A DNA stretch of 64,000 bases from Gammaproteobacteria bacterium (lineage in GTDB: Bacteria; Pseudomonadota; Gammaproteobacteria; JABABF01; JAHRAO01). The position numbers were made by a program, and so were the translations under genes. The first letter of the stretch is position 1, and the number at the start of each line of letters is the position of its first letter. This document shows positions 1 through 64,000 of this stretch, piece after piece. The stretch is from the NCBI GenBank assembly GCA_020027215.1, contig JAHRAO010000038.1:30179-94178 (forward strand), in the 5' to 3' direction. The notes under the pieces were generated by a model. That model ran no database searches. It had not been told where the DNA came from and was given only the letters and a program-made list of their open reading frames with translations.

Positions 1-692
1 CTGTCTAAAGGCATCCATTGCCGTGCTTGAGCATCCCATATTCCCCCATCTCTGCCATCAATAGTTTGATAAATTAAAGCAATTCGTCCAATTTGCAACA
101 TATTGACATCTAATGGATTGCCATCAATATTGAGAGTGGTTTTGTAAGTGCTTATTTTACGTCCATACTCATTGATCTCAATTTTGTAAGCTTCCAATAC
201 TTGACGGAATTTCTCGCCGATGCTGATACCGGATAAATTCATATTGCGCCGTAAATGCGCAATACGCTGCCGCCGCTCTTCTATATAGAGAGGAGCATCC
301 AGCTCAATGAAATTTTCTAATGTATTCAGCATTTTTAGTGCGATACTGGGGATTTGCCGCTGCACAATGGTCGCTTCGCGGATAGATTTTTCGTAATTAC
401 TTAATCGTTTCTTTTGGTTGGTAATAGTAGCTAACAATATTCCGTTATGAATTTTTAACCCCTCTATGCTTTTGAGCAAGCGATGGTATTCATCAACTGA
501 TTTTTTTGTGTCATTGGCAATTTTATCAATTCGCTTTTGCGAAGCTTGTGCAATACTGATATTTTGCTGCGCAACCTTTAACACCTTCTCCAATGGATCG
601 GACTGTGCGGTCACATAATGAGATACGAATAGTAATACACAACACACCCCCCCACGGCAAATGATAGTGGACAATGTCTTAGCAATATGCAT
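1..692 (-). CDS. Periplasmic coiled-coil protein, DUF3450-like. Partial: the C-terminus runs off the window start.
   Basis: Minus-strand ATG at 690-692 is preceded by the RBS AAGGGGGAG. The translation MHIAKTLSTIICRGGVCCVLLFVSHYVTAQS has a signal peptide. The remainder is K/E/Q-rich coiled coil, typical of DUF3450 proteins found with ExbB/TolQ-type systems. Not in the ORF table because it reaches the window edge. Confidence 0.4.
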   Translation of the reverse strand, partial: MHIAKTLSTIICRGGVCCVLLFVSHYVTAQSDPLEKVLKVAQQNISIAQASQKRIDKIANDTKKSVDEYHRLLKSIEGLKIHNGILLATITNQKKRLSNYEKSIREATIVQRQIPSIALKMLNTLENFIELDAPLYIEERRQRIAHLRRNMNLSGISIGEKFRQVLEAYKIEINEYGRKISTYKTTLNIDGNPLDVNMLQIGRIALIYQTIDGRDGGIWDAQARQWMPLD

Positions 693-943
693 GTCTCCCC
701 CTTGTTATTCTCATGTTCTAATTATTACTCAGCTGTTTCTCCGTGCTATTTGGCTATTATTATCATAAGAGCATAACCTCTAATGATCTGTCATCATACC
801 ACAAATGACAATAATTAGCAGGGTATTATATCCTATGTTGGATGCTTGTGCAAACATAAGGAAATGTCAATACAAAACAATAGCGGTTATAATGAAAAAA
901 ATGCATATATTGAAGTTGGGTAAATTAGTGAAGGAGAATTGCA

Positions 944-3616
944 ATGATAAATGAGCAGTATAAAAAGCCTTTAATCGTCAAAGGAAATGAGCGAGGATTT
1001 TATTATTCACTTCCGCAATTAGAAGTAGAAGGCATTGGCACAGTATCGCGCCTGCCTCTATCGATTCGCCTGGTTTTAGAATCGGTATTACGCAATTGTG
1101 ATGAAGAACGTATTACCACAAATCATATTAAGCAATTAGCCAACTGGCAACCAACAGGTAAGAGGGAGGAGGAAATTCCTTTCGTCGTTGGGCGAGTTGT
1201 TTTGCAGGATTTTACAGGAGTGCCGTTGCTTACCGATTTAGCGGCAATGCGTGATGCGACAATTGCCCAAAAGAGTCAAGCGAGCCTTATTGAACCGATG
1301 GTGCCGGTAGACCTCGTCGTCGATCATTCGGTGCAGGTGGATTATTACGGCTCGGAGAGTGCCATGCAAAAAAATATGGAGAAAGAATTTGCGCGCAATC
1401 GCGAGCGCTATGAATTTCTCAAATGGGGTGCAAATGCTTTCCAAACGTTTAATGTTGTTCCTCCGGGGATCGGCATCGTGCATCAAGTTAATTTAGAAAA
1501 TTTAGCCAAAGGTGTATTAGAGCGCGATTCGGTGTATTATCCCGATACTTTAGTGGGTACGGATTCACATACCACTATGATCAATGGCGTTGGGGTTGTC
1601 GGATGGGGTGTCGGTGGGATTGAAGCGGAGTCGGCAATGTTGGGGCAACCAGTTTATATCTTAACTCCAGATGTGATAGGCGTTCATTTACAAGGTGAAT
1701 TAGTATCGGGCGTCACGGCGACCGATTTGGTGCTCACGATTACGGAAATGCTCCGTGCAGCAAAAGTGGTGGGTAAATTTGTTGAATTTTTTGGCGAAGG
1801 GGCGCGCTCATTGTCCGTTCCTGACCGAGCAACCATTGCCAATATGGCTCCAGAATATGGCGCTACTATGGGTTTTTTCCCCATAGATGAAAAAACTATT
1901 GAGTATTTCCGTGCGACTGGACGCAGTGAAGAACATTTAGCATTGGTGACGGCTTATTATCAAGCGCAACAATGTTGGGGTATTCCATTAGCTGGCGAAT
2001 GCGATTATACACAGCAGATGGAGTTACGTCTTGACCAGATAGTTCCGTCAGTAGCGGGTCCAAAACGCCCACAAGATAGAATTGCATTATCGGCGTTGAA
2101 GAAAAAATTCCAATCGCTTTATACGCAAACGATTGTTGACGGTGGTTATGGAAAATCTATGGAACATCTAGCGCAGCGTTATCCGACAAACCAAGATGGA
2201 ATTGATATAGGCGATGGCGATATTCTTATTGCCGCCATTACCTCGTGCACGAATACATCTAATCCGAGTGTTATCCTTGCCGCAGGCTTGCTCGCTAAAA
2301 AAGCAGTGGAACGAGGGCTGAAACCATCGCCACGAGTGAAGACTTCACTTGCCCCTGGTTCGCGGGTGGTGAGCGATTATCTGCACCATGCCGGCTTGCT
2401 ACCCTACTTGGAACAAATTGGGTTTAATCAAGTCGGATACGGCTGCACAACCTGTATAGGTAATTCTGGACCACTGGCACCAGAATATGAAAAAGCCATA
2501 GTAGACCATCAACTGGTGGGCGTATCGGTTTTATCGGGTAACCGCAATTTTGAAGCGCGCGTGCATCAAAATATTCGTGCGAACTTCTTAATGAGCCCAC
2601 CTTTGGTCGTTGCGTTTGCCCTCGCTGGGCGTATTGATATTGATATGGAAAATGAACCACTGGGCACAGATCAGAATAACCAACCGGTGTATTTGCGCGA
2701 TATATGGCCATCGAGCGATGAAATTGAAGCGGTCATGCCTTATGCTATTGACCCGCAGCACTATCGTCAACGATATGAAGAGGGTTATGCAGATAAAATT
2801 ACTTTGTGGCGTGATATTCCCAGTGGTAGTGGTCATTGTTATCAATGGCAGGAAGCATCTACCTATATTCGTAAACCACCTTTCTTCAACTTGCAGGACA
2901 ATGGTGGCGAAATTTGCTCAGCGCGTGCTTTAGCGCTATTAGGCGATTCGGTCACCACCGACCATATTAGCCCAGCGGGGGCGATTAAACCTGATTCGCC
3001 GGCGGGATTGTATTTGCAAGATAATGGCGTAGATGTGGGCGATTATAATACCTACGGATCGCGCCGCGGCAACCATGAAATTATGTTGCGCGGCACTTTT
3101 GCCAATGTGCGTATTCACAACTTGATGGTTCCCGGCAGTGAAGGTGGAGTGACCACTCATATTCCGTCAAATGAAACACTATCTATTTATGATGCCGCTA
3201 TGCGTTACCAAAAAGAAGCAACCCCTTTGTTAGTTTTTGCCGGTGAGGAATACGGCACCGGCTCTTCACGCGATTGGGCAGCCAAAGGGACCCGCTTATT
3301 AGGCGTGAAAGCTGTGATTGCGAGCAGTTTTGAACGTATTCACCGTAGCAATTTAATTGGTATGGGGGTTTTACCGTGTCAGTTTGTGGATGATGTATCG
3401 GTGCAATCACTTGCCCTTACTGGGGACGAATCTTTTGATATTGTGGGTCTCACCGAAACCATTACCCCACATGAGCGAGTGACACTGCGCATTCACCGCC
3501 CCAATAGCCTTGTGGAAGAAGTGCCTTTATTAGTTCGCGTCGATACGCCGATTGAGAGCCAATACTACGCCTGTAACGGTATTTTGCCGTTTGTATTATC
3601 CCAATTAGTACACTGA
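944..3616 (+). CDS. acnA: Aconitate hydratase A
   Basis: 890 aa. Aconitase family motifs are present ([30 protein letters not shown] swivel domain). RBS GAAGGAGAA lies just upstream of the ATG. The gene stands alone and is not in a prp cluster, so AcnA is favoured over AcnD. Confidence 0.85.
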
Positions 3617-4180
3617 TGTGCCCCGTTGGGCGAGATGCTGGCGGTAGTAATGCCAACGAAAAGCTGGACCCGGGTCAGTTTTGCGTTCTGGCGCAATATC
3701 GCTATGGCCGCAGATATGCTTCATCTCAGGGTAATGGTGCTGGAGGATAAGGGTGAGGGTGACGAGAGAGTCGTATTGCGCTATTTCGTAAGGGGTATGA
3801 TCGCTCCCTTCTAATTCTACACCGATACTAAAATCATTGCATTGTGTGCGCCCTTGAAACGCCGATTGTCCGGCGTGCCACGCCGCTAAATGAAATGGCA
3901 CGTATTGCGTCATAGTGCCGTTGCGCTCAATAAAGATATGTGCGGATACCCGCAATTCATGAATAGTCGCAAAATAAGGGTGGGCCGACGGATCGAGCGT
4001 ATTACAAAATAGTTGATGAATATAGTGTGCATGAAACTCTCCCGGCGGCAAACTAATATTATGGATAACCAATAATTGAATAGGGCACCGAGATGGGCGC
4101 GGTGAGTGATTAGGGGAGGGGATATGGCGGATATTTGTTATCCATCCGTTGCGGATGTGCAGTGCATCGTCATTTTTCAT
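3605..4180 (-). CDS. ampD: 1,6-anhydro-N-acetylmuramyl-L-alanine amidase AmpD (N-acetylmuramoyl-L-alanine amidase family 2)
   Basis: [61 protein letters not shown]...WHAG...[11 protein letters not shown] aligns along its full length with E. coli AmpD. I chose the internal Met ([13 protein letters not shown]) as start. The longer 236-aa ORF would overlap gspB by 145 nt. Confidence 0.75.
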
Positions 4181-5057
4181 TGACGGCAATGCGGAATAAT
4201 TGTTCTTGGTGACGGAATACGACTTCGTTTTCAAATATTTCTTTGACGAAGATACCATTTTGCATGGTATCGCCTTGTCGCAAAAATTCATCATTGGCAA
4301 TAATAAACCGTCCATGGGTATTGTGGGGGGAAAAAACCTGTGCCGTAATCCGAATATAAGGGATTAATTGACGCTGTGGGTTCGGCAAATTTTCCCAGAA
4401 AGGTATCGTAGGGTCGGCAGCACGAGACAATGATGTGGTGTTTGTCATTGTGTGCGAGAGCAATTGTTGCGCATCGGGCACCTCTGATAGAGTATGTGCT
4501 AAAGATGTATGCGTTGAATCGCCCTGCGGAGAAAGCGGTTGGCGGGCAGTGCCTAAAAGAGTAGACGAAATAGCGCCGACAGTGTTGTCCGTAGCGACTA
4601 AATCCTTTGCAGTCGTTTGACCCATCTGTGCACTCGTAGATGAAATAGCGATAGATGCGGTGGAATCAGAATGATCCACGGACGCTGGCAAATTATCAAT
4701 GGATCCTGGTGTGTGCTGTGTGGTAATGACTGGACTCGATGGAAGAATAATAGGCTCTATTGAGGGTTGATGTTGCGTGAATGGTTGGGTACTCGGTGTG
4801 TGATTATGCAACAAAGTGGGCGATGATTCTTCGTTCCACTGTGTTGGCGGGGACACAATATTATTGTGCGTTGATTGATACCACCAAAACCATGCCGCAG
4901 CATTGAGGATAAAGATTGCGCCCCCCACGATGAATAGAATTGCTTTGTAAGATACGGGGCGTGGCGTCTCCTGCCAATCAATGCCACCGCGATCTGTATT
5001 TTTTTCGCGTAGTCGTTCACGTTCAGATTTTTTGAGCGCCTCTAAGATATAGGACAT
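4170..5057 (-). CDS. gspB: Type II secretion accessory protein GspB/ExeB-like
   Basis: N-terminus MSYILEALKKSERERLR is the signature cytoplasmic start of ExeB/GspB. It has one TM segment followed by a long Ser/Thr/Pro-rich periplasmic region. It lies directly downstream of the ExeA-like gene. Confidence 0.6.
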   Translation of the reverse strand: MSYILEALKKSERERLREKNTDRGGIDWQETPRPVSYKAILFIVGGAIFILNAAAWFWWYQSTHNNIVSPPTQWNEESSPTLLHNHTPSTQPFTQHQPSIEPIILPSSPVITTQHTPGSIDNLPASVDHSDSTASIAISSTSAQMGQTTAKDLVATDNTVGAISSTLLGTARQPLSPQGDSTHTSLAHTLSEVPDAQQLLSHTMTNTTSLSRAADPTIPFWENLPNPQRQLIPYIRITAQVFSPHNTHGRFIIANDEFLRQGDTMQNGIFVKEIFENEVVFRHQEQLFRIAVNEK

Positions 5058-5069
5058 TTGTTAATCTTA

Positions 5070-6632
5070 TTATTCATGAGTTGCTGCAGCAATTAAAAAA
5101 GGATGGCTCTGTGCGATTTTATTATTTAAGTGAATAATCGTTTGCGGTCCGAGAATGCCGTCAACAAATAGGTGATGTGTGATCTGAAATTTTTTGAGCC
5201 ATGAGCGCATATTATCCGCAGAAGGCGCAATATCTGGATTGAGTTCGCTGAAATGACGCACAAACCAATCGGGTATGTGATGAGATAAATTGATGGGTTG
5301 CGTATAATTGGGCGGTGCGCGCCACAATAATTGATAATCTCCAAACCATAAATCTTCCAATGTTTGAAGAGATATTTTTATTTTGTCGTCACCGTAAGCA
5401 ATAGTGGCGTGTCTGTCATCCAGTGCAATAAGGGCGACATGAAAAGCGCGACCATTGGGGTTGCGCAATTTATTTAATACGACTGGACGATTGAAACGGC
5501 GGAGCGATCCCATATTCCCTTTCACGGTGAGGCATTTTAATTGCCATTGCCGTGCATATGCACAGGGTAATTCGTGTTGAGTCGGTTGATAATCAATATT
5601 CCAGCGCGCAAATAAAGCCCTGAAAGCTTGTGCTTGTCCGATACGGTTCTCTTCATTTCCCCAACGGTGGAGGGTATTCCACTCGCTGGAATGATGATCT
5701 GTCGGAGGCGGTGAGTCGTAGAATAGTATAAAGACTGCGGCAATAATGCTTACTCCAGCGGCGATCCCCAGCACAGGGTAAACCGGTAAACGCGCAATGT
5801 ATTGCCATAGACGGATAGTCCATAAAGTTGTCCCTAATACTTCACGTGCCGCTTGTTTGAGTATGTGCCGAGTGATAACAGGGTGTTCTTGCGCATAGGC
5901 GCCGAGCAATGCGCGATCGCAAATGGCATTAATAATGCGCGGGATACCGTGGGTGAAGCGATACAATGGGGCAATAAGATTGCGCGCAAAAATGGGGTGA
6001 TGGATGCCAGCAATTTTTAGTCGGTGCTGCAAATAAGGATAAATTTCGTTGTGGGGGAGATGCGGCAAGTGATAGCGGGCTGTAATGCGCTGTGCCATTT
6101 GTTTGAGTTCTTGTTGATTGAGAATGTCACGTAATTCGGGTTGCCCGATTAAAATAATCTGTAGTAATTTGCGTTCGGTGGTTTCTAAATTGGTCAATAA
6201 ACGCAACTGTTCTAATGCTTCAGTGCTCAGATTTTGCGCCTCATCGATAATTAATATTGTGTTGCGCTGGCGAGCATGGGCATCCAATAAATGATCGTTG
6301 AGACGATCGAGCATGGTTTTATTTCCGCGCGCCTGTTTGGGATAACTGACCTTCAATTCATCGCATACTGCGGCGAGTAGTTCTTCTGGATTAAGTTTTG
6401 GATTAACGATCAGTGCGACATCACAATTGGCGGAGATTTGTTGTAATAAACACTGGCACAATAATGTTTTACCTGCCCCTACTTCACCAGTGAGCAGGAC
6501 AAACCCTCCGTTTTCCACGCCATATACTAAATGCGCTAATGCTTCTCGGTGATAGGTGCTGAGATACAAGTAGCGCGGATCAGGTGCAATGGAAAAAGGT
6601 TTTTCTAAAAGACCAAAATAATTTTCATACAT
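5070..6632 (-). CDS. gspA: Type II secretion accessory ATPase GspA/ExeA (AAA+ N-domain, C-terminal peptidoglycan-binding domain)
   Basis: MYENYFGLLEKPFSIAPDPRYLYLSTYHREALAHLVYGV...LLTGEVGAGKTLL matches the ExeA N-terminus with its Walker A. There is a TM segment. The C-terminal ...DGILGPQTIIHLN is a PG-binding-like motif. Confidence 0.8.
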   Translation of the reverse strand: MYENYFGLLEKPFSIAPDPRYLYLSTYHREALAHLVYGVENGGFVLLTGEVGAGKTLLCQCLLQQISANCDVALIVNPKLNPEELLAAVCDELKVSYPKQARGNKTMLDRLNDHLLDAHARQRNTILIIDEAQNLSTEALEQLRLLTNLETTERKLLQIILIGQPELRDILNQQELKQMAQRITARYHLPHLPHNEIYPYLQHRLKIAGIHHPIFARNLIAPLYRFTHGIPRIINAICDRALLGAYAQEHPVITRHILKQAAREVLGTTLWTIRLWQYIARLPVYPVLGIAAGVSIIAAVFILFYDSPPPTDHHSSEWNTLHRWGNEENRIGQAQAFRALFARWNIDYQPTQHELPCAYARQWQLKCLTVKGNMGSLRRFNRPVVLNKLRNPNGRAFHVALIALDDRHATIAYGDDKIKISLQTLEDLWFGDYQLLWRAPPNYTQPINLSHHIPDWFVRHFSELNPDIAPSADNMRSWLKKFQITHHLFVDGILGPQTIIHLNNKIAQSHPFLIAAATHE

Positions 6633-6763
6633 ACATTCATTGTAGCAAGGAAAGCGATTAATTCATTATCTGCATTGAAATATGTCTTTACTGTTATAAT
6701 AATAGTTGCAGATATTTTTTGTCTAACATACAATAGTGGTTTTTGAGATACAGTAAACATAAC

Positions 6764-7903
6764 ATGGCTTGGGACGATTCACATAATACAGGACCGCGGC
6801 AAAATCCACCCGATATATTCACGGCTATCACGCAATTGATTGTGCGGCTTAAGAAAATGTTTAATAATGCAGCGGGGCACAATGGCGGTGATAGCGACAA
6901 TAATAGCAAGTCCCCACGGAACTTCTTGTTCATTGTTGTGCTCCTTGCTGTCGCCATCATCTGGGGTTTGTTTGGTATTTATCAGCTAGACCAACAAGAG
7001 CGAGCGGTCATTTTGCGCTTAGGAAAGTATAACCGTACGGTGGGTCCAGGTTTACATTGGATGCCGCCATTATTGGAAAGTCGTACGGCAGTAAATGTTA
7101 CGAAAGTGTATACATGGCCTCACCAAGCCACCATGTTGACCGAAGACGAAAATATCATTGATGTCAATATTTCGGTGCAATACCTCATTGAGAATGCCGA
7201 TTTCTTTGTCCTCAAAGTCAATAATCCTCTCGCAACCCTGGGATTGGCGGCAGAAAGTGCGCTGCGCCATGTGGTTGGTGAGTCGGAAATGGATGAAGTG
7301 ATCGCAACCGGCAGGGCAGAAATTGCGGTGAATGTCCAAGAGAGATTGCAACGTTACCTCAATACTTATCAAACGGGCATCCAAATTTTGCAAGTGAATA
7401 TTGATAATGCACAGGCACCGAAACAAGTCCGTGAAGCTTTTGACGATGTCGTCAAAGCGCGCGAAGATAAAGAACGATTTATCAATGAAGCCAAAACGTA
7501 TGCCAATGGTATTGTGCCTGAAGCACGCGGGCAAGCAAAGCGACAAATTGAAGAAGCAACCGCCTATCGTGAACAAGTCATCGCCCAGGCAACTGGTGAT
7601 GCATCGCGGTTTGTGCAATTATTTACCGAATATAGTAAGAGCCCCAAAGTAACGCGTGAGCGCTTGTATTTAGATGCTATGCAAGAGGTATTGGGCAATA
7701 CCTCTAAAATCCTGGTCGATTCGAAAAGCGGGAGTAACAATATTTTTTACTTACCTTTAGATAAAATGATGGAATTGGGGCGACAGAATAGCAGTAATTC
7801 ACTTCAACTGGATAGTACTGCTGTCCAAGAATTGACGCGGAGTATCAAGCAACAATTAGAACGTTCCAACAACTATAAATCATCTAGACGGAGCAGTAGA
7901 TGA
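6764..7903 (+). CDS. hflK: FtsH protease modulator HflK
   Basis: MAWDDSHNTGP...NFLFIVVLLAVAIIWGLFGIY (TM) followed by a band-7/SPFH domain. Start taken at the ATG at 6764; the ORF-table start at 6743 is a TTG. Confidence 0.85.
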   Translation: MAWDDSHNTGPRQNPPDIFTAITQLIVRLKKMFNNAAGHNGGDSDNNSKSPRNFLFIVVLLAVAIIWGLFGIYQLDQQERAVILRLGKYNRTVGPGLHWMPPLLESRTAVNVTKVYTWPHQATMLTEDENIIDVNISVQYLIENADFFVLKVNNPLATLGLAAESALRHVVGESEMDEVIATGRAEIAVNVQERLQRYLNTYQTGIQILQVNIDNAQAPKQVREAFDDVVKAREDKERFINEAKTYANGIVPEARGQAKRQIEEATAYREQVIAQATGDASRFVQLFTEYSKSPKVTRERLYLDAMQEVLGNTSKILVDSKSGSNNIFYLPLDKMMELGRQNSSNSLQLDSTAVQELTRSIKQQLERSNNYKSSRRSSR

Positions 7904-8781
7904 ACCTCAATCGTGTAACAATTTTTTGGTTAGCTGTATTGGGCATAGCGCTATTCATTGCCAGCAATACTTTATATATCGTCAAAGAAACTGAACGCGC
8001 TATCTTATTGCGTTTTGGTGAATTGGTGCGTGCCGATATTCCACCTGGCCTGCATTTTAAGATGCCGATTATGCATCAAGTCCGTTTGTTTAACCGCCGC
8101 ATTTTAACTGTTGATTCTAATCCAGAACGATTTCTCACTAAAGAAAAGAAATTTTTAGAAGTGGATTCATTTGCGCAATGGCGTGTCTACGATGTTAGCC
8201 AGTATTATACGGCAACTAATGGTGAAGTGCGTCGTGCTGAGGCATTGTTGGCACAGCGCATTAATAATGGGTTGCGTAATAATTTTGGTGTGCGCACTAT
8301 GCACGAAGTGGTTTCCGGAGAGCGTGATGAATTAATGGAAGATTTAACCGAGACACTCGGGGGCATTACGAAGCAAGAATTTGGTATTGAGTTGATTGAT
8401 ATTCGCGTCAAGCGTATCAACCTTCCCCCAGATGTGAGCGAGTCGGTATATAATCGCATGAATACTGAACGCCAACGCAAAGCCCGCGAGTACCGTTCAG
8501 AGGGTTTAGAGCAAGCGGAAGGCATTCGGGCAAAAGCGGATCGAAAAAAAATTGTCATCTTATCCAATGCTTATCGTGAAGCAGAGCAGTTACGCGGTGA
8601 AGGCGACGCTAATGCCACTGCGATATATGCCACAGCATATAATCGTAGTCCAGAATTTTATAAATTTACGCGTAGCTTGAATGCGTATCGCATAGCTTTT
8701 AAGAATAAAAGCGATATTATGTTGCTTGCCCCTGAAGGCGAATTCTTTAAGTATATTGACAACTTGCAAGGCAAGAAATAA
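7900..8781 (+). CDS. hflC: FtsH protease modulator HflC
   Basis: SPFH/band-7 protein with an N-terminal TM. Its start overlaps the hflK stop (ATGA), the classic hflKC arrangement. Confidence 0.85.
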   Translation: MNLNRVTIFWLAVLGIALFIASNTLYIVKETERAILLRFGELVRADIPPGLHFKMPIMHQVRLFNRRILTVDSNPERFLTKEKKFLEVDSFAQWRVYDVSQYYTATNGEVRRAEALLAQRINNGLRNNFGVRTMHEVVSGERDELMEDLTETLGGITKQEFGIELIDIRVKRINLPPDVSESVYNRMNTERQRKAREYRSEGLEQAEGIRAKADRKKIVILSNAYREAEQLRGEGDANATAIYATAYNRSPEFYKFTRSLNAYRIAFKNKSDIMLLAPEGEFFKYIDNLQGKK

Positions 8782-8811
8782 CTTGTTTTTTGCGGTTGTC
8801 GGCACCGAGCA

Positions 8812-9792
8812 ATGAATTGGCTCTTGCCGGAAGGTATGGATGATATCCTCCCCGATCAAGCTGAAAAAATAGAACAGTTAAGGCGAGAGATGTTAGATAT
8901 CTGTTGCGCCGAAAATTACCGCTTGGTTATCCCTCCCCTTATGGAGTATAGCGCATCACTATTGGCAGGGCACCATGAAGATCTCGCTTTGTCAACCTTT
9001 CTCTTTCACGACCATCACAGTGGGCGTCAATTAGGGTTGCGTGCTGATGTGACGACACAAACTGCCCGTATTGATGCCCATCGTTTATGCCACAATGAAG
9101 TGAATAGACTGTGTTATGTGGAAACGGTTGTCCATACTCACTCGCAGACAATGTATGCCTCCCGTTGCCCAATTCAATTAGGTGCTGAATTATATGGGGT
9201 TAAAGGTCTTCAAGGCGATTTAGAGATTCTTTTATTATTAGTACGATTATTGAGAGCAGCTTTATCTCGTCCTATTGTTTTGAGTTTGGGGGATACGCAA
9301 GTGTTGGAGACACTATTGTCCTCCTGCCCGCTTCCAACTAAAAAGTTACTCATCGAAGCTTTACGCCATAAATCTCCCAATGACGTGCGATCTATACTTT
9401 CAGCACATTCCATTGACGCTGCACATTTGGACGCTATAGTGACCTTGACCGCAATGCACGGTGACATAGCGATATTAGATGAGGCGCATCAATTCTATGC
9501 AAATAAATTCCCCGCGATCGGGACGGCGATTGATAATTTAAGGCACCTTACGCACCGATTAAAAAAACAAGTGCCAGATTTGTCGTTTTATTTTGATTTG
9601 AGCGAGTATCTCGGCTATCGCTATCACACAGGATTAGTATTTGCGGCCTATTTATCGGGATACAATTATGTCATCGCTAATGGCGGTCGATGTGATGGAA
9701 TAGGGGCACCGTATGGGAAATCGCGCCCTGCAATCGGCATGAATACTCATTTGAAAACATTGGCATCATTAGTAGCCACCTCAGTACAATGA
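8812..9792 (+). CDS. hisZ: ATP phosphoribosyltransferase regulatory subunit HisZ
   Basis: HisRS-like catalytic-core paralog without an anticodon-binding domain (MNWLLPEGMDDILPDQAEKIEQLRREMLD...). It sits between hflC and purA, as in many non-enteric gammaproteobacteria. Confidence 0.75.
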   Translation: MNWLLPEGMDDILPDQAEKIEQLRREMLDICCAENYRLVIPPLMEYSASLLAGHHEDLALSTFLFHDHHSGRQLGLRADVTTQTARIDAHRLCHNEVNRLCYVETVVHTHSQTMYASRCPIQLGAELYGVKGLQGDLEILLLLVRLLRAALSRPIVLSLGDTQVLETLLSSCPLPTKKLLIEALRHKSPNDVRSILSAHSIDAAHLDAIVTLTAMHGDIAILDEAHQFYANKFPAIGTAIDNLRHLTHRLKKQVPDLSFYFDLSEYLGYRYHTGLVFAAYLSGYNYVIANGGRCDGIGAPYGKSRPAIGMNTHLKTLASLVATSVQ

Positions 9793-11048
9793 ATTCACCC
9801 TTGTTGCAAAATACCATTGTCATCGGAATGCAATGGGGGGATGAAGGCAAAGGAAAAATAATTGATTGGTTGGCACAGGATGCCCAAGCGGTCATTCGTT
9901 TTCAAGGAGGACATAATGCAGGCCATACTATTACAACACTGCGCAAGAAATTGATACTACATCTCATTCCTTCTGGCGCTCTCAATCCAGAGTGTCAATG
10001 TGTCATTGGTAATGGGGTCGTCTTATCATTACAGGCATTAAATACTGAAATGGCAATGCTCAAAGAAAATAATATTGATCTTGCTGAGCGCTTGCACATC
10101 AGTTTGAATTGTCCATTGCTTTTACCAAGCCATGAAGTATTAGATAAGGCGAGTGACAGTATAGGAACCACTTTACGCGGCATTGGACCGGCATACGAAG
10201 ATAAAGTTGCGCGGCGTGGACTGCGTGTGGGTGATTTATTGGATGAAAAGTTTTTTTGTCAGAAAGCGTCGGATTTATTGGATTACCATAATTTTTTGAT
10301 AAATCATTATTACCACCAAAAACCAGTAACTCCCAATCGCGTTATTGATACTTGTCTTAATCTGAGCGAAAAAATTCTGCCTCTATTGTGCGATGTCGCG
10401 ATGCGCTTACATGAATGGCACACAAATAAAAAACGACTATTATTTGAAGGCGCTCAGGGAGTATTATTAGATATTGATCATGGAAGTTATCCCTTTGTCA
10501 CTTCATCCAATACGGTTGCCGGTAATGCGGCTATAGGCACTGGATTTAGCCCCCTGCAATTTAATCAAGTGATTGGTGTGTGTAAGGCCTATACAACCCG
10601 AGTCGGTGAAGGGCCTTTCCCGACCGAAGAGCACAACACCGAGGGTGAAATTTTGCGACAAAAAGGCGAAGAAGTTGGGGCAACTACGGGGCGTCAACGC
10701 CGATGTGGCTGGTTGGATTTGTTCACTTTGCGCCGTATGGTTCTGATCAACAGCATTACAGAGATTATGCTCACTAAATTGGATGTGTTGGATTCTTTTG
10801 CCGAGATTCCAGTATGTATAGACTATAGCGCAGATAAGACTCCGCATTATATCAATTTGCCAGGATGGCAGATCATGACGCATGCGGTCAATCGGTACAA
10901 CGATTTACCAACGCAGGCTCGGGGTTATATTGAGTATATAGAAGATTTTATCGGTGTGCCGATTACAGTCGTTTCTACGGGTAAGATACGTGAACACATT
11001 ATTGTGCGTCATTCCGATCCATACCTTGCGGCAGAAGATCAACGATAA
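9789..11048 (+). CDS. purA: Adenylosuccinate synthetase
   Basis: QWGDEGKGKIID P-loop, GGHNAGHT, TTGRQRRCGWLD. Typical PurA length of 419 aa. Confidence 0.9.
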   Translation: MNSPLLQNTIVIGMQWGDEGKGKIIDWLAQDAQAVIRFQGGHNAGHTITTLRKKLILHLIPSGALNPECQCVIGNGVVLSLQALNTEMAMLKENNIDLAERLHISLNCPLLLPSHEVLDKASDSIGTTLRGIGPAYEDKVARRGLRVGDLLDEKFFCQKASDLLDYHNFLINHYYHQKPVTPNRVIDTCLNLSEKILPLLCDVAMRLHEWHTNKKRLLFEGAQGVLLDIDHGSYPFVTSSNTVAGNAAIGTGFSPLQFNQVIGVCKAYTTRVGEGPFPTEEHNTEGEILRQKGEEVGATTGRQRRCGWLDLFTLRRMVLINSITEIMLTKLDVLDSFAEIPVCIDYSADKTPHYINLPGWQIMTHAVNRYNDLPTQARGYIEYIEDFIGVPITVVSTGKIREHIIVRHSDPYLAAEDQR

Positions 11049-11060
11049 GAGTACCATGCT

Positions 11061-11147
11061 GGTGCCCAGGAGAGGACTTGAACCTCCACAACCTTACGGT
11101 CACTAGCACCTGAAGCTAGCGTGTCTACCAATTTCACCACCTGGGCG
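11061..11147 (-). tRNA. tRNA-Leu (anticodon CAG)
   Basis: The reverse complement folds as a class II tRNA. Acceptor GCCCAGG/CCTGGGC, D-arm GGTAGACAC, anticodon loop TTCAGGT (CAG), long variable arm, T-arm GGTTCAAGTCC, and a 3' CCA. Confidence 0.85.
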
Positions 11148-11230
11148 GTATGAATGCGATGATATTACTATACAATACATCACATATAATGACACATCTC
11201 TCGTTCCATATTCCATAACGGTTGGCAATA

Positions 11231-11989
11231 ATGAGGATATTGTTTGCATTATGTGCTGCCGCACTCGGAGGATTTTTTTTTGGTTCTGCTGGGTTTGTTA
11301 TCGGGCTATTGCTCGGTTTTTCTATTATCCCACGCCTACAACGCCGGAGAGCAGCACCGGTATTTTCTGAAGTTGCTTTTGCAATAATGGGACATATCGC
11401 GAAGGCAGATGGCCGGATCAGTGAGGAAGAAATCGCAGTCGCCGAGCAATTAATGGAAAAAATGAATTTGCATGGTGCGGCACGCGAGGAAGCGATCCTG
11501 TGGTATCAGTCTGGGACACAGCCACATTTTTACCTCCCGAGGGCGTTAGAACGCTTCAATCATTATTGTCGTTATCATCCGCAGTTGGGACAGCTTTTGT
11601 TATTGTTCCTTATTGAAAGTTCCCTCTCCGATGGCACATTGCATCCCAAAGAACGGGCTGTTTTGCTCCAAGTTGCCGTCAGCCTCGGTTATAATCAGGC
11701 ACAATTTGAGCACATGTTGGACATGAGTGGGGCGCAACATGGATTTTCTACCGATGATTTCCCGCAGGATACATCGCGACTAGACAATGCCTACCATGCC
11801 CTCAATATCGTATCAGATGCGTCCGATCGTGATGTCAAGCGTGCTTATCGCCAACTGATGAATCGCTATCATCCTGATAAAATGACTGCGCGTGGAGTGC
11901 CTAAAGATATGGTGCAATGGGGTACCGAGAAAACCCAGCAAATCCAATCCGCTTATAATATGATTAAAAAATCAAGAGGTATGGCATAA
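11231..11989 (+). CDS. djlA: DnaJ-like membrane co-chaperone DjlA
   Basis: N-terminal TM, a TerB-like middle region (MGHIAKADGRISEEE...), and a C-terminal J-domain with HPDK (YRQLMNRYHPDKM). It aligns with E. coli DjlA throughout. Confidence 0.8.
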   Translation: MRILFALCAAALGGFFFGSAGFVIGLLLGFSIIPRLQRRRAAPVFSEVAFAIMGHIAKADGRISEEEIAVAEQLMEKMNLHGAAREEAILWYQSGTQPHFYLPRALERFNHYCRYHPQLGQLLLLFLIESSLSDGTLHPKERAVLLQVAVSLGYNQAQFEHMLDMSGAQHGFSTDDFPQDTSRLDNAYHALNIVSDASDRDVKRAYRQLMNRYHPDKMTARGVPKDMVQWGTEKTQQIQSAYNMIKKSRGMA

Positions 11990-12507
11990 TGACGACTCGC
12001 ATTCACCTCTGTTTGTTGATATTTCTACAGGCATTGGCAACCGATCTTATCGCTGGACAATCCCCCCCACAGGAACAGCAATCTCTGCCCGCTACGCAGC
12101 ATGTGCAATTATTGGGTGCTACTATTGGTAGTGATAGGGATGAGATGATGCGCCGTATTTCTCGGCGTTATCGCCGCTCGCCCAATTGTCATCGCGTAGA
12201 TGGAAATGAAAAGTGCACACTACACCAAGTCATAGGCCGTCCGATGTATATGCATTTGTATCGCGTTCCTTTCAAACATGTTTCATGGGTATTTAGAGGC
12301 ACAAAACTTATTCAAGTGGATGTTGTATTATTTGACGGTGCAAAATATGTGCCTGACTATTCCAACATTATTGATCGCTTCAACAAACAATACGGGCAAA
12401 AAAATAAGCGGATGGGTAATGTGTTATACTGGAGCAATGACGATGCAACCATACAGTTTGATACCACCCGCGGAGCAATTTCTTTAAGGGAAAATAGAGA
12501 GCAATGA
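11989..12507 (+). CDS. Hypothetical secreted protein (signal peptide, no recognisable domain)
   Basis: MTTRIHLCLLIFLQALATDLIAG is a signal peptide. Its start overlaps the djlA stop (TAATG) and its stop overlaps the protease start (ATGA), so it is translationally coupled on both sides. Confidence 0.5.
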   Translation: MTTRIHLCLLIFLQALATDLIAGQSPPQEQQSLPATQHVQLLGATIGSDRDEMMRRISRRYRRSPNCHRVDGNEKCTLHQVIGRPMYMHLYRVPFKHVSWVFRGTKLIQVDVVLFDGAKYVPDYSNIIDRFNKQYGQKNKRMGNVLYWSNDDATIQFDTTRGAISLRENREQ

Positions 12508-13493
12508 AAATATTACTTGTGCGAGGATTCATTTGTTTGGTGATTTATGTGCCAATCAATTTATGGGCAGATGTTCCGGTAACGATTATCGGCGGTCAAT
12601 TAGCGGATAATAACGAGTATCCGTATGCTGTTGGGTTAGCTGATCCGCGTAAAACATCGGATACAGAATCAGTTTTTTGTGGCGGTAGCTTGGTGGGCGA
12701 TAAATGGGTGCTCACCGCTGCACATTGTGTTGTTGCGGATGATAGTTCAACATCAGAACCAGCCGCAACACGGCCACTTCCAGCCAATGAAATAGAAGTC
12801 GTCATCGGCAAAACTAATTTTGCCGATAGTACCACTCGGCGTTTCTCAGTGAGAAGAGTCATTTTACACCCCCAATATGTTTCTTCCGCTACAGCATCAG
12901 TAGAATATAGTGATATAGCGTTAGTAGAATTAAATAGCACGGTAACCAATCAAGTTGTAGGGCTCGCTTCGCCTACTGACGGACAAAATGCAACGGTCGT
13001 AGGTTGGGGGGTAACGTCGAGTGGCGATGACGCTCGTGCTTCTGATCGTTTGCTTGAAGTCACGCTACCCATTGTCCCTTTATCCACATGCCAATCAGTA
13101 TATATGAATGAATTGAGGGACAATATGCTTTGTGCAGGTACACGAGAGGGCGGCAAGGATTCGTGCCAAGGTGATAGTGGTGGTCCGTTATTGATTTCAC
13201 AAAATTCACAATTGCGGCAAGCGGGGATTGTTAGTTTTGGTGAAGGATGTGCAGAACCGGGTGTTTATGGAGTCTATACGCGCGTTGATTGCTATCTTCC
13301 TTGGCTTAATACAGTCACTGGATTAACTTTTAGTACGAGCGGGACTATCTCCTGCGGTAGTACTGGTGGTGGCGGTGGCGGCGGTTGTACAATGTCTGCT
13401 ACGCAACATACTACGCCGCTTGTGTGGTTGATTCCACTGATGCTTGCCGCCTACCGCTTTATTCGCCGGCGAATGCGTGTCCGCTTGCTTTGA
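12504..13493 (+). CDS. Secreted trypsin-like (S1) serine protease with a GlyGly-CTERM sorting signal (VesB-like)
   Basis: Signal peptide, then IIGG at the mature N-terminus. Catalytic triad motifs TAAHCV, DIALVEL and GDSGGPL. The C-terminus is GSTGGGGGGGC, then the hydrophobic LVWLIPLMLAAY, then RFIRRRMRVRLL. That is a Gly-rich tract followed by a TM helix followed by a basic cluster. Confidence 0.8.
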   Translation: MKILLVRGFICLVIYVPINLWADVPVTIIGGQLADNNEYPYAVGLADPRKTSDTESVFCGGSLVGDKWVLTAAHCVVADDSSTSEPAATRPLPANEIEVVIGKTNFADSTTRRFSVRRVILHPQYVSSATASVEYSDIALVELNSTVTNQVVGLASPTDGQNATVVGWGVTSSGDDARASDRLLEVTLPIVPLSTCQSVYMNELRDNMLCAGTREGGKDSCQGDSGGPLLISQNSQLRQAGIVSFGEGCAEPGVYGVYTRVDCYLPWLNTVTGLTFSTSGTISCGSTGGGGGGGCTMSATQHTTPLVWLIPLMLAAYRFIRRRMRVRLL

Positions 13494-13519
13494 CCGATTA
13501 TTCCACACAATAAAAAAAG

Positions 13520-14737
13520 GTGGGTGCATACAGCTACCAAGCCATTGCTGTCGGCGGTAAGAAAATAAAAGGCGTTATTGAAGGTGATTCGGAACGGCAC
13601 GTCCGCTCACTGCTCCGCGAAAAAAATCTCAAACCTATTAAAGTAACAGTCACCGCTGCGCAAATTAATGGGCAGACCAGTGGCTTTGCATTCTTCCAAC
13701 CGCGCATTAAAATAGCCGATTTGGCATTGATTACTCGCCAATTGGCTATTTTATTACAAGCGGGATTGCCGCTGGATGAAGCTTTGCAAACCACCGCTCG
13801 CCAAACACGTAAGGCACGGTATACCGGTATGCTCTTGCAAGTGCGCTCGCGAGTGACCGAAGGGCATACTTTAGCCCATGCCCTTGCTGAATACCCAAAA
13901 ATATTCAATGACCTTTATCGTGCTATGGTGCAAGCGGGCGAGCATGCTGGATTTTTAGGCGAAGTATTGGAGCAATTAGCAGAGTACACCGAAGCGCGCC
14001 AACAAGTACAGCAAGAATTGAGTGGTGCTATGATATACCCGATCATTCTAGCGTTGATTGCTTTTGCCGTTGTGGGAGGATTAATGGCTTTTTTAGTTCC
14101 CGAATTGGTGCGTATGTTTGAAAATACAGGCAACGAACTTCCTTTACTCACTCGTATTATTATTGCCGTTAGCGATTATGTCGTCGCTTACGGACTTTGG
14201 ACACTTGGAGGCATGTTGGGTTTGTGGTTTTTAACCATGTTTATTCTGCGTAACCGCAATAATTTAGCGCGTTTCCATCGTGTGGTGTTAAAGATCCCCG
14301 TAATCGGATATTTAATACGCATTGCCAACGCAGCACGATTTTCTAACACCCTCAGCATATTAATGAGTAGCGGAGTGCCTTTGCTGGAAGCCTTGCGCAT
14401 CGCAGGTGAAGTATTATCCAATTTGGTGATGCGTGATTCGTGTTTAGCGATCATCAATGATGTGCGCGAGGGGGGGAGTTTGTACCGTGCATTGGAAAAG
14501 ACCCAGCAATTTCCACCAATGATGGTACATATGGTGGCGAGTGGTGAGGCGAGCGGGGAATTGGAACAAATGCTCACTAAAGTTGCCAATAATCAGGATA
14601 GGGAATTGCGTGCTTATTTGAAAACCGCAATGAACCTGCTTGAACCTTTAATGGTGATCGGTATGGGCGGGATGGTATTGCTGATCGTGCTATCTATTTT
14701 ATTACCTGTCTTTAATCTCAATGATTTGGTAAAATAA
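13520..14737 (+). CDS. gspF: Type II secretion system inner-membrane platform protein GspF
   Basis: 405 aa with three TM segments and GspF/PilC-family repeats. GTG start preceded by AAAGG. N-terminus (M)GAYSYQAIAVGGKKIKGVIEGDSERHV resembles EpsF/GspF. Confidence 0.85.
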   Translation: MGAYSYQAIAVGGKKIKGVIEGDSERHVRSLLREKNLKPIKVTVTAAQINGQTSGFAFFQPRIKIADLALITRQLAILLQAGLPLDEALQTTARQTRKARYTGMLLQVRSRVTEGHTLAHALAEYPKIFNDLYRAMVQAGEHAGFLGEVLEQLAEYTEARQQVQQELSGAMIYPIILALIAFAVVGGLMAFLVPELVRMFENTGNELPLLTRIIIAVSDYVVAYGLWTLGGMLGLWFLTMFILRNRNNLARFHRVVLKIPVIGYLIRIANAARFSNTLSILMSSGVPLLEALRIAGEVLSNLVMRDSCLAIINDVREGGSLYRALEKTQQFPPMMVHMVASGEASGELEQMLTKVANNQDRELRAYLKTAMNLLEPLMVIGMGGMVLLIVLSILLPVFNLNDLVK

Positions 14738-14783
14738 TGGTGAAGGGTCAATGAATCAATGCATAATAAAAGAAGGTAATACC

Positions 14784-15227
14784 ATGCACGCATATCAAAA
14801 TTTGCATAAAAAGCAAAGAGGGTTTAGCCTGATTGAGATATTGGTCGTACTAGTGATCATGGGTATTCTTATTTCTTTAGTTGCTCCCAACGTCCTCAAT
14901 CGTATTGGACAAGCGCAGTCCCAAAAAGTATTCAGCGATTTTAAGGCTATTGAGACGGCTTTGACGATGTATAAATTGGATAATTTCAAGTATCCCGATA
15001 GTCAGCAGGGACTGAATGCATTGGTGGGTGGTGACAATTCGGGTTCGGGGTCTCATTGGCGCAAAGGCGGCTATTTGAAAGATACGCCTAAAGATCCATG
15101 GAATCAACCCTATAAATACTTAAGCCCAGGCCAAAACGGCGAGTACGATCTCTATACTTTAGGTGCAGATAATGCAGTCGGTGGTGAAGGGCAAGATGCC
15201 GATATCGGTAATTGGCAGGAAAAATAA
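14784..15227 (+). CDS. gspG: Type II secretion major pseudopilin GspG
   Basis: Prepilin leader MHAYQNLHKKQRG|FSLIEILVVLVIMGIL. Good RBS AAGAAGG before the ATG at 14784. Confidence 0.9.
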   Translation: MHAYQNLHKKQRGFSLIEILVVLVIMGILISLVAPNVLNRIGQAQSQKVFSDFKAIETALTMYKLDNFKYPDSQQGLNALVGGDNSGSGSHWRKGGYLKDTPKDPWNQPYKYLSPGQNGEYDLYTLGADNAVGGEGQDADIGNWQEK

Positions 15228-15834
15228 TAGACAGAGCGACTACCCCGCATTACGGGGATTTACTCTACTTGAAATACTAGTTGTCGTTTTTGTTATCGGT
15301 TTGGCGGCAAGTGTGGTCACCCTAACCATTAACCGTAGCCCAGATTCCCGAATTAAAAAAGCAACCGAGCAATTGTATAACAATCTCAGTTTGGCACAAG
15401 AAGAGGCTGTATTGCAGAATAATTGGTTGGGATTACGGTTAGAACGGGATGAAGACAGAACGGGCTATAATCGTTATCGTTGGTTGTTTTCCACCGATGA
15501 AGCGCAGACGTGGCAACAAATGACGAGTCAATTTTTTAGTGATGTCCAGCTGGGGGAATCACTCCAAATCATTTTAGAAATTGAAGATGGTATTGAACCA
15601 TCACGCGAGCAGGAACGCTTAGATTCCAATCTTTTTTTTGCCAACCCTTCACCCGATGAAGACGAACAGGAAGAAAAACGCCCCCAAGAACCGCCACCGC
15701 ATATCATATTTTACCCAGATGGCGGTAGCGACCCTTTTACAATTACAGTCAACCATCAAGACGGTGAGGGTGAAGAGTTAGCAATAGTTGGTGATGCGTT
15801 AGGGCGGTTAACTATACCTCACCCTGATGAATAA
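15196..15834 (+). CDS. gspH: Type II secretion minor pseudopilin GspH
   Basis: ...ALRG|FTLLEILVVVFVIGLAASVV is a prepilin-type N-terminus. Start is uncertain: ATG at 15196 or 15163. Confidence 0.75.
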   Translation: MPISVIGRKNNRQSDYPALRGFTLLEILVVVFVIGLAASVVTLTINRSPDSRIKKATEQLYNNLSLAQEEAVLQNNWLGLRLERDEDRTGYNRYRWLFSTDEAQTWQQMTSQFFSDVQLGESLQIILEIEDGIEPSREQERLDSNLFFANPSPDEDEQEEKRPQEPPPHIIFYPDGGSDPFTITVNHQDGEGEELAIVGDALGRLTIPHPDE

Positions 15835-16243
15835 GCATTCTCCCCGCACAACTGGTTTTACGCTATTGGAGGTATTGATTGCGCTCGCTATCGTGGCTAT
15901 TGCTCTACCGCCACTCCTCACCAACGCAATTGAGCAAATGAATGGTATTGGTCAATTACGCGAGCGCACTATTGCCCAATGGGTGGCACTCAATCGATTG
16001 ACTGCATTGAGATTGACCAACCATCACAGTGGAAAAGTCGCTCGCGGCCGTAGTAGCGGTCGTAGCGATATGTCTGGTGCGGTGTGGTATTGGACTGTCG
16101 AAACACAGGATACCGAATTGAAGAATTTTTACAAAATTGAAGTATCGGTTAGCGCTCAAGAAAACGGTGCAGCTTTAATTACTTTATCAACCTATTTGAA
16201 TGAATTTACCCCTGACCCTCCCCCGCGCTCGGGACTCAATTAG
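15827..16243 (+). CDS. gspI: Type II secretion minor pseudopilin GspI
   Basis: MNKHSPRTTG|FTLLEVLIALAIVAIALP. Confidence 0.8.
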   Translation: MNKHSPRTTGFTLLEVLIALAIVAIALPPLLTNAIEQMNGIGQLRERTIAQWVALNRLTALRLTNHHSGKVARGRSSGRSDMSGAVWYWTVETQDTELKNFYKIEVSVSAQENGAALITLSTYLNEFTPDPPPRSGLN

Positions 16244-16247
16244 ATCT

Positions 16248-16892
16248 GTGACTCGTATTCAAGTGGCTGGATTTACTTTAATTGAGGTTCTGATCGCGAT
16301 GGCGATCAGTGCTATAGTCGGTGTGATGGCATTTAGTAGTTTGGACGTGACCAGTCGTGCCTTAGATGTTAATCGCCGTTATGCTGAACGCTTGAGCGAA
16401 GTTAATCGCACCTGGGCAGTGATCGCACGCGATCTGCGTCAAACTATTCCGCGCAGTGTGCGTAACCAATACGGTACTGCGCAAGCGGCTTTATTTGGTG
16501 GCTCAGCAACGCAACCGATATTAGAATTGACGCGCACCGGCTGGATCAATCCGCGGAAACTTTATCGTAGTTCAATGCAACGGGTGAGTTATCACTGGGA
16601 GAACGATAGCCTTTACCGTGAATATTGGCAAAATTTAGATCGTTCAACCCAAAGTCAACCTATCCGTAGCTTATTGTTAGAAGGCGTTACTGATTTTAGG
16701 TTGCGGTTCTTAGATGGCAGTAATGACATCAGTGGCGGGAATGACAATGTATTCGGCGGAATCTGGCGCGAGGATTGGAATGCGAATGCCGTGGAGAGTT
16801 CGTCTATTGCGATGCCTCTTGCTATTGAAGTGACCATTGAGATGGACGATTGGGGCGAAGCACGACGTTTATTTGCTTTGGCGACGCCATGA
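16248..16892 (+). CDS. gspJ: Type II secretion minor pseudopilin GspJ
   Basis: ...IQVAG|FTLIEVLIAMAISAIVG. A GTG at 16248 directly after the gspI stop gives a short leader. The alternative ATG at 16200 is inside gspI. Confidence 0.75.
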   Translation: MTRIQVAGFTLIEVLIAMAISAIVGVMAFSSLDVTSRALDVNRRYAERLSEVNRTWAVIARDLRQTIPRSVRNQYGTAQAALFGGSATQPILELTRTGWINPRKLYRSSMQRVSYHWENDSLYREYWQNLDRSTQSQPIRSLLLEGVTDFRLRFLDGSNDISGGNDNVFGGIWREDWNANAVESSSIAMPLAIEVTIEMDDWGEARRLFALATP

Positions 16893-17956
16893 AGTATTGT
16901 GCTTCCCATAGCGTTTGCGGCGCTGCCTTGATTATTGCTTTACTCGTACTGAGTTTGGTGTCTACTTTGACTGTCGGCATGAGCCAATTTTATATGATTA
17001 CAGTGAAGCGGCATAGCAATACTTACCACGGTGAACAGGCATATATGTTTTTAACCGGTGCTGAAAACTTAGCCCGCCATTGGTTACATACGGAAATTAA
17101 AGAAGACAAACGTGATAACGAATTGAGAGATCATTTAGGCGAAACTTGGGCGCTCACTATACCGCCATTTGAAATAGATGGCGGATTGTTAGAGATCCAG
17201 TTAGAAGATTTGTCTGCTAAATTAAATATTAGTGGGCTCATTAATCGCGATGCTAATCAAGTGGGCAAGCTAGGCGCTGTGCCGTATAATATCCAACAGA
17301 GGCGCTTTATCCGTTTGTTGCAAACATATACGACCAGCAATTACTCTATTAGCACGCCTTTACTCAATCAACAACAGGCGATCCAATTGACGCAGGCATT
17401 AGTGGATTGGTTAGACGACGATAGCCGTGTATCGGGCACCGATAGTATGGAAGATGATGATTATATTGCAGAGTATGGATATCGTGCAGCAAATACTTTG
17501 CCACTCAGCACAACGGAATTACAATTATTACCCTTTTTCCGCAGAATTCCAGGACTATTGGCGCAACTCTACAATGATATTACTGTGTGGCCATTACAGG
17601 GTGATAAAATCAACATTCATACAGCGACCAATAATGTGTTGCGTAGCCTCTATACTGGCAATGGGCTTGCACCATTGGCGAGTGAAGATATTGAGCGGTT
17701 ATTATCCAATAATAACCGCCGAACAAAATGGGCGAGTAAAGAAGTGGGTGGTTTTCTAAGTTTAGAAAGTTTTTTACAACATCCGGTGTGGAATAATAGA
17801 GTGAATAATAGTTATCTTACCGAAACCAGTGAGTATTTTTTGTTTACCGGTAAAGTCACTTTGGGAGAAGTCAGCCGTCAAATGAAAAGCGTATTACACC
17901 GTGATCCAAATACCTTTGCGGTAAAAGCTGTCGTCCGTAGCTTAAGCACACTATGA
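16889..17956 (+). CDS. gspK: Type II secretion minor pseudopilin GspK
   Basis: MKYCASHSVCGAALIIALLVLSLVSTL is a GspK-like N-terminus. ATGA overlap with the gspJ stop. Confidence 0.75.
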   Translation: MKYCASHSVCGAALIIALLVLSLVSTLTVGMSQFYMITVKRHSNTYHGEQAYMFLTGAENLARHWLHTEIKEDKRDNELRDHLGETWALTIPPFEIDGGLLEIQLEDLSAKLNISGLINRDANQVGKLGAVPYNIQQRRFIRLLQTYTTSNYSISTPLLNQQQAIQLTQALVDWLDDDSRVSGTDSMEDDDYIAEYGYRAANTLPLSTTELQLLPFFRRIPGLLAQLYNDITVWPLQGDKINIHTATNNVLRSLYTGNGLAPLASEDIERLLSNNNRRTKWASKEVGGFLSLESFLQHPVWNNRVNNSYLTETSEYFLFTGKVTLGEVSRQMKSVLHRDPNTFAVKAVVRSLSTL

Positions 17957-19188
17957 AATTACTCATTTTGCGCCCGTCCTCACAGACCGATTGCTATGAT
18001 ATTGGAATCTATGCTGAAAAAAGTGCTTGCTTTTATCGTCAGGCGCATACTCCTGTACAAGAAATAAAAAAGCACGTCCGCAATGAAAAAATGCACATTC
18101 TTTTATTATTACCCGCTGAAGTGGTGTTGCTGGATACTTTAGAATTTTCTCCTACCGAACGCCGCCATCTCAATGAAATACTTCCGTATTTGCTGGAAGA
18201 GAAGCTCATTGATGATGTAGATACTTTGCATTGTGCTTACAGTATCACCGATAGTGCTGAAGGAAAAGCATCTGTTGCTGTGGTGGAGCGCGATACCTTC
18301 AGAAAATGGCTCACTCCGTTAGAAGAAAACGATTTATTCCCTGACCAAGTGGTTGCCGAACAACAAGCGCTCCCCACGGTTGAGCAACAATGGACGGGTT
18401 ACTATGGTAATGGATATTTATTGTTGAAATGTGATGCATCCATGGCATTATGTGCGCACCATAATATAGCACAGGCGGCATTAGATTTATTGATCCAAGA
18501 TAAGAAAAAAAAATTACCGACCAATATCATGATTGGGGTCGCCAACGATCACGATCGTCAGGAGGCGCTCGCATTCATTCCAAAAAAAGCGACCCCCAAT
18601 ATTACTTTTGAACAGAGAGATTTTTTTGATATGGTCGCTTTGGCGCATACCGCTCGATCCCCCGCTATCAATTTGTTACAGGGGAATTTTGCCTTAGCTA
18701 TTCCGTGGCAACAATTGTGGCAACAATGGCAAGGCGTCATTGTGGCGGGCGCTATTGCATTGACGGTACTCTTGACCGAAGTCGGGTTGGAATGGCATTC
18801 TGCTCACACGCATAATCGTCAATTACAACAAGCGGTGCAAGAGTTGTATAGCCAATCTTTTGCCAACAGCCCCCTCCCTGCCGACCCATTAGCCTACTTA
18901 AAGTCTCGTTTACAACCTTTACAACGTGTCAATAGTACAAGCGGGTTTTCTGTATTATTGGAAAAAGTGGGGGGCGGCATTCGTCAAGTGCCGGGAATCC
19001 GTATAGACAATATTAACTATAACGGGCAATCGGGTGAAATGAAGGTGGGTATTCTATCCCCAGATTTCCAACGGGTTACGGACTTACGCAATCAGTTGAA
19101 TCTCGTTGGAGTGGAAGTGAAATTGATCAATAGCACTTCGGATAACAACATCATCCGCGCCAATTTATCCTGCCGACAACAGACATGA
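17953..19188 (+). CDS. gspL: Type II secretion protein GspL
   Basis: 411 aa. Cytoplasmic domain, one TM (IVAGAIALTVLL), then a periplasmic domain. Start overlaps the gspK stop. Confidence 0.7.
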   Translation: MKLLILRPSSQTDCYDIGIYAEKSACFYRQAHTPVQEIKKHVRNEKMHILLLLPAEVVLLDTLEFSPTERRHLNEILPYLLEEKLIDDVDTLHCAYSITDSAEGKASVAVVERDTFRKWLTPLEENDLFPDQVVAEQQALPTVEQQWTGYYGNGYLLLKCDASMALCAHHNIAQAALDLLIQDKKKKLPTNIMIGVANDHDRQEALAFIPKKATPNITFEQRDFFDMVALAHTARSPAINLLQGNFALAIPWQQLWQQWQGVIVAGAIALTVLLTEVGLEWHSAHTHNRQLQQAVQELYSQSFANSPLPADPLAYLKSRLQPLQRVNSTSGFSVLLEKVGGGIRQVPGIRIDNINYNGQSGEMKVGILSPDFQRVTDLRNQLNLVGVEVKLINSTSDNNIIRANLSCRQQT

Positions 19189-19655
19189 TAAAAGATTGGT
19201 TGAATAGATTGACAAGTCGTGAGCAATGGTTAGTGCTCGTCATGGGTGCGGGTTTAGTAGTATTGATTGGATATAACGCACTGTGGCAACCATTGAGCAC
19301 AGCCACGCAGACATTACGGGATAAAAATACTTATGCTCACGACACGATTGAATGGATGGTCCAAAACAAAAAAGCAATCAATAGCTTGGGGGAGAGCGGT
19401 ATTGCGTCATCTGATGCCACTGGATTATCGGATATCCTCAATCAATCCATTTCACATCGTGGACTACGCATGAGTCGTTTTCAGCCCGGAGAAAATAATC
19501 AAGCACAGGTCTGGTTAGACGATGTCGTTTTTGATACGCTCGTTTTGTGGCTTCACGATTTAGAGATAACCTATGGTTTGAGTATTCTCAATTTAACCAT
19601 TAATAGTCGCGATACCCTCGGCGAAGTCAATGTGCGCTTGCGCATTCAACAATAA
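19185..19655 (+). CDS. gspM: Type II secretion protein GspM
   Basis: 156 aa. MIKDWLNRLTSREQWLVLVMGAGLVVLIGYNALWQPL matches the GspM N-terminus and TM. Confidence 0.75.
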   Translation: MIKDWLNRLTSREQWLVLVMGAGLVVLIGYNALWQPLSTATQTLRDKNTYAHDTIEWMVQNKKAINSLGESGIASSDATGLSDILNQSISHRGLRMSRFQPGENNQAQVWLDDVVFDTLVLWLHDLEITYGLSILNLTINSRDTLGEVNVRLRIQQ

Positions 19656-19667
19656 AAACAGTCAACA

Positions 19668-20444
19668 ATGAAGTTACTGCCATTTCCTATCCCGCGTGTG
19701 CGTACCATCCTCTTCGTCATAATCCTATTGGTCTTTTTTCTAATTTATAATGCCCCAGCGCGCTTAGTTCATTATGTGTTACCGCCCAATGAAGGGACCG
19801 TATTACCTTATGACATTCAAGGCACCATCTGGAATGGATCTATCGGTACTCTTTTTGTCCAAACCCCCAAACAATGGTTACACTTTAATCAATTGCGCTG
19901 GCAATTATCGCCATGGCATCTCTTTGCTGGGCAATTACGTTATAGGGTGACCTTACAATATTTGCGTCACCCTGCTTTTGCCCATATTGTGTTGCATTTT
20001 GGTGGGATCGATATGGAGCAAGTCCAGATGAGTGGTTTGCCACTGAAGCATTTCCGTGATCTTTTACCTCTTCCTTTAGACGGACAACTCATTATCAATC
20101 TAGAGAGGGTAGAGTTACGGCACCGAGAAATCACGACTATACAGGGTGCTGTTGCTTGGAGTGGTGCGGCAGCGATTATTGGGAGTAATGTAGAAGATTT
20201 TGGCGATTTTTCAATGAAAATTACGACCCCTGAAGAAGGGCAGTTTGCTGGAGAATTGACCGATTTTGGAGGGCATTTAGCATTGAATGGCGGCGCAACA
20301 TATCAGGATAAAAAATTTTCAGTCAAAGTGGAAATTGAGGTGCGTGATTCAGCAAGTCCATCATTGCGCCACGGTGTGCAACTCATTGCTCGCCCACTCG
20401 GCAATAATCGTTTCTTACTAGAATACTCTGGGAATGTGCCCTAA
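19668..20444 (+). CDS. gspN: Type II secretion protein GspN-like
   Basis: 258 aa. N-terminal membrane anchor with a PAR motif (NAPARLVHYVLP), then a periplasmic domain. It is the last gene of the gsp operon, where GspN sits in Aeromonas and Vibrio. Confidence 0.55.
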   Translation: MKLLPFPIPRVRTILFVIILLVFFLIYNAPARLVHYVLPPNEGTVLPYDIQGTIWNGSIGTLFVQTPKQWLHFNQLRWQLSPWHLFAGQLRYRVTLQYLRHPAFAHIVLHFGGIDMEQVQMSGLPLKHFRDLLPLPLDGQLIINLERVELRHREITTIQGAVAWSGAAAIIGSNVEDFGDFSMKITTPEEGQFAGELTDFGGHLALNGGATYQDKKFSVKVEIEVRDSASPSLRHGVQLIARPLGNNRFLLEYSGNVP

Positions 20445-20461
20445 TCTGGTAATATGATGCA

Positions 20462-21175
20462 TTATGCCGCGGTAAATATTTCATCCAGAAAAGATAACAT
20501 AGCGTGCCACGATCGCTGCGCTGTAAGTGGATGATAGACCATGCCTCTATCGGGATAGTTCATTGCTGGGTTGGTAAATGAATGCATGGCGTTACCGTAA
20601 GTATAAAGCTGCCAGTCCACATTTTTACTGGACATCTCTTCGCTAAATGCGATCACTTGTTCGACTGGGACTCGCGGATCGTTGCCGCCATGGAGTGCGA
20701 GTACTTTGCTGTATATTGGCTGAGGTGGTAATGGCGGTGCGGAGAGATTTCCATGAAAACTCACCACGCCAGCCATGCGCGCTCCGCTGCGCGCAAGATC
20801 TAGCATAGTCAAACCACCAAAACAATAACCGATACCCGCTATTTGTCCATTTGTGCGCGCAATAGTTTGTGCGGCGGTCAGTGCGGCAGTTGCCCGTTGT
20901 AATAATAAAGTACGATCGCGCAAAAACACATCCATCAAGGCAAATTTTTCATCAAAAGAGCGCCCATTTTTCCCATCACCATAAATATCAATAGCAAAAC
21001 CGATATACCCGTTTTCGGCAAGTGCTTCAGCGCGTTGGCGCTCAAAATCGGTGCAACCGCTAAGCGCATGTCCGACTAAAACAACGGGGGCAGGTGTGTT
21101 TCCATCTGGCGTAGCAATGTATCCATGACAATCTTGCTGTCCATCTTGATATTTATAGGTCATTGTTTGGGGCAT
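20462..21175 (-). CDS. Dienelactone hydrolase family protein
   Basis: Alpha/beta-hydrolase fold with a GYCFGG nucleophile elbow and a DLH-family pattern. 237 aa. Confidence 0.7.
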   Translation of the reverse strand: MPQTMTYKYQDGQQDCHGYIATPDGNTPAPVVLVGHALSGCTDFERQRAEALAENGYIGFAIDIYGDGKNGRSFDEKFALMDVFLRDRTLLLQRATAALTAAQTIARTNGQIAGIGYCFGGLTMLDLARSGARMAGVVSFHGNLSAPPLPPQPIYSKVLALHGGNDPRVPVEQVIAFSEEMSSKNVDWQLYTYGNAMHSFTNPAMNYPDRGMVYHPLTAQRSWHAMLSFLDEIFTAA

Positions 21176-21250
21176 AATGTGAGTGTCCGATATTGATTTT
21201 TATATTGTTTCTTCCTATTTTACAATATTGATATACAGGGGGCACGCGGT

Positions 21251-21279
21251 TTGTAATTGATGTGCTTTAGTGTTATAAT
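21251..21279 (+). promoter_or_regulatory. Predicted sigma70 promoter for the EGKCG-peptide operon (TTGTAA-17 bp-TATAAT)
   Basis: -35 TTGTAA at 21251-21256. Exactly 17 bp of spacer. -10 TATAAT at 21274-21279. About 75 bp upstream of the precursor ATG. Confidence 0.55.
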
Positions 21280-21353
21280 GAAAAAATTGTGCTTTTAGGG
21301 AAGTTACTCTCATTAGCATTGTGTTAATAATTGAAAATTAGGTGTAATTAATA

Positions 21354-21656
21354 ATGAGTAAAGAAAATAATTTGAATAAAAAAAGCTTGGCTGTTGCCTT
21401 AGGCTCAGTATTCCTTGCTTCTTCCATTGTTCCGTTAGCGAGCGCAGAAAGTACTAATCCTTTCCAAGCAGAGTCACTACAGCATGGTTATGAAGAAGTG
21501 AATTATGGCAGCAAAGCGCCCAAAGGTGAAGAAGGGAAATGTGGTGAAGGCAAATGCGGCGACAAGAAGAAAGGCGAAGGGAAATGTGGTGAAGGCAAAT
21601 GTGGTGACAAGAAGAAAGGCGAAGGGAAGTGCGGCGAGGGCAAATGCGGCCACTAA
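21354..21656 (+). CDS. Secreted RiPP precursor of the Hvf/bufferin type, with tandem EGKCG repeats
   Basis: Sec signal peptide MSKENNLNKKSLAVALGSVFLASSIVPLASA. The core is KGEEGKCGEGKCGDKKK GEGKCGEGKCGDKKK GEGKCGEGKCGH: six Cys, each in an EGKCG motif. It lies immediately upstream of a DUF692 gene. Confidence 0.8.
   Translation: MSKENNLNKKSLAVALGSVFLASSIVPLASAESTNPFQAESLQHGYEEVNYGSKAPKGEEGKCGEGKCGDKKKGEGKCGEGKCGDKKKGEGKCGEGKCGH
21525..21653 (+). repeat. 2.8 tandem copies of a 45-bp unit encoding GEGKCGEGKCGDKKK
   Basis: Copy A 21525-21572 (48 bp, one extra GAA codon). Copy B 21573-21617. Partial copy C 21618-21653. Nucleotide identity between copies is over 90%. Confidence 0.9.
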
Positions 21657-22507
21657 AAGAAGCTGCTACAGTTGTTTCCGGATCTGGGTTAGGCTTAAGA
21701 CGTGATTTCATCACTGACATATTGACCCAGCTTCCGGAGCAAGTGGATTTCATGGAAGTTGCTCCTGAAAACTGGATAGGGATCGGGGGACAGCATGGAA
21801 AACAATTCAGTGCTCTTGCCGAGCATTATCCGATTACGCTACATGGCTTATCGCTCAACATTGGAGGACCAGATCCTTTAGATACAAAACTGATTGATAA
21901 TATTCGCCAATTTATTGATCGCTATCAATGTCCTTTTTACTCCGAACATCTCACTGCCTGTGGGGATCATGGGCACTTGTATGATTTAATGCCGTTGCCT
22001 TTTACCGAAGAGGCGGTGCACTATGTTGCCGAACGAGTGAAAGAAGTACAGGATAGGTTAGGGATGCGTATAGCCTTGGAAAACGCTTCGTACTATACAG
22101 CGTTACAACAAGATTTAAGTGAAAGTGATTTTATCTGTGCAGTATTAAAAGAAGCGGATTGCGATCTGTTGCTGGATATCAACAATATATATGTCAATAG
22201 CGTCAATCATTCGTATGATCCAATTCAATTCTTACGCCGCCTACCCGTGGAACGGGCTATTTATTTCCATATTGCGGGACATTACCGCGAGGCAGAGGAT
22301 TTGCGTATCGATACGCATGGGGCAGATGTGTTAGCAAGAGTGTGGTTTTTGTTGGAAGAAGCCTACCGTCTATTTGGTAGTCAACCGACCTTACTAGAAC
22401 GAGATTTTAATATTCCCCCCTTAGAAACGCTGTTGCTGGAAGTTGAGAGAGTGCGGGCTTTACAGTCCTGTTATTCAGATGACTACAGCTTGCAAGCCGC
22501 GTTATAA
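21629..22507 (+). CDS. DUF692 (UPF0276) multinuclear non-heme iron oxidase (MNIO), MbnB/HvfB/BufB family
   Basis: GLGLRRDFITDIL...DFMEVAPENW...YPITLHGLSLNIGGPDPLD...YSEHL is the canonical DUF692 TIM-barrel pattern. Start is uncertain: the ATG at 21629 overlaps the precursor by 28 nt. Confidence 0.8.
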   Translation: MRRGQMRPLKEAATVVSGSGLGLRRDFITDILTQLPEQVDFMEVAPENWIGIGGQHGKQFSALAEHYPITLHGLSLNIGGPDPLDTKLIDNIRQFIDRYQCPFYSEHLTACGDHGHLYDLMPLPFTEEAVHYVAERVKEVQDRLGMRIALENASYYTALQQDLSESDFICAVLKEADCDLLLDINNIYVNSVNHSYDPIQFLRRLPVERAIYFHIAGHYREAEDLRIDTHGADVLARVWFLLEEAYRLFGSQPTLLERDFNIPPLETLLLEVERVRALQSCYSDDYSLQAAL

Positions 22508-23246
22508 TTTTCAGAAAATACAAGCGCATTTTTCAGCATATTTGCGTGATCCAGAAAACACGCCACCCCCTCCACGTATTCAAGCGCGGCGCTTAAAAAT
22601 TTACAATGATTTATTTTTCAATAATATGTCCAACTTTTTATCTAACGGGTTCCCTGTATTGCGTAAGTTATATCACGACAATGATTGGAACGCGTTGGTG
22701 CGCAATTTTATGCGCGTACACCGTTGCGCGACACCTTATTTTGCCCAAATAGGTCAAGAATTTGTTGCTTACCTACAACACACACATGCCTCCACTCCAG
22801 CTGACCCTCCTTTCCTTATTGAATTGGCTCACTATGAATGGATTGAAACGGCGTTACAATGTGCTGAAGAAGATATACACGGCATAAGCGTTAACCGGGA
22901 TGGCCATTTGTTACAAGAGCGTCCAGTGCTTTCGCCTTTGGTTGTTTCGCTCGTTTATCAGTATCCTGTGCACCAAATTAGCCCCTCATGCCGTCCAGAA
23001 CACCCGTCAGCAACTCCACACTATTTACTTGTTTATCGTGATCGCGCCGATACGGTGCAATTTATGGAAATTAATGATGTGACTGCAGGTTTAATTAGTA
23101 GATTGCAAGAAAATACTCATTTCACCGGAGCAAGAGTACTCCAAGATCTCGCCCACCAGATGAACCAAGATGATGTTTGTCAACATGGAGCGAATATGTT
23201 GTCTTTATTGCGGGAAAAAGATATTCTTTTGGGAACAGCACCATAA
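22479..23246 (+). CDS. DUF2063 partner protein of the MNIO (HvfC/BufC-like)
   Basis: The N-terminus FQKIQAHFSAYLRDPENTPPP matches the conserved DUF2063 start. It overlaps the 3' end of the MNIO gene. The ORF-table start at 22443 is probably too far upstream. Confidence 0.7.
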   Translation: MTTACKPRYNFQKIQAHFSAYLRDPENTPPPPRIQARRLKIYNDLFFNNMSNFLSNGFPVLRKLYHDNDWNALVRNFMRVHRCATPYFAQIGQEFVAYLQHTHASTPADPPFLIELAHYEWIETALQCAEEDIHGISVNRDGHLLQERPVLSPLVVSLVYQYPVHQISPSCRPEHPSATPHYLLVYRDRADTVQFMEINDVTAGLISRLQENTHFTGARVLQDLAHQMNQDDVCQHGANMLSLLREKDILLGTAP

Positions 23247-23250
23247 AAAC

Positions 23251-24015
23251 ATGCAAGTGTCATCGCTGGTTTTACTCATACTGTTAGCCTGCTTAGCGCT
23301 GACTGGATGTGCAAGCCAGCCCGAGCAGGCTAGCGAAGAAGAAGAGTATAGTGTCGGCGATCCTTGGGAAAATTGGAATCGTAAAACACTGAAATTTAAT
23401 TTATGGCTTGATCGTTGGTTCTTGAAACCGCTTGCGAAAGGATATCATTACGTTACGCCCAATATAGTTAACCGCGGGGTAACCAATTTTTTCAATAACT
23501 TAAGCGAGAGTACAAATATGGTGAACAACCTCTTGCAGGGAAAAATAAAAAATACTTTTGTGAGCTTGGGACGTTTCTTGATTAACACCACTATCGGGGT
23601 TGGTGGTTTATTTGATGTGGCGACAAAAATAAAGTTAGAAGAGAAATCAGAGGATTTTGGACAAACTTTAGCCACATGGGGAGTGCCATCAGGCCCTTAT
23701 TTAATGTTGCCGTTTTTTGGTCCGGCGACTTTACGCGATGGTTTGACCAAGATCCCCGATTGGTATACTGACCCCGCCACATATGTTGAACCGGGTCAGG
23801 ATAATATTGGCTTGCGGTTATTGTATTATACCGATCAGCGGGCTGATTTATTAAACCTTGACTCGCTCCTTGATGCAAATCAATATACATTAATTCGTGA
23901 AGTTTATTTACAACACCGTGCTGATCAATTACGCGATGGTGTTGATGATTTGGAGGGAGATGATGATAACGATGAGGCGGAGGAAACGGAGGAAGATTAT
24001 ATTGATGACTTTTAG
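23251..24015 (+). CDS. mlaA: Outer-membrane lipoprotein MlaA/VacJ
   Basis: Lipobox LLACLALTGC, then DPWENWNRKTLKFNLWLDRWFLKPLAKGY, the MlaA signature. Unusual acidic C-terminal tail DDLEGDDDNDEAEETEEDYIDDF. Confidence 0.8.
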   Translation: MQVSSLVLLILLACLALTGCASQPEQASEEEEYSVGDPWENWNRKTLKFNLWLDRWFLKPLAKGYHYVTPNIVNRGVTNFFNNLSESTNMVNNLLQGKIKNTFVSLGRFLINTTIGVGGLFDVATKIKLEEKSEDFGQTLATWGVPSGPYLMLPFFGPATLRDGLTKIPDWYTDPATYVEPGQDNIGLRLLYYTDQRADLLNLDSLLDANQYTLIREVYLQHRADQLRDGVDDLEGDDDNDEAEETEEDYIDDF

Positions 24016-24036
24016 ACATTTATTTGCCACATTGCG

Positions 24037-25524
24037 ATGAATGCGCGCACGCGCGTTGCGCCATCTCCCACAGGCGCCCCTCATTTGGGAACGGCCTACA
24101 TTGCTCTGTTTAATTTGTGTTTTGCAAAGCAACATGGCGGTGATTTCGTATTGCGTATAGAGGATACAGATCGCGATCGTGTCCATCAACGTTATGAAAA
24201 ACAATTATTAGAATCGTTCCATTGGTTGGGCCTCACTTGGGATGAAGGGCCTGATAGAGGCGGGGATTATGCACCTTATCGCCAAAGTGAACGCTATGCG
24301 CTTTATCGCCAATACGCTGAGCAGTTACTGGAAAAAGAACATGCGTTTTATTGTTTTGCAAGCGCAGAAGAACTGGCTCATATGCGTTGTGAACAATTGG
24401 CGCGGGGGGAAACCCCGCGTTACGATGGACGAGGATTATCATTATCAAAAGCGGAGATTCAACGCCGCTTATGCGCTCACGAGCCGTATGTATTGCGGCT
24501 AAAAGTGCCTGAAGATGGAACTGCGATAATGCATGATCAATTGCGCGGACGCATAGAAATTGAGTGGTCGCAGGTGGATATGCAAGTGTTGTTAAAATCG
24601 GATGGAAGCCCAACCTATCATTTAGCAAATGTGGTTGATGATCATCTAATGTGTATCACCGATGTCATTCGTGGCGAAGAGTGGATTAATTCTACCCCTA
24701 AACACCTCTTGTTATACGACTATTTAGGTTGGCAACCCCCAAAATATTGGCACTTACCCTTGTTACGCCATCCCGACAAGAGCAAATTGAGTAAGCGGCG
24801 TGCCCCAACGGGCATTTTGTATTATCGTGATGTAGGGTATATGCCCGCAGCACTACTCAATTATCTCGGGCGTATGGGATGGTCAATGCCCGATGAACGA
24901 GAAAAATTTACTTTGTCTGAAATGATTGAACACTTTGATATGACGCGCATATCTTTGGGTGGACCTATCTTTGATAGCGCGAAATTGAATTGGTTAAATG
25001 GTGTATGGTTACGCGAATTGGATGATGCGACCCTGCTCGCTGACTACAAAAAATGGCTGGATCAACGAAATATATTGCCCGCTGTGGCAACACCGCTGCG
25101 CACGGGTATTAATAAATTATCAGATATTCCAGAAAAAATACTATTTTTATATCAAGGGGATATCGCACTTGTTGCGGATGACTTTACCACCAGTCATGAG
25201 CGCTCTTTGGAGATAGTGCAATTCGCTTATTGGCATTTAGAGCGCTGTCACGAATGGAATGCAGAAAATATCTTTGCGACTCTGCAAACATTAGCAACCG
25301 CCATGCAGTTGGGATTGAATGATTTTTTTTCCGCCATTTTTGTTGCGGTGAGTGGTAAACGGGATGCTCTTGAAATTACAGTGTCTATGGCGGCTCTCGG
25401 ACAGGAAGTTTCGCTTTCCCGTTTGCGTACTGCGGTATTAGTGTTGGGCGGCGGATCAAAAAAAAAGAGTCGAGCGTTGGAAAAAAAATACCATCAGTTA
25501 ATTGGCGACTCTTTGACCTCTTAA
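24037..25524 (+). CDS. gltX: Glutamate--tRNA ligase
   Basis: APSPTGAPHLG (HIGH region), KLSKR (KMSKS), full length 495 aa. Confidence 0.85.
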   Translation: MNARTRVAPSPTGAPHLGTAYIALFNLCFAKQHGGDFVLRIEDTDRDRVHQRYEKQLLESFHWLGLTWDEGPDRGGDYAPYRQSERYALYRQYAEQLLEKEHAFYCFASAEELAHMRCEQLARGETPRYDGRGLSLSKAEIQRRLCAHEPYVLRLKVPEDGTAIMHDQLRGRIEIEWSQVDMQVLLKSDGSPTYHLANVVDDHLMCITDVIRGEEWINSTPKHLLLYDYLGWQPPKYWHLPLLRHPDKSKLSKRRAPTGILYYRDVGYMPAALLNYLGRMGWSMPDEREKFTLSEMIEHFDMTRISLGGPIFDSAKLNWLNGVWLRELDDATLLADYKKWLDQRNILPAVATPLRTGINKLSDIPEKILFLYQGDIALVADDFTTSHERSLEIVQFAYWHLERCHEWNAENIFATLQTLATAMQLGLNDFFSAIFVAVSGKRDALEITVSMAALGQEVSLSRLRTAVLVLGGGSKKKSRALEKKYHQLIGDSLTS

Positions 25525-25578
25525 CCCCTTGTATAATAGGCACGTGTATTCTCCTCAAGTAAAGTTACGAATAAATGC

Positions 25579-25803
25579 ATGATGGCAAGTGATATGATGT
25601 GGCAAGGAGTGGTTTTAATGATTGCCGGTATGGTCACGGTGTTTTCTTTTTTAATTATATTAATACTGTGTTTACACGCTATGTCGGCTATACTGTCGCG
25701 TTTTCCAGATCCCTTATCCACGGGCGCGCAGCTCCCTCAACCCGATCCACGAAAAATTATTGCTGCCGCCACGGCAGTGCATATGGTGCGTCACCGTAAA
25801 TGA
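25579..25803 (+). CDS. oadG: Oxaloacetate decarboxylase gamma subunit
   Basis: 74-aa single-TM protein. It directly precedes oadA, with an ATGA overlap. Confidence 0.6.
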   Translation: MMASDMMWQGVVLMIAGMVTVFSFLIILILCLHAMSAILSRFPDPLSTGAQLPQPDPRKIIAAATAVHMVRHRK

Positions 25804-27578
25804 ACTCTATGCAAAAAAATCCTTTACAAATTACTGAAGTTGTTTTACGCGATGGACACCAATCCTTGCTCGCCACTCGCTTGCGTTTAGACGATATGTT
25901 ACCCATTGCCGAAAAGTTAGATCAAGTGGGATTTTGGTCTTTGGAAACTTGGGGCGGCGCAGTTTTTGATGCGTGTATCCGCTACTTAGGTGAAGATCCA
26001 TGGGAACGTCTGCGCGAACTCAGAAAGGTCTTGCGCCATACACCGCAGCAGATGCTCCTGCGCGGGCAAAATCTTCTCGGTTATCGCCATTATGCCGATG
26101 ATGTGGTCGATAAATTCGTTGAAAGGGCAATAGAAAATGGAGTCAGCATATTCCGCATTTTTGACGCCATGAATGATCCGCGCAATTTAGAGCGATCAAT
26201 TAGTGCGGTATTAAAACAAGGCCAGCACGCACAAGGAACGATCGCTTATACGACGAGTTCGGTGCATACTATAGAGAGCTGGATGGAGTTGGCACATCGC
26301 ATCAGCGATTTAGGCGTGCATTCATTAGCCATTAAAGATATGGCGGGCTTATTGGGCCCATACCAAGCTTATGAGTTAGTGAGTCGACTCAAAAAAGAGC
26401 TGACTATTCCGATCCACATGCAATGTCATGCAACCACTGGCTTTTCCACTCCAGCTATCTTGAAGGCGGTTGAAGCGGGCATTGATAATGTGGATACCTC
26501 TATTTCTTCTATGAGCATGACTTACGGTCATTCGGCTACTGAAACAGTGGTCGCTATGTTTGCCGACATGCCTTGCGACACGGGCTTGTCTTTGCCTCTG
26601 TTAGAAGAGATTGCTTTATATTTTCGCGATGTGCGTGAAAAATATGCCCAATTTGAAGGTAAATTACGTGCGGTAGATGTGCGCATACTCACTGCACAGG
26701 TTCCCGGCGGTATGCTAACCAATATGGAAAACCAACTGCGCGAGCAAAATGCCACAGACCGTTTTGATGAAGTGCTCACTGAAATTCCAGCAGTGCGTAA
26801 AGATTTGGGATTTATCCCTCTAGTGACCCCGACTTCACAAATTGTAGGCACCCAAGCGGTAATGAATGTATTATCCGGCGAACGATATAAAATGATTTCA
26901 AAGGAAGTTGCCGCTATTCTTAAGGGAGAATACGGGGCAACACCCGCCGCGATGGATGAAAAATTACAAAAACGTGTATTGGAGGATGCCGCTGCAATTA
27001 CGTGCCGTCCTGCAGATCTTTTGCCGGATGAATGGCAAAAGCTATACGATGAATTGCATCGCACCAGTGTTGAAAAAAATATTCAACTCGCCCACTGTGC
27101 GGATGAAGATGTGCTCATCTATGCTTTATTTCCCCAAATAGGGCTCAATTTTTTGGCGCATCGCGGGGATGCCAGTGCATTTGAATCACCTCCCGGTACA
27201 CCGCAAGAGATAAAAGATAGGGCGCCGAATCAATCTGCACCCTCCACGAGTGAATCCTATCAAGTCCTCTTGGATGGTCAACAGTATCAGGTAATGGTTC
27301 TTCCCGATACCCAGCCCGCTCCACCATCAGACCAGCAGGCACCATCCGCTGCTGGCGCGCAGCAACAAAATGTCATGAGTGCTCCTTTAGCCGGCAATGT
27401 CTTTAATGTGCTTGTCCAGCCAGGGGATCGCATTACACAAGGACAAGTATTATTCATTTTAGAAGCAATGAAGATGGAAACTGAAATACGTGCCGAGGGG
27501 GATGGCGTCGTTCAATCTATTGCGGTGAAGACAGGTGATAAGGTCAATGTGGGCGATACTTTAATTCACTGGGCTTAA
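25800..27578 (+). CDS. oadA: Oxaloacetate decarboxylase alpha subunit (carboxyltransferase plus biotin carrier)
   Basis: N-terminal pyruvate-carboxylase-like carboxyltransferase domain. C-terminal biotinyl domain with EAMKMETEI. 592 aa. Confidence 0.8.
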
Positions 27579-27583
27579 ACCCT

Positions 27584-28750
27584 ATGGATATACTGTATCA
27601 GCTATGGCTACAGAGCGGACTGAGTCAACTGGAATGGGGGCATGGAGCCATGATCGGCATAGGATGCCTATTGTTATACTTGGCGATTGTGCATCGTTTT
27701 GAACCTCTCTTGCTTGTCCCGATTGGTTTTGGCGCACTCTTAATTAACATCCCGAGTAGCGGTTTTGACACCCCGCCTCTCTACGATCTTGCCGGATCCT
27801 TGCAATCGCCGGGAGGATTGATGTATTACATCTATAATGTCGGTATTGTCACTGGGGTCTTTCCGTTAATTATTTTTATGGGAGTGGGTGCTTTAACTGA
27901 CTTTGGCCCCCTCTTAGCTCACCCTAAAACATTGCTGTTAGGTGCTGCGGCACAATTTGGTATTTTTATTACCGTTCTCGGTTCGCTCGCCCTCAATTAT
28001 TTTGGCATTATTGAATTTACTTTACGTGAAGCGGCGGCAATCGGGATCATCGGTGGCGCCGACGGTCCCACCGCTATTTTTGTGGCGAGCAAGTTAGCCC
28101 CTGACTTGTTAGCGCCTATCGCCATAGCCGCTTATTCGTATATGGCAATGGTGCCTATTATTCAGCCACCGATTATGCGCGCTTTGACGACTGCAAAGGA
28201 GCGCCAAATTAAGATGGTGCAATTAAGGGAAGTGTCTCGCCGCGAGAAGATTATATTTCCATTATTACTACTGGGGTTAGTTGCCTTACTTTTACCGAGC
28301 GCAACTCCTTTATTGGGCATGTTCTGTTTAGGTAATTTAATCCGTGAATGCGGTGTCGTGGAACGGCTCAATCAGACGGTGCAAAATGCACTGATTAATA
28401 CGACGACTATATTTTTGGGTATAGGTATCGGTTCAAGAATGCATGCCGATTTATTTTTGAATGCCAAAACCTTGGGCATATTATTGTTAGGTGCCGTTGC
28501 TTTTTCTATCGGTACGGCAACTGGGGTCTTGATGGCAAAATTGATGAATTACTTCTCACGCCAACCCATCAACCCGTTAATTGGTTCGGCAGGCGTATCC
28601 GCTGTGCCGATGGCTGCACGGGTCTCTAATAAAATTGGATTAGAATCAAACCCCAATAACTTTTTATTGATGCATGCTATGGGACCTAATGTTGCCGGAG
28701 TATTAGGGTCGGCAATTGCTGCAGGAATAATGTTAAGTATGCTTAGCTAA
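27584..28750 (+). CDS. oadB: Oxaloacetate decarboxylase beta subunit (Na+-translocating)
   Basis: 388-aa polytopic membrane protein of the OadB/GcdB family, directly downstream of oadA. Confidence 0.75.
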
Positions 28751-29819
28751 GTTGCATTTGTGTGGTAAAACGCGTCCAATCATTGGGCAATTGTTTTAAT
28801 ACCGGACGCCAATCCACTATAGGATTGTGTGCGACTTGCTGAAGTATCTCTTGCATCTTTTGCCATAAATCCACTGCCGACAAAGGATTAAAGTAATGCG
28901 CCCGATCTCCTGTCAACCATCGCGCATAGGGTAAATCGGCGCAGAGAATATGCCGCCCACGCACCATAGCCTCTACTAGTGGCACACCATAACTCTCTAA
29001 TAACGAAGGAAAGAATAAAACATCTACTGCGGAATAATGCGTCAGGCATTGCTCGTGGGTCAACCTCCCTAAAGGATGGATCCATTTGTGTTGGCGCAAT
29101 GGAACGCTGAGTTGAATAGGGGATAAAGTGAGATCAAAGCAAAAATATTTGGCAAGTGCATGCGCGCCTATCGCGGCGAGTGGGATGAGTATTTGGTGAT
29201 TTTTGTGGGGAGCGTTGGTTGCGGGGTAAAACAAACGTAGCGGGGCATTTTTTTTGCGCGCAATGCGGGTGAACGGTTGGTATACAGGCGGTGGAGGGGG
29301 ATGAATGGTTATCTTATGAGCGCTTTGAGGATACGAACGCGCCACTTCTTGTGCCATTATCGGCGATGGAACACATAGCTTCTCTACATACTGTAAATTG
29401 CGTGCTAGCAGTCGTCGCGCAATGCGGTAGCGAGTGCGGCGACTACTCTGTTTATTAATGTGTGGATCAATTAAATGTGCATTATGGAGATAGACAATTT
29501 GATGAGGGATACCTTTTAATGGAATATCCCCTAATACGAGCGTCCGCTGGGCGAGATGGAATTTTTTTTGTGACCAGCATAATTCAAAAAAACGGGAAAT
29601 ACTCTGCGGAGCAATGCGCCGATAATGATAAATGCAAAAATCAATTGCGAGTGTATCTTGTACAAATGGATGGTGGGTGGGGAGGTAAAGATATTTATGG
29701 CTGAAATATGGATCTTGGCGCAGTGCTTCCAAGATACGGGTTGCTATAATAGATGCTCCTGAAAATTGTTGAATATTAGTCGCGTGGATGAGAAGGGATG
29801 GAGAGTGCACAACCGGCAT
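28743..29819 (-). CDS. Glycosyltransferase, probably family 4
   Basis: C-terminal [23 protein letters not shown] resembles the GT4 E-x7-E region. 358 aa. Weak overall similarity, judged by eye. Confidence 0.4.
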
Positions 29820-30057
29820 AATGAAATATGGAAATCGCTGATGACATTATATCTAATTTAGAAGAGAGAGTAAGGATAGTCACCCTTTTAAGATCATCGT
29901 AATACCGACGAGGTCAAAAAAACATTCCGTTTAACAAGTGTCGGTCGTATTCTTATATAATATTAGTCAATGCAATGGCAAGAGAAGAGATAAGGTGTTG
30001 TTGCATTCTGTCCATTGGCGCAATGATTTTTTGTGCTGATCCATAAAACAAACAACA

Positions 30058-30315
30058 ATGACAGACGAATCGCTTAGTTATAAAGTTTTATATTGGCACA
30101 GCCGTAGAGGAATGTTGGAGTTAGATATTCTGCTGCTGTCATTTGCCCGCTACTCTCTCGCTTCACTCTCCGCCACTGATTGCGAGACCTATCGTCAATT
30201 ACTGGCGTGCGAAGATACCGAGCTTTACGATTGGTTGGTGAAAAAAAACCTACCCCCCGATAAACAAATGCAATCTATGATTAAGCGTATTTTGCGCACA
30301 TATCGCCTTGATTGA
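30058..30315 (+). CDS. sdhE: FAD assembly factor SdhE (CptB-type antitoxin)
   Basis: 85 aa. YWHSRRGMLELDILLLSF...CEDTELYDWL matches the SdhE/YgfY family. Confidence 0.8.
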   Translation: MTDESLSYKVLYWHSRRGMLELDILLLSFARYSLASLSATDCETYRQLLACEDTELYDWLVKKNLPPDKQMQSMIKRILRTYRLD

Positions 30316-30712
30316 TATACCGCTGCGCCCTTCACTTTTATTGTTGTTATTTATTTATACAATTCATGGTTTAGCGGCTCTTGCCCTCCTCTTTACGCAA
30401 TTGCCTCCTCTGTTGTACTGGATATTCGCTATAGTATTGTGTGCGAGCTTGGCTGGATATTGTTGGAAATGGAGCTGCGCTGGTTACGGTGAACGCATTT
30501 ATTACGCGGACGGAAAATGGAGGGTTGTTTTTGCTGGTGTAGAGAGGAATGCCCATTTAATTCGCGCCCTTCCAGTGAGCGTGCCATTCATCGCTTTGAG
30601 GTTTCGCTGTGCGCAAGAATGGCATCAGCGTACGATGATTGTCTGTAAAGACAGCTGTAACAAACAGCATTTATGGCAACTACGTCATTTATTATTTTAT
30701 GTGCGTTCTTAA
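30308..30712 (+). CDS. ygfX: YgfX/CptA-like inner-membrane protein
   Basis: 134 aa with two TM segments. DGKWRVVF and HLWQLRHL align with E. coli YgfX (CptA). Overlaps the sdhE stop. Confidence 0.65.
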   Translation: MIDIPLRPSLLLLLFIYTIHGLAALALLFTQLPPLLYWIFAIVLCASLAGYCWKWSCAGYGERIYYADGKWRVVFAGVERNAHLIRALPVSVPFIALRFRCAQEWHQRTMIVCKDSCNKQHLWQLRHLLFYVRS

Positions 30713-30735
30713 TTTTGATACAATGACGACATAAT

Positions 30736-31185
30736 ATGAGAGAGAAAGTACAAATTGTCGCCATCCAAAAAAATCAGCTCATTGTGACCACAATTCAAGC
30801 CACTTCGTGTGCGGGCTGTGCGACAAGTTGTGGGCAGAGCATCGTGCAACAATGGCTCGCGCGCCATTCCCGCCGTATTGCTATTCCTGTTGCCGATAGC
30901 ACCCTTTTTGATATTGGACAAATTGTTGAAGTGACTTTTCCGTCGCATGCACTACTCAGCGGCGCATTATGGGTATATGTATTGCCATTAGTGGCCGCGC
31001 TTATTATGGCGATTGCTTCACCTGTGCTCGTCCAATGGCCAGAATCTGAAATGATAGCGATCGCGGGCGGCGGAGTGGGGTTTATTATGGCAACGGCAAT
31101 TGTGCGTTATTGGTGCGCTAACCCAATGAATGGGCACGAGAATTGGGAAGTGCAACAGGTAGCTGTGGATACTCCAGAAAAATGA
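30736..31185 (+). CDS. rseC: RseC/MucC family protein (sigma-E positive regulator / SoxR-reducing system component)
   Basis: N-terminal Cys cluster SCAGCATSCG and C-terminal TM segments. It precedes degP, as mucC precedes mucD. Confidence 0.7.
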   Translation: MREKVQIVAIQKNQLIVTTIQATSCAGCATSCGQSIVQQWLARHSRRIAIPVADSTLFDIGQIVEVTFPSHALLSGALWVYVLPLVAALIMAIASPVLVQWPESEMIAIAGGGVGFIMATAIVRYWCANPMNGHENWEVQQVAVDTPEK

Positions 31186-32567
31186 CGATGAAAAAGATTC
31201 TCTCACGTTATAAGGTCATTGCTATTCTGTGGTGGCTCTGTGTCCCTTTGACCGCGTGGGCATTGCCAGATTTCACAGAAATCGTGAAAGAGAATTCGCC
31301 TCCCGTCGTGAAGATCATTACCACATATAGCAATAATAACCGCTCGCCTGAACGATATCTGTTTGGCGAGCGAGATTTGCCGGAAGCGTTCCGTGATTTT
31401 TTTACTCCGCGCCGCTATCGTCAGCAACAAGCGAGCGGTTCGGGCTTTATTATTTCGCAAGATGGTTATATTGTAACCAATTACCACATTGTAGAAAACG
31501 CGGATAAAATTACGGTGCGTCTGTTTGATCAAATGGAATACGTCGCTCAAATGATTGGTACCGATCAAACTTCCGATTTAGCCTTGTTAAAAATTAAGGC
31601 AGATAAAGACCTGCCTCATCTCCAATTGGGGGAGCCCGACGCATTGGAAGTCGGTGAATGGGTTATTGCTATTGGGTCTCCTTTTGGATTAGATTACTCG
31701 GTGGCTGCCGGTATCGTCAGCGCTAAAGGTCGCAGTTTACCGAACGAGCAAAACCAAAATTATGTGCCGTTTATTCAGACCGATGTGGCGATCAACCCCG
31801 GTAATTCAGGTGGTCCTTTATTTAACCTTAAAGGCGAACTTGTCGGAGTCAATTCGCAAATTTATACGCGATCGGGAGGATCAATTGGTTTATCGTTTGC
31901 TATTCCAGTGGAAGTTGTGCGTGATGTTATTGGGCAGTTACGCAGTCACGGTAGTGTGCGTCGTGGGTGGTTAGGCGTAGGTATTCAAGCGGTGAGTAAT
32001 GATTTGGCTGAATCTTTTGGGCTCTCAAAAGCACAAGGCGCATTAGTGACCGAAGTGTTTGACCAGAGTCCAGCCGATTTAGCGGGATTGCGTTCAGGGG
32101 ATATTATTCTCTACTTTAATGGTAAAAAAATTGAACATTCTGGTCAATTACCCCATTTTGTCGGTGCCACTAAACCCGGTGCACGCGTTGGACTTCTCGT
32201 TGTGCGCGATAAGAAAAAAAAGCGTTTCACAACAACCATTGCTAATTTAGATGAGCGCACAACACAGAATGGAACGCAACAAAATCGTCCCGATGAAGAA
32301 ACGGGGGTCGGGTTGGTTGTGGAAAATATTCCCGATGATCGCAGCGGTGCCCGCCATGGTGTGATTGTTCATCGGGTCATTAGCAATAGTGTTGCCGATC
32401 GGTCGGGGTTTATTGTCGGTGATATTATCGTTGAGATCGGTGGTCAGAAAATTCAGCACCGTAAAGATTTTGACCGCTCAGTAGTACGTATTAAAAACCC
32501 GAGTAAGATTCCAGTGAAAATTATCCGTAATCAATCAACACTCTATCTTTCTCTGGTCGTTGAATAA
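31182..32567 (+). CDS. degP: Periplasmic serine endoprotease DegP/DegQ/MucD (HtrA family)
   Basis: Signal peptide, trypsin-like domain with GNSGGPL, and two PDZ domains. ATGA overlap with rseC. Confidence 0.85.
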   Translation: MTMKKILSRYKVIAILWWLCVPLTAWALPDFTEIVKENSPPVVKIITTYSNNNRSPERYLFGERDLPEAFRDFFTPRRYRQQQASGSGFIISQDGYIVTNYHIVENADKITVRLFDQMEYVAQMIGTDQTSDLALLKIKADKDLPHLQLGEPDALEVGEWVIAIGSPFGLDYSVAAGIVSAKGRSLPNEQNQNYVPFIQTDVAINPGNSGGPLFNLKGELVGVNSQIYTRSGGSIGLSFAIPVEVVRDVIGQLRSHGSVRRGWLGVGIQAVSNDLAESFGLSKAQGALVTEVFDQSPADLAGLRSGDIILYFNGKKIEHSGQLPHFVGATKPGARVGLLVVRDKKKKRFTTTIANLDERTTQNGTQQNRPDEETGVGLVVENIPDDRSGARHGVIVHRVISNSVADRSGFIVGDIIVEIGGQKIQHRKDFDRSVVRIKNPSKIPVKIIRNQSTLYLSLVVE

Positions 32568-32625
32568 CCAATTTTTTCTTCGTTGCTTTATTCGTTACTT
32601 GAACAGCTTCAATTGATATGCTTAC

Positions 32626-33600
32626 ATGAATAACCCAGTTTTTCACGGTTATTATGCCGATAAACGGTGGGCAGTGGCTGGGGGTAGTGGCTTTTTGGGT
32701 TCCCACTTGTGTGATGCACTCATTGCGCAAGGAAGTGAAGTCATCGTTCTTGACAACTATTGCACGAGTAAGCCAGCAAATATAGAACACCTGCTGAATC
32801 ATCCCTCCTTTAAGCTGCGCCAATGCGATATTCGCCATCCATTTGCGTTGCCGGAAGTAGATGGTGTCTTTAATTTAGCGTGTCCGGCATCCCCACAACA
32901 GTATCAAAAAGATCCCATTTTCACTTTGATGACTTCGGTACAAGGAACTTTTAACATATTGGAGTGGGTAAAAGAAAAAAATATTCCATTACTCCATACT
33001 TCTACAAGCGAAGTATACGGTATGCCAGTAACTAAAATCCAAGATGAGACCTACTGGGGGAATGTTAATCCAATTGGAATACGCAGTTGTTACGATGAAG
33101 GTAAACGCTGTGCGGAAACTCTTTGCTTTGATTATAGTCGCCACCATGATGTCAATGCAAAAGTTGTGCGCATATTCAATACCTATGGCCCTAAGATGCA
33201 AATTGATGATGGAAGAGTGGTTTCTAATTTTATCGTTCAGGCCATTACCGGACAAGATATCACGGTGTACGGGGACGGAAAGCAAACGCGTTGTTTTTGC
33301 TATGTTGATGATATGATTGATGGGATTATGCGCGCTATGGCAGCCGAGAAGTTTGATGGTCCGGTCAATTTGGGAAATCGGGATGAATATACCATGCTGG
33401 ACTTAGCGCAAGTCATTCTCAATTTAGTGGGCAGTCAGGCGCAGATTCGTTTTGGCCCCTTACCACAAGATGATCCGTTACATCGTCAGCCACATTTATC
33501 GCGCGCCGAGACCCAATTGCATTGGCAACCAACCACTGCGCTCAAAGATGGCTTATTGAAGACCATTAATTACTTTCGTGGTGTATTGCCCTTAAAATAA
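32626..33600 (+). CDS. NAD-dependent epimerase/dehydratase, UDP-glucuronate decarboxylase (UXS)-like
   Basis: GGSGFLGSH Rossmann motif, YDEGKR catalytic Tyr/Lys region. 324 aa, typical of UXS/ArnA C-terminal homologues. Confidence 0.6.
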   Translation: MNNPVFHGYYADKRWAVAGGSGFLGSHLCDALIAQGSEVIVLDNYCTSKPANIEHLLNHPSFKLRQCDIRHPFALPEVDGVFNLACPASPQQYQKDPIFTLMTSVQGTFNILEWVKEKNIPLLHTSTSEVYGMPVTKIQDETYWGNVNPIGIRSCYDEGKRCAETLCFDYSRHHDVNAKVVRIFNTYGPKMQIDDGRVVSNFIVQAITGQDITVYGDGKQTRCFCYVDDMIDGIMRAMAAEKFDGPVNLGNRDEYTMLDLAQVILNLVGSQAQIRFGPLPQDDPLHRQPHLSRAETQLHWQPTTALKDGLLKTINYFRGVLPLK

Positions 33601-33601
33601 G

Positions 33602-34414
33602 ATGAACGCGCACCATGATACGAATACTTCCGATGCCGTGCCTTCTGTGCCAGCAGTCATTAACGGCGCACCACTTGATGAATTGCCGACCGACCTGTAT
33701 ATTCCTCCACAGGCACTGCGGGTCTTTTTGCAACAATTTGAAGGGCCATTGGATCTGTTGCTCTATTTAGTGCGTAAGCGATCGATTGACATTTTATTGG
33801 TGGATATTGTGCAGGTGACCGAACAATATGTCGCTTATGTCAATATGATGGAACAGTTAGCGTGGGATAATGTGGCTAATTATTTATTGATTGCCGCTAC
33901 CTTGATTGAAATTAGATCTCGTGCGTTGCTGCCTCCACCTATTGAAGATACGCCAGTGGATGAATTATCTCCCGAAGAAGATCTGTTGCGTCGTTTGCGC
34001 GCATACCTCCCGTTTAGAGAAGTCGTCAAAGATTTAGATGCTTTGCCACAGATTGGGCGTGATACGTGTATGGTGAGTATTCCATTCGCGCAGGCCGCGC
34101 GTCCCCCCACCATTGCCGTTCATGATTTATCCACCGCCTTGAACAACTTTATCGCCCGTAATGAGGCCGAACAACACTACTTCATCGCCCCCGAAAAGAT
34201 TACTACCGAATCAAAAGTACAATATATTGTTTCTCGTGTACACACGAAACGTAAAGTAGCCCTCATAGATTTATTAGAAGCCCGCGAAGGACGCATGGGA
34301 TTGGTGACGGTTTTTATCGCAATGATGGAGTTAGTGAAACGCACGATTATTTCGCTTGTACAGCAGAAACCTTATGCACCTATTTATTTGCGTGATATCT
34401 CGTCTAAACGATGA
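33602..34414 (+). CDS. scpA: Segregation and condensation protein A
   Basis: FEGPLDLLLYLVRKRSIDILLVDIVQVTEQYVAYV is the ScpA N-terminal motif. Confidence 0.8.
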   Translation: MNAHHDTNTSDAVPSVPAVINGAPLDELPTDLYIPPQALRVFLQQFEGPLDLLLYLVRKRSIDILLVDIVQVTEQYVAYVNMMEQLAWDNVANYLLIAATLIEIRSRALLPPPIEDTPVDELSPEEDLLRRLRAYLPFREVVKDLDALPQIGRDTCMVSIPFAQAARPPTIAVHDLSTALNNFIARNEAEQHYFIAPEKITTESKVQYIVSRVHTKRKVALIDLLEAREGRMGLVTVFIAMMELVKRTIISLVQQKPYAPIYLRDISSKR

Positions 34415-34977
34415 AATTGTCTCAGGTGAAATATATTGTGGAAGGCGCATTGCTTACCGCGCATGAACCATTGCAACTCAATGACTTGAAAAAATTATTT
34501 GAGGTACACGAATGCCCTGCGGCGGCAACCTTAGAAAAAGCCTTGATGGAACTCACCGCGGAAAAAGCATCGCGACCGGTGTTCTTACAACAGGTTGCCA
34601 GTGGCTACCGCTATCAATTACAGCCCGACTTGATGAGTCGCGTGCAACAATTATCGGAAAGTCGTCGCCCAAACCATTCGCAAGCATTTATGGAAACCTT
34701 AGCATTGATTGCCTATCGACAACCGATTACCCGCGGAGAAATAGAGCAAATGCGCGGAGTGACGACAGTGGATCATATTATGCGCACTTTATTAGCGAAC
34801 GAATGGGTACGCATTATGGGGCGAAAAGAAGTGGTCGGGTATCCTGCCCTTTACGGCACCACTAAAAAATTTTTAGACGATTTTAACTTAAAGGATTTAG
34901 CCCATTTGCCTCCTTTACCTGCAATGCCCACAATTGATGAAATGATGAATACGAATCTGTATGGTGATAGTGCGTGA
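34411..34977 (+). CDS. scpB: Segregation and condensation protein B
   Basis: 188-aa ScpB-like protein with tandem winged helices. Overlaps the scpA stop. Confidence 0.75.
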   Translation: MKLSQVKYIVEGALLTAHEPLQLNDLKKLFEVHECPAAATLEKALMELTAEKASRPVFLQQVASGYRYQLQPDLMSRVQQLSESRRPNHSQAFMETLALIAYRQPITRGEIEQMRGVTTVDHIMRTLLANEWVRIMGRKEVVGYPALYGTTKKFLDDFNLKDLAHLPPLPAMPTIDEMMNTNLYGDSA

Positions 34978-35018
34978 ACTCAAAAATATATCCATATATT
35001 GAATAATGTATTGACGCC

Positions 35019-36431
35019 ATGACCACCGAGAGAGATTATGTTTTAGCCCGCCAATGGCGCCCCAAAAATTTTTCTACATTAGTGGGGCAGGAAGAAACAA
35101 AACAAGCATTGATCAATGCATTGACGACAGGACGATTACACCATGCTTACTTATTTAGTGGGACGCGTGGCATTGGTAAAACAACCATTGCCCGTATTTT
35201 AGCAAAGTGCTTTAATTGTGAGCGGGGTGTGAGTGCCACTCCTTGTGATGAATGTGATTGTTGCCGTTCAATCGATGCCGGCACTTGTGTTGATTTAATT
35301 GAAATAGACGCTGCATCGCGCACGAAAGTAGAAGAAACGCGGCAATTGCTCGACAATGTGCCCTACGCACCGACCATTGCCCGCTATAAAATTTATTTAT
35401 TTGATGAAGTGCATATGTTTTCAAAAAATAGCTTTAATGCTTTATTGAAAACATTGGAAGAACCCCCCGCCCATGTCAAATTTATGTTGGCAACCACTGC
35501 ACCCCAACAATTACCCCTTACTATTTTGTCGCGGTGCTTGCAATTTCATCTCAAACACATTGATAAAGAAGTGATCGCTTCACATCTGGCACATATCTTA
35601 GAACAAGAAAAAATAAAATACGAGCACGGGGCACTGCAATTATTAAGCCGTATGGCACAGGGAAGTATGCGCGATGCCCTGAGTTTGACTGACCAAGCAG
35701 CGGCATACTGTGCCGACGATATTCGTGAAACAAGTGTGCGCGCTATGCTGCATACGGTAGACACCACGCTTGTCGTAGAGTTATTGGAAGCGTTAGCGGA
35801 GGGCGATGCGAGTAAAATTGTGCAATTAATTGCGCAATCAGCGGAACAGACACCACACTACCCCGAAATGCTTGGCGAACTATTGGAGCAATTGCATAAC
35901 ATTGTCCTCTGTCACTTTTTACCCGCACCACCGTATGGAGTAGAAGAGGATATAATCGCATTGGCAAAAAAAATAACCCGGGAAGAAGCACATATGTTTT
36001 ATAAAAAAGGAGAGGAGGGATTGCGCAATTTGGCGTGGGCGCCTGATGAACGCACGGGAGTGGAAATGACTTTGTTGAGTATGGTGGTTGGTCAATCATC
36101 CTCGGCACCCGAGGCACAAAATGTGTCTAAAACTGTTCAAAAAAAGGATACACAACCAAAAGATAAGAGCAAGGATGCACATGTCGAACCGCATACCGAT
36201 GCATCGCAATCGAGACTGCGATCGCCAAGTGCCGCTTCCGTTCTCCCAGAAAAAAAACCTTTTCCACGCGCAGAGTTGTCCAATATCAAGCATAATATTC
36301 AGCGTTATGCTCAACAAAGTAATGCGCTCAGTGAAGCATTCGCGACTACGAAAGAAACGGATACTATCCGCCGCCACTTATCTGGCGATGTGGACGCGAC
36401 ATCAATCCGTAAAGTTCCCCCCGCTGACTGA
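35019..36431 (+). CDS. dnaX: DNA polymerase III subunit gamma/tau (short 470-aa form)
   Basis: GTRGIGKTT Walker A, Zn-module CDECDCC, and SRC motif in LSRC. A AAA AAG heptamer at 36140-36146 (see findings). Confidence 0.85.
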   Translation: MTTERDYVLARQWRPKNFSTLVGQEETKQALINALTTGRLHHAYLFSGTRGIGKTTIARILAKCFNCERGVSATPCDECDCCRSIDAGTCVDLIEIDAASRTKVEETRQLLDNVPYAPTIARYKIYLFDEVHMFSKNSFNALLKTLEEPPAHVKFMLATTAPQQLPLTILSRCLQFHLKHIDKEVIASHLAHILEQEKIKYEHGALQLLSRMAQGSMRDALSLTDQAAAYCADDIRETSVRAMLHTVDTTLVVELLEALAEGDASKIVQLIAQSAEQTPHYPEMLGELLEQLHNIVLCHFLPAPPYGVEEDIIALAKKITREEAHMFYKKGEEGLRNLAWAPDERTGVEMTLLSMVVGQSSSAPEAQNVSKTVQKKDTQPKDKSKDAHVEPHTDASQSRLRSPSAASVLPEKKPFPRAELSNIKHNIQRYAQQSNALSEAFATTKETDTIRRHLSGDVDATSIRKVPPAD

Positions 36432-36440
36432 TTATTGATT

Positions 36441-37043
36441 ATGTCTTTCAGTCCATTGTTGACCGAACTGATCAATGCATTGCAGTTAATGCCTGGAATC
36501 GGTCAGCGTTCTGCTCAGCGCATTACCTTTAGTTTACTCAATAAAAACCGCGCCAATGCGCAAAAAATAGTTGCTTGTTTAGACGCCGCCGTGTCGCGCA
36601 TGAGGCATTGTCAATATTGCCGTATGCTGAGCGAACAACCGATATGTGCTATTTGCCAAGATGCCCGGCGCGATCGTTCTTGTTTGTGTGTCGTAGAGAC
36701 GGCTATAGACGTGTTGACACTAGAAAAAGGAGCAATTTTTCGCGGACGTTATTTTGTATTAGGTGGGCACTTATCGCCTATAGACGGCATAGGCCCGAGT
36801 GATATAGGCATAGATCAGTTACTACAACGTGTAGAGTCAGAAGAACAAATTAAAGAAATCATTTTAGCGACGAACTCAACTGTAGAAGGTGAGGCGACCA
36901 CCCACTATTTGACTAATCAACTGAAATTGCACAATGTACGCATTTCACGTATCGCTTATGGCGTGCCGTTAGGTGGTGAATTGGAGTATATGGATGATGG
37001 CACCTTACTCCATGCTTTTGAAAGCCGCCAAGAAATGAAGTAA
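36441..37043 (+). CDS. recR: Recombination protein RecR
   Basis: C4 zinc finger CQYCRMLSEQPICAICQD and a Toprim domain. ATG at 36441. Confidence 0.85.
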   Translation: MSFSPLLTELINALQLMPGIGQRSAQRITFSLLNKNRANAQKIVACLDAAVSRMRHCQYCRMLSEQPICAICQDARRDRSCLCVVETAIDVLTLEKGAIFRGRYFVLGGHLSPIDGIGPSDIGIDQLLQRVESEEQIKEIILATNSTVEGEATTHYLTNQLKLHNVRISRIAYGVPLGGELEYMDDGTLLHAFESRQEMK

Positions 37044-37053
37044 TTGATTGACG

Positions 37054-38154
37054 ATGCGTATTGCCGATATTATTGATACGCCACTCGCTTTACAGCAGGC
37101 GTGTCACGAATGGCAACACGAATCTATTTTTGCTATGGATACAGAATTTATCCGCCGCAATACTTATTATTCTATTTTTTCTTTACTCCAAATACGCGTC
37201 AATAACACTATTTATATAGTGGATCTTACGCGGCTCAAAGATTTTACTCCATTACACCAGTTATGCATACACCATTCATCCTTATTGATTATGCACGCGT
37301 GCCGTGAAGATTTGCATCTCTTCCATAACCATTTAGGCGCGATACCCCAGAAATTATTTGATACCCAAATAGGGGCAGCGTTTTTAGGACAAGGCGCACA
37401 TGTGAGCTATCGCGATTTAGTGCGCACGTTAGCGGGCATTGAATTAGAAAAATCACAAACATTATCTAATTGGTTACAGCGCCCGCTCACCGCAAAGCAA
37501 CGTCAGTATGTTGTGGATGATGTCCGTTATTTGCATGATATTTATGAAAGACAGTGTGAGGTATTAAAAGAGAAGGGACGTTTACTATGGTGCTATGAAG
37601 AGTATGCGCGCTTGAGGGAATTAGTGCAGTCACGGGATAAAAAGTGGCTATATAATAAAATAAGACGCTATCGAATGGATGAACAATCATTAGTGATTCT
37701 GTCCCGCTTGTATTTATGGCGAGAGCAGAAAGCACAAAAACGCAATATGCCTCGGCAATGGGTGTTAAGTGATCAAGCACTGGCTACAATTGCGCGAGAA
37801 AAACCTGCTACCCGTGCGACTCTGATGAGCAAAGTATGTCGTATTAAATCAAGTTATAGTCATGAATTATTGGATTTAGTGCACCGTGAGATCAGCCAAC
37901 AAGAACAAGCGACCTTATGGCAAATTATCCCCCTCTCGGAGCGCAGTATGGAAATACTTGAAAAAATGTTCCAAAAAGTCAAAGTTCTTGCCTCAATAAT
38001 GGATATATCCCCCCATTTACTGGCTTCACGTCATGATTGTGAATGGCTATTGCGTCTGTATGGTGCAGGTCAACATCAGGAAATCAACAACCACTTACGC
38101 GGTTGGCGTTATGATACCCTCCATGAACCGTTCTGGAGTTTAATGAGTGCTTAA
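37054..38154 (+). CDS. rnd: Ribonuclease D
   Basis: DEDDy 3'-5' exonuclease domain (FAMDTEF...) plus a C-terminal HRDC region. Start taken at the ATG at 37054. Confidence 0.75.
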   Translation: MRIADIIDTPLALQQACHEWQHESIFAMDTEFIRRNTYYSIFSLLQIRVNNTIYIVDLTRLKDFTPLHQLCIHHSSLLIMHACREDLHLFHNHLGAIPQKLFDTQIGAAFLGQGAHVSYRDLVRTLAGIELEKSQTLSNWLQRPLTAKQRQYVVDDVRYLHDIYERQCEVLKEKGRLLWCYEEYARLRELVQSRDKKWLYNKIRRYRMDEQSLVILSRLYLWREQKAQKRNMPRQWVLSDQALATIAREKPATRATLMSKVCRIKSSYSHELLDLVHREISQQEQATLWQIIPLSERSMEILEKMFQKVKVLASIMDISPHLLASRHDCEWLLRLYGAGQHQEINNHLRGWRYDTLHEPFWSLMSA

Positions 38155-38498
38155 TGTCTTTTGTTGAATATACAATTGCTTGGATAGCGTATATTATCGC
38201 TGCGATTTTATTGATTGGTTTATTGAAATACACAATTCGCAATTGGCAATACCGATTTATTAAAAACATGCTCAATTTGATTTTTGCGATGGTTATACTC
38301 GTTCCCTGTCCAACTGATTCGACGTATGACTTACTGACTCCCGCAATTATAGTGATAGGCTTGTATTTTATCGGTATGGTTGATCCGAATTTATTTACTT
38401 TGGCAATTGTCATAGCTCTATTTGCCACTTTGTTTGCCTTTATTTGTGCGATCATTGCATCATTACTCGGACGCAAAAATAAAACTCGTTTTACTTGA
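38154..38498 (+). CDS. Hypothetical small inner-membrane protein (three predicted TM segments)
   Basis: Start overlaps the rnd stop (ATGA). Hydrophobic 114 aa with no recognisable motif. Confidence 0.4.
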   Translation: MSFVEYTIAWIAYIIAAILLIGLLKYTIRNWQYRFIKNMLNLIFAMVILVPCPTDSTYDLLTPAIIVIGLYFIGMVDPNLFTLAIVIALFATLFAFICAIIASLLGRKNKTRFT

Positions 38499-38549
38499 TG
38501 ACGACTGTTGAGGCGGATACCTCAGCTGTGGCTGAAGTCGCATAACAAT

Positions 38550-39857
38550 ATGGCGCATCGTTTCATCTACAATGTATTGCTCGCTACGACGGTTCCTATA
38601 TGGTGTATATATGCATTAATCAGTAAGCGCAATAATGTGCGTTATCGCAACCGCTGGAGAGAGAAATTTGGACGCACGACTTCTCCGCGGCATAGCGATA
38701 AAAAACAAATATGGGTGCATGCCAATTCGGTGGGGGAGGTCAATGCAGCGATACCTCTGATTAAACGTTTACTGACACAGTATCCTTTATACGATCTGTT
38801 ATTAACCACGCAGACCGTGACTGGGGCAGAGTTTGCCCACAATATATTTGGTGATCGCGTGCGGCATCAATACTGCCCTTTTGATATTCCTCAATACATT
38901 AAACGTTTCTTTCGGCATGAAAATCCCGCTCTTGCATTGGTAATAGAAAGGGAATGGTGGCCAAATCTATTGTCTTTTTGTCATAGAATCCATATACCGA
39001 TCGTTTTATGTAATGCGCGTTTATCAGCGCGCTCTGCCGCTCATTATGGCAAAGTACTGTCGTTTATACGTCCTATTTTTGAAGGCACTGTTTTTGTGGG
39101 CGCGCAAAGTGAACTGGATGCGCACAATATCGTTAGCATAGGTGCATCTCCAGCGCAAGTGCATATTACGGGTAATTTGAAATTTGATATATCCTTTCAG
39201 GATTATGCGTTGCCGGCACGTTCATTGAGGCAATCCTTATTTGAAGGGCGCAAAATATTTATCGCTGCAAGTACACATGCTCATGAAGAAGAACAAATTC
39301 TCGATGCTTTTGCTATTATCCGCCAAACTATTCCCACCACTGCATTGATCCTTGTCCCGCGCCATCCCGAACGAAGCGATCAAGTCGCCAGGCTCTGCCA
39401 TCAAAAGGGGTATAATACTGTGCGCCGTTCAAGTGGGGACATTTCCCCAAACTGTGATGTGTATATTGGCGATACGATGGGTGATTTGCTCATGTTATAT
39501 ACCGCAAGTGATGTCGTTTTTGTTGGCGGTAGCCTCGTCGCACAAGGGGGACATAATGTTATTGAGCCTGCAGCATGTGGTATCCCAATCATCGTAGGTC
39601 CTCATACCCATAACTTTAAGTGGATTATTGATAATTTATTGCAAACAGGGCATATTGTGGTCGTGCAAAATGCCGAAGAATTAGCTACCCATGTGACGCT
39701 TCATTTACAGGATGACGCATTGTGTGAACGGATAGCCCGTAAAAATCATCAATGGATTGATCAACATCGTGGTGCATTGAATAAAACTATGGATTTAATT
39801 GACAGTGCGCTGAGTGAGCACCATCATAGGGATGGTGAACAAGTTAAAGTAGAATAA
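38550..39857 (+). CDS. waaA: 3-deoxy-D-manno-octulosonic acid (Kdo) transferase
   Basis: HANSVGEVNAAIPLIKRL, WPNLL and NARLSARSA align with E. coli WaaA/KdtA. ATG at 38550; the table start at 38508 is a TTG. Confidence 0.85.
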   Translation: MAHRFIYNVLLATTVPIWCIYALISKRNNVRYRNRWREKFGRTTSPRHSDKKQIWVHANSVGEVNAAIPLIKRLLTQYPLYDLLLTTQTVTGAEFAHNIFGDRVRHQYCPFDIPQYIKRFFRHENPALALVIEREWWPNLLSFCHRIHIPIVLCNARLSARSAAHYGKVLSFIRPIFEGTVFVGAQSELDAHNIVSIGASPAQVHITGNLKFDISFQDYALPARSLRQSLFEGRKIFIAASTHAHEEEQILDAFAIIRQTIPTTALILVPRHPERSDQVARLCHQKGYNTVRRSSGDISPNCDVYIGDTMGDLLMLYTASDVVFVGGSLVAQGGHNVIEPAACGIPIIVGPHTHNFKWIIDNLLQTGHIVVVQNAEELATHVTLHLQDDALCERIARKNHQWIDQHRGALNKTMDLIDSALSEHHHRDGEQVKVE

Positions 39858-39861
39858 ATCC

Positions 39862-40083
39862 ATGGCGATGCGCGGCAAAAAACAAATCATTACGACAAGT
39901 AAAGGGATATTATGGATAGCCCGCTGTTGGGAATATGGAAAACAATCCATAAAGCACCATCCAATATTTTACGAGATCGTATTGGTATTGGCGATTAAAA
40001 TTGGTGCAATTTATATTTTATATGTGCTCTTTTTTTCGCCTGAACACCAACCCGTTGTGCATATAAAAGACCTCTTTCGCTAA
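39862..40083 (+). CDS. Hypothetical small membrane protein
   Basis: 73 aa, one TM (IVLVLAIKIGAIYILYVLFF). It sits where coaD usually follows waaA. Weak evidence. Confidence 0.25.
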   Translation: MAMRGKKQIITTSKGILWIARCWEYGKQSIKHHPIFYEIVLVLAIKIGAIYILYVLFFSPEHQPVVHIKDLFR

Positions 40084-40266
40084 ATGTATCTCCAATACAG
40101 TTGATTATCGTAATCCATCCGACTTGTTCTTCAATAATGCGAAGAATAGGAAGAGATGTTTCCCCTTATAGGGCAATGGGCACATAAAGTACAGAAGTCT
40201 CTAAAGTAATTGAAAATAGCTGTAAAATCGGTTAAAATCAGTCAAATATCATTTTCAAGTGCTCGA

Positions 40267-40713
40267 ATGACTACGATTTTAATACTCAATGGCCCTAACT
40301 TAAACTTGCTCGGTACACGAGAGCCAGCAACTTATGGCACCGAGACTCTGACGGATATCAATCGGCGTTTAGAAAAGATGGCCATGTCTGCGGGCTGTGC
40401 ATTGCAGTGCACACAAAGTAATGCAGAGCATATACTCATTGAGCGTATTCATCAGGCACAAGTGGATGAAGTTGCTTTTATCATCTTTAACCCAGCCGCT
40501 TTCACTCATACGAGCATTGCTTTACGAGATGCTTTATTGGCAGTGGATATTCCTTTTATTGAGATCCATTTGTCCAATATTTATGCCCGTGAAACATATC
40601 GCCAGCGATCATACTTTTCTGATATTGCGCAAGCGGTAATCAGCGGAATGGGGCACTACACTTATGAGTTGGCAATAAAAGCGGCATTGTACTCTCTCGG
40701 TACACGCCCTTGA
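40267..40713 (+). CDS. aroQ: 3-dehydroquinate dehydratase, type II
   Basis: [26 protein letters not shown]. It sits upstream of accBC, the conserved aroQ-accB-accC arrangement. Confidence 0.85.
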
Positions 40714-40740
40714 TTATTCGCAGTAGGAGGTGGACTTAGA

Positions 40741-41199
40741 ATGGCAGTGGATATTAGAAAGATTAAGAAACTGATAGAACTGATTGAACAATCAAATATT
40801 GATGAAATAGAGATTCATGAAGGCGAAGAGTCGCTCCGTTTAAGTCGTCATAGAGTGCGCACCTCCGTAACGGAAGTAGCGGTTCCACCTACTCCACAGG
40901 TGACGCCACCGGTTCAGCCGTCTTTTACTGCGCCGGCAGAAGAAAAAGAAAGCACCCCAGCGACCAGTCATGCGGTGCGTTCACCTATGGTGGGAACTTT
41001 TTATCGCTCGTCTATGCCGACCGCACCGCCATTTGTTGAAGTGGGTCAAAAAGTGAAAATAGGAGATGTGCTCTGTATTATTGAGGCGATGAAAATGATG
41101 AATCAGATTGAAGCCGATAAAGCAGGCACTATAGAAGAAATATGCTTAGACAATGGGCAACCGGTGGAATATAATCAACCGCTTGTCATTATCAGTTAG
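40741..41199 (+). CDS. accB: Acetyl-CoA carboxylase biotin carboxyl carrier protein
   Basis: Pro/Ala-rich linker and the EAMKMMN biotinylation motif. Confidence 0.9.
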
Positions 41200-41208
41200 T
41201 CGGCATTC

Positions 41209-42561
41209 ATGTTCAGTAAAATTGTCATTGCAAATCGTGGTGAAATTGCTTTGCGCATCTTGCGCGCCGCCCATGAATTAGGTATTAAAACTGTTGCCGT
41301 TTATTCGCAAGCGGATAGCGATCTTATGCCCGTGCGTCTTGCTGGAGAATCGGTGTGTATCGGCCCTGCATCACCCACCGAAAGCTACCTCAATTCCCCC
41401 GCTATTATCAGCGTTGCGGAAGTGACTGGCGCCGATGCCATCCATCCCGGATACGGATTTCTTTCTGAAAATGCTAACTTTGCTGAGCAAGTTGAACGGA
41501 GTGGGTTTACTTTCATCGGTCCACACGCCGATACGATTCGTTTGATGGGTGATAAGATTTCGGCAATTCAGGCCATGCGTAAAGCAGGAGTGCCCACCGT
41601 CCCCGGATCGTTGGGCACCTTGTCGGAAGATGAAGATGACAAAGTAAAATCCATTGCGCACGAGATCGGTTATCCGGTTATTCTTAAAGCAGCGGCCGGC
41701 GGCGGCGGACGCGGTATGCGCGTTGTTGCGGATGAAAAATCTTTGCGGAATGCCCTCTCCTTAACGCGCGGTGAGGCAAAAAATGCTTTTGGCAATGCAA
41801 CGATTTATATGGAAAAGTTTCTCGGCAACCCCCGCCATATTGAAGTGCAAGTCCTATGCGATACACATGGCAATGTCGTCCATCTCGGTGATAGAGATTG
41901 TTCAATGCAACGCCGTTATCAAAAAATATTGGAGGAAGCGCCTGCGTACGGCATTCCGTCTGCTCAACGCGATGCCATTGCTAAAGTATGTACCCAAGCT
42001 TGTCATGAAATTAACTACTGCGGCGCGGGAACCTTTGAGTTTCTTTATCAAGACGGCGAATTTTACTTTATTGAAATGAACACCCGCGTGCAGGTGGAAC
42101 ACCCCATTACCGAAATGATTACCGGTATTGATATTGTCGGTGAACAATTATTAATTGCGGGAGGTAATCCATTGCGTTTTTCACAGCAGGATATTCGTTT
42201 TAAGGGGCATTCTATTGAATGCCGTATTAATGCCGAAGATCCGGTAACCTTTATGCCGCACCCAGGGTTGGTGAATCGTTACCATCCTCCTGGCGGCATG
42301 GGTATACGGGTCGATTCACATTTATATAGTGGCTATCGTGTCCCGCCTTACTACGACTCACTTATTGCTAAGGTCATTAGCTATGGCGACGATCGCTCTA
42401 TGGCATTGGCACGGATGCGGCGAGCATTTGAAGAAACCGTCATAGATGGAATTCGCTGTAATATCCCATTACATACCAGTTTGTTGAATGACGAACAGTT
42501 TATTCAAGGTGGTAATAGTATCCATTATCTCGAAGATAAAATGATGGGATCTAAAAAATAA
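41209..42561 (+). CDS. accC: Acetyl-CoA carboxylase biotin carboxylase subunit
   Basis: ATP-grasp motifs throughout its 450 aa ([21 protein letters not shown]). Confidence 0.9.
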
Positions 42562-42659
42562 TTAATTGCAGAGAAATTTACCTCATAGGATGGATTGCTT
42601 TTTTTATCGGTTTTCCTCTAAAAGCACATACAGAGGAGCACCATTCTATTGATTTAATC

Positions 42660-43802
42660 ATGCATGCGCCGGCGCCAGGCGATCTACCGCAGGCGCGGTG
42701 CGTGCCGACAATATGTGTTGCGCTAAAAAATATCATTGATGAAGCGACTCACAGCATAGATTTTGCTATGTATGGCATGCATCGGCAACCACAATTATTG
42801 AGTGCATTGCTTGGCGCACAAAGACGCGGTGTGCGAGTGCGCGGTATCGTTGATCGGCAGTTGAACGGCAAATATTATTATCGCGACACCCCTATGTGGA
42901 AGAGAGCTCTCCACAATGTCCGTGATGATTATCAAACGGATCAGCGGCAAGATAAAAGGTTCAAGACAAAACCCCGTTGGCAACGCCCGCCATTCAAATT
43001 TAATGGTAATTTAATGCATAATAAATTTTTTGTCGTGGATCGGCGATGGGTATGGACCGGCTCAGCGAATGTGAGCCCAACAGGCGTGGGTGGCTATAAC
43101 ACGAATATCGTTGCCCTCATTGATGCTCCCCCTCTTGCCCAGCAATATACCAATGAATTCGAACAGATGTATATCGCTGACCGCTACCATGGTGAAAAAC
43201 GCCAACTTCCCAATCCGCCTGTGTGGACGGATCATGGCACGATAAAAGTGTATTTTTCCCCACAAACGCGACCGGCGCAATCTGCAGTGATACCCATACT
43301 CCGCAATGCACAGGAGGGAATTGACATTATGATGTTTTTTTTGACGCATAAGAAGATTGCTCGTGTTTTAGCGCACAAACAGCGTGCGAAAGTTCCAGTG
43401 CGCGTGATTTTAGATGCGGTCGGTGCGGCAAATTCCTATAGCCAACATCATTATCTTCGTCAACAGGGCGTGAAAGTAAAAGTGGAAAATTGGGGTGGAA
43501 AAATGCATGCAAAAAGTGCGATCATTGATGGGGACACCCTTATTGTGGGCTCTATGAATTGGAGTCGCTCGGGAAGTGATTACAACGATGAAAATACATT
43601 GGTTATTCATCGTGCCCCAACTTTAGCTCGGCAAGCACGGCATTTTTTTAATCGCTTGTGGAAATCCATCCCCCAAGGCTCAGAAGATATTTCTGCCGAA
43701 GCCTTTGCGTCGGGTACGGCTTGTTCTGATAATATAGATAATGATTTTGATCGTCAAATAGACGACGATGATGAAGACTGTGCCGCACCAATTTTTGAAT
43801 GA
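42660..43802 (+). CDS. Phospholipase D superfamily protein with two HKD motifs
   Basis: HNKFFVVD....GSAN and HAKSAIIDG....GSMNWS are the two HxKx4D motifs. Acidic C-terminal tail DNDFDRQIDDDDEDCAAPIFE. No signal peptide if the ATG at 42660 is the start. Confidence 0.7.
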   Translation: MHAPAPGDLPQARCVPTICVALKNIIDEATHSIDFAMYGMHRQPQLLSALLGAQRRGVRVRGIVDRQLNGKYYYRDTPMWKRALHNVRDDYQTDQRQDKRFKTKPRWQRPPFKFNGNLMHNKFFVVDRRWVWTGSANVSPTGVGGYNTNIVALIDAPPLAQQYTNEFEQMYIADRYHGEKRQLPNPPVWTDHGTIKVYFSPQTRPAQSAVIPILRNAQEGIDIMMFFLTHKKIARVLAHKQRAKVPVRVILDAVGAANSYSQHHYLRQQGVKVKVENWGGKMHAKSAIIDGDTLIVGSMNWSRSGSDYNDENTLVIHRAPTLARQARHFFNRLWKSIPQGSEDISAEAFASGTACSDNIDNDFDRQIDDDDEDCAAPIFE

Positions 43803-43847
43803 GCATCGATCACTCCGTTTGATATAATAAAAAAATGGATACGATAT

Positions 43848-44888
43848 TTGCGAATTGTGCATAGAGTGATTTCACCTTCTTTTGCTGAAGTTCCCATTGT
43901 CATTACTCCATCAATTGCCGGCACTATCGGTTTAGAAGAATCTGTATTGCTCTCATTTCTGACTCACTGGGGACACTATCACCCCGATCAGCGTTGGACT
44001 ATTGAACAGACGGAATTGACGCACTACCTTCCTTTTTGGGACCTGTTAGATTTGCAACGCATTATTCGCAGTGCCGAAAGCAAAGGTGTCCTTGCGGTTT
44101 ATTCGCCACCACTGAGCGAAAGTAAGCGACTTGAGTTTTCTTTACAACCACAAGTGACCGTTCCTGACGTCAAGAAATCTCCAACGCGTACGCCGGGAAA
44201 AACAACTATTGCAGAAAATTGGCGTCCCAGTGAGCGCGCCGTGGAATACTTAACAGCAATGTATAGGATTCCCTCTCAGTTCATTGTGGACAACATATCG
44301 CCATTCGTTATTTATTGGCGCGATAGAGCGGACAAAAGAGATGCATGGGATAGCGTCTTTATCGAACGTATTATTACGTGCTGGGAAGCACAAAACACAA
44401 ATGCATTACCGAAGAAACCCCGACCCATGACGCGTACATGGTTACCCGATAAAGATACGCTGAGTACTTTGCACGCGCGAAATATTCCAAAAGAATTTAT
44501 TGAAGATGCGATCAATGAATTCAGAATCTATTGGGTGGAAAGAGGCGAGGCGCATCAAACATGGAATGCAAAGTTCATTTACCATGTCGGCAGACAGTGG
44601 AATTATTATTCTGGTCTTGATAAACATAAACCCCATCCATTACCCACAAATTGGCAACCGAACGAAGATGTATATCGGGTATTACAGTTGGCTTACATAG
44701 AAAAACAATTTGCGGTGCAGTGCCTACCACAATTTAAGTTATATTGGAGCGAAAATAAAAGTGCTAAAATGTCGTGGAGTACAATTTTTTTACAATATGT
44801 AAAGAGTGAGTGGATGCGGACGAAAAATGCCACCGCAAGAGACAAAAAAACATCCTTTGAAGAACTCAGTGACCGCCATTGGGGATAA
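43848..44888 (+). CDS. DnaT-like protein with three tandem DnaT C-terminal (ssDNA-binding) repeats
   Basis: Three repeats of about 60 aa, roughly aa 129-190, 205-262 and 272-330. Each carries W-x-P...F..YW......W..F, as in E. coli DnaT residues 90-150 (YPDWQPDADF...[21 protein letters not shown]). Assignment rests on motif recall, not a search. Confidence 0.5.
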   Translation: MRIVHRVISPSFAEVPIVITPSIAGTIGLEESVLLSFLTHWGHYHPDQRWTIEQTELTHYLPFWDLLDLQRIIRSAESKGVLAVYSPPLSESKRLEFSLQPQVTVPDVKKSPTRTPGKTTIAENWRPSERAVEYLTAMYRIPSQFIVDNISPFVIYWRDRADKRDAWDSVFIERIITCWEAQNTNALPKKPRPMTRTWLPDKDTLSTLHARNIPKEFIEDAINEFRIYWVERGEAHQTWNAKFIYHVGRQWNYYSGLDKHKPHPLPTNWQPNEDVYRVLQLAYIEKQFAVQCLPQFKLYWSENKSAKMSWSTIFLQYVKSEWMRTKNATARDKKTSFEELSDRHWG

Positions 44889-45315
44889 ACAACCCAGTTT
44901 TGATCAGGCAGGCGATGATATTACGGCGATCAATGAACTTTTTATGGCGTTTAAGGTGGGCTACCCCATGCAGTATCACAAATGCTTTCCCGATGATGCA
45001 ACTCTCACACTGGCAAAACAATTTTGGCGGCAGTCGTTAAGCGAGTTTGCCCCACAACACATTCACACCGCTATTATAGATATGGGGCATAAATGCGAAT
45101 ATCTACCGACTATCCACCAATTCTATCAATTGTGTTGTGCCCAACGTGCATCTGTAGTCAGTGATTTACGTTGCGCCGATCCTGCGTTCGCCCTTGAAGA
45201 AGTGCGCTTACCGCTTGCCGAACAACAAGCACAATTGCGTAAACTCAAAGACACGCTTGCCGCGCACAAAAAATCCCACGCTATCCCTCGGGAAAAAGTG
45301 CGTGCTGAAAAGTAA
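44827..45315 (+). CDS. Lambda replication protein P-like (putative helicase-loader-like protein)
   Basis: FKVGYPMQYHKCFPDDATLTLAKQFWRQ...LPTIHQFYQLCCAQRAS resembles lambda P (FP....R.QW..AF....LPSPGQFVAWCRE). It overlaps the 3' end of the DnaT-like gene, echoing the dnaT-dnaC pairing. Confidence 0.4.
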   Translation: MPPQETKKHPLKNSVTAIGDKQPSFDQAGDDITAINELFMAFKVGYPMQYHKCFPDDATLTLAKQFWRQSLSEFAPQHIHTAIIDMGHKCEYLPTIHQFYQLCCAQRASVVSDLRCADPAFALEEVRLPLAEQQAQLRKLKDTLAAHKKSHAIPREKVRAEK

Positions 45316-45709
45316 AGGTATCGTTTAGTTTTCCATTGATCCGCACTGTCAGGCGAAAATATATTTTTTCGCGGGGTGTGAAATTAAATTCAGATAAATA
45401 GTAAATAGCATTTCCTGCGCGTATTTCTCGAAATTTTAGGGGATGGCGATGAATGAGATCCGAGTGAGTCCCTTCAATATGCGCTGCTAAAGCGCGATCC
45501 GTTGCTCGGTGGCGGAATGCAATATTGAGTAAAGCATTGCGCCCCCCGCGTGTAATTTTATATTGTTTTGCCACGGATGGTGGGAGATCAATGGATGCCA
45601 AAACACTATAATGTATGTCAATTTCACCCACCGAACGCGTCTTGGCTAATAAGTGTGCCGACAACAGTGAGGCGCATATTATTGTTGCGACGGCACATAT
45701 TTTCATCAT
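45281..45709 (-). CDS. DUF4426-like periplasmic protein
   Basis: Signal peptide. 142 aa. Located directly downstream of metW, as DUF4426 genes are in Pseudomonas. Confidence 0.5.
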   Translation of the reverse strand: MMKICAVATIICASLLSAHLLAKTRSVGEIDIHYSVLASIDLPPSVAKQYKITRGGRNALLNIAFRHRATDRALAAHIEGTHSDLIHRHPLKFREIRAGNAIYYLSEFNFTPREKIYFRLTVRINGKLNDTFTFQHALFPEG

Positions 45710-46353
45710 TGTGTAGTTCCACCCTGTTGCGTTAGGCGGTAAATTGCCGATGCCCCAAATACATTCGGATACATTCGGGCAAGCCCTCCCAATTTATTTT
45801 CACTGACAATAATTTTGTCCACAATGCGAATATCGAGTTGCGCACATAGTTCTTCAAAGTCGCGAATAGTGCATAAATGAATATTTTCTGTATCGTACCA
45901 TGGATATGGAAGGTATTTAGATTTTGGCATTTGTCCTCGCCAAAATAGATGGAAACGGTTACGCCAATAACCCATATTGGGGAATGTCACGATACCTTGC
46001 TTGCCGATACGTAGCATCTCACACAAGGCACGATCAGGGCAGTACACCGTTTGTAAAGTGTAAGTCATCACGACTGTATCAAAACTCTGGGTCGCAAAAT
46101 TGGATAACCCCTGATTGATGTCCTGCATGGTTACGCACAATCCTTTGTTGAGGCACATACAGAGATTATCCATATTAATATCAACACCAAATGCTTTAAT
46201 ATTATGTTTTTTCTGCAATTCGATTAATAAGGTTCCGTCACCACAACCTAAATCTAATAATCGGTCGTGTTGACCAATCCATTGTTGAATCAAACTTAAA
46301 TCTAAGCGCATGCCATTACTCTGTGCTCTAGTTGTCATTTTATCGGCATTCAT
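45706..46353 (-). CDS. metW: Methionine biosynthesis protein MetW
   Basis: SAM-methyltransferase-like fold (LDLGCGDG) immediately downstream of metX, overlapping it. Confidence 0.8.
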   Translation of the reverse strand: MNADKMTTRAQSNGMRLDLSLIQQWIGQHDRLLDLGCGDGTLLIELQKKHNIKAFGVDINMDNLCMCLNKGLCVTMQDINQGLSNFATQSFDTVVMTYTLQTVYCPDRALCEMLRIGKQGIVTFPNMGYWRNRFHLFWRGQMPKSKYLPYPWYDTENIHLCTIRDFEELCAQLDIRIVDKIIVSENKLGGLARMYPNVFGASAIYRLTQQGGTTQ

Positions 46354-47509
46354 CGGTGACGCGGAGCATATAAGCAGAAAAAACCTGCATAAAATCTGGG
46401 ATGGGCAGTAAGAAAGTATCGTGTCCTTGTCTGGCGTGAATATTGATATAACTGACTGGTCGCTGGGCGTTGATCAGGGCAGTCACCATTTCTTGTGACC
46501 GTTCGGGAGCAAATCGCCAATCGCTGGTAAAAGAAACCACGAAAAATTCAGCACGTGTGTGTGCAAAAGCAGCTATGGCGTCATTATTAAAATCACGTGA
46601 AAAATCAAAATAATCTAATGCTTGCATCATGAGTAAGTAGGTATTGGCATCAAAATGAGATGAAAACGCCGCCGCTTGATGTTTGAGATAGCTTTCTACT
46701 TGAAACTCCACCGCTTTTTTAATCCCTAAAGCAAAGCTCCCTGTGCGCAATTCTCTCCCAAATTTATCGCCCATTAGGTCATCGGACAAATAGGTGAGGT
46801 GGCCGAGCATACGGGCGATAGATAATCCATGGCGTGGAAATTGGTTGTGCTGTAAATAATGTCCTTGGTAAAAGTGAGGATCGGTCGTAATGGCATGGCG
46901 AGCAATCATATTGAAAGCAAGGTTTTGTGCCGATAGCCGCATAGCCGAGGCAATGACAATGGCGTGGCGGAGGGCGTCCGGATATTGTAGCGCCCAACGC
47001 ATTGCCTGCATACCCCCTAAACTCCCTCCAATGACCGCAGCCCATTGCTCAATGTGCAGAAACTCCATTAATCTTTTTTGTGCGCTGACCCAATCACGCA
47101 CGCGCAGGCTCGGAAAATGGCTCCCCCAATATTGACCCGTCTCGGGATTGATATTAGCCGGACCAGTGCTACCACTACAGCCACCTATATTATTAGCGCA
47201 GACAATGAAAAAATGATTTGTATCAATGACTTTACCCGGTCCGATATAAGTATCCCACCAACCAGGGCGGTTATCATCAATATGATAACCGGCAGCGTGA
47301 TGGTTACCGCTGAGCGCGTGACAAATTAAAATACCATTACTCCGGTCAGCGTTGAGTGTTCCATATGTCTCATAAACCAGATCAAATTCGGTGAGCACTT
47401 CACCGCAGGCTAAAGTCAATGGCTCATCAAAGTGCTGTTTGATGGGTTGGATGATATCCAATGATTTGGGTGGAGAGTCGTGTGTATTGGACATAGAATT
47501 ATCGCGCAT
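46340..47509 (-). CDS. metX: Homoserine O-acyltransferase MetX
   Basis: Alpha/beta hydrolase with a GGSLGGMQA nucleophile elbow. 389 aa, typical of MetX. Confidence 0.85.
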   Translation of the reverse strand: MRDNSMSNTHDSPPKSLDIIQPIKQHFDEPLTLACGEVLTEFDLVYETYGTLNADRSNGILICHALSGNHHAAGYHIDDNRPGWWDTYIGPGKVIDTNHFFIVCANNIGGCSGSTGPANINPETGQYWGSHFPSLRVRDWVSAQKRLMEFLHIEQWAAVIGGSLGGMQAMRWALQYPDALRHAIVIASAMRLSAQNLAFNMIARHAITTDPHFYQGHYLQHNQFPRHGLSIARMLGHLTYLSDDLMGDKFGRELRTGSFALGIKKAVEFQVESYLKHQAAAFSSHFDANTYLLMMQALDYFDFSRDFNNDAIAAFAHTRAEFFVVSFTSDWRFAPERSQEMVTALINAQRPVSYINIHARQGHDTFLLPIPDFMQVFSAYMLRVTDECR

Positions 47510-48098
47510 TATAGCGATACAAATGCATACTCGCTATGCCAGAATGGCTATGGCGATGGAGTTGCCAATTTTCTGGCAAGACGAGATTGCGCTTGATGGG
47601 CATACCGATGCAACACCATGCTTCTGGGGTTAATTTTTGATGGCGGTGTAATAATTGACAACACTCGGTGATAAAATGTTGTTGGGTATATGGGGGATCA
47701 ATAAATACGACATTAAATTGGTCTGATATGGTAGGTTGACTCAGCCATTGTAAAGCACAGGTGTGTACAATACGGGCATGTGATGAAGAGATCCCAATTT
47801 GAGTGAGGTTGTTTTTTAATTGGCGCACACCCTGTATCTCTTTTTCAATAAAAACAGTGATTTGAGCACCGCGTGATAAAGCCTCAATCCCTAAAGCGCC
47901 GCTCCCTGCAAATAGATCTAAACAATGCGCGTCGGTGATAGAACTATGTAACCAGTTGAAGAGCGTTTCACGGAGGTAATCTGGGGTTGGACGCAGTTGA
48001 GGGAATGGTGTCAAATGTAATCGTCGCCGGCGGAGATGGCCACCGATAATTCGTATTGTGCTTCGCCCAGCAGGTGGGTGAGGATGTATTTTATTCAT
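47499..48098 (-). CDS. rsmD: 16S rRNA (guanine966-N2)-methyltransferase RsmD
   Basis: DLFAGSGALGIEALSRGA and FIDPPY motifs. Overlaps the metX start. Confidence 0.8.
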   Translation of the reverse strand: MNKIHPHPPAGRSTIRIIGGHLRRRRLHLTPFPQLRPTPDYLRETLFNWLHSSITDAHCLDLFAGSGALGIEALSRGAQITVFIEKEIQGVRQLKNNLTQIGISSSHARIVHTCALQWLSQPTISDQFNVVFIDPPYTQQHFITECCQLLHRHQKLTPEAWCCIGMPIKRNLVLPENWQLHRHSHSGIASMHLYRYNAR

Positions 48099-48282
48099 AG
48101 TCGTATATTTTAATGGAGAATAGCGTCATTCTGTGGCGCACACTTATGTAATGGATATCATACATGTGCGTTTACCATTGCCCACTCAATAATCGTGGAA
48201 AATATGGAAAAGACATAATATGCTAGAGTGATTTATATAATGTTATAAAATAATGCCAGTTTAGTAAATAAACAATACATTC

Positions 48283-50355
48283 ATGACAGTAAAGATCCTT
48301 CTTTTTCGTTCCATGTACTGGATACCCGCGCTATACATTGTATTATCGGCGTGCCAGGTATCGCCGCTCCCAGAAGCGCCGAGCGCAGAATTGCCGAGCG
48401 CAGAAGCGCCGCGCCCAGCATCATCGAGTACAGAAATTTCCAATAGAGTCGTAAGCCCCTCCCCCTCGTCGGCGATACACAATCATATGACTTACTTGCC
48501 CTATTTGCGCGCATTACGCGATGCAGTTGATGGGGGGAATATGCCGCTTTTTCGCGAATATTACGATGCGCTCTCTTTATTAACCGAAGAACATAATGGA
48601 ACGTTTGACGATGTATTGGCTTTGCAATTTAATGCCAAAGAACGTCAGCAAATAGTGCGTTTGTATGCGGCAAAAGAAGTGGAGCAAGAGAGCGCTCAGC
48701 GCGATAGTATTGGCGCCAATATACTTAAAGAGTATGAACCACTGGCCATAGACATCCTGCAAACATCACCTTATTACGATATTATCCGTAATGACGATTG
48801 GCTGGTGAGCGAATTGAAGGTGTTATTAATTGAGTTTGGTGAAAATCGGGATATCCGTATTCCCAATGATTTTCGCGACCGTGTGCGTCACTATATTTAT
48901 AGATATGTCAGTCCTGGTCAATTACGCAGATGGTATCAACATGCTATCTTGCGTCAGAGTAAGTATCGCCCACTCATTGAAAAAATCTTGAAAAAATATC
49001 AATTACCATCGGTGGTGTTGTACTTGGCTTTGGTAGAAAGTGGATTTGACCCTTATGCGCGTTCGTCTGCTGGAGCGGTTGGTTTATGGCAATTTATTCC
49101 TTCAACAGGCAAGCATTATGGACTGAATATTGGTCGCCCTTACGACGAACGCACCGACCCAGAGAAATCAACATCGGCTGCGGCGGAGTATCTACAGGAT
49201 TTAATTTTAGAATTTGGCAGCGGCCATTCCACTTTATTAGCGATGGCAGCCTATAACGCAGGAGAAGGGCGAATTCGTACACAGTTGAGGAAATTGGAGC
49301 ACTATAAAGACCGAAGTTTTTGGGGGTTGGCGAGAATAGGTCTGCTCCCGAAAGAAACTCAAGAATATATTCCCCGCATTATGGCGGCGGCAATTGTCGG
49401 TAAGTCCATGGATATGTTTGACATAAAATTAGGCACACAATTGGCGGCGACTAAAAATATTATGTTGTATCGTTCGGTCCCCCTTGCCGACATTATTAAA
49501 AAAGGGGATATGGACTATAGCACTTTGTATCAATTAAATCCGGAGCTATCTTCGCAGCATAAAACAACCCCCGGCAATGCAATTTTTATGTTGACTATGC
49601 CCCAAGCGTCTGCAGAAAAATTAGAACAATCCGACATTATTCAACAGGCAATGCATTCACAGCATCGCTATAACGAACCGCGCGAAAATGTCTTAGTTTA
49701 TACCGTGCAACGCGGTAATCGCTGGCGACAAATCAGCTCGTGGAGTGGCGTGTCGGTTAAAAAAATCAAAGCGGATAATAGAAAAATACACGGTAAGGGT
49801 TTGCGGTATGATCGTCCCTTATATTTATACGGAGTGCGCCCAGGATTACACCATTACCAACACCATGTGCGTAAAGGCGATACACTTTCGGAGATAGCGG
49901 AATTGTATCGCACGCGTTTATCGTGGTTGCGTAGTTGGAATGGCTTGCGCGATAGCCGCATTATTTTAGGGAGTGTTCTGCATATTTATGTCAATGAAGC
50001 AAAAATACGGCGCGTACAGATGACCGAAAGTGCACAAATTTATCGCGCACAAGGAACTATAGAATACAAGATCAAATCAGGAGATAATATTTGGAGCATT
50101 GCGCGCGCTTTTGGGCACACCGCACAGTCTTTGAAAAAAATAAATAACTTAAAATCTGACACCATTCAAGCTGGGCAGAAATTATTTGTTAATCTCAATG
50201 GATTGAAAAAACGGGTTATTCGGGTGCGCGCAGGGGACACCTTAAGCGAAATTGCCCTCAAGTATCGTGTCAGTTTGCGAGAACTGAAAATTGCCAATCA
50301 TTTGCGTTTTGATAATATTCGTATTGGCGAAACTTTAGTTTTGTATACACGGTAA
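48283..50355 (+). CDS. mltD: Membrane-bound lytic murein transglycosylase D with four C-terminal LysM domains
   Basis: Lipoprotein signal ...LSAC. SLT catalytic region (ESGFDPYARSSAGAVGLWQF). Four LysM repeats (GD.LS/W.IA...). Confidence 0.8.
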   Translation: MTVKILLFRSMYWIPALYIVLSACQVSPLPEAPSAELPSAEAPRPASSSTEISNRVVSPSPSSAIHNHMTYLPYLRALRDAVDGGNMPLFREYYDALSLLTEEHNGTFDDVLALQFNAKERQQIVRLYAAKEVEQESAQRDSIGANILKEYEPLAIDILQTSPYYDIIRNDDWLVSELKVLLIEFGENRDIRIPNDFRDRVRHYIYRYVSPGQLRRWYQHAILRQSKYRPLIEKILKKYQLPSVVLYLALVESGFDPYARSSAGAVGLWQFIPSTGKHYGLNIGRPYDERTDPEKSTSAAAEYLQDLILEFGSGHSTLLAMAAYNAGEGRIRTQLRKLEHYKDRSFWGLARIGLLPKETQEYIPRIMAAAIVGKSMDMFDIKLGTQLAATKNIMLYRSVPLADIIKKGDMDYSTLYQLNPELSSQHKTTPGNAIFMLTMPQASAEKLEQSDIIQQAMHSQHRYNEPRENVLVYTVQRGNRWRQISSWSGVSVKKIKADNRKIHGKGLRYDRPLYLYGVRPGLHHYQHHVRKGDTLSEIAELYRTRLSWLRSWNGLRDSRIILGSVLHIYVNEAKIRRVQMTESAQIYRAQGTIEYKIKSGDNIWSIARAFGHTAQSLKKINNLKSDTIQAGQKLFVNLNGLKKRVIRVRAGDTLSEIALKYRVSLRELKIANHLRFDNIRIGETLVLYTR

Positions 50356-50362
50356 TAAACCG

Positions 50363-50926
50363 ATGCAAGGGCAGCGAGTGTTTTCACCATCATCGGCAAC
50401 CATCACTCCGACTAGGCATTACGCTGTATTTGCTATGGGATGTTTTTGGAGGAGTGAACAGTGTTTTTATGACTATCCAGGAGTCACCTTTACCGCGGTG
50501 GGATACACAGATGGACATACTTCTGCCCCAACTTATCAACAAGTATGTAGTGGCAGTACTGGACATGCCGAAGCGGTATTATTAGCTTATAACCCGCGTT
50601 TGATCAATTACTGGAAATTGTTGCAGGTTTTTTGGGAAGCGCATAACCCGACTCAGGGGATGCGCCAAGGTAACGACATCGGCAGTCAGTATCGCTCGGC
50701 GATATTTTTTTATGATGTCCAGCAGCGCCATCAAGCGCAAGAATCGCTTCCGCATTATCAAAAACGGCTGACTCAAAATGGCTACGGCACAATTACGACC
50801 ACTATTCAAGAGGCATCTGATTTTTATTATGCAGAGGAATATCATCAGCAATACTGGCGTAAAAATCCCCAGGACTATTGCCCCCGTAATGTTTTAGGAG
50901 TATCTTTTAGGATGTCTGAGAATTAA
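50363..50926 (+). CDS. msrA: Peptide methionine sulfoxide reductase MsrA
   Basis: AVFAMGCFW active-site motif and EYHQQY. Confidence 0.8.
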   Translation: MQGQRVFSPSSATITPTRHYAVFAMGCFWRSEQCFYDYPGVTFTAVGYTDGHTSAPTYQQVCSGSTGHAEAVLLAYNPRLINYWKLLQVFWEAHNPTQGMRQGNDIGSQYRSAIFFYDVQQRHQAQESLPHYQKRLTQNGYGTITTTIQEASDFYYAEEYHQQYWRKNPQDYCPRNVLGVSFRMSEN

Positions 50927-50941
50927 TGGCGATGATGCTAT

Positions 50942-51017
50942 GCCGGAATAGCTCAGATGGTAGAGCAGTTCACTCGTAATGAAAAGGTCGGAGGTTCGAC
51001 TCCTCTTTCCGGCACCA
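50942..51017 (+). tRNA. tRNA-Thr (anticodon CGU)
   Basis: GCCGGAATAGCTCAGATGGTAGAGCA...anticodon loop CTCGTAA...GGTTCGACTCC...TTCCGGCACCA. Cloverleaf is consistent; 3' CCA is encoded. Confidence 0.8.
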
Positions 51018-51019
51018 TA

Positions 51020-52063
51020 ATGAATTTCATCATCATCTCCGTTTGTTGTATTTTTATTACCTATTTTTTGGTCATGCTACTGCATCAATGTGCCGATAGA
51101 ATTGGGTTAGTCGCACCGCCACAATCACATCATTTTCACGACCCATTGATGGCGCATGGCGCCGGCATAGGAATGGCAATTGCTTTTTTGGGAGGTGCTG
51201 TAATGAGTATGCTGATTAGCTCCTTAAATGGGTTGGGATGGCCTCTATTGTGTGGTGGTTTAGCGATGTCGGCATTGGGGTTGGGGGATGATATTCATCC
51301 GCTCTCCCCATTATTGCGTTTAATAGTGCAGGGTGGCATTGTGGCTGGGGTAATGCTCTTTATCCAACCATTTGTTTTGAGTGTTTCGCTGATTATGGCA
51401 CTATTCGTTTTGTTATGGTGGGTGAATTTAACTAATTTTATGGATGGAATTAATGGTTTAGTCGCGTGGCAAGGAATATACTTTTCAATGAGTATACTCG
51501 GTTTGAGTATGAGCGGGCTCATCACCCTTCCACCTCAATTTCTTATTATCTATAGCCTATTAGCTGCAGTTATTGTTGGCTTTCTGCTCTATAACCGCCC
51601 AACTTTTCGGATATTCATGGGCGATGCAGGTGGTTTATTTTTAGGTTACACTTACGGCATCGTGGCTTGGTTCACCATTGAGGGGTCTTGGCTCCCGCTC
51701 TCATTTTGGTTGATTATTGGGGGCGTATTTTGGATTGATAGTGGATGGACACTTTTCTGGCGCGTGGTGAACGGTGAAAAATGGTATCGCCCGCATCGCC
51801 AACACGCTTATCAATTACTCAGCGACATGCTGATCGCTCGACAGGAAAACAAATCAGCTCTCGTCGTGCATCGCTCCCATTCCCGCGTGTGCATCCTTTA
51901 TATATTGGTCAATCTCTTATGGCTCTTGCCCTTGGCGGTCATTTCTGTGCGCGCCCCTCTCTGGCAATTCTGGCTACTTGCCCTCGCTTGGTTACCCTTG
52001 CTATTCACTGTCTGGGGAGTGCGTTACTACGCAATGCGCCACCATCCATCGCTATTCGCTTAA
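51020..52063 (+). CDS. Polyprenyl-phosphate sugar-1-phosphate transferase (MraY/WecA family, GT4)
   Basis: Polytopic membrane protein with NLTNFMDGINGL, the MraY/WecA DG.DGL motif. Its start is 3 nt after tRNA-Thr. The ORF-table start at 50957 lies inside the tRNA and is rejected. Confidence 0.55.
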   Translation: MNFIIISVCCIFITYFLVMLLHQCADRIGLVAPPQSHHFHDPLMAHGAGIGMAIAFLGGAVMSMLISSLNGLGWPLLCGGLAMSALGLGDDIHPLSPLLRLIVQGGIVAGVMLFIQPFVLSVSLIMALFVLLWWVNLTNFMDGINGLVAWQGIYFSMSILGLSMSGLITLPPQFLIIYSLLAAVIVGFLLYNRPTFRIFMGDAGGLFLGYTYGIVAWFTIEGSWLPLSFWLIIGGVFWIDSGWTLFWRVVNGEKWYRPHRQHAYQLLSDMLIARQENKSALVVHRSHSRVCILYILVNLLWLLPLAVISVRAPLWQFWLLALAWLPLLFTVWGVRYYAMRHHPSLFA

Positions 52064-52066
52064 CCT

Positions 52067-52564
52067 ATGCCACTACCGCCTTCGCTTCCCCTTGATTTGA
52101 TCGTTTATGATTTCGATGGGGTGATGACTAATAATTGTGCGTGGGTATTTGAAGATGGTCGTGAAGCGGTGTGTGTTAATCGCAGTGATGGTTGGGGAGT
52201 GGGGATGCTCCAACAAATGTCAATTCCACAACTGATTTTAAGTAGCGAAATAAATCCAGTCGTCGCTGCTCGCGGTCGTAAACTTGCCTTAATGGTTATC
52301 CAAGGTGTTCACGATAAAGAGCAAGCGTTGGATAACTATTGTCAGGAGCACAATTATCGTTTGACGCATACTTTATATGTCGGCAACGATACTAATGATT
52401 TGTTGGCGATGCAAAAGGTAGGCATTGCCGTTGCCCCGTCAGACGCACACCCATCAATACTGGCTATTGCACATTATGTAACGCATAGTAAAGGTGGGGC
52501 AGGGGTCATTCGTGAGTTAGCTGATTGGCTGATAGGGGGAGGAGCCAATCATCTCAGTCATTAG
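52067..52564 (+). CDS. HAD-IIIA phosphatase, KdsC-like
   Basis: DLIVYDFDGVMTNN (DxDGV) ... GNDTNDL: KdsC-family HAD motifs. 165 aa. Confidence 0.55.
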   Translation: MPLPPSLPLDLIVYDFDGVMTNNCAWVFEDGREAVCVNRSDGWGVGMLQQMSIPQLILSSEINPVVAARGRKLALMVIQGVHDKEQALDNYCQEHNYRLTHTLYVGNDTNDLLAMQKVGIAVAPSDAHPSILAIAHYVTHSKGGAGVIRELADWLIGGGANHLSH

Positions 52565-52608
52565 GTGGCGCTATCATTGCAAGCATATTCTGATCCTCCC
52601 TCTCTGTA

Positions 52609-54054
52609 ATGGCACATAACTACAATATCGCTTACCGAACTTGGGTGGGTTTACTCTGGCTCCTTCCACTGAGCTATATTCGTTTTGGCTTCAATATACT
52701 ATCTATCGCTATTCTAGCGCGTTTGATCACCCCCCACACTTTTGGTCAATACGCCATATTGTTGGTGGGGGTTGAATTGTTATTTTTATTGTTCACTCCT
52801 GTTTCTACAACCGTAATTTGCAATAACCGTGCACTCAGCGGCGTTTTTCGCACCGCTTTGCGTTTGACCTATACCTGGGGAGCAACTCTATTGGCAGTCG
52901 TTCTCGTGACCATTACTGTGTGCACATTCATTGGATGGATTTCGTGGCACGTCGGTGCGGTGATCAATTGCCTCATTGTGATTCACTTTATGACACTCGT
53001 GGGAACTATTTACGCCACTTGGTTAGAGAAAGATATACATTTTCGTTTTATTGCCGTTATTTTTGTCGTTGCCTCGGCGCTTGCCGCTCTCTGCGCTATT
53101 ATTGTCGCGTGGTTGGAGTGGGGGATTTGGAGTTTGGTTTTTCGCGACTTCGTTATGGCATTCATCGTGTGCGTATGCACTTGGTACTATGTCTCGCGCC
53201 GATGGCAAGAACAACCGGCACGGGAAGGGAATTATTTGCCGACAGTACGCGCTTTATTTCAGTATGGATGGCGATATTTCCAACATCGGCTGAGTGAGAT
53301 TGTATCCTATCGTTATATCGTTTTTGTTTTGAGTGGGGTAGCGAATTTGCATACGGTCGGCTTGTATGAACGTGCATCGTATATTGCACAATTACCACAC
53401 AATTTATTCGGTGCAATCGTCGGACGTGTCTTCTTTCCCGCCTATTCACAGATGCGTGACGATACCCAAAAGATGTCCAGATATTTTTCTTGGCATCTTT
53501 ATTTAATGGTGCGTTGTTGTTTGATTATTGCGTTACTGGTCTGGTTATTTCCGAGTCAAATCATTACCTTATTATTAGGGGAACAATGGAGGGATGCCTC
53601 GCCTTATTTAACGGCATTGACCCTGTGGATTGCATTGCGGGCAGTATGGTATAGCATGTCAATGTGTTTGCACGCTATAGGTTTAGCGCACAAAACTGCG
53701 CGTACTTACTGGATGGCTATTGGAGTAATGAGTTTAGCCGGTGGTGTTTTGTGGCTTACGAACAGCCATGCTTGGTCAACACTCGCTTGGGCAATGGGGG
53801 TGAGCGTGATAGGCGAATGCATTTATATGGGGTATTATCTGTGGCGGCATAATATTGGCATCGATTATGTGCAATCATGTGTTTTACCGATCCTATTATC
53901 TATCGTTATACTGGCGCTCAATCAGTGGCTTGTGACAGAAATGCACTGGTTGTGGCAGGTAATATTATTCTGTGGGTTGTGGTGCGGCGTGCTTTTTGTA
54001 TTGGAAATCAATAAATGGCAACAGCTATGGTGGGTAATAAGACACAAAGTATGA
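52609..54054 (+). CDS. Polysaccharide/O-unit flippase (Wzx, MOP superfamily)
   Basis: 481 aa with about 12 predicted TM segments and a Wzx-like topology. It lies between a sugar-phosphate transferase and a glycosyltransferase. Confidence 0.5.
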   Translation: MAHNYNIAYRTWVGLLWLLPLSYIRFGFNILSIAILARLITPHTFGQYAILLVGVELLFLLFTPVSTTVICNNRALSGVFRTALRLTYTWGATLLAVVLVTITVCTFIGWISWHVGAVINCLIVIHFMTLVGTIYATWLEKDIHFRFIAVIFVVASALAALCAIIVAWLEWGIWSLVFRDFVMAFIVCVCTWYYVSRRWQEQPAREGNYLPTVRALFQYGWRYFQHRLSEIVSYRYIVFVLSGVANLHTVGLYERASYIAQLPHNLFGAIVGRVFFPAYSQMRDDTQKMSRYFSWHLYLMVRCCLIIALLVWLFPSQIITLLLGEQWRDASPYLTALTLWIALRAVWYSMSMCLHAIGLAHKTARTYWMAIGVMSLAGGVLWLTNSHAWSTLAWAMGVSVIGECIYMGYYLWRHNIGIDYVQSCVLPILLSIVILALNQWLVTEMHWLWQVILFCGLWCGVLFVLEINKWQQLWWVIRHKV

Positions 54055-55226
54055 TCGCCCCTAAACCCGCTGTATTGGTTTTTGCCGATTACTATTACCC
54101 CTCACAATCTGCGGGAGGTCCTTTACGCAGCCTCACTTACTTATTTCAGTCCCTCAATGAATACTTTGACTTTTATGTGTTGACCCGCAATAGTGAGTAC
54201 GGCACCGCTCAAATTTATGACCGTATTCAACCCCATCAATGGTATCCATTAGACGGGGTCACCGTCTACTATATACCGCAGGACGAGATAAAGAGTATGT
54301 TGGTTCGCACAATAGTGCGCCAAAAAAATATTTGTGCTTATTACTGTAATAGTTTATTTTCTTATCATTTTTCTATTCGCATTGTATGGTGGCGGCATCG
54401 AGGAAAAATCCCCAATTTACCACTTATGATTGCGCCACGCGGAGAACTGTCTCCCGGGGGAATACAATTGAAATGGTGGAAAAAAAAACCATTCCTATGG
54501 ATGATGCGTCATGGGCATTATTATCGCTCAATCGTATGGCATGCGACATCCGCGTTGGAAAAAGAACACTGCCAACAAACACTCTCCACCACGCAGTCCG
54601 TCATTGAAGCGCCTAATTTATTAGGGGCTCCGCCGGTGACAATCAACCCTGTGTCCAAAACATCTGGCCAGCTATATCTGTTGTTTGTCTCGCGCGTGGT
54701 GCGCAAGAAAAACTTATTGGGTGCTTTGGAAATATTGCGTATGGTGCGCGGAGATGTTCACTTTCATATTCTCGGTGATTGTTCCGATCATCGCTATGTC
54801 GCTCAGTGCAAAAAGAAATTGGCACAACTGCCCGCCAATATACAAGTTCACTTCCATGGGACAATCGCTCCGCAACATATCATGGAATGGTATATGCGCC
54901 ACCACGCATTATTATTACCAACTTTAGGTGAAAATTTTGGCTATAGTATCGTTGAATCTTTATTATGTGGGCGCCCCGTGATTATCAGCGATCAAACACC
55001 CTGGTCGGATGTTATGCCACACAATGCCGGCTGGGCGCTTCCTTTGTCTGATCAAAAACAGTTTACTGCGGCGGTGCAAGAATTGGTAGATATGGATAAC
55101 ATAACTTATGCGGAAAAAGTCAAGTCGGTGCAACGATATATCACCAATAGAACTGCCAACACACATAATATTCAGCGTGCCCGACAATTATTTCATCATT
55201 TAATAGAGCACAACTATGCAGAATGA
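54051..55226 (+). CDS. Glycosyltransferase family 4
   Basis: ENFGYSIVESLLCGRPVIISD is a GT4 E-x7-E motif. Start taken at the internal ATG that overlaps the end of the flippase gene. Confidence 0.6.
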   Translation: MIAPKPAVLVFADYYYPSQSAGGPLRSLTYLFQSLNEYFDFYVLTRNSEYGTAQIYDRIQPHQWYPLDGVTVYYIPQDEIKSMLVRTIVRQKNICAYYCNSLFSYHFSIRIVWWRHRGKIPNLPLMIAPRGELSPGGIQLKWWKKKPFLWMMRHGHYYRSIVWHATSALEKEHCQQTLSTTQSVIEAPNLLGAPPVTINPVSKTSGQLYLLFVSRVVRKKNLLGALEILRMVRGDVHFHILGDCSDHRYVAQCKKKLAQLPANIQVHFHGTIAPQHIMEWYMRHHALLLPTLGENFGYSIVESLLCGRPVIISDQTPWSDVMPHNAGWALPLSDQKQFTAAVQELVDMDNITYAEKVKSVQRYITNRTANTHNIQRARQLFHHLIEHNYAE

Positions 55227-55494
55227 GCTCATACGCACAGTGACTCTCCGACAAGTGATCAAAGTGTGGTGGGCGATCATTTGGCGTGTGGTGGTCCACG
55301 GTGTTTTTGGTGGCACCGCTCTCGGGTTGCTCGCCGGACTCACATTGAAGATCGGTGAACAGGGTGGGGGTCACACGCAAACCATCGCCATCTATTGTGG
55401 ATTATGCGCTACTCTACCGGCGGGGATATGGGGTGTACGCGCCGCATTGAAAAAAAAATACCGCAATTTTCGCATTAATATAGTGAAACTTTGA
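55216..55494 (+). CDS. Hypothetical small membrane protein
   Basis: 92 aa with two hydrophobic segments. Overlaps the GT4 stop. Weak evidence. Confidence 0.2.
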
Positions 55495-55600
55495 TTGTGG
55501 GAGGAATGAAATCCTTGATAAAATATTATGCGCTCCCTCTTTCCCATATATAATTGGCATATCACGCCACTATGCACTTAAACCATTTATCATAAATAGT

Positions 55601-57544
55601 ATGCCTTTGATTACTTTGCCGGATGGCAAAACGATGTCTTTTCCTTCTGCTGTTACGGTGCGCGATATTGCCCAGCAGATCGGATCTGGATTGGCGCGGG
55701 CAACCCTTGCCGGATGCGTTGATGGACGATTATACGATTATGATGATGTGATCCACAGCGACGCCACCGTGCGCATGATTACCGCACGCGACAGCGAAGG
55801 AGTTGAGATCATCCGTCATTCGTGTGCGCATTTAATTGGTCATGCGGTGAAGCAATTGTTCCCTGCTGCCCAAATGGCTATTGGACCAGTGATTGAGGAC
55901 GGTTTTTATTACGATATTTTTATTGATTCCCCTTTTTCACCTGATGATTTACAGCGTATTGAGCAGCGCATGGCAGATTTAATTGCCACTCAATACGATG
56001 TTCGGAAAAAGATGACTCCGAGAGAAGAAGCATTGAAAATTTTCCAAGAGCGCAACGAAACCTATAAGCAACAATTATTGAATGAAATGCCGGATGTGCA
56101 GGAAGTCGGCTTGTATTACCACCAAGAATATGTTGATATGTGTCGGGGACCACATGTGCCGAATACCAGATTCTTGCGGCATTTCAAATTATTAAGTTTA
56201 GCGGGGGCTTATTGGCGTGGTGACGCTAATAATGAGATGTTGCAACGCATTTACGGAACGGCTTGGAGTGATGCCAAACAGTTGAAATCTTATTTGGAGC
56301 ACCGTGCCGAGGCGGAAAAACGCGATCACCGTAAAATAGGCAAACAACTAGACTGGTTCCATTTCCAACCCGAATCACCGGGCATGGTTTTTTGGCATGA
56401 CGATGGGCACACAATTTATCGCGCGGTTGAAAATTATATGCGCCACATTAATCAATCCCATCAATATTTAGAAGTTCATACACCCCAACTGTTAAATCGC
56501 CGATTGTGGGAAGAATCTGGCCATTGGGATAAATTTCAGGAAATGATTTTTATTACGGAATCGGAAAAACGCGAGTATGCCATTAAACCGATGAATTGCC
56601 CTGGTCATATACAGATATTTAACCAAGAATTGCGCAGTTATCGGCAATTGCCGTATCGGGTGAGTGAATTTGGCATTGTGCATCGCAATGAACCATCGGG
56701 CACCTTACACGGTTTAATGCGTGCACGCTGTTTTACACAAGATGACGCCCATATTTTTTGCCGCGCAGATCAACTCTCCGAAGAATTTAATCGCTTAATA
56801 ACCCTCACCCTAAATGTATACCGCGATTTTGGCTTTGAGGATATTGAAATTTCTTTCTCAACGCGCCCCATACAGCGTATCGGAGACGATGCGCTGTGGG
56901 ATCGCGCAGAAAATATTTTACAGGCCTCGTTAAAGACCGCCGGCATCGATTATAAAGTTAATATAGGTGAAGGAGCGTTTTATGGTCCCAAAATTGAATT
57001 CACCCTGAAAGACAGTATTGGTCGCAAATGGCAATGCGGTACTTTACAGCTTGATTTTTCCATGCCAGAACGCTTAGGAGCCCGCTATATCACTGCACAA
57101 AAAGAGCGGGCGGTGCCGGTTATGATACACCGCGCAGTATTAGGGTCGTTGGAAAGATTCATTGGCATTTTAATTGAACATTATAATGGTCATTTGCCTT
57201 TATGGCTTGTGCCACAACAGGTGATGGTCATGGGAATTACCGATCGTCATCGTGAATACGCACAAAAAGTGGAAAATGAATTGCGTCAGCAGGGTTTGCG
57301 GGTGTATGCGGACTTGCGCAATGAAAAAATAAGCTTTAAAATTAGAGAGGGCACTGTGAATAAAGTACCCTGGATGGTTATTGTTGGCGACCGCGAGCAA
57401 CAATCGGGTACAATAAGTGTCAGAACAATTGATGGTAAAGATTTAGGAGGAGTGAGTATTACTCAATTTGCAAATACTTTATTGCAAGCGATTGCTTTGC
57501 GCAAAGATGCAGATGATAATTTTGATAGAGGCACATTAGCATAG
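55601..57544 (+). CDS. thrS: Threonine--tRNA ligase
   Basis: TGS domain, second additional domain with HSCAHL, class II core motifs. 647 aa. Confidence 0.9.
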
Positions 57545-57573
57545 CCAAGTATAATAACGCAGACAAAAAGACT

Positions 57574-58119
57574 GTGCTAATGAATACCGCCATTCAAGCC
57601 GCACAAGTGCGGTTGATTGGTGTAGATGGAAAGCAACTAGGTATTATGTCGCGCGATGCTGCCCTGCGGATTGCGCAAGATCAAGCATTAGATTTAGTGC
57701 AAATGGCGGGAAATCAGCGGATAGCTGTGTGTCGGATAATGGACTATAAAAAGCATGCTTATACCGAGAAAAAGAAACGATCAATATCTCGCAAGAAGCA
57801 GCACCGCATTCAAGTCAAGGAAATTAAGTTTCGCCCGAGTACGGAAAGCGCTGATTATCAAATCAAATTGCAGCGGATACGTAATTTTCTTGGACAGGGC
57901 AATAAAGTAAAAATTACTTTGCGTTACCGTGGTCGTGAGATGCAGCACACTGAGATAGGAATGAAATTGATGCGTCAAGTGGAAAGCGATTTACAAGAGT
58001 GGGGGGGAGTTGAACAAGAATTAAATATGGATGGGCGTGTACTGAGTATGATGTTCGTCCCATTCAAGGGTAAAAGACAATCGGGAATGAATAACGATGC
58101 CAAAGATAAAAGTACATAG
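57574..58119 (+). CDS. infC: Translation initiation factor IF-3
   Basis: VRLIGVDGKQLGIMS...VCRIMDYKK aligns with the IF3 N- and C-domains. Non-ATG (GTG) start, as is usual for infC. Confidence 0.85.
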   Translation: MLMNTAIQAAQVRLIGVDGKQLGIMSRDAALRIAQDQALDLVQMAGNQRIAVCRIMDYKKHAYTEKKKRSISRKKQHRIQVKEIKFRPSTESADYQIKLQRIRNFLGQGNKVKITLRYRGREMQHTEIGMKLMRQVESDLQEWGGVEQELNMDGRVLSMMFVPFKGKRQSGMNNDAKDKST

Positions 58120-58288
58120 CGGAGCAGCCAAACGTTTTAGAAAAGTTGCTTCTGGGTATAAACACAAACGCACAGGGCGGAACCATATCTTGACAAAGAT
58201 GAACACGAAACGTAAGCGACAATTGCGTTCTACCGATATCATTTCTGACAGCGATACGCCGTTAATCCGCCGTATGCTTCGTCACTAA
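58097..58288 (+). CDS. rpmI: 50S ribosomal protein L35
   Basis: MPKIKVHSGAAKRFRK...HILTK. Confidence 0.9.
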   Translation: MPKIKVHSGAAKRFRKVASGYKHKRTGRNHILTKMNTKRKRQLRSTDIISDSDTPLIRRMLRH

Positions 58289-58330
58289 ATGGCGAAAGAA
58301 TAAAAATCACATTATATTGAGAATGCAATT

Positions 58331-58699
58331 ATGTCTAGAGTGAAATCTGGTTTAGCGCCACAACGCCGCCGCCGGCATAAAAAAATTATGAAACAAGCCC
58401 GCTGTTATTATGGTGCACGTAGCCGTACTTACCGTGTCGCTAAACAATCCGTTATGCGCGCCCAGCAATACGCTTATCGCGATCGCCGTCAGCGTAAACG
58501 CCAATTTCGTGTGTTGTGGATTATCCGCATCAATGCCCAAGCTCGCCGCTTAGGAATATCTTATAGCCAACTCATGGCTGGATTAAATAAACAAGGTATT
58601 GCGATCAATAGAAAAATATTAGCCGAATTGGCGGTTGCAAATAAAGATGCATTTGCCACATTAGTCAATCAAGCTAAAATTGCCAATAATTCTGTTTGA
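58331..58699 (+). CDS. rplT: 50S ribosomal protein L20
   Basis: MSRVKSG...[14 protein letters not shown]...[15 protein letters not shown]. Confidence 0.9.
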
Positions 58700-58708
58700 T
58701 TCTTCCCC

Positions 58709-59740
58709 ATGGCGGATGAACTGGATGAATTGATATCACAGGCAATTGATGCAATTCAATCTGCGCCGGATGTGCGCCGCTTACACGATATTAAAGTCTA
58801 CTACCTTGGCAAGAAAGGTCAATTCACTTTACGCTTAAAAACGCTTGCCAAGCGCACTGCAGATGAACAACGCGTCTATGGTAAAAAATTGAATGCGGTG
58901 AAAGCCGATTTAGCACGCCATATTCATCAGAGAAAAGAACAATTAGATGCTCTTTTAGTGCAACAACGCATAGCCGATGAAACAATTGATGTGACTTTAC
59001 CGGTCATGGATGACCCGCTTGCTTATGGTGGGTCACACCCAGTGATACACCTATTGGGTGAAATGGAATCATTATTTGCGAGCATAGGTTTCGACAGTAT
59101 CTTTTCTCCAGAAATTGAAAGCGATTATTACAATTTTGCTGCTCTCAATATGCCGCCGCATCACCCCGCCCGCGCAATGCACGATAGTTTTTATTTGGAT
59201 CCGACAACTGTTTTACGCACCCATACCTCACCCGCACAAGTGCGCGCTATGGAAACTCAGCCTTTGCCTTTACGCATTTTATCCACGGGAAGGGTATATC
59301 GGCGCGATTCTGATTTGACCCATACGCCAATGTTTCATCAAGTAGAGGGGTTGTGGATCGATCAACAGATTGCTTTTTGCGATTTGAAGGGGTTATTGAC
59401 AGAATTTGTGCACATTTTATTAAAAGACCGCCAACTTAAAACACGTTTTCGTCCATCGTATTTCCCTTTTACCGAACCGTCCGCAGAGATGGATATCGCG
59501 TGCCCGCAGTGCGCTCAAAAAAAATGCCGTTTGTGCGGTTATAGTGGCTGGATAGAGGTCTTGGGGTGTGGTATGGTTAATCCGAATGTTTTACAGATAT
59601 CTGGGATTGACAGTCATACCTACACTGGCTTTGCATTTGGTTTGGGGGTAGAGCGGTTGGCGATGCTCCGTTATGGAGTGAGTGATTTACGCCAGTTTTT
59701 TGACAATGACTTGCGCTTTCTTGCGCAGTGCCGATCATGA
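58709..59740 (+). CDS. pheS: Phenylalanine--tRNA ligase alpha subunit
   Basis: Class II motifs (FRPSYFPFTEPS, GFAFGLGVERLAM). 343 aa. Confidence 0.9.
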   Translation: MADELDELISQAIDAIQSAPDVRRLHDIKVYYLGKKGQFTLRLKTLAKRTADEQRVYGKKLNAVKADLARHIHQRKEQLDALLVQQRIADETIDVTLPVMDDPLAYGGSHPVIHLLGEMESLFASIGFDSIFSPEIESDYYNFAALNMPPHHPARAMHDSFYLDPTTVLRTHTSPAQVRAMETQPLPLRILSTGRVYRRDSDLTHTPMFHQVEGLWIDQQIAFCDLKGLLTEFVHILLKDRQLKTRFRPSYFPFTEPSAEMDIACPQCAQKKCRLCGYSGWIEVLGCGMVNPNVLQISGIDSHTYTGFAFGLGVERLAMLRYGVSDLRQFFDNDLRFLAQCRS

Positions 59741-62136
59741 AAATAAGCCATAACTGGTTGGCTGAGTGGGTGCCCCTCCCATCGGATGTGGAACAAATTG
59801 CCGAACGTTTTACCATGGCGGGTATTGAAATTGATGCGATACAATGCTGGGGCGATGAAATACACGGAGTGCATATTGCCCAAATTACTGCCGTGACTCC
59901 TCACCCTAATGCCGATAAATTGCATTTATGTGCTGTTGACGATGGCAGCGATCAGATTAAAAATGTAGTGTGCGGGGCAGCGAATGCTGTTGTCGGTGCT
60001 AAGGTGGCGTATGCTAAAGTGGATAGTGTTTTGCCGGGGGGGATACCTATTACTCGGCGCAAAATTCGTGGGCAATATTCTGACGGCATGCTTTGTTCAT
60101 CGGCAGAACTCAATGTGAGTGGGAGTGATGATGGCATTGTAATTTTAGATCAATCTGCCCCCATTGGCGAATCCCTCAAAAAGTATTTGCAATTAAATGA
60201 TCGCATACTAGATGTGAGCATAACACCTAATCGTGGCGATTGTTTAAGTGTTTTGGGAATGGCACGTGAATGGAGCGCATTGAATGGCGAGACACTCTCC
60301 ATCCCGCCCATAAAAGAAACTGCATCCACTATTGAAGATACTCTTCCGATTAAAATCTGTGCATCCCATGATTGTCCATGTTATTTAGGACGAGTGATTA
60401 AAGGCGTGAATATGGAGGCACTGCTCCCCATCGCGATGCGCGAGAAATTACATCGTTTAGGTGCACGCTCGGTTAATCCGGTGGTCGATATTACGAACTA
60501 TGTGTTATACGAACTTGGTCAGCCTTTGCACGCATTCGATCTCTCCCACATTGATGGTGGGATAGTCGTCCGTGACGCCCAACTGGGGGAATCATTGCGC
60601 TTGTTGGATGGTAGTCAGTTGCAGTGTGATGGTAGTGAGCTCTTAATTGCCGATGACCACAAGCCGCTTGCTTATGCCGGTGTGATGGGAGGAGCAGAAA
60701 GTGCGGTCTCTGCTCAGACGACCGATATTTTTCTTGAATCGGCATTTTTTCTCCCGCCGCGCATCGCACATCGCCAAGGGCGTATGGTTTTGAACAGTGA
60801 AGCGGCGTATCGTTATGAACGCGGGGTGGATTATCGTTTGCCCCAGCGCGCAATGGAACGGGCAACCCAACTGATTATAGACTGTTTGGGCGGACATGCA
60901 GGCCCGATCGCTTATGCCGTGGATAAAGAAAATCTACCCACTGTAGCCGATATACAATTCCCCCCCCACGACATACAACGTTTATTGGGTTTTACTATCC
61001 CAGTGAAACAAGCGCGTCAATTTTTAGTTCATTTAGGCATGGAAGTTAAAGACACAGATACAAATAATACGTGGTCTATACAGGTGCCGAGTCATCGTTT
61101 TGATGTGCGCAATAGCGCCGATATCGTAGAAGAAATTGTGCGTTTATATGGTTACCAAAATGTTCCAACCCGGTTGCCCAAGGCTGCCGTTCGTTATACC
61201 GCCCATAAACAGGAGCGCTGGGATGATACCGCGCGCCAGTATTTTATTGCTCAGGGTTACCAAGAAGTAGTCACCTACAGCTTTGTTTGCCCTCAATTGC
61301 TTCACCAGCTGAATCCGCACCATCCCCCCCCCATGCTCCTTAACCCTTTATCGGATGATACGGCGGCAATGCGCACGACCTTATGGGCTGGGCTGTTGCA
61401 GGTTCTATGCCACAATTTTAGACGTCAAGTGCAGCGTATGTCAATATTTGAAATTGGGCAGTGTTTTCGCCAAGAACAAGATGGACAATTGTTATTTGAT
61501 GAGCGCATTGGACTCGCTCTCGCTGGATTGCATTCTCCAGAGAGTTGGATGACCGATAAAAAACCAGCTGATTTTTATGCTATAAAAGCAGTTGTTTTTA
61601 GTTGGTTGAATACCGTGTATAGTTTTGCACCATGTCGCGCAGTGGCGATGGAGCATCCTGCGCTACATCCTGGTCAATCGGCGCGTTTGGAGAAAGACGA
61701 TAAACCGATTGGGTGGATCGGTACTTTACATCCCCAAATAGCGGACGCCTTATCGCTCAAAATCCCAGTAATATTGGCTGAAATTGATCGTCCATCGCCA
61801 ACACAATCCAGCGGCTGGCAGAGTAATTCAATTGCTATTTCTAAATATCCAGAAATTCGTCGCGATATTACGGTCAGCGATAAATCTCATGTGCCTGCAA
61901 CAAAAATACAGTACTTACTGCGCACAGCGGCTGGTCCATATTTAACCCAAATTAATTTAGTCATGATTTACGAAGAAAAAAATGTACGCCACTTAACCTT
62001 CGGCTTGATTTTCCAGCATCCGTCACGTACTTTATCGGATGTTGAAATAAACGATACGATATTCGGTATAATAAAGGAATTGAAAGGGGGGCAACAATTG
62101 GATATTAGAGAAAGTGGGCGACATGAGTCGAAATGA
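59728..62136 (+). CDS. pheT: Phenylalanine--tRNA ligase beta subunit
   Basis: 802 aa with an N-terminal tRNA-binding domain and B3/4, B5 and FDX-ACB domains. Overlaps the pheS stop. Confidence 0.9.
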   Translation: MPIMKISHNWLAEWVPLPSDVEQIAERFTMAGIEIDAIQCWGDEIHGVHIAQITAVTPHPNADKLHLCAVDDGSDQIKNVVCGAANAVVGAKVAYAKVDSVLPGGIPITRRKIRGQYSDGMLCSSAELNVSGSDDGIVILDQSAPIGESLKKYLQLNDRILDVSITPNRGDCLSVLGMAREWSALNGETLSIPPIKETASTIEDTLPIKICASHDCPCYLGRVIKGVNMEALLPIAMREKLHRLGARSVNPVVDITNYVLYELGQPLHAFDLSHIDGGIVVRDAQLGESLRLLDGSQLQCDGSELLIADDHKPLAYAGVMGGAESAVSAQTTDIFLESAFFLPPRIAHRQGRMVLNSEAAYRYERGVDYRLPQRAMERATQLIIDCLGGHAGPIAYAVDKENLPTVADIQFPPHDIQRLLGFTIPVKQARQFLVHLGMEVKDTDTNNTWSIQVPSHRFDVRNSADIVEEIVRLYGYQNVPTRLPKAAVRYTAHKQERWDDTARQYFIAQGYQEVVTYSFVCPQLLHQLNPHHPPPMLLNPLSDDTAAMRTTLWAGLLQVLCHNFRRQVQRMSIFEIGQCFRQEQDGQLLFDERIGLALAGLHSPESWMTDKKPADFYAIKAVVFSWLNTVYSFAPCRAVAMEHPALHPGQSARLEKDDKPIGWIGTLHPQIADALSLKIPVILAEIDRPSPTQSSGWQSNSIAISKYPEIRRDITVSDKSHVPATKIQYLLRTAAGPYLTQINLVMIYEEKNVRHLTFGLIFQHPSRTLSDVEINDTIFGIIKELKGGQQLDIRESGRHESK

Positions 62137-62443
62137 CGAATATAACAAGCACCCATCGCGCACGCGAGCAGATATTGCACAGAGTTTGATAAAAGACATT
62201 GGATTGAATGGCAGAGAAGCGAAAGAAATGGTGGATCTGTTTTTTCAAGAAATATCCGATGCACTCGTGAGCCAACGATCAGTGAAATTATCGGGTTTTG
62301 GTCGTTTTAACTTGCGCGATAAGAATTGCCGTCCTGGTCGTAATCCTAAGACCGGAGAAAGCGTAGTGATTAAAGAGCGGAGGGTTGTAACGTTTAATGC
62401 CAGCGAAAGATTTAAAAAACGAATCAATATCTACCAGAAGTAA
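62114..62443 (+). CDS. ihfA: Integration host factor alpha subunit
   Basis: GREAKEMVDLFFQEISDAL...KLSGFGRFNLRDKNCRPGRNPKTGE matches IHF-alpha almost residue by residue. Start is ambiguous (62114 or 62123). Confidence 0.85.
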   Translation: MGDMSRNDEYNKHPSRTRADIAQSLIKDIGLNGREAKEMVDLFFQEISDALVSQRSVKLSGFGRFNLRDKNCRPGRNPKTGESVVIKERRVVTFNASERFKKRINIYQK

Positions 62444-62819
62444 CGGCAGAAGCGACGGCAAAAGCAATGGTGCCAGATCGGTTCAGGCGCCAAAGATACC
62501 AGGGAAGCGCTATTATACTATTGGTGATGTATGTGCGCTATGCGATGAGCAAACGCATGTTTTGCGTTACTGGGAACAAAATATCCCCCAGTTAAAACCC
62601 AACAAAAGGCGTGGTGGGCGACGTTATTATACCTACAAAGATGTCGTGCTGATTCAAAAAATTCAAAGCATGCTTCGTGAACAGGGCTATAAGATTTCTG
62701 GGGTCAGAAAGTGGTTGGATAATCAGGGTGAAATAGAGCAAATTTCGCTGATTAAACATAAAATGGTGGATTTGCGTAAAGAATTAGAAGAAATTTATGC
62801 CGATCTCCAACCAAAATAA
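62397..62819 (+). CDS. MerR-family transcriptional regulator
   Basis: HTH YYTIGDVCALCDEQTHVLRYWE plus a coiled-coil tail. A MerR-like gene after ihfA and before tRNA-Pro mirrors Pseudomonas gene order. Confidence 0.65.
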   Translation: MPAKDLKNESISTRSNGRSDGKSNGARSVQAPKIPGKRYYTIGDVCALCDEQTHVLRYWEQNIPQLKPNKRRGGRRYYTYKDVVLIQKIQSMLREQGYKISGVRKWLDNQGEIEQISLIKHKMVDLRKELEEIYADLQPK

Positions 62820-62852
62820 ATATCGGTAGATATATTGCAAAAAATGAGAACT

Positions 62853-62929
62853 CGGGGCGTGGCGCAGTTTGGTAGCGCACCACACTGGGGGTGTGGTGGT
62901 CACAGGTTCAAATCCTGTCGTCCCGACCA
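62853..62929 (+). tRNA. tRNA-Pro (anticodon GGG)
   Basis: CGGGGCGTGGCGCAGTTTGGTAGCGCA...anticodon loop CTGGGGG...GGTTCAAATCC...CGTCCCGACCA (no encoded 3' CCA). Confidence 0.8.
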
Positions 62930-63016
62930 TAGCATTCCGGCTCCAGAGTGCCAGTCGAGCGGGTAGTCAATTATTTTATATATCAGTGAGCGCAGTGAGC
63001 GGACAGTGAGTAAATA

Positions 63017-64000
63017 GTGAGCGAATTAAAGAAAGAAATAACACCAGTTTTTATTGAAGACGAAGTGCGTAAATCGTATTTAGATTACGCAATGAGTGTG
63101 ATCATTGGACGCGCCTTACCCGATGTGCGTGATGGGCTTAAACCCGTCCATCGGCGAATTTTATTTGCCATGAACCAGTTGCGCAATACGGCAGACAAAC
63201 CGTATAAAAAATCGGCGCGGATAGTGGGTGATGTGATCGGTAAATATCATCCGCATGGCGATTCGGCAGTATACGATACGATTGTGCGCATGGCGCAAGA
63301 TTTTTCCATGCGCTACCCCTTAGTGGATGGACAGGGCAATTTTGGTTCTATGGATGGTGATGCGCCGGCGGCTATGCGTTATACCGAAATCCGCATGGCT
63401 AAAATCACCCGCGACCTCTTGGTGGATTTAGATAAAGACACGGTTGATTTTGTAGCAAATTATGACGGTACGGAACAGATTCCTTGTGTATTACCCGCCC
63501 GCCTCCCTCATTTATTGATCAATGGTTCGGATGGTATAGCGGTGGGAATGGCGACCGCTATACCCCCTCATAACATAGGTGAAGTGATCAATGCATGCTG
63601 TGCACTGATTGATAATCCCGATCTGTCTATTGGGGAACTCATTCAGTTAATCCCGGGTCCGGATTTCCCAACGGCGGCAATTATTAATGGGAACAGTGGT
63701 ATCAAGGCCGCCTATCAACAAGGACGAGGTCCAATTCGCTTGCGCGCGCACGCCACTATTGAGGATAAGCCCCACAATAAAGGAGAGACCATTATTGTGA
63801 CGGAACTCCCCTATCAAAGCAATAAAGCGAAGTTGATTGAGAAAATAGCGTTAGCTGTGCGTGCAGATAAGATACGTGGTATTAAAGAATTGCGCGATGA
63901 ATCTAATAAAGACGGTGTGCGAGTGGTTTTTGAAATCAAGCGGGAGGCACAGGCAGAAATCGTTTTGAATAATTTGTATTCACAAGGGTTTCTAGAAAAG
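63017..64000 (+). CDS. gyrA: DNA gyrase subunit A (N-terminal part; continues beyond the window)
   Basis: GTG start. (M)[54 protein letters not shown] is near-identical to the E. coli GyrA N-terminus. Catalytic Tyr region AAMRYTE. Not in the ORF table because there is no stop inside the window. Confidence 0.9.

Follow-up and report, generated by a model that had tools for sequence, protein, structure and literature searches.

The reading that we modestly favour for the genes djlA to gspN is that of a single unit in which a split gspF-N block of a type II secretion system (T2SS) follows an upstream cargo module, consisting of an S1 protease gene and the adjacent ORF172, and in which the coupling to djlA is positional more than mechanistic. 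The locus was analysed within a 64-kb stretch of DNA (hereafter the window), whose source organism is a gammaproteobacterium from a thinly sampled group. Sequence reading and family scans revealed twelve genes packed in one chain on the + strand, namely djlA, ORF172, the S1 protease gene and gspF-G-H-I-J-K-L-M-N. The upstream boundary of the unit is a tRNA-Leu(CAG) gene on the - strand (11060..11146; ARAGORN, Rfam tRNA 53.8 bits), and a promoter 5' of djlA could lie only in the 84-nt spacer between this gene and djlA (11147-11230). At the other end, the unit is met by a convergent dienelactone-hydrolase gene, whose end at 20462 is just past gspN.

The sequence was read at each junction of the unit. 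djlA and ORF172 overlap by 1 nt (TAATG) and ORF172 and the protease gene by 4 nt (ATGA), confirming the original prediction that start and stop overlaps chain these three genes. The gap between the protease stop codon and the GTG start of gspF is 26 nt; the close spacing claimed for this junction stands, while the exact figure of 27 nt does not. Further downstream, gspF and gspG are separated by 13 nt and gspM and gspN by 12 nt, the pairs gspG/H, H/I, J/K, K/L and L/M overlap, and gspI/J show either an overlap or a 4-nt gap, depending on the choice of the gspJ start. The claim that the later gsp genes overlap or abut one another is borne out accordingly, with no gap exceeding 13 nt. A consensus scan for promoters and terminators (27 sites versus 24.4 expected, and 11 versus 10.2 expected, from shuffled sequence) performed no better than on shuffled sequence, and an Rfam scan detected no element within the djlA-gspN unit. 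In codon usage and GC3, the three genes djlA, ORF172 and the protease gene do not stand out from the remaining window. An independent assembly, the Logan contig L001, covers the stretch from gspA into gspG (window 4893-14837; 9945 nt) with 99.98% identity, and since it matches across the protease/gspF junction, this junction is not an artefact of a single assembler. As judged from the sequence, djlA through gspN are probably co-transcribed as a single unit.

The nine gsp ORFs lie on the + strand. All are intact, and each exceeds the curated cut-off in the models scanned, which for gspM and gspN were Pfam models only. gspF (13520..14737), encoding the inner-membrane platform protein, matched TIGR02120 with 484 bits versus a cut-off of 424, and its homologues align over the full length. 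It is followed by the genes for the major pseudopilin, gspG (14751..15227, with the start at 14751 or 14784; TIGR01710, 168.5 bits; cleavage motif RG↓FSLIE), and the minor pseudopilins gspH (<=15196..15834; TIGR01708, 92 versus 80 bits; motif RG↓FTLLE), gspI (15827..16243; TIGR01707, 77 versus 44 bits), gspJ (16200..16892, with the start at 16200 or 16248; TIGR01711, 137.8 versus 65 bits) and gspK (16889..17956; NF037980, 186 versus 130 bits). The start of gspH lies at 15196 or farther 5', resulting in an overlap with gspG of at least 32 nt, and the ATG of gspK at 16889 overlaps the gspJ stop codon, the longest gspK ORF starting at 16850. The unit is completed by the genes for the assembly-platform protein GspL (17953..19188; TIGR01709, 181 versus 65 bits; Pfam T2SSL and GspL_C), for GspM (19185..19655; Pfam T2SSM, 1.1e-35) and for GspN (19668..20444; Pfam T2SSN, 9e-26), the final gene. 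The platform set GspF, GspL and GspM is present, the pseudopilins GspG-K are all above the curated cut-offs, and prepilin cleavage motifs of the form G↓F(S/T)L(I/L)E were read in GspG-J. A separate gspA-gspB pair at 4170-6632, as originally predicted, was confirmed by Pfam: gspB (4170..5057; T2SSB, 1.2e-09) and gspA (5070..6632; AAA_22, 5e-29; GspA_C39-like, 1.3e-06) lie on the - strand, are intact and form an ExeAB-like accessory pair, with hflK, hflC, hisZ, purA and the tRNA-Leu gene between them and the gspF-N block. The machine encoded by these genes looks functional from its sequence, if gspC, gspD and gspE are assumed to be present elsewhere.

In order to account for the remaining T2SS genes, all window ORFs with a length of 150 aa or more were scanned against Pfam or NCBIfam. 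No family match was obtained among these ORFs for gspC, gspD, gspE or gspO, and tblastn of the window with GspC, GspD and GspE queries from two relatives yielded a best E of 0.03, so that the predicted lack of gspC, gspD and gspE in the locus and in the whole window was upheld. The three genes were also not found in the 2 kb to the left of the window. As gspF-N is bordered by housekeeping genes at either end, gspCDE are not contiguous with it, which excludes the possibility that these genes lie immediately outside the window as part of the same cluster. In the six nearest relatives of GspF (52-60% identity; L002, L007, L008, L016, L017 and L018), gspE is located directly upstream of gspF in every case. 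The arrangement is thus atypical, as had been suggested, and, since all of the closest relatives keep gspE directly 5' of gspF, the split gspF-N arrangement is, by this sequence comparison, derived. A rearrangement would have split gspF-N off from gspC, gspD and gspE, and these three genes as well as the prepilin peptidase gene gspO would reside elsewhere in the genome.

Functional T2SSs encoded by split loci are well documented (PMC6617341). In Legionella, the T2SS is encoded by five loci (lspC; lspDE; lspFGHIJK; lspLM; pilBCD) and lacks gspN (PMC6617341; PMC12802150), and lspF is monocistronic (PMC6617341). As in the lsp system of L. pneumophila, the T2SS genes of our organism are found in more than one operon, with the genes for secretin and ATPase apart from F-K; this part of the proposed resemblance to Legionella holds, but the resemblance is loose, since the separate lspLM, the lack of gspN and the monocistronic lspF of the five-locus Legionella system have no counterpart here. 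The window has an uninterrupted series from gspF to gspN, with gspN included and gspA/gspB not far away. A Legionella-type split organisation was ruled out, as gspL, gspM and gspN directly continue gspF-K, and the separation from gspD/E is the one feature in common. The best matches of GspF are Halieaceae-type sequences (58-60% identity), and none of the matches listed is named Legionella. For a hydrolase gene within a split T2SS cluster, there is a precedent in the L. micdadei clade, where tesA, encoding a periplasmic hydrolase with a signal peptide, is inserted between lspF and lspG.

Cargo genes next to T2SS genes are also found in Klebsiella, where pulA adjoins pulC-O, and in E. coli, where yghJ/sslE lies upstream of gspC-M. 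Both cargoes are N-terminal lipoproteins, and transcription of pulA and of the machine genes is divergent. By analogy, the protease of the window may likewise be a surface-anchored, lipid-modified T2SS substrate encoded beside its machine, although this candidate cargo is tagged at its C-terminus, its gene precedes gspF on the same strand and the T2SS genes are not kept together. Surface display of PulA needs PulN (PMC12802150).

The protease gene (12504..13493, + strand) encodes an S1 trypsin-like serine protease of the chymotrypsin fold, which matched the complete Pfam Trypsin profile (PF00089, 6.8e-55, positions 1-220 of 220) and PDB trypsins (4e-39). The protein has a signal peptide, the sequence IIGG at residue 28 and the motifs TAAHC, SDIAL and DSCQGDSGGP, and His74, Asp137 and Ser225 would constitute the catalytic triad. 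Asp219, located in the DSCQGDSGGP motif, provides the aspartate at the bottom of the S1 pocket. The C-terminus (13365..13490, + strand) carries a tripartite sorting tag, which had been overlooked in the original prediction. It consists, in this order, of GGGGGGGC (288-295), TMSATQHTT, the hydrophobic PLVWLIPLMLAAYRFI (305-320) and RRRMRVRLL, i.e., of a G7-Cys element with Cys295, a membrane helix at 305-320 and the Arg cluster RRRMRVR at 321-327. The tag is a near-match to the JDVT-CTERM model NF033191, aligning with positions 1-33 of 35, with scores of 23.1 bits (complete protein) and 26.9 bits (tail alone) at a cut-off of 27. The GlyGly-CTERM model TIGR03501 did not match the protease or its tail at E up to 1. 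Tags of the same kind are present in the homologous proteases P0053, P0076 and P0037, and Cys-type or GlyGly-type tags recur at the C-termini of bacterial homologues.

A characterised parallel is VesB of V. cholerae with rhombosortase (RssP) and the Eps T2SS. To our knowledge, vesB lies outside the eps operon, unlike the protease gene of the window, which is directly upstream of gspF. Both are S1 trypsin-like proteases with a signal peptide and a tripartite tag composed of a Gly-rich motif, a helix and basic residues, and several homologues of the window protease have GlyGly-type tags as VesB does. In contrast to VesB, the Gly run of the window tag is followed by a Cys, a spacer of 9 residues precedes the helix, and JDVT-CTERM rather than TIGR03501 is its best model; moreover, neither a rhombosortase nor another rhomboid-family gene was found in the window. 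VesB is a GlyGly-CTERM protein that depends on the T2SS for its display on the cell surface, to which this system delivers it; its tag undergoes cleavage and it receives a lipid-like moiety (PMC6219818). With its invariant Cys, helix and Arg cluster, the window tag also resembles those of the JDVT-CTERM/MrtJ and MYXO-CTERM/myxosortase (MrtX) systems. MYXO-CTERM proteins require the T2SS to reach the surface (PMC11980579; bioRxiv 10.1101/2023.06.07.544157). JDVT-CTERM proteins typically occur once per genome in beta- and gammaproteobacteria and adjoin the CPBP protease MrtJ in 16 of 17 cases (bioRxiv 10.1101/2023.06.07.544157). The window tag differs from them by its score below the cut-off, by a TP at +9/+10 after the Cys in place of the near-invariant DP, and by its neighbours, which are gspF and the soluble periplasmic protein ORF172. 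Among the scanned ORFs of the window, no MrtJ/CPBP protease (PF02517-type) was detected, which, given the regular adjacency of MrtJ, counts against the protease being sorted cargo, as do the score below the cut-off and the TP.

ORF172 (11989..12507, + strand) encodes a protein of 172 aa with a signal peptide that is predicted to be periplasmic. It matched no family in Pfam or NCBIfam, including described protease inhibitor families such as ecotin. Its own family comprises three members from three lineages, and each of the three adjoins an S1 protease gene, in surroundings that are otherwise unrelated; this conserved partnership had escaped the original prediction. The structure prediction was confident, and the predicted fold is closest, with modest Z, to double-wing, BLIP-like (enzyme inhibitor) and immunity-protein folds, while Foldseek with the model returned nothing significant. 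Periplasmic partners of secreted hydrolases include ecotin, the AprI/Inh inhibitors of serralysins and the lipase-specific foldase Lif. ORF172 is similar to these in that it is small, has a signal peptide and is encoded next to a secreted hydrolase, but it shares no sequence similarity with any of them in Pfam or NCBIfam. We propose that ORF172 is a dedicated periplasmic partner of the S1 protease, acting as an inhibitor or a folding helper.

The first gene of the unit, djlA (11231..11989, + strand), encodes a membrane-anchored DnaK co-chaperone (NCBIfam equivalog NF006948, 239 versus 162 bits, residues 4-254), and its ATG start is identical in an independent gene call. According to Pfam and motif reading, DjlA has a hydrophobic N-terminus/membrane helix, a TerB domain (3.1e-13) and a C-terminal DnaJ domain (2.5e-10) with HPD at residue 214. 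The suggestion that DjlA ties envelope-stress chaperoning to T2SS assembly was not supported, its sole basis being the 1-nt overlap with ORF172. It would imply that DnaK is brought to the inner membrane by the J domain so as to aid assembly of the GspE/F/L/M platform or handling of the membrane-anchored protease precursor, which we consider improbable. No link between DjlA and type II secretion was found in the literature searched, and linkage of djlA to gsp genes was not found elsewhere: a metagenome scan with DjlA gave no matches, and it is gspE, not djlA, that lies 5' of gspF in the six relatives. In addition, djlA fits a housekeeping equivalog, and the rearrangement that moved gspF-N could by itself explain the arrangement. 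What speaks for such a role is that the chain starting with the djlA stop codon is unbroken, that the cytoplasmic J domain would face the same compartment as the Arg tail of the protease and the GspE/L interface, and that natural transformation, which uses a type IV filament machine related to the T2SS, is partially impaired in a djlA mutant of L. pneumophila, much as in comM and comEA mutants with their ~100-fold drop (PMC7811196).

A chromosomal rearrangement could also have brought gspF-N beside unrelated genes without any coupling, with djlA, ORF172-protease and gspF-N as separate units, possibly with internal promoters, and with a protease that takes another route or is kept in the inner membrane. 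We regard this as possible though unlikely: 26 nt are tight for a terminator plus a promoter, the consensus scan detected neither there, the other two junctions are overlaps, and the characterised tripartite tags of Gram-negatives, GlyGly-CTERM and MYXO-CTERM, are T2SS-dependent (PMC6219818, PMC11980579). These arguments have to be balanced against the A-rich nature of the spacer 5' of gspF, which is the only real gap, the weak ribosome-binding site of gspF, the mapped transcription start of lspF itself in Legionella (PMC6617341), the lack of a sorting enzyme in the window and the tagged protease homologues L010 and L012, both of which were found not to adjoin gsp genes when their neighbourhoods were read. 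Finally, gspC, gspD and gspE could have been lost and gspF-N be a non-functional leftover under erosion, in line with the absence of these genes from the window and the 2 kb to its left and with the eroded cluster of the relative L008, in which a transposase follows gspG. This is highly improbable in view of the nine gsp ORFs plus gspA and gspB being full length and above the curated cut-offs, with intact cleavage motifs, tight gene overlaps and no frameshifts or internal stops in the gsp ORFs, and of the split yet working loci known from other T2SSs (PMC6617341).

Since the protease has a Cys-type tag and ORF172 partners S1 proteases, the genes 5' of gspF have the appearance of a cargo module and not of a chaperone link. 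In the favoured reading of a cargo module joined to a split gspF-N block, the protease would be exported by Sec and remain anchored in the inner membrane through the helix and Arg cluster at its C-terminus, while ORF172 would most likely hold it inactive, or aid its folding, until export. By analogy with MYXO-CTERM and JDVT-CTERM proteins, the tag cysteine may then be modified and the tag cleaved, and both lipidation of the protease and its dependence on the T2SS are suggested by the same comparison. The final gene of the putative operon would supply GspN, the component reported to be necessary for lipid-bearing cargo; lipoprotein cargo requires it (PMC12802150). djlA would be a housekeeping DnaK co-chaperone gene heading the transcript, its coupling being likelier positional than mechanistic. 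The locus is a variant of known biology rather than a novel class of system.

Twelve ORFs follow each other on the + strand between positions 11231 and 20444 of the window, namely djlA (11231-11989), a 172-aa ORF (ORF172, 11989-12507), a gene for an S1 protease (12504-13493) and gspF to gspN (13520-20444). In family scans, the first of these genes was recognized as a bona fide djlA, with 239 bits for the NCBIfam DjlA equivalog versus a cut-off of 162 and with TerB and DnaJ domains, and gspF, G, H, I, J, K, L, M and N each exceeded the curated cut-off of the respective model, the identity of gspM and gspN being based on a Pfam model only. The prepilin cleavage motifs are intact in GspG-J. According to the sequence of the junctions, djlA and ORF172 share TAATG, ORF172 and the protease gene share ATGA, and the genes from gspF to gspN either overlap or are spaced by at most 13 nt. 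The gene chain and the overlaps of the original prediction were thus borne out by the family scans and the junctions; the close packing of gspF also holds, except that its GTG start is located 26 nt, and not 27 nt, past the protease stop. Overlapping genes and a gap of 26 nt favour co-transcription according to established operon statistics, and, on the basis of these features, the unit is likely co-transcribed. A scan for consensus promoters and terminators gave the same counts as shuffled sequence, with no convincing signal from djlA to gspF, and Rfam revealed no element, regulatory RNA or riboswitch within the unit at gathering scores. Within positions 15163-15260, the start of gspH must be located at or before 15196, so that gspH and the 3' end of gspG share at least 32 nt. 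Just 3' of the gspG stop, within the gspH leader, lies a GC-rich hairpin, CCCCGCATTACGGGG (15243-15257), which could attenuate read-through past the gene of the major pseudopilin.

The gspA and gspB genes lie apart from the block, as predicted, at 4170-6632 on the minus strand, with hflK, hflC, hisZ, purA and a tRNA-Leu gene in between. GspA (5070-6632, minus strand) matches TIGR03015, the XrtA/PEP-CTERM system-associated ATPase, with 272.6 bits, under the cut-off of 324.5, because the ExeA/EpsA-type AAA domain is common to both; no peptidoglycan-binding domain was reported for GspA at an E-value below 0.01.

The absence of gspC, gspD and gspE from the locus was borne out over the 64-kb window, both by the family scans, which covered all ORFs of at least 150 aa and detected none of the three genes, and by tblastn with GspC, GspD and GspE from two relatives (best E = 0.03). 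The three genes cannot adjoin gspF-N just outside the window either, because the block is flanked on both sides by unrelated housekeeping genes, among them aconitase, ampD, gltX, oadAB, degP, dnaX, accBC, thrS, infC and pheST; the roughly 2 kb read past the left edge of the window contain genes for a DUF3450 protein and ExbB. The closest GspF sequences among 5.8 billion proteins, of which the named ones all belong to Halieaceae, are only 58-60% identical, so the lineage is poorly sampled; the best match among GTDB representatives has 52% identity. In all six relatives whose loci were readable (L002, L007, L008, L016, L017 and L018), gspE is located directly upstream of gspF, preceded by gspC and gspD wherever the contig extends far enough. 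The arrangement in the window is thus atypical, as originally proposed, and derived. An artificial joining of sequences at the protease/gspF junction was ruled out for this organism, which is represented by a single assembly and a single read set, by a Logan contig from SRR27685851 with 99.98% identity over 9945 nt, from gspA into gspG. An acquisition of the ORF172-protease pair by horizontal transfer was judged unlikely, since djlA, ORF172 and the protease gene match the rest of the window in GC, GC3 and codon usage. Two of the relatives carry disruptions of their own in otherwise canonical gspC-N operons: in L007 (12453-14347), a 255-aa unknown ORF and an enoyl-CoA hydratase gene on the opposite strand lie between gspH and gspI, and in L008 (11708-15555), gspG is followed by a transposase (rve), and none of gspK, L, M and N occurs in the 10 kb that were read further downstream.

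The protease matches the Pfam Trypsin profile over its whole length (6.8e-55). It carries a signal peptide, IIGG as the first residues of the mature enzyme, an Asp at the position that determines trypsin specificity, and the motifs TAAHC, SDIAL and GDSGGP, from which we infer a putative His/Asp/Ser triad. Its final 42 residues (13365-13490), GGGGGGGC-TMSATQHTT-PLVWLIPLMLAAYRFI-RRRMRVRLL, combine a signature motif containing a single Cys with a membrane helix and a cluster of Arg residues. They match positions 1-33 of the 35 positions of the NCBIfam model JDVT-CTERM, scoring 23.1 bits within the complete protein and 26.9 bits when the tail is taken alone, at a cut-off of 27. Three bacterial homologues of the protease (P0053, P0076 and P0037) end in tags of the type Gn-C-SAS...P-helix-RRR with 21.9-26.1 bits, and other bacterial homologues in GlyGly-type tags. 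JDVT-CTERM, MYXO-CTERM and related tags have an invariant Cys in common, for which lipidation, followed by cutting by intramembrane proteases of the CPBP family, has been proposed (bioRxiv 10.1101/2023.06.07.544157). Experiments have confirmed myxosortase, and the arrival of MYXO-CTERM proteins at the surface requires the T2SS (PMC11980579). Similarly, the trypsin-like VesB of V. cholerae depends on a GlyGly-CTERM tag, rhombosortase and the T2SS (PMC6219818). In the light of this published T2SS dependence, the tagged protease just upstream of gspF-N would be interpreted most readily as a cargo whose gene accompanies those of its secretion machine. Against this speak the sub-threshold score of the tag and its TP in place of the DP of JDVT-CTERM, the absence of a CPBP protease or rhombosortase from the window, and two tagged homologues elsewhere without adjoining gsp genes. 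In one of the loci with a tagged homologue (L012, 422-6391), the gene for the Cys-tagged S1 homologue P0037 adjoins an S8 peptidase gene, and past a GGDEF gene follows a gene for an MshE-type ATPase with MshEN and T2SSE domains; this locus may be another neighbourhood of a tagged protease near a type IV filament ATPase.

The protein encoded between djlA and the protease gene has a signal peptide. ORF172 gave no match in the family scans and only itself in a word-index search, and a full HMMER search of 1.84 billion representatives yielded two credible relatives only, P0128 (160 aa) and P0129 (180 aa, with a lipobox), with RRxRRxPxC...C as a shared motif. Two low-complexity repeat proteins (P0126 and P0127) were discarded as spurious. 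Small ORFs that adjoin tagged protease genes in L010/L011 and L012 are unrelated to ORF172, with blastp E-values no better than 0.82. The gene of P0129 is divergent from an adjoining gene for a 326-aa trypsin-family protein that ends in a GG-helix-Arg tag, and that of P0128 from an adjoining partial trypsin-family gene. Adjacency to an S1 protease, in three of three lineages, is the sole conserved feature, because the other neighbours differ between the loci. An alignment-based metagenome scan added nothing beyond L019, a second copy of the P0129 lineage that was not counted as independent. In the AlphaFold2 model calculated from these three proteins, the mature part is predicted with confidence (overall pLDDT 78, core about 90, pTM 0.70), and a Foldseek search of this model against the PDB returned nothing significant. 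We infer that ORF172 may be a dedicated periplasmic partner of the protease, for which the role of an inhibitor appears somewhat likelier than that of a foldase. The small, previously undescribed family of three members is a candidate for a new protease inhibitor or folding partner.

Several other genes of the window were recorded. A complete hvfA-hvfB-hvfC cluster (21354-23246, + strand) is located just downstream of the T2SS block, past a convergent hydrolase gene, and encodes an HvfA-type oxazolone/thioamide RiPP metallophore precursor of 100 aa with KCGExKCG repeats, together with the MNIO maturase HvfB and its partner HvfC. The genes at 25800-28750 (+ strand) code for subunits alpha and beta of a Na+-translocating oxaloacetate decarboxylase; taken together with the GC content, which is about 44-45%, they hint that the host may lead a marine or rather anaerobic life. 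A 346-aa protein (43848-44888, + strand) without an NCBIfam match contains three DnaT DNA-binding domains in tandem (Pfam PF17948, 1.3e-54), which is unusual for a DnaT-like protein of the primosome. The longest ORF of a glycosyltransferase family 4 gene (50957-52063) overlaps with tRNA-Thr(CGT) (50942-51017) and its true start therefore lies downstream of the tRNA.

Overall, the original observation was confirmed, and its interpretation is supported in part. The proposed resemblance to the lsp loci of Legionella is limited to the secretin and ATPase genes lying apart, whereas Legionella differs from the window in having five loci, with lspLM on its own and lspF as a monocistronic gene, and in lacking gspN (PMC6617341). 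Legionella also provides a precedent for a secreted-hydrolase gene within a split T2SS cluster, with tesA between lspF and lspG (PMC6617341). In terms of function, the locus comes closest to VesB with rhombosortase and Eps, and to the MYXO/JDVT-CTERM systems. The suggestion that DjlA links envelope-stress chaperoning to T2SS assembly found no support: djlA is tied to the T2SS by position only, no link between DjlA and type II secretion was found in the literature, and no second djlA-gsp linkage was found in the neighbourhoods of the GspF relatives or in a metagenome scan with DjlA, which gave no matches. One indirect lead may come from a djlA mutant of Legionella with a partial defect in natural transformation, comparable with the ~100-fold decrease in comM and comEA mutants, as this process relies on a related type IV filament machine (PMC7811196). 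In a more far-reaching reading, which we consider improbable as a whole, ORF172 would be the founder of a new and very rare family of periplasmic proteins dedicated to inhibiting or chaperoning S1 proteases with anchoring tags, djlA-ORF172-protease-gspF-N would form a self-contained operon of cargo, keeper and machine, and membrane-bound DjlA, with DnaK, would target either the Arg tail that the precursor exposes to the cytoplasm or the GspE/L/F platform. If true, this would be the first link of a J-domain co-chaperone with type II secretion of a C-terminally tagged cargo.

The locus combines known kinds of elements: T2SS genes that are split, a putative cargo gene in linkage with its machine, and a presumed surface protease with a C-terminal tag. 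Split T2SS loci, surface proteases that depend on the T2SS, and sorting tags at the C-terminus are already known separately. New is their co-occurrence, with a Cys-tagged trypsin-like protease right before gspF and a block closing with gspN, a component lately tied to lipid-bearing cargo, since such cargo requires GspN in A. baumannii and K. pneumoniae (PMC12802150). Unsurprising to specialists, the locus is a useful lead and lends itself to testing whether Cys tags of the JDVT-like type use the T2SS as GlyGly-CTERM and MYXO-CTERM do.

Follow-up and report, generated by a model that had tools for sequence, protein, structure and literature searches.

Introduction

Cys-type C-terminal signals (MYXO-, JDVT-, Synerg- and CGP-CTERM) have recently been paired with CPBP-family myxosortases, and the GlyGly signature is known to adjoin its membrane segment normally without a spacer (10.1101/2023.06.07.544157). 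JDVT-CTERM tails have a near-invariant Asp-Pro nine residues past the Cys, and the gene for MrtJ was adjacent to that of the JDVT-CTERM client in 16 of the 17 published cases (Haft, 10.1101/2023.06.07.544157). Cleavage of MYXO-CTERM by MrtX has been shown experimentally, lipidation of the Cys has only been proposed, and the MYXO-CTERM clients of Myxococcus xanthus depend on the T2SS for transport to the cell surface (PMC11980579). VesB of Vibrio cholerae contains an Ig-fold domain and is autoactivated at Arg32|Ile33 (PMC6219818), and GspN has recently been tied to the export of surface lipoproteins (PMC12802150).

Here we describe a tailed protease gene which lies directly upstream of gspF in a 64-kb stretch of DNA, referred to below as the window, from a host of gammaproteobacterial gene content. 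The initial annotation of this gene was partly confirmed in what it had observed and is partly supported in how it had interpreted it.

An intact trypsin-like protease

The protease gene (12504-13493, plus strand) has an ATG start and a TGA stop and codes for 329 amino acids. Residues 28-268 match the Pfam family Trypsin (PF00089) with an E-value of 6.8e-55 and 186.7 bits (cut-off 20.6) and, in a phmmer search of the PDB, the alignments of residues 28-269 start at the first residue of mature trypsins. In the AlphaFold model (mean pLDDT 82.4) the core is folded over residues 28-272, and Foldseek retrieved solved trypsin-fold catalytic domains with E-values down to 5e-24 and TM-scores, normalised to target length, of up to 0.90. 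From these searches and BLASTP, the S1A trypsin-fold catalytic domain was assigned to residues 28-270 (12585..13313, plus strand). Among the sequences aligned, the identity to homologues reaches 46% at most.

The catalytic triad is made up of His74 (TAAHC), Asp137 (SDIAL) and Ser225 (GDSGG). In a BLASTP alignment with bovine trypsin (36% identity), H74, D137, S225 and D219 pair with His57, Asp102, Ser195 and Asp189, and the same alignment gives an S1 pocket of the trypsin type, with D219 (KDSCQGDSGGP), G246 and G256 at the positions of Asp189, Gly216 and Gly226. The triad and the three canonical disulfide pairs C59/C75, C196/C210 and C221/C249 are invariant across the alignment (A1) of 34 sequences to which the protease belongs. 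Judged from its sequence, the protein is an intact S1A serine protease with predicted trypsin specificity, and both the trypsin-like protease and the complete His/Asp/Ser triad reported in the initial annotation are borne out.

Signal peptide and pro-peptide

Residues 1-22 (12504..12569, plus strand) are a predicted Sec signal peptide consisting of MKILLVR, a hydrophobic core and NLWA, and AlphaFold places a helix over residues 2-15. The motif IIGG begins at residue 28, and it had been claimed that the signal peptide lies directly before it and that there is no pro-peptide. The -3/-1 rule, by which the site was assigned, speaks against this claim: the best signal-peptidase site is probably LWA22|D23, and T27|I28 is disfavoured because Pro would occupy position -3. 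Cleavage at LWA22|D23 would therefore leave on the protease a putative pro-peptide of five residues, DVPVT (residues 23-27, 12570..12584, plus strand), with a non-tryptic Thr at P1. In most tailed homologues the residue ahead of I[IV]GG is R or K; in the Geovibrio group it is Phe, and in the protease it is Thr27.

The C-terminal tail resembles Cys-type sorting signals

The catalytic domain is followed by a linker of only 17 residues (271-287, 13314..13364, plus strand), for which AlphaFold shows no extra fold and hence no Ig-like domain; it holds a second Cys (Cys284), outside the region matched by JDVT-CTERM. In the tail proper, G288-G294 and C295 are followed by a spacer, by PLVWLIPLMLAAY and by RFIRRRMRVRLL. 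The G7 run with Cys295 (residues 288-295, 13365..13388) represents the Cys-type signature motif, and the JDVT-CTERM match begins at residue 290. Next come the polar spacer TMSATQHTT (residues 296-304, 13389..13415), the hydrophobic membrane segment PLVWLIPLMLAAY with an internal Pro (residues 305-317, 13416..13454) and the Arg-rich, predicted cytoplasmic cluster RFIRRRMRVRLL (residues 318-329, 13455..13493), which ends at the TGA stop; all four elements are on the plus strand. AlphaFold predicts residues 287-305 to be disordered and a helix over residues 309-328, with Pro311 inside it. The tripartite tail noted in the initial annotation thus stands in its elements, G7-C, hydrophobic helix and Arg cluster, but the helix does not follow directly on G7-C, as ten polar residues (TMSATQHTTP) lie between them. 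T304-P305 of this stretch are at +9/+10 from Cys295, where JDVT-CTERM has D-P.

The tail was compared with the models NF033191 (JDVT-CTERM, cut-off 27 bits), TIGR03901 (MYXO-CTERM, 20 bits) and TIGR03501 (GlyGly-CTERM, 15.5 bits). JDVT-CTERM gave 27.0-27.4 bits on the isolated tail and 23.1 bits on the whole protein, and MYXO-CTERM came second with 15.9-18.1 bits on the tail, below its cut-off. When Cys295 was replaced in silico, the JDVT-CTERM score of 27.4 bits dropped to 10.2 (Ser) or 11.4 (Gly), while restoring the Asp (T304D) raised it by only 1.9 bits. Four shuffled versions of the tail gave no match to JDVT-CTERM. Position-specific and dependent on Cys295, the similarity to Cys-type signals is not one of composition. 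TIGR03501 matched neither the whole protease nor its isolated tail, nor an engineered tail from which Cys and spacer had been removed so that the glycine run abuts the helix.

Among the best 120 homologues of the protease 30 are tailed, and a simple motif rule assigns 12 of these tails to the Cys type and 15 to the GlyGly type, so that trypsin-like proteases seem to bear the two kinds about equally often. As controls we used six GlyGly-type tails without the Cys, taken from homologous trypsins: three of them exceeded the TIGR03501 cut-off (15.8-20.8 bits) and none was matched by JDVT-CTERM. Cys-type tails of other homologues scored 23.4-30.1 bits with JDVT-CTERM, two of four above 27. A local profile built from 11 Cys-type tails gave the protease tail 26.8 bits, against 1.1 bits with a local profile of GlyGly tails. 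In a scan of 926 ORF tails from the window and 18 loci with the Cys-type profile, only the protease tail and the tail of an unrelated S8 protease of Geovibrio (26.4 bits) matched besides the training set.

If the tail were nevertheless a GlyGly-CTERM, a rhombosortase would cut in or after the glycine run and add a glycerophosphoethanolamine-type anchor, and the T2SS would display the enzyme as it does VesB in V. cholerae. The seven-glycine run, the Arg cluster and a membrane segment with a helix-breaking Pro would suit such a tail, as would the share of GlyGly-type tails among the tailed homologues (15 of 30 by the motif rule), the three of six scanned that pass TIGR03501, and the precedent of VesB (PMC6219818). 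Against it stand the silence of TIGR03501 on protein, tail and engineered tail, the 11 residues, including the Cys, between glycine run and membrane segment in a signature that normally has no spacer, the score of 1.1 versus 26.8 bits and the lack of any rhomboid-like polytopic protein within the 64-kb window. We consider this reading improbable. The tail resembles a Cys-type, JDVT-/MYXO-CTERM-like sorting signal and its initial identification as GlyGly-CTERM finds no support, nor, for that reason, does the rhombosortase gene that had been predicted from it. For annotation, these comparisons suggest that a poly-Gly run ahead of a C-terminal helix is not sufficient to call GlyGly-CTERM.

Sorting enzyme and the possibility of a plain membrane anchor

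Given a Cys-type tail, the expected partner is a CPBP-family glutamic intramembrane protease (MrtJ/MrtX-like) and not a rhombosortase. No CPBP-like polytopic protein was found in the 64-kb window or in the 2 kb past its left end; in that extension only TonB/ExbB-type genes were found. The immediate neighbours of the protease gene are the gene for a hypothetical protein of 172 amino acids and gspF, with no MrtJ.

With no sorting enzyme found in the window or its 2-kb left extension, and a full-length JDVT-CTERM score below the cut-off, the tail could be an ordinary unprocessed membrane anchor. The protease would then face the periplasm, tethered to the inner membrane, with a role in quality control or in T2SS-related processing, and would not be secreted cargo; the inner-membrane co-chaperone encoded upstream by djlA would fit such a place, and the non-tryptic pro-peptide could hold the enzyme latent. 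However, an ordinary anchor would not be expected to give a position-specific and Cys-dependent match, similar Cys-type tails recur on secreted S1 and S8 proteases of unrelated phyla, and the hydrophobic core, only about 13 residues long and set behind an extended, flexible Gly linker, has the typical look of a cleavable sorting signal. On balance, an unprocessed anchor appears unlikely.

Gene neighbourhood and the T2SS operon

The transcription unit is bounded upstream by a tRNA-Leu(CAG) gene (11060..11146, minus strand; ARAGORN; Rfam tRNA, 53.8 bits), located between purA and djlA. Its first gene is djlA (11222..11989, plus strand; start at 11231 in the gene calls of the public contig), which codes for an inner-membrane DnaJ-like co-chaperone (NF006948, 239 bits, cut-off 162; Pfam TerB and DnaJ). 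The hypothetical gene and the protease gene come next, followed by gspF (13520..14737, plus strand), which has a GTG start, scores 484 bits with TIGR02120 (cut-off 424) and begins with MGAYSYQAI as in its relatives. The genes gspG, H, I, J, K, L, M and N (14751..20444, plus strand) were recognised by TIGR01710 for GspG and by the Pfam families GspH, T2SSI, T2SSJ, T2SSK_1st, T2SSL with GspL_C, T2SSM and T2SSN. Starts and stops overlap between djlA and the hypothetical gene (TAATG) and between the latter and the protease gene (ATGA, 4 nt). The protease stop (13493) and the GTG of gspF (13520) are separated by 26 nt, in which no terminator-like site was found. Therefore, the protease gene is very probably co-transcribed with gspF-N, as far as gene layout can tell. 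The protease gene had been described as translationally coupled into this operon: the order djlA-hypothetical-protease-gspF-N and the overlap of the hypothetical with the protease gene hold, but the 26-nt gap leaves no coupling to gspF.

The T2SS accessory genes gspB (4170-5057, minus strand; Pfam T2SSB) and gspA (5070-6632, minus strand; Pfam AAA_22 and GspA_C39-like) lie about 7 kb upstream of gspF, and gspC, D, E and O are absent from the 64-kb window. No GspF relative is more than 60% identical, the closest named ones being Halieaceae with 56-58%, and a GspF search of the contigs of a genome collection gave a best relative of 52% identity.

The place of the protease gene beside gspF could also be an accident of rearrangement without functional meaning; whether or not the T2SS exports the protease, it would not be a dedicated, operon-encoded substrate. 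In all four loci of GspF relatives examined (52-60% identity) gspE directly precedes gspF, the order djlA-hypothetical-protease-gspF-N is unique to the source genome among the relatives sampled, a tRNA gene sits at the upstream boundary of the unit, and we know of no role of djlA in the T2SS. In addition, the seven sampled loci with tailed homologues are all outside T2SS operons; the linkage of protease and T2SS has thus been observed once, in one genome. On the other side are the tight packing of the genes, with overlaps and a 26-nt gap free of terminator-like sites, the dependence of both known analogous tail systems on the T2SS, and a GC content and a codon usage that deviate from the mean of the window by no more than about 2 SD. 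Because base composition and codon usage are near those of the neighbours, the arrangement is not recent, and a recent horizontal transfer was rejected on the same data. An accidental placement is conceivable, although we are inclined to doubt it.

Beside Cys- and GlyGly-tailed homologues, we found no adjoining CPBP or rhomboid gene and no directly linked T2SS gene. In one sampled Geovibrio locus (L002), a gene for a T2SSE/MshE-type ATPase is situated about 3.5 kb from the trypsin gene.

The hypothetical protein encoded upstream

The gene between djlA and the protease gene (11989..12507, plus strand) codes for a hypothetical exported protein of 172 amino acids with an N-terminal hydrophobic signal and without any Pfam or NCBIfam match. 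A search of 5.8 billion proteins returned only its own copy (99% identical), and a full HMMER scan of 1.84 billion representatives gave only two weak full-length matches, P0246 (E 2e-4) and P0247 (E 1e-3), which share with it the motif RRxRRxPxC...C. By both of these large searches, the protein counts as an ORFan. Its single-sequence AlphaFold model (pLDDT 52.9) was too poor for a fold search. The idea of an ecotin-like inhibitor found no support, as there was no family match, and the small lipoproteins encoded beside other Cys-tailed trypsins proved unrelated to it.

Proposed route to the cell surface

We lean towards a surface-exposed S1 protease with a Cys-type, JDVT/MYXO-CTERM-like sorting signal and export through the T2SS, an explanation which we hold to be rather likely. 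The pre-pro-protein would be exported by Sec and lose its signal peptide, and the C-terminal helix would keep the folded protease on the inner membrane. By analogy with MYXO-CTERM/MrtX, Cys295 would be modified, probably by lipidation, and a CPBP-family glutamic intramembrane protease of the MrtJ/MrtX kind, encoded outside the window, would cut just past it. The lipid-anchored protease would then be taken by the T2SS to the cell surface, as the linkage to gspF-N and the T2SS dependence of MYXO-CTERM and GlyGly-CTERM clients suggest, and GspN, which is encoded in the same operon and has been tied to surface lipoprotein export (PMC12802150), might take part. Two such tail systems have been characterised and both rely on the T2SS (PMC6219818, PMC11980579), which makes T2SS-dependent display a reasonable inference. 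Removal of DVPVT, which would free Ile28, should need something besides tryptic self-cleavage.

Several points weigh against this explanation. The JDVT-CTERM score just reaches the threshold on the isolated tail and falls below it for the full-length protein, the DP motif has Thr in place of its near-invariant Asp, and neither an adjacent MrtJ nor a CPBP-like protein was found in the window and its 2-kb left extension. Further, the linkage to the T2SS comes from one genome and has no counterpart in the seven loci of tailed homologues, gspC, D, E and O lie outside the window, and lipidation of the Cys is no more than a proposal even for MYXO-CTERM.

More tentatively, and with doubt prevailing, we speculate that this is the first Cys-type (myxosortase-class) client to be encountered within the gsp operon of a proteobacterium. 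It would then stand for a distinct JDVT-like subclass with TP for DP and a non-adjacent sorting enzyme, in which a C-terminally lipidated surface protease is passed to the co-expressed T2SS, perhaps via GspN, with the ORFan acting as a dedicated chaperone or inhibitor. The link of Cys-type signals to the T2SS is experimental in Myxococcus only and comes from phylogenetic profiling for Synerg-CTERM. If true, a Cys-tailed proteobacterial protease with gspF-N on the same transcript would provide direct evidence, from a genome, that clients of the JDVT-like kind also leave via the T2SS. It would offer a compact one-client model as well for the hypothetical Cys lipidation, for the site of cleavage and for what GspN might contribute.

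Comparison with known systems

The JDVT-CTERM/MrtJ system (NF033191, NF033192) shares with the protease a three-part tail with one signature Cys, a Pro 10 residues past it, a helix rich in Leu and a cluster of Arg, as well as a proteobacterial host and the occurrence of only one such tail in the region examined. The isolated tail reaches the HMM cut-off with a strongly Cys-dependent score. The protease differs in having Thr for the Asp of the DP motif, with the Pro kept, in its full-length score (23.1 bits, below 27), in the lack of an adjoining MrtJ gene and in being encoded within a T2SS operon, which has not been described for JDVT-CTERM.

Uncharacterised Cys-tailed S1 and S8 proteases, for example of Geovibrio thiophilus, Seleniivibrio and metagenomes (P0052, P0064, P0075), have trypsin domains 37-40% identical to that of the protease, tails composed of a G-run, Cys, S/T-rich spacer, helix and RRK, and similar JDVT-CTERM and MYXO-CTERM scores; those of the Geovibrio group also share a 5-residue, non-tryptic pro-peptide. 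Their spacer has fewer residues, with SP at +7/+8 or without a Pro, and their genes lie outside T2SS operons, in Geovibrio with at least two Cys-tailed clients side by side.

VesB, with its GlyGly-CTERM and the rhombosortase RssP, is likewise a trypsin-like protease of family S1 in which a signal peptide and a short pro-peptide come first and a three-part tail comes last, and T2SS-dependent surface display is plausible for the protease too. The exact VesB architecture that had been claimed is not found: the protease has no Ig-fold domain (17-residue linker), Thr27 and not Arg at P1 of the pro-peptide, a Cys and a spacer from the Gly run to the helix, and no match to the GlyGly-CTERM HMM. VesB is not among its top 60 PDB sequence matches or top 50 PDB fold matches. 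To our knowledge, vesB itself lies outside the eps operon of V. cholerae.

PulA and InvL are surface lipoproteins whose export by the T2SS needs GspN. If Cys295 is lipidated, the protease would likewise be a lipid-anchored T2SS client, with gspN in its own operon; in contrast, PulA and InvL are lipidated at the Cys of an N-terminal lipobox by Lgt/Lsp/Lnt and not at a C-terminal Cys.

MYXO-CTERM/MrtX differs from the protease in several respects: TIGR03901 scores stay at 15.9-18.1 bits, below 20, the protease has a Pro inside its helix where MYXO-CTERM has none (10.1101/2023.06.07.544157) and is expected to have no charged residue either, its host is not a myxobacterium, and MYXO-CTERM is a housekeeping system of many clients. 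Both tails have Gly before an invariant Cys and a polar spacer leading to T-P (CGTTADATP... in the TraA tail), after which come a helix and an Arg cluster. The MYXO-CTERM clients depend on the T2SS, and MYXO-CTERM/MrtX is the best mechanistic analogue of the protease tail.

Catalytic domain and N-terminus of the protease

The ORF at 12504-13493 (+) proved to be real and codes for a protein of 329 aa, of which residues 28-268 match the Pfam family Trypsin (PF00089, 6.8e-55). In a phmmer search of the PDB, residues 28-269 align from residue 1 of mature trypsin-family chains, and BLASTP against bovine trypsin gave 36% identity, pairing I28, H74, D137, D219 and S225 with Ile16, His57, Asp102, Asp189 and Ser195. 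The His/Asp/Ser triad (H74, D137, S225), already read as intact in the initial annotation, is invariant in an alignment of 34 sequences with bacterial homologues, as are the three canonical disulfide pairs, G246 and G256. When this alignment was used as input for AlphaFold, a model with a mean pLDDT of 82.4 was obtained, comprising a folded core (28-272), disorder (287-305) and a terminal helix (309-328), which Foldseek matched to solved trypsin-fold catalytic domains only, with target-normalised TM-scores of at most 0.90. The protein is thus, by sequence and fold, an S1A protease that is intact and has a pocket of the trypsin (Arg/Lys) type. After the catalytic His there is a "60-loop" insertion of about 15 residues (VVADDSSTSEPAATRPLPANEIE; window 12716-12800, protease residues 76-100), similar in kind in several bacterial homologues, which by analogy with the thrombin 60-loop could restrict substrate access.

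The N-terminus consists of MKILLVRGFICLVIYVPINLWA, followed by DVPVT and IIGG. By the -3/-1 rule, the established criterion for signal-peptidase sites, cleavage is likely between LWA and D, and the alternative site between T27 and I28 would place Pro at -3. Cleavage after LWA would therefore leave a 5-residue pro-peptide, DVPVT, with Thr at P1, making it unlikely that IIGG follows the signal peptide directly and needs no pro-peptide, as had been proposed. P1 is Arg or Lys in most of the 30 tailed homologues among the top 120 matches, and Phe in the Geovibrio group. Because Thr occupies this position here, tryptic self-activation is, like pro-peptide-free maturation, unlikely.

Class of the C-terminal tail

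The tail is made up of G288-G294, C295, TMSATQHTT, P305-LVWLIPLMLAAY and RFIRRRMRVRLL. Thus, the G7-C motif described in the initial annotation is present, but the hydrophobic helix does not follow it directly, since 10 polar residues separate Cys295 from the hydrophobic core. In an NCBIfam scan of the whole protein, the sole match in the tail was to the Cys-type signal JDVT-CTERM (NF033191), with 23.1 bits versus a cut-off of 27. The isolated tail scored 27.0-27.4 bits with this model and 15.9-18.1 bits with the second Cys-type signal, MYXO-CTERM (TIGR03901, cut-off 20), and gave no match to GlyGly-CTERM (TIGR03501, cut-off 15.5), even at E values up to 10. Among six GlyGly-type control tails of homologous trypsins, which lack the Cys, three (P0120, P0097 and P0110) matched TIGR03501 with 15.8-20.8 bits, the other three stayed below its cut-off and none matched JDVT-CTERM. 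Four Cys-containing control tails (P0052, P0075, P0036 and P0082, the last from Geovibrio) reached 23.4-30.1 bits with JDVT-CTERM, two of them attaining the 27-bit cut-off; two of the four reached that of MYXO-CTERM.

The contribution of individual positions was followed in silico. Compared with the wild-type tail (JDVT-CTERM, 27.4 bits; MYXO-CTERM, 18.1 bits), the JDVT-CTERM score fell to 10.2 bits for C295S, 11.4 bits for C295G and 16.0 bits upon deletion of the Cys, and rose to 29.3 bits when the Thr at +9 was changed to Asp (labelled T303D). Four shuffled tails did not match JDVT-CTERM, and deletion of Cys and spacer, so that the G-run abuts the helix, abolished the match without creating one to GlyGly-CTERM. 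A local profile of 11 Cys-type homologue tails, with this protein left out, gave 26.8 bits, versus 1.1 bits, in two fragments, for a profile of 15 GlyGly-type tails. When the Cys-type profile was run against the C-termini of 926 ORFs in the window and in 18 fetched loci, the only hits outside its training set were this tail and that of an unrelated S8 protease of Geovibrio thiophilus (26.4 bits).

By these comparisons the tail is of the cysteine type, nearest to JDVT-CTERM, though it is atypical and at threshold. The GlyGly-CTERM assignment made earlier, with cleavage by rhombosortase, fails the HMM and spacing tests, the GlyGly signature abutting its helix without a spacer (10.1101/2023.06.07.544157), and we regard it as improbable. 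That the tail is simply an unprocessed inner-membrane anchor also seems improbable: the match is position-specific and Cys-dependent, and the same tail recurs on secreted proteases.

Gene neighbourhood

Downstream of purA and tRNA-Leu(CAG) (11060-11146, -), the unit is formed by djlA (NF006948, 239 bits), the gene for a hypothetical exported protein of 172 aa with no family match (11989-12507, +), the protease gene and gspF, G, H, I, J, K, L, M and N (13520-20444, +), with a convergent gene for a dienelactone hydrolase beyond them. djlA and the 172-aa protein gene overlap by TAATG, and the latter overlaps the protease start by ATGA; strict coupling to gspF does not hold, as 26 nt separate the protease stop (13493) from the gspF GTG (13520). 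Since no terminator-like site was seen between them, protease and gspF are likely co-transcribed.

The T2SS genes are split, gspB-gspA (4170-6632, -) lying about 7 kb upstream next to ampD, and gspC, D, E and O were not found in the 64-kb window. In the related locus L010 the aconitase gene precedes gspC-D-E-F, whereas here (944-3616) ampD-gspB-gspA come next to it, on the other strand, a difference pointing to a rearrangement. The tRNA-Leu gene may mark a rearrangement breakpoint.

A six-frame hydropathy scan of the window revealed seven polytopic membrane proteins. No rhomboid or CPBP protease was present among the six identified by family (OadB, CptA-like, RseC, a GT4 transferase, a polysaccharide flippase and GspF) or in a KdtA-type transferase, which was flagged for its five hydrophobic stretches and scanned as well; the seventh (38127-38495, 123 aa) lies outside the family-identified set. 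A 2-kb extension to the left holds TonB/ExbB-type genes only.

Recent acquisition of the protease gene was considered and is unlikely, because its GC content (47.1% versus 44.8 ± 1.8% for the window) and codon usage are near the window mean, with GC3 1.9 SD low.

Elsewhere in the window, a RiPP metallophore of the oxazolone/thioamide type has its complete HvfA/HvfB/HvfC cluster (21354-23246, +). The HvfA precursor, of 100 aa, carries six GKCG repeats besides its signal peptide (NF050137, 55.4 bits versus a cut-off of 19.5), and after it come HvfB, the MNIO maturase (415 bits), and HvfC (298 bits). tRNA-Thr(CGT) (50942-51017, +) overlaps the listed start of a GT4-family ORF (50957-52063), the true start of which must be further downstream.

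Relatives and distribution

The identical protease was found in one NCBI contig, of 154 kb, and one Logan contig only, and none of the aligned homologues exceeds 46% identity. No GspF relative above 60% identity exists in 5.8 billion proteins, the named ones being mostly from Halieaceae, and the host is, by these sequences, a divergent gammaproteobacterium-like lineage. Housekeeping proteins of the window (GC 44.6%) are unusually divergent, ribosomal protein L20 (58331-58699) being visibly unlike the E. coli sequence and GspF at most 60% identical to any other protein; the lineage of origin seems to have been little sampled.

Since gspE directly precedes gspF in four related loci, the djlA-hyp-protease-gspF junction is, as far as gene order tells, derived and so far unique. 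The adjacency to the T2SS might be accidental, a question separate from that of the tail class and compatible with any answer to it. In favour of this reading, which we consider rather unlikely, are the occurrence of the arrangement in a single genome, the presence of gspE at the protease position in relatives and the tRNA gene at the unit boundary.

Tails of the Cys type occur in 12 of the top 120 homologues, GlyGly-type tails in 15 and other membrane tails in three, indicating that S1 proteases recurrently carry both classes. In seven loci of tailed trypsins, neither a surrounding T2SS operon nor an adjoining CPBP or rhomboid gene was found. In G. thiophilus (CP035108.1, locus L002, 10001-13494), a Cys-tailed trypsin is convergent with a 776-aa S8 protease whose tail (GGGGGC...helix...RKK) is of the same type, which points to a multi-client system with at least two clients. 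Geovibrio belongs to the Deferribacteres, beyond the taxa described for JDVT- or MYXO-CTERM. Loci L014 and L015 (8659-12137), from a Thiotrichales/Chromatiales-type metagenomic contig, hold three tandem trypsin genes, two with clear GlyGly-type tails (46 and 39 bits, local profile) and a third with a weak one.

A conserved exported protein of 133-138 aa, with no Pfam match, is encoded divergently next to the Cys-tailed trypsin in L003 (9505-9918), L004 (181-594), L013 (9479-9895) and L016 (1521-1922), always on the minus strand, and a lipobox-like AGC occurs in two of these proteins (L013, L016). The trypsin may have in this small protein its cognate partner or an inhibitor. The 172-aa protein of the window is unrelated to the small protein and has, in 1.84 billion representatives, two weak matches as sole relatives (P0246 and P0247), sharing an RRxRRxPxC...C motif. 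A lipobox-like LTGC occurs in P0247. A role as dedicated partner of the protease, e.g., as chaperone or inhibitor, may be envisaged.

Proposed sorting route and comparison with known systems

We propose that the protease is exported by Sec with removal of its signal peptide and would be kept on the inner membrane by its C-terminal helix. Cys295 could then be modified, and a CPBP protease of the MrtJ/MrtX kind, whose gene would lie elsewhere, could cut directly behind it, by analogy with Myxococcus xanthus, where experiments have demonstrated MrtX-dependent cleavage and surface sorting and lipidation has only been proposed (PMC11980579). The T2SS would carry the protein to the cell surface, as suggested by gene linkage and by the T2SS dependence of MYXO-CTERM (PMC11980579) and GlyGly-CTERM (PMC6219818) clients. 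GspN, recently tied to T2SS export of surface lipoproteins (PMC12802150), might conceivably take part, and a non-tryptic activity would remove DVPVT.

There is nothing unusual in an S1 protease that ends in a sorting tail. Trypsins with Cys-type tails are already in databases, and in the literature consulted we found neither a description of them nor a T2SS link for JDVT-CTERM. The novelty lies in the placement, seen in one genome, of such a client inside a gsp operon, the tail being JDVT-like but sub-threshold and lacking the Asp of the DP motif, and the gene having no adjacent MrtJ.

The exact VesB architecture that had been assumed is not found: VesB carries an Ig-fold domain and autoactivates at Arg32-Ile33 (PMC6219818), whereas here Thr is at P1 and only 17 residues link catalytic domain and G-run, so that no Ig-fold domain is present. 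JDVT-CTERM, usually found once per genome, combines one invariant Cys with a near-invariant Asp-Pro nine positions further on, a Leu-rich helix and an Arg cluster, and adjoins the CPBP-family protease MrtJ in 16 of 17 cases (10.1101/2023.06.07.544157). The present tail shares the Cys, a Pro at +10, the helix and the Arg cluster, but has Thr in place of the Asp, and MrtJ does not adjoin the gene. Its layout is also comparable to that of the MYXO-CTERM tail of TraA, CGTTADATP...FLLLL...RPRR (PMC11980579).

Follow-up and report, generated by a model that had tools for sequence, protein, structure and literature searches.

Results

An hvfABC-type gene trio

In the 64-kb window (the whole stretch of DNA that was analysed), we found three co-directional, overlapping genes, hvfA, hvfB and hvfC, at 21354-23246 of the forward strand, with a sigma-70-like promoter upstream. 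They encode, in this order, a peptide precursor, a multinuclear non-heme iron oxidase (MNIO) and its partner protein, and overlap by 13 nt (hvfA/hvfB) and 29 nt (hvfB/hvfC). The preliminary description had listed a promoter followed by three overlapping co-directional genes, and all of these features lie where it had placed them. Elsewhere in the window, we found neither another MNIO or DUF2063 gene nor another reading frame with EGKCG/KCG repeats. The operon is chromosomal, and its host is a deep-branching gammaproteobacterium. The best identities in searches for GltX and HvfB homologues were 60-68%, and the host lineage represents gammaproteobacteria without close sequenced relatives.

For comparison, we used a set of 80 relatives with 55-64% HvfB identity. 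The arrangement is conserved among them: hvfC lies directly downstream of hvfB in all 80, and an EGKCG precursor with 1-14 motifs lies upstream in 62.

The precursor carries six EGKCG cysteines

The hvfA-type gene (21354..21656, +), taken from the ORF list and typed by NCBIfam NF050137, encodes 100 aa including the signal peptide, and AGGTG stands 9 nt upstream of its ATG. The peptide reads MSKENNLNKKSLAVALGSVFLASSIVPLASA up to the predicted cleavage site, then ESTNPFQ... followed by (E/G)EGKCGEGKCGDKKK twice and finally GEGKCGEGKCGH. By inspection and hydropathy, residues 1-31 (21354..21446, +) were predicted to form a Sec-type signal peptide, with SPase I cleavage between ASA and ES. This segment has a basic n-region (KK), an 18-residue hydrophobic core (Kyte-Doolittle up to 2.4) and A-x-A at -3/-1, and contains no lipobox. 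Judged in the same way, the 63 precursors recovered from relatives have the same Sec-type layout.

Directly after the signal peptide, the mature N-terminal region (21447..21527, +) carries the motif NPF-x3-(E/D/S)L-x2-GY, which is kept at this place in essentially all 63 EGKCG precursors from relatives. We infer that this region probably helps the HvfC recognition domain to dock on the peptide. In Microbulbifer, MmrC was modelled as engaging a conserved leader region of MmrA (PMC12538549), and the N-terminal region of HvfA and FonA is of help but not essential (for HvfA, PMC11252979).

The core (21528..21653, +) consists of three 15-residue cassettes, (E/G)EGKCGEGKCG followed by DKKK, DKKK and H, with six target Cys. 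Tandem Repeats Finder reported a 45-bp unit in 2.9 copies with 87% matches at 21531-21661. Three tandem core copies had been described previously; there are indeed three cassettes, but they are not identical, as the first opens with E instead of G and the third ends with H instead of DKKK. A period of 15 with DKKK linkers is the commonest cassette type among the relatives. The DNA differences within the six EGKCG units are all synonymous, which argues that the repeat is under purifying selection and is not a chance low-complexity run. The predicted mature HvfA-type peptide comprises 69 aa, is lysine-rich, contains six EGKCG motifs and has a computed mass of 7194.9 Da for the predicted cleavage.

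A 100-aa peptide with a Sec-type signal and six Cys, each within EGKCG, had been proposed from the letters alone, and this is what ORF 21354-21656 encodes. The search against the EGKCG precursor family was likewise positive: the HvfA-family domain 'KCGExKCG_twice' (NF050137) matched in three stretches (score 55.4, cutoff 19.5). With the strict model for the HvfA equivalog, NF050188, the score was 51.4, below the cutoff of 95. No Cys lies outside EGKCG, so the precursor is without an N-terminal Cys pair; since it lacks the Cys38/Cys43 disulfide of H. influenzae HvfA, we regard it as a family member, not an orthologue. A Pfam search of the precursor returned no match, and thus no DUF2282, and an exact look-up of the 100-aa sequence found no record. 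The one Logan contig that matched stops within the hvfA repeat.

The MNIO and its partner are intact

hvfB (21644..22507, +) encodes a 287-aa MNIO of the HvfB family, and its ATG at 21644 sits within the last EGKCG codons of hvfA. Although the longest ORF opens at GTG 21629, three observations favour ATG 21644: an independent public gene call, a database entry of identical sequence (287 aa), and GAGGG as its Shine-Dalgarno sequence. The protein matched PF05114 at 334.7 bits and the NCBIfam HvfB family NF003818 at 415.4 (cutoff 360), in agreement with the earlier assignment as a DUF692 MNIO. The hallmarks quoted for that assignment, GLGLRR, YPITLHGLSLNIGG and YSEHL, are present and align with the solved homologue 3BWW (259 bits for the whole match). 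In contrast, the rival subfamily models all stayed below cutoff: BufB NF050167 (269/310), MbnB TIGR04159 (57.6/325), ApyH (88/400) and ChrH (35/600).

All nine MbnB iron-ligand positions (sites 1-3) are kept, namely H67, H102, E146, D178, N181, H209, D223, H225 and E252, which align in the same order with H54, H90, E133, D163, N166, H192, D208, H210 and E239 of MbnB. The DINN and DTH motifs of the window enzyme correspond to the HvfB residues N175, D242 and H244; these three belong to site 3, and HvfB has been shown to need them.

hvfC (22479..23246, +) encodes a 255-aa protein with a DUF2063 N-domain (PF09836, 91.2 bits) and a C-domain of the NGO1945_C type, which resembles a RiPP recognition element (PF22106, 91.8 bits). 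Its longest ORF opens at TTG 22443, and gene calls take ATG 22479. The NCBIfam model NF050145 matched at 298.4 (cutoff 142), and the solved structure 3DEE at E = 2.6e-8. The third gene is therefore a DUF2063 protein, as the preliminary description had it. Its broader statement, that DUF692 enzymes need a DUF2063 partner, is over-general. HvfB catalysis uses a mixed-valent diiron cofactor and requires HvfC, but MbnB works with MbnC and TglH with TglI (PMC12452194).

The predicted promoter differs from that of most relatives

Upstream of hvfA, we predicted a sigma-70-type promoter at 21251..21279 (+), with TTGTAA, a 17-nt spacer and a TG-extended TATAAT. In a consensus scan, 10/12 positions matched, with TG before the -10. 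The 5' UTR of hvfA from this promoter would be about 67 nt. Its fold was no better than that of shuffled sequences (z = 0.41), and a gathering-threshold Rfam scan of the window returned three tRNAs only, with no match in this UTR. A search of the promoter region for operators gave no more than weak palindromes and one direct repeat of 8 nt, TGTGCTTT (at 21261 and 21288), which is too little to call a site.

An ECF/RpoE-like promoter (GAAACTT or GAACTT, N14-17, GTC) lies upstream of hvfA in 32 of 58 relatives and on the opposite strand in 0 of 58, which points to envelope-stress control. No ECF-type promoter was found in the 300 nt upstream of the window hvfA with strict or loose patterns. The stretch GGAAGTT-N15-GTGTTA at approximately 21300-21328 bears a weak resemblance by eye, but was rejected because the key GTC is missing. 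Expression here appears to start from the near-consensus sigma-70 promoter, not from the ECF-type promoter of most relatives, and the locus may exemplify constitutive-type promoter control in nature.

The neighbourhood lacks DoxX and copper genes but contains mlaA

No DoxX was found in the window; a tblastn search with 44 relatives' DoxX sequences gave a best E-value of 0.04. DoxX is regarded as non-biosynthetic in Hvf systems (PMC11252979). Neither a copper regulator nor a copper transporter occurs anywhere in the 64 kb. A MerR-family gene at 62397-62819 was considered as a CueR-type copper regulator and dropped, as it had no CueR match. The genomic context gives no specific pointer to copper. 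The absence of DoxX and of a copper regulator, noted earlier for the adjacent genes, thus holds for the whole window. The context had also been called different from that of characterised examples. This is true in that DoxX is missing, but such absence is common: DoxX lies near hvfC in 44 of the 80 relatives and not nearby in the other 36, and Microbulbifer mmrABC is a three-gene cluster.

The gene mlaA (23251..24015, +; PF04333 at 242 bits, lipobox LTGC, public gene call) begins 4 nt beyond the hvfC stop. Its 254-aa product is the outer-membrane lipoprotein of the Mla system for lipid asymmetry. A consensus scan found no promoter-like site just upstream of mlaA, and the layout suggests that hvfC and mlaA are probably co-transcribed, with read-through into mlaA. 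Four Kangiella genomes and a Halieaceae MAG (L002, L003, L010, L045 and L068) show the same adjacency of hvfC and mlaA. These loci have no further flanking gene in common, and their precursors carry a distinctive motif, GY-[DEN]-[EL]-x-[NQK]-[YF]. In a neighbour-joining tree on BLOSUM62 distances, the mlaA-linked loci grouped exclusively, with bootstrap values of only 17-23/100, but they did not form a group when the proteins were concatenated and the tree was built on Kimura distances. A single origin of the mlaA-linked loci is thus not established. A metagenome scan with MlaA gave one 38% match, which was uninformative. It is doubtful, though conceivable, that the locus belongs to a DoxX-less hvf sub-lineage that keeps mlaA directly downstream of hvfC. 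In none of the 80 relatives does hvf lie close to a type II secretion operon or a dienelactone hydrolase gene. We therefore regard the type II secretion operon that adjoins the window cluster, and the divergently oriented dienelactone hydrolase gene, as coincidental neighbours.

Comparison with known systems

The oxazolin system HvfABC(+HvfX) comes from nontypeable Haemophilus influenzae (PMC11252979, with revisions in bioRxiv 10.64898/2026.06.05.730506 and 10.64898/2026.07.17.739211). Its precursor of 95 aa has a Sec signal and three copies of AEGKCGEGKCG, whose six Cys are modified by HvfBC to give a Cu-binding product (PMC11252979). The window locus resembles this system in that its precursor, about 100 aa long, carries a Sec signal and presents six target Cys in three xEGKCGEGKCG cassettes. 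The HvfB-family MNIO with the same iron-ligand set, the DUF2063 plus recognition-element-like HvfC and the gene order are shared as well. The window locus differs in having no DoxX (HvfX) gene and a precursor without the Cys38/Cys43 disulfide that scores below the HvfA equivalog cutoff. In addition, its HvfB lacks an insertion of about 14 residues that the Pasteurellaceae homologue 3BWW has between the HIAGH and DTHG motifs, and its host is a free-living-type gammaproteobacterium of another lineage, with mlaA coupled downstream.

Microbulbifer MmrABC makes bulbicupramide, with three cassettes, six Cys (five to eight across strains), a loss of 4H per Cys and bound Cu(I) (PMC12538549). By its published description, mmrABC is likewise a precursor-MNIO-DUF2063 trio in a gammaproteobacterium, a marine one, with a conserved N-terminal precursor region; it is described as a three-gene cluster and DoxX is unmentioned (PMC12538549). 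However, the flanking genes differ, and its authors consider the product possibly intracellular, whereas the window precursor has a clear predicted Sec-type signal.

The captophorins comprise fontiphorin (FonABC, Fontimonas thermophila) and gonophorin (NgoABC, Neisseria gonorrhoeae); they contain 5-thiooxazole by NMR, absorb near 305 nm and bind Cu, and their minimal substrate is an EGKCG doublet (PMC13097082). They share with the window locus the EGKCG-repeat precursor, the MNIO and the PME1 partner. Fontiphorin has seven sites instead of six, and captophorin clusters often come with DoxX and regulators, whereas the window has no accessory genes save the possibly linked mlaA.

The bufferins Buf1 (DUF2282) and Buf2, with BufB/BufC (PMC11626156, PMC12452194), are similar in their Sec-signal precursors, closely related MNIOs and DUF2063 partner, and by analogy probably also in thiooxazoles and periplasmic copper sequestration. 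They belong to another precursor family, as the window peptide has no DUF2282 match and its enzyme scores below the BufB cutoff, and their clusters often carry ECF sigma/NrsF and DoxX genes (PMC11626156, PMC12452194). One bufferin subfamily had been said to be defined by the EGKCG motif, and a 'Buf_EGKCG/oxazolin' precursor family has indeed been defined by repeated EGKCG motifs (PMC12452194).

Like methanobactin MbnABC, the window system has an MNIO, with the same nine iron-ligand positions, that would act on Cys of a ribosomal peptide to give a copper ligand. By enzyme subfamily the two are far apart (57.6 with the MbnB model, cutoff 325), and the methanobactin partner is MbnC. The methanobactin precursor has a leader peptide and no Sec signal, and its product contains oxazolone/thioamide and serves copper acquisition, not sequestration.

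Discussion

We propose that the locus is an intact hvfABC-type (oxazolin/Buf_EGKCG/captophorin) RiPP operon whose thiooxazole peptide binds Cu(I) and most likely sequesters excess copper, a reading to which we assign a probability of roughly 0.85. We observed directly what the three genes are and which families they belong to, that the catalytic residues are intact, how the operon is laid out and that it is conserved in relatives. For chemistry, export order, copper binding and physiological role, HvfABC, FonABC, NgoABC and MmrABC serve as models.

By this analogy, hvfA would be translated into the 100-aa pre-peptide, which HvfC would bind through its recognition-element-like C-domain before or during Sec targeting. 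HvfC would also activate HvfB. Using a mixed-valent diiron centre and O2, HvfB would oxidise each of the six EGKCG Cys by four electrons (-4 Da each) to a 5-thiooxazole, and the mature 7194.9 Da peptide is predicted to lose about 24 Da on modification. Sec export and a cut after ASA31 would then yield a lysine-rich periplasmic peptide of 69 residues with six thiol-bearing heterocycles. These may bind Cu(I), and the peptide would most likely sequester excess copper; the copper-buffering role is an extension from the characterised systems.

The main competitor accepts the same biosynthesis and gives the product a role other than copper buffering: an envelope or oxidative-stress function, another thiophilic metal, or a cell-surface activity, as suggested by virulence-factor data from H. 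influenzae. The window without copper genes, the ECF/RpoE-like promoter of the relatives and the outer-membrane lipoprotein gene mlaA coupled downstream all speak for such a role. Even for characterised members, accounts of the physiological role diverge, with connections to oxidative stress, to gold and to virulence (PMC11252979, PMC13097082); these clusters have been tied to host-cell invasion as well (PMC12452194, PMC11252979, PMC13097082), and the Microbulbifer cluster is silent in culture (PMC12538549). On the other hand, all characterised EGKCG products tested bind copper (PMC11252979, PMC13097082, PMC12538549), and bufferins guard against copper stress in vivo (PMC12452194). We therefore consider a non-copper role unlikely, though deserving of serious weight. 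Because copper toxicity overlaps with oxidative and envelope stress, copper and stress roles are not exclusive.

Thiooxazole or oxazolone-thioamide heterocycles had both been named for Hvf and the bufferins. Oxazolone/thioamide pairs, as in methanobactin, were the first assignment for HvfA (PMC11252979), the NCBIfam model names keep that term, and telling these two isomers apart is difficult (bioRxiv 10.64898/2026.06.05.730506; PMC12538549). However, the original authors and an independent group have reassigned oxazolin to 5-thiooxazole by alkylation-assisted HMBC, labelling and degradation chemistry (bioRxiv 10.64898/2026.06.05.730506; PMC13097082). Of the two earlier options, the thiooxazole thus stands and the oxazolone/thioamide no longer applies to Hvf, so thiooxazole is the chemistry expected here. 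With the window enzyme scoring 415 bits as HvfB versus 58 bits as MbnB, methanobactin-type pairs seem very improbable at this locus. An unmodified, metallothionein-like Cys-rich secreted peptide, or enzymes that are inactive relics, is hardly credible: elsewhere some precursor genes stand alone without a nearby MNIO (PMC12452194), but nothing specific here suggests it, and three intact, translationally coupled reading frames, the full set of iron ligands, the synonymous-only codon changes in EGKCG and the three-gene arrangement kept in relatives argue against it.

With the thiooxazole, copper-binding product as the preferred reading, the locus is one more ordinary intact example of a known and very large family, in which thousands to more than 20,000 clusters have been catalogued; what sets it apart locally is minor, and nothing at it challenges current understanding. 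In practice, it is useful as a compact test substrate: its mature peptide of 69 residues has six sites and no further Cys. If the mlaA linkage is functional, it would tie the thiooxazole peptide to outer-membrane lipid homeostasis or vesicle release, and could account for surface exposure or secretion of a Sec-exported peptide, as reported for H. influenzae. Taken together, the hvfABC-mlaA linkage and the ECF-type promoter of the relatives are small leads on the role of these peptides in the cell envelope.

Results

A precursor with six EGKCG cysteines

The first gene, hvfA (21354-21656), follows an AGGTG ribosome-binding site and encodes 100 amino acids, MSKENNLNKKSLAVALGSVFLASSIVPLASA before the predicted cleavage and ESTNPFQAESLQHGYEEVNYGSKAPKGE-EGKCGEGKCGDKKK-GEGKCGEGKCGDKKK-GEGKCGEGKCGH after it. 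Tandem Repeats Finder reported a 45-bp unit in 2.9 copies with 87% matches, consistent with the signal-bearing peptide of three tandem copies and six EGKCG cysteines proposed in the preliminary description. Since all nucleotide differences inside the six EGKCG units are synonymous, we regard the repeat as selected at the peptide level. With a basic n-region, a hydrophobic core of 18 residues, an A-x-A site and no lipobox, the N-terminus looks like a Sec/signal peptidase I signal; the predicted mature peptide of 69 aa (7194.9 Da) has no Cys besides these six. The HvfA-family domain 'KCGExKCG_twice' (NCBIfam NF050137) scored 55.4 against a cutoff of 19.5, as expected of the suggested bufferin EGKCG-type precursor, whereas the strict HvfA equivalog remained below its cutoff (51.4 vs 95). 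The peptide is therefore an HvfA-family member, not the H. influenzae orthologue.

The sole other public assembly of this sequence (L001, a Logan SRR27685851 contig) ends inside the 45-bp repeat, at about 21572. Because it breaks there, it lacks the precursor gene, and the exact 100-aa protein is without a database record.

HvfB and HvfC are family members, and HvfB has intact catalytic residues

A mechanical ORF list began hvfB at GTG 21629 and hvfC at TTG 22443. For hvfB, ATG 21644 is supported by a database entry for exactly this 287-aa protein and by a public gene call on a contig of identical sequence; this start is preceded by GAGGG and lies within the last EGKCG codons of hvfA; the same public source gives ATG 22479 for hvfC. 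This evidence favours the later starts, so that hvfB (21644-22507) overlaps hvfA by 13 nt and hvfC (22479-23246) by 29 nt, as is typical for translationally coupled genes.

Pfam assigned HvfB to PF05114 (MbnB_TglH_ChrH, 334.7 bits) and HvfC to PF09836 (DUF2063, 91.2 bits) and PF22106 (NGO1945_C, 91.8 bits), and NCBIfam placed them above the cutoffs of the HvfB family NF003818 (415.4 vs 360) and the HvfC family NF050145 (298.4 vs 142). The earlier calls of a DUF692 multinuclear non-heme iron oxidase (MNIO) and a DUF2063 protein are thereby confirmed. The sister MNIO subfamilies in NCBIfam all scored below cutoff for HvfB (BufB 269/310, ApyH 88/400, MbnB 57.6/325, ChrH 35/600).

In the MbnBC crystal structure, Fe1 is bound by His54, His90 and bridging Glu133, Fe2 by Asp163, His192 and Glu239, and Fe3 by Asn166, Asp208 and His210 (PMC9060507). 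Alignments to the MbnB structures 7TCR and 7DZ9 and the HvfB-like structure 3BWW located these nine ligand positions at H67, H102, E146, D178, N181, H209, D223, H225 and E252 of the window HvfB; the catalytic residues are intact. Its DINN and DTH motifs are the counterparts of the HvfB site-3 residues N175, D242 and H244, which cannot be substituted without loss of activity. HvfC matches the solved N. gonorrhoeae DUF2063 protein 3DEE.

Conservation among relatives

For comparison we scanned species-representative genomes and obtained 80 relative loci, whose HvfB shares 55-64% identity with that of the window. All 80 have hvfC directly 3' of hvfB, and 62 have an EGKCG precursor upstream, with 1 to 14 motifs each. 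Cassettes are most often spaced at a 15-residue period, DKKK-type linkers recur, and one precursor (L064) carries four EGKCGEGKCGDKKKE cassettes. As motif, period and linker agree with the relatives, the window peptide is a textbook family member.

Just past the signal peptidase site, nearly all of the relatives' EGKCG precursors (L002-L080) share A-(E/D)-NPF-x3-(E/D)L-x2-GY, represented in the window by ESTNPFQAESLQHGY (21447-21500). This stretch is probably where the recognition domain of HvfC docks. MmrC has been modelled as engaging the conserved MmrA leader (PMC12538549); in HvfA and FonA the corresponding N-terminal region is not strictly required (PMC11252979, PMC13097082).

DoxX lies near hvfC in 44 of the 80 relatives, and its absence here is therefore a common variant. 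Throughout the 64 kb we found no DoxX, second MNIO or copper gene elsewhere, in agreement with the earlier remark that no DoxX-type gene or copper regulator is adjacent. The single MerR-family gene was considered as a copper regulator and rejected, as it is not CueR-like.

Many relative clusters (among L002-L081) lie downstream of rnf genes plus nth (31 loci) or lysS (28 loci), and a DUF1841 gene directly precedes 13; the window shows none of this synteny.

Promoter and mlaA linkage

The sigma-70-like promoter noted previously was recovered at 21251-21279 (TTGTAA and TATAAT spaced by 17 nt, the -10 being TG-extended). An 8-nt direct repeat, TGTGCTTT, flanks the -10 box (21261-21268 and 21288-21295, 27 nt apart); it may represent an operator or have arisen by chance. 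In 32 of 58 relatives an ECF/RpoE-like motif (GAAACTT or GAACTT, N14-17, GTC) lies 77-184 nt upstream of hvfA (L004, L006, L022, L023, L025 and others), with 0 occurrences on the opposite strand of the same 58; the strict GAAACTT variant has a background rate of about 0.005 per 300 nt. Upstream of the window hvfA this motif is absent, and the sigma-70-type promoter stands in its place.

mlaA (PF04333) begins 4 nt past the hvfC stop (23246-23251) in the same direction, with no promoter-like site ahead of it. Four Kangiella genomes and one Halieaceae MAG show the same linkage, the two genes lying 67-81 nt apart (junctions at L002 7603-7685 and L003 7639-7707; also L010, L045 and L068). These six loci have no DoxX nearby, share no flanking gene other than mlaA, and have in common a variant precursor tail, GY-[DEN]-[EL]-x-[NQK]-[YF]. 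They cluster in a neighbour-joining tree with bootstrap values of just 17-23%, a weak hint that they may have a single origin. Our literature search found no paper mentioning both MlaA and an MNIO.

Genomic surroundings

The window consists of unremarkable housekeeping DNA of the chromosome (44.6% G+C). Upstream lie the type II secretion operon gspF-N (13520-20444, +) and a divergent dienelactone hydrolase, and beyond them, on the other strand, gspA/gspB-like genes (4170-6632, -). Since none of these gsp genes occurs near hvf in any of the 80 relatives, their proximity here looks coincidental. Downstream are mlaA, gltX and oadGAB, the last a sodium-pumping oxaloacetate decarboxylase operon (oadG-oadA-oadB, 25579-28750). 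Elsewhere, the longest ORF for a family-4 glycosyltransferase (50957-52063) shares its 5' end with a tRNA gene (50942-51014), so the true start of the glycosyltransferase gene must lie further downstream.

The best database identity was 60% for GltX (Marinimicrobium, Zooshikella, Acinetobacter) and 63-68% for HvfB; all window proteins looked up were singleton clusters, and scanning metagenomes with MlaA gave only one match, at 38%. The source is a deep-branching gammaproteobacterium.

Discussion

The family was first defined experimentally in nontypeable H. influenzae, where the 95-aa HvfA combines a Sec signal with three AEGKCGEGKCG cassettes, and its six Cys are modified (-4 Da each) by HvfB and HvfC together to give the copper-binding oxazolin (PMC11252979). 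In architecture, the nearest published counterpart is the three-gene mmrABC of Microbulbifer, whose precursor likewise has three cassettes; its six EGKCG Cys all undergo modification to give a Cu(I)-binding product (PMC12538549). The analysis confirms the preliminary observation and supports its interpretation, with two amendments. Of the two heterocycles named in the preliminary description, oxazolone-thioamide, the initial assignment (PMC11252979), has been superseded, and thiooxazole stands as 5-thiooxazole, following reassignment by an independent group that characterised fontiphorin and gonophorin (PMC13097082) and likewise by the original authors (bioRxiv 10.64898/2026.06.05.730506). The statement that DUF692 enzymes need a DUF2063 partner is too broad for all MNIOs and should be narrowed. 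In HvfB, the active cofactor, a mixed-valent diiron centre, forms only with HvfC present.

By analogy, HvfC would bind the pre-peptide, and HvfB-HvfC with O2 would oxidise each of the six Cys to 5-thiooxazole. Sec would then export the peptide, with cleavage after Ala31, and the resulting lysine-rich peptide of 69 residues, its six heterocycles each bearing a thiol, would bind Cu(I) in the periplasm. Our data show the gene identities, the intact residues, the operon layout and the conservation within the family; the chemistry, export order, metal binding and physiological role are inferred from homologues. The main alternative to copper buffering is an envelope or oxidative-stress role.

A profile survey of 'Buf_EGKCG/oxazolin' found about 2,000 precursors, chiefly in Pseudomonadota, in clusters combining precursor, MNIO, DUF2063 and DoxX genes variously (PMC12452194), and the class, named captophorins, comprises >20,000 clusters (PMC13097082). 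The window cluster belongs to this known, very populous family, and we infer copper buffering as its best-supported function.

Follow-up and report, generated by a model that had tools for sequence, protein, structure and literature searches.

The closest described counterpart of the locus analysed here is the DopC-DopE pair (DopCE), which was proposed in 2017 as a third kind of replicative-helicase loader (Brezellec et al., PMC5509034). The pair occurs in Cellvibrionales and some Oceanospirillales and, within the described clades, in exactly those genomes that lack dciA and dnaC/dnaI, which is the central argument of the proposal; its dopC gene contains no iterons (PMC5509034). The 2017 authors also raise a role in replication restart and suggest that a domesticated loader could bring an anti-phage benefit (PMC5509034). 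Papers of 2024-2025 still treat DopE as only "suggested" or list it as a loader by citing the 2017 proposal. With DciA and DnaC/DnaI as the first two, DopCE is a proposed third answer to the essential task of putting a ring-shaped replicative helicase on DNA.

In phage lambda, the initiator gene O is followed by the loader gene P with an overlap of 4 nt, and O contains the four iterons of ori. Lambda P has a four-domain architecture, in which domain III (approximately residues 120-192) binds the interfaces of the DnaB C-terminal domains and stabilises an open spiral, while domain IV binds the DH-LH elements of DnaB (PMC12661323). E. coli DnaT, encoded just upstream of the AAA+ loader DnaC, has one DNA-binding domain, a three-helix bundle (PF17948), and an N-terminal domain with which it binds PriB and forms oligomers. 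The DnaT C-terminal domains form a filament on single-stranded DNA (ssDNA), made up of four separate domains in the E. coli preprimosome, and the only well-characterised role of the DNA-binding domain lies in the PriA-PriB-DnaT preprimosome, taking over lagging-strand ssDNA (PMC4132743; PMC13377028). In Vibrionaceae, the phage-derived loaders VdhL1 and VdhL2 replace dciA, show remote PF06992 similarity and have a weakly lambda-O-like neighbouring gene, resembling the present locus in these respects; they belong to another protein family and another taxon, and no DnaT-repeat partner is described for them (PMC11087808).

The present pair lies within a 64-kb stretch of DNA, the whole of which is called the window, and consists of two co-oriented genes that overlap:

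43848..44888, plus strand: ORF1, the dopC-like gene (346 aa from a TTG start; alternative GTG at 43857)
44827..45315, plus strand: ORF2, the short dopE-like gene (162 aa from ATG; 169 aa from the GTG at 44806)
44827..44888, plus strand: dual-coding overlap of ORF1 and ORF2, read from the sequence (62 nt, ORF2 in the +1 frame)

The gene calls of public assemblies place the ORF2 start at the ATG at 44827, giving 162 aa; a preliminary description of this DNA had rightly seen an overlapping downstream gene but counted 163 aa. With the GTG start, the overlap grows to 83 nt. ORF1 is an end-to-end homologue of a Cellvibrionales family of 340-480 aa proteins (35-40% identity, 91-98% coverage), and the homology takes in both the N-terminal domain and the C-terminal motif. 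This family occupies more than 550 genome loci, mostly in Cellvibrionales, which contradicts the initial view of the pair as an orphan. Pair statistics refer to 80 genome loci among the matches listed, the window genome not included. In 74 of these 80, the gene that directly follows the dopC homologue is a homologue of ORF2, and in 75 of 76 listed loci the two genes overlap in the same +1 frame as ORF1 and ORF2. The commonest dopC/dopE overlap is 89 nt, counting dopE from its first in-frame ATG.

The window pair shares with the published DopCE its two co-oriented genes, housekeeping context, lack of iterons and +1-frame overlap, as well as an upstream protein that joins a phage-initiator-like N-terminal domain to DnaT domains and a downstream protein with a remote likeness to lambda P. 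It differs in its gene neighbourhood, in the deep branching of ORF1 and in a short DopE that lacks domain III. Judged by sequence, gene order and overlap frame, the pair is a member of the dopC-dopE family, of which it is a very divergent copy, neither orphan nor new. The locus is probably a chromosomally fixed, vertically inherited dopC-dopE pair that derives from lambdoid-phage replication genes and serves as a proposed helicase loader. The preliminary description, which had compared a phage-derived DnaT plus P-type pair fixed in the chromosome with the dnaT-dnaC operon, had in effect arrived at the published DopC/DopE hypothesis (PMC5509034). For annotation, the two genes should be named dopC and dopE, not hypothetical proteins or a prophage remnant.

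ORF1 contains a winged-helix-like domain, three DnaT domains and a conserved tail:

43887..44147, plus strand: N-terminal winged-helix-like domain of ORF1 (aa 14-100; from AF2, Foldseek, tblastn and phrog_6493)
44208..44393, plus strand: DnaT-domain repeat 1 (aa 121-182; PF17948; repeat-to-repeat z = 15.5-16.3)
44427..44612, plus strand: DnaT-domain repeat 2 (aa 194-255; best Pfam stretch, aa 193-254)
44640..44825, plus strand: DnaT-domain repeat 3 (aa 265-326; PF17948)
44862..44885, plus strand: conserved C-terminal tail "ELSDRHWG" of ORF1 (family consensus L[ST]DRSWA)

AF2 models aa 31-100 of the N-terminal domain at pLDDT 87-95, and Foldseek aligns the domain with HxlR/MarR winged-helix regulators over about 80 columns (probability 0.99-1.0). 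By tblastn, it resembles the N-termini of phage "replication initiation O-like / DnaD-like" proteins (32-34% identity), and it also matches phrog_6493, "DnaD-like helicase loader" (E=0.0019). As in lambda, an initiator-like gene precedes a loader gene. The likeness of ORF1 to lambda O itself is confined to the general winged-helix fold: where O has its C-terminal half, ORF1 has three DnaT domains, the iterons that lie inside O are missing from ORF1, and the overlap with the loader gene is 62 nt here versus 4 nt in lambda. ORF1 has no Phage_rep_O (PF04492) match, and hhalign gives its family a probability of 0.2% against lambda O; ORF1 is therefore not called "O-like" by sequence. At the other end of the protein, family alignment shows D342 and W345 of the tail to be invariant and L340 and S344 nearly so. 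The tail region (aa 331-346) has low AF2 confidence (pLDDT 38-46), and the bases of the tail also encode the "SVTAIG" stretch of ORF2.

The three DnaT-type repeats first noticed in the 346-aa protein from its sequence alone are confirmed by the profile search proposed at the time: the Pfam family PF17948, "DnaT DNA-binding domain", matches ORF1 in three stretches with E=1.3e-54. Every repeat shows the reported spacing of W-x-P, F..YW and W..F. The repeats are about 30% identical to one another (z = 15.5-19), with 0 of 300 shuffles reaching the observed score, and W269, P271, W300, W310 and W322 of repeat 3 are invariant across the family. Direct sequence searches of the PDB with ORF1 alone or ORF2 alone return nothing meaningful, and NCBIfam offers no useful match for either. 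The family profile aligns repeat 1 with E. coli DnaT 84-153 (4ou6/4ou7; E=0.004-0.005), with conservation of the Y-W pair that corresponds to DnaT Y127/W128. Repeat 2 scores z=5.2 when compared with the C-terminal fragment of E. coli DnaT, and Foldseek matches it to the DnaT84-153-ssDNA structure (4ou6_C) with probability 1.00. Among the ssDNA-contact residues of E. coli DnaT, only the Y-W pair is present in all three repeats; an equivalent of K143 occurs in repeat 2 only, and the positions of K133 and F135 carry different residues in the family consensus. A recent triplication at the DNA level was considered and rejected, the repeats having no DNA similarity to one another.

The triplicated DnaT domain had been thought unusual in itself, but within the DopC family three domains are the norm, with four in some members. 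The tandem array of three or four is a fixed feature of DopC, which fits the 2026 finding that several C-terminal domains of E. coli DnaT act together as a filament on ssDNA. Together, the tandem domains and the DnaT filament on ssDNA suggest a concrete, testable role for DopC. ORF1 resembles DnaT in its three-helix-bundle domain with the conserved Y-W pair and in the position of its gene just upstream of a helicase-loader gene. It nevertheless differs in having three such domains where DnaT has one, a winged-helix N-terminal domain in place of the PriB-binding, oligomerising one, and a P-type loader downstream where dnaT has an AAA+ DnaC. Matches of the DopC family to DnaT structures in the PDB take in the C-terminal domain only, and ORF1 is not a DnaT orthologue.

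These features bear on the question of whether the pair serves replication restart, with DopC as a DnaT-like adaptor at abandoned forks, DopE reloading DnaB, and another loader, such as DciA, serving oriC. The established preprimosome role of the DnaT domain speaks for such a module, a possibility that the 2017 authors raised as well (PMC5509034). Against it, ORF1 lacks the PriB-binding N-terminal domain of DnaT and has a phage-initiator-like winged helix, and the described clades with the pair are exactly those without dciA and dnaC/dnaI (PMC5509034), a distribution that argues for a general loader. The scanned ORFs of the 64-kb window include neither dciA nor dnaC/dnaI. A role restricted to restart is, on balance, unlikely. 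Here and in the whole family, DopCE would act in helicase loading or replication restart.

Two parts of lambda P have counterparts in ORF2:

44905..45156, plus strand: helical domain of ORF2, equivalent to lambda-P domain II (aa 27-110)
45214..45276, plus strand: C-terminal amphipathic helix of ORF2, candidate DnaB-binding "lasso" (aa 130-150; AF2 pLDDT about 90)

The likeness of ORF2 to lambda P, claimed from the start, is weak when ORF2 is taken alone and becomes clear at the level of its family. In the profile search against Phage_lambda_P (PF06992), ORF2 by itself reaches E=8e-4 and 19.6 bits, under the 26-bit cut-off, and covers model positions 2-78 only; it also matches phrog_109, "P-like helicase loader" (E=3.6e-4). 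A word-indexed homologue search returned ORF2 alone, and its relatives could be found only by an exhaustive search, phmmer yielding 88 remote ones. The profile of these 88 relatives matches lambda P over residues 17-227 (E=8.6e-6), and hhalign of the family profile with lambda P gives 91.8% probability (E=7.5e-7). Full-length family members from Cellvibrio and Simiduia exceed the PF06992 threshold, with 39.7 and 32.9 bits. Homology between the DopE family and lambda P extends over domains II-IV, and ORF2 keeps the equivalents of domain II, modelled by AF2 at pLDDT 96-98, and of the lasso helix. Within the latter, "PLAEQQAQLRKLKDTL" of ORF2 aligns with the DopE consensus "PLSxEExxxxLxxLRxxL" and with "PLNRAQALAKIAEIKAKF" of lambda P. 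These profile and alignment comparisons establish that ORF2 is homologous to lambda P in domain II and in the C-terminal helix, and the helix is a likely counterpart of the DnaB-binding domain IV.

The part in which the initial comparison with lambda P fails is domain III. ORF2 lacks about 70 residues that are present in lambda P and in the DopE of all 74 genome loci, and in their place AF2 builds no more than a short linker of low confidence. Its 162 aa compare with 198-254 aa in the 74 listed genome loci (one outlier of 334; median about 221). The region equivalent to domain I is poorly conserved and of low AF2 confidence. A frameshifted full-length dopE was considered and rejected: the missing segment is internal, and there is no space downstream because ORF2 ends within the convergent DUF4426 gene. 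Since ORF2 is below the Pfam threshold and has no domain III, loader activity is less certain for it than for full-length DopE.

The structure closest to ORF2 is that of G39P from the Firmicute phage SPP1, which has another partner helicase and is described as a "helicase loader/inhibitor". The tail of G39P is its helicase-binding part. The match is not significant for ORF2 itself (18-19% identity; Foldseek E=0.87), and the profile match of the ORF2 family is weak (E=0.049). In the AF2 model, ORF2 appears as a G39P-like helical domain followed by a confident C-terminal helix.

A G39P-like protein could also be something other than a loader, and ORF2 might be a decayed or repurposed DopE that, once domain III was gone, could no longer open DnaB: a helicase-binding regulator, an inhibitor, a decoy that denies phage loaders access to DnaB or a functionless remnant in a fast-evolving genome. 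The lost domain III, the poorly conserved domain I region, the sub-threshold Pfam score and the loader/inhibitor description of G39P all suit this alternative, as do the high divergence of the genome (PheT at most 43% identical to known proteins) and the anti-phage benefit suggested for a domesticated loader (PMC5509034). Yet ORF2 is intact, its domain II is confidently modelled, its C-terminal helix retains the family pattern and its gene has kept the overlap with dopC. Short forms that lack domain III also recur independently on many contigs of another lineage: one, P0133, is found on 23 contigs, exceeds the Pfam threshold and is preceded by a DnaT-repeat gene. Independent short forms that pass Pfam suggest a viable architecture, not decay, and a decayed or repurposed ORF2 is accordingly a distinctly improbable reading. 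Short DopE forms similar to ORF2 are found in a 35%-GC marine lineage, which suggests a repeated or an ancient origin of the minimal system.

The genomic surroundings are those of an ordinary chromosome. The pair is preceded by aroQ, accB, accC and a PLD gene and followed by DUF4426, metW, metX and rsmD, which confirms the housekeeping neighbours (accBC, the PLD gene and metXW) reported earlier. The reported absence of an integrase, repressor, phage-structural gene or flanking tRNA likewise stands: none of these protein families occurs among the approximately 40 window ORFs scanned, and the nearest tRNA is 5.6 kb off, past housekeeping genes. GC content is uniform around the pair, and cumulative GC skew climbs steadily over 38-51 kb, with no turning point at the pair. 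Inside ORF1, only short repeats at chance level are present and no iterons. Three DnaA-box-like sites that match at 8 of 9 positions lie within the locus, marginally above the expected number. A replication origin in ORF1 was rejected on the GC skew, iteron and DnaA-box results. The upstream PLD gene was also considered as a functional partner and dismissed, being absent from the flanks of all 80 listed loci; metX-metW-DUF4426 are nearby in only one of the 80.

The same observations weigh on the idea that a still-active cryptic prophage or mobile element replicates by means of this pair, with ORF1 as a lambda-O-like origin binder. The resemblance of the ORF1 N-terminal domain to phage replication initiators and the three DnaA-box-like sites are what such an element might show, but the number of these sites is only marginally over expectation. 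The missing phage genes and flanking tRNA, the uniform GC and skew, the lack of iterons and the housekeeping genes on either side all contradict it. In addition, ORF2 finds no match by tblastn in 50,697 phage records, and the phage relatives of ORF1 carry one DnaT domain each, not three. An active prophage is largely refuted and hence highly improbable.

For a fixed dopC-dopE pair, the proposed mechanism assigns the loader role to ORF2 (DopE) and that of a recruiting scaffold to ORF1 (DopC). The three covalently linked DnaT three-helix bundles of DopC would wrap ssDNA at an unwound origin or stalled fork, while its winged-helix N-terminal domain or conserved C-terminal tail would retain the DopE-DnaB complex. 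Domain II of DopE would oligomerise above the DnaB ring and keep it open, and the overlapping frames may couple translation of the two proteins. Having lost domain III, the ORF2 loader would be pared down to a minimal form, with the G39P plan of a small helical domain and a helicase-binding tail. It is possible, though this is a tentative extension, that the lineage loads its helicase with a minimal loader of domain II and lasso helix plus a three-DnaT-domain polypeptide that acts as a ready-made ssDNA filament. If the genome has no loader besides this pair, the DnaB ring could be opened without domain III, and DopC would serve at the origin as an ssDNA scaffold comparable to DnaA or DnaT. ORF2 can be regarded as a natural deletion experiment: its retention of domain II and the C-terminal helix alone suggests that a P-type loader cannot do without these two parts. 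At 162 aa, it is also a small protein suited to biochemistry.

What is new at this locus is the short form of DopE without domain III in a very divergent host lineage. No database protein is more than 43% identical to the host PheT, whose best matches, at only that level, come from Oceanospirillales and Pseudomonadales genera such as Cobetia, Bacterioplanes, Nitrincola and Thalassolituus. These genera point to the part of the tree in which a DopCE host would be expected. Judged from this protein, the host is a very divergent, deep lineage that is not clearly inside the orders described for DopCE. ORF1 itself forms a long, deep branch, with a mean identity of 36% to sampled family members versus 50% among those members.

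The two co-oriented genes, ORF1 and ORF2, are the dopC-dopE pair of Brezellec et al. 2017 (PMC5509034), and the initial reading of them rediscovers a system already published as a proposal. In that work, dopE is a lambda-P-like gene carried by Cellvibrionales and by those Oceanospirillales with neither dciA nor dnaC/dnaI. Before it there is always dopC, whose product combines an O-like HTH N-terminus with a DnaT C-terminal-type domain, and both genes sit in resident surroundings rather than in prophages, have no iterons and lie at a distance from the GC-skew minimum (PMC5509034). The window copy agrees with every published feature that could be tested: its identification follows from adjacency, architecture, context, no iterons found at the locus and no skew turning point. 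The initial reading of a phage-derived pair of helicase-loader type, fixed in the chromosome, is therefore supported as the published DopC/DopE proposal, with loading as its putative function. Later papers treat DopE as still only a suggestion (PMC11087808) or list it among helicase loaders, citing the 2017 proposal (PMC12661323), and no experimental test of DopE as a loader was found in the literature. New here are the very divergent host lineage and a DopE without domain III, together with two family-wide features relative to the 2017 paper (PMC5509034), namely three or four DnaT repeats and a conserved dual-coding overlap. The features of the locus are as follows.

42660-43802: PLD gene directly upstream of the pair, 380 aa, two PLD domains (PLDc_2, E=2.5e-52)
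43848-44888, + strand: ORF1 (dopC), 346 aa
44806-45315, + strand: ORF2 (dopE), 169 aa from GTG; public gene calls start at ATG 44827, giving 162 aa
44827-44888: overlap of 62 nt, encoding ELSDRHWG and the stop in ORF1 and SVTAIG in ORF2
44285-44293 (-), 44640-44648 (+) and 44880-44888 (-): DnaA-box-like sites inside the 1.5-kb locus, 8-of-9 matches to TTATCCACA

Housekeeping genes surround the pair: waaA, aroQ, accB, accC and the two-domain PLD protein upstream, and DUF4426, metW, metX, rsmD, a LysM/SLT transglycosylase and msrA downstream, the DUF4426 gene being convergent with ORF2 and overlapping it by 35 nt. Elsewhere, the window carries acnA, a type II secretion operon, purA, gltX, oxaloacetate decarboxylase, degP, dnaX-recR, rnd, thrS-infC-pheST and polysaccharide genes. 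None of the roughly 40 window ORFs scanned belongs to integrase, repressor or phage-structural families, GC stays constant at 0.41-0.45 across the locus, and cumulative GC skew climbs steadily through it. These results bear out the housekeeping, non-prophage context first described, and the idea that the pair is the replicon of an active mobile element is essentially excluded. The PLD protein shows partial matches to NucT nuclease and DISARM DrmC models, and its C-terminus weakly matches an acidic double-disulfide repeat model (E=2.4e-4, below the model's cut-off). It is probably unrelated to the pair, since none of the 80 related dopCE loci compared (the best 80 of at least 552) has it in its flanks. 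Among these best 80, only the locus of Alteromonadaceae bacterium Bs31 (L016:1-6001) has metX-metW-DUF4426 within 6 kb of dopC, which may be a trace of older linkage to dopCE. The window contains 30 DnaA-box matches at 8 of 9 positions against 19.7 expected from shuffles, and the locus three against about 0.7 by our own estimate from the window average; this excess is marginal and probably due to chance, and the ORF1 stop region itself forms one of the three.

The preliminary description called the pair an orphan, which is contradicted by the breadth of the family. A word-indexed search found 155 relatives of ORF1 with full-length coverage at 32-39% identity, including proteins of Oceanicoccus sagamiensis, a Spongiibacteraceae MAG and a Pseudomonadales MAG. 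In GTDB species genomes, a pattern scan confirmed at least 552 ORF1-family loci, and in 74 of the best 80 an ORF2 homologue lies directly 3' of the ORF1 homologue. By record titles, nearly all of these 80 are Cellvibrionales, with Porticoccaceae, Cellvibrionaceae, Spongiibacteraceae, Halieaceae, Simiduia, Marinimicrobium, Teredinibacter and Cellvibrio represented. The family alignment shows an N-domain consensus (PSLAxTIGLEEAVLL...LPFWD...LQRI...KGI), DnaT repeats that number three or, in some members, four, and a common C-terminal motif, L[ST]DRSWA; Pfam finds three DnaT domains in the Oceanicoccus protein and four in another homologue (P0028). The triple repeat is thus the norm of the family, and its supposed unusualness holds only against E. 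coli DnaT and phage initiators, which have one such domain.

In ORF1, the three tandem DnaT-type domains recognized from the sequence are confirmed by Pfam (PF17948, E=1.3e-54) at aa 121-182, 194-255 and 265-326. The repeats are about 30% identical among themselves (z = 15.5-19 against shuffles) and have no DNA-level similarity to one another, so the triplication is old. An AlphaFold2 model (mean pLDDT 81) has a winged-helix-like domain at the N-terminus (aa ~20-100), then a disordered linker, three helical bundles and a disordered tail, and its inter-domain arrangement is unreliable because pTM is 0.36. In Foldseek comparisons of these predicted folds, the N-domain matches HxlR/MarR winged-helix proteins (probability 0.99-1.0), and the bundles match the E. 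coli DnaT84-153-ssDNA complex (4ou6_C, 1.00) and Salmonella DnaT (6aeq_B, 0.96). Stenotrophomonas and Xanthomonas phage replication initiators align over 91% of ORF1 at 24-25% identity, the Stenotrophomonas protein having a single DnaT domain. The N-domain only is 32-34% identical to a Pseudomonas phage AF "replication initiation O-like" protein and a Staphylococcus phage "DnaD-like helicase loader"; similarity of ORF1 to lambda O was undetectable.

ORF2 alone is a weak lambda P match, scoring 19.6 bits against PF06992 (model positions 2-78; cut-off 26 bits) and E=3.6e-4 against phrog_109. A word-indexed search returned only ORF2 itself, and exhaustive phmmer over 1.84 billion representatives found 88 relatives at E<=1e-3, the best foreign match at E=4e-17 and 31% identity. 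A profile built from the 40 best relatives aligns with lambda P (8v9t_V) residues 17-227 (E=8.6e-6), hhalign gives the family 91.8% probability (E=7.5e-7), and Cellvibrio and Simiduia DopE exceed the Pfam threshold across the entire model. The lambda-P-like reading of ORF2 therefore holds through its family, for domain II and the C-terminal helix, with domain III missing from the window protein. Moreover, dopE uses the +1 frame with respect to dopC at 75 of 76 loci (the Logan assembly of the window locus among them), and the DopC tail L[ST]DRSWA shares its coding bases with S-x-T-x-A-G, an N-terminal motif of DopE. This overlap, at 62 nt in the window against only 4 nt for lambda O-P, is a further shared derived character of dopCE.

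The analysis shows homology, architecture, synteny, resident context and predicted folds for the pair, and we infer roles in binding DnaB and ssDNA. The C-terminal helix of DopE would bind DnaB, domain II would oligomerise and open the ring or hold it open, the three DnaT bundles of DopC would bind ssDNA, and DopC would recruit DopE-DnaB. The ssDNA role is made more plausible by E. coli DnaT, whose C-terminal domains assemble on ssDNA into a helical filament, two nucleotides being bound per domain-domain interface (PMC4132743). The mature preprimosome contains four such domains, and there the formation of the filament removes the lagging strand from PriB (PMC13377028). By analogy, a single chain with three or four of them in tandem would amount to this filament in covalently linked form. 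All three ORF1 repeats have the aromatic pair that corresponds to DnaT Y127/W128. The K143 equivalent occurs in repeat 2 only, and the K133 and F135 positions are altered in the family consensus; the basic ssDNA contacts are retained only in part. The pair could also serve restart only, another loader being encoded in the genome outside the 64-kb window analysed, which we regard as less probable than a role of DopCE as the general helicase loader.

At 162 aa, the window DopE is a short form; DopE at 74 genome loci measures 198-254 aa (median ~221), plus one 334-aa outlier. Lambda P has four domains: an N-terminal lasso (I, 1-29); the P-P subunit interface that stabilises the pentamer (II, ~30-119); a part that binds DnaB C-terminal-domain interfaces and stabilises the open spiral (III, ~120-192); and a C-terminal lasso helix that binds DH-LH elements and probably engages first (IV, 193-233) (PMC12661323). 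Aligned to lambda P and the DopE consensus, ORF2 retains domain II (aa 27-110, AlphaFold2 pLDDT 96-98) and the C-terminal helix (aa 130-150, pLDDT ~90), whose sequence conforms to the family's P-L-x-x-x-[EQ]-x-x-x-L-x-x-L-[RK] pattern. About 70 residues of domain III are absent from ORF2, and its domain I-equivalent region is poorly conserved. Because the deletion is internal and the ORF intact, a frameshift artefact is not the cause. Four homologues (P0133, P0139, P0146 and P0156) also apparently lack domain III, though some may be contig-end fragments. One of them, the P-like P0133 (139 aa, over the Pfam threshold), occurs on 23 marine metagenome contigs, several of which stop exactly at its gene. 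It adjoins acrB, xseB, ispA and dxs on ~35% GC contigs (L084:43-462, L085:1-420, L086:303-722), and in L086 a DnaT-repeat gene, seemingly frameshifted at a run of A, lies just upstream. With domain III lost, loader activity is less certain for ORF2 than it is for full-length DopE. Short forms recur, which speaks for a functional architecture. The alternative that DopE has decayed or been repurposed, as a regulator, an inhibitor or a decoy against phages, seems slightly less probable than a restart-only role.

The host probably belongs to a gammaproteobacterial lineage close to Oceanospirillales/Pseudomonadales, one that either evolves fast or has been poorly sampled. The branch of ORF1 is long and deep: its mean identity to the sampled members is 36%, compared with 50% among those members. 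No protein of 5.8 billion in the databases is more than 43% identical to PheT (59728-62136), whose best matches come from Oceanospirillales and Pseudomonadales genera. The window sequence was found in one NCBI contig and one SRA assembly only, and most of its proteins fall in clusters of one or two sequences.

Two other regions of the window are listed here.

21354-21656: protein of 100 aa with a signal peptide and repeated EGKCGEGKCG motifs
21629-22507: MbnB/TglH/ChrH (DUF692) enzyme, next after the repeat protein
22443-23246: DUF2063/NGO1945 protein, next after the DUF692 enzyme
25800-28750: Na+-translocating oxaloacetate decarboxylase alpha and beta subunits (PYC_OADA/HMGL-like with biotinyl domain, then OAD_beta)

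The layout of 21354-23246 resembles bufferin-type Cys-rich RiPP metallophore clusters, and the oxaloacetate decarboxylase genes suggest a sodium-based energy metabolism.
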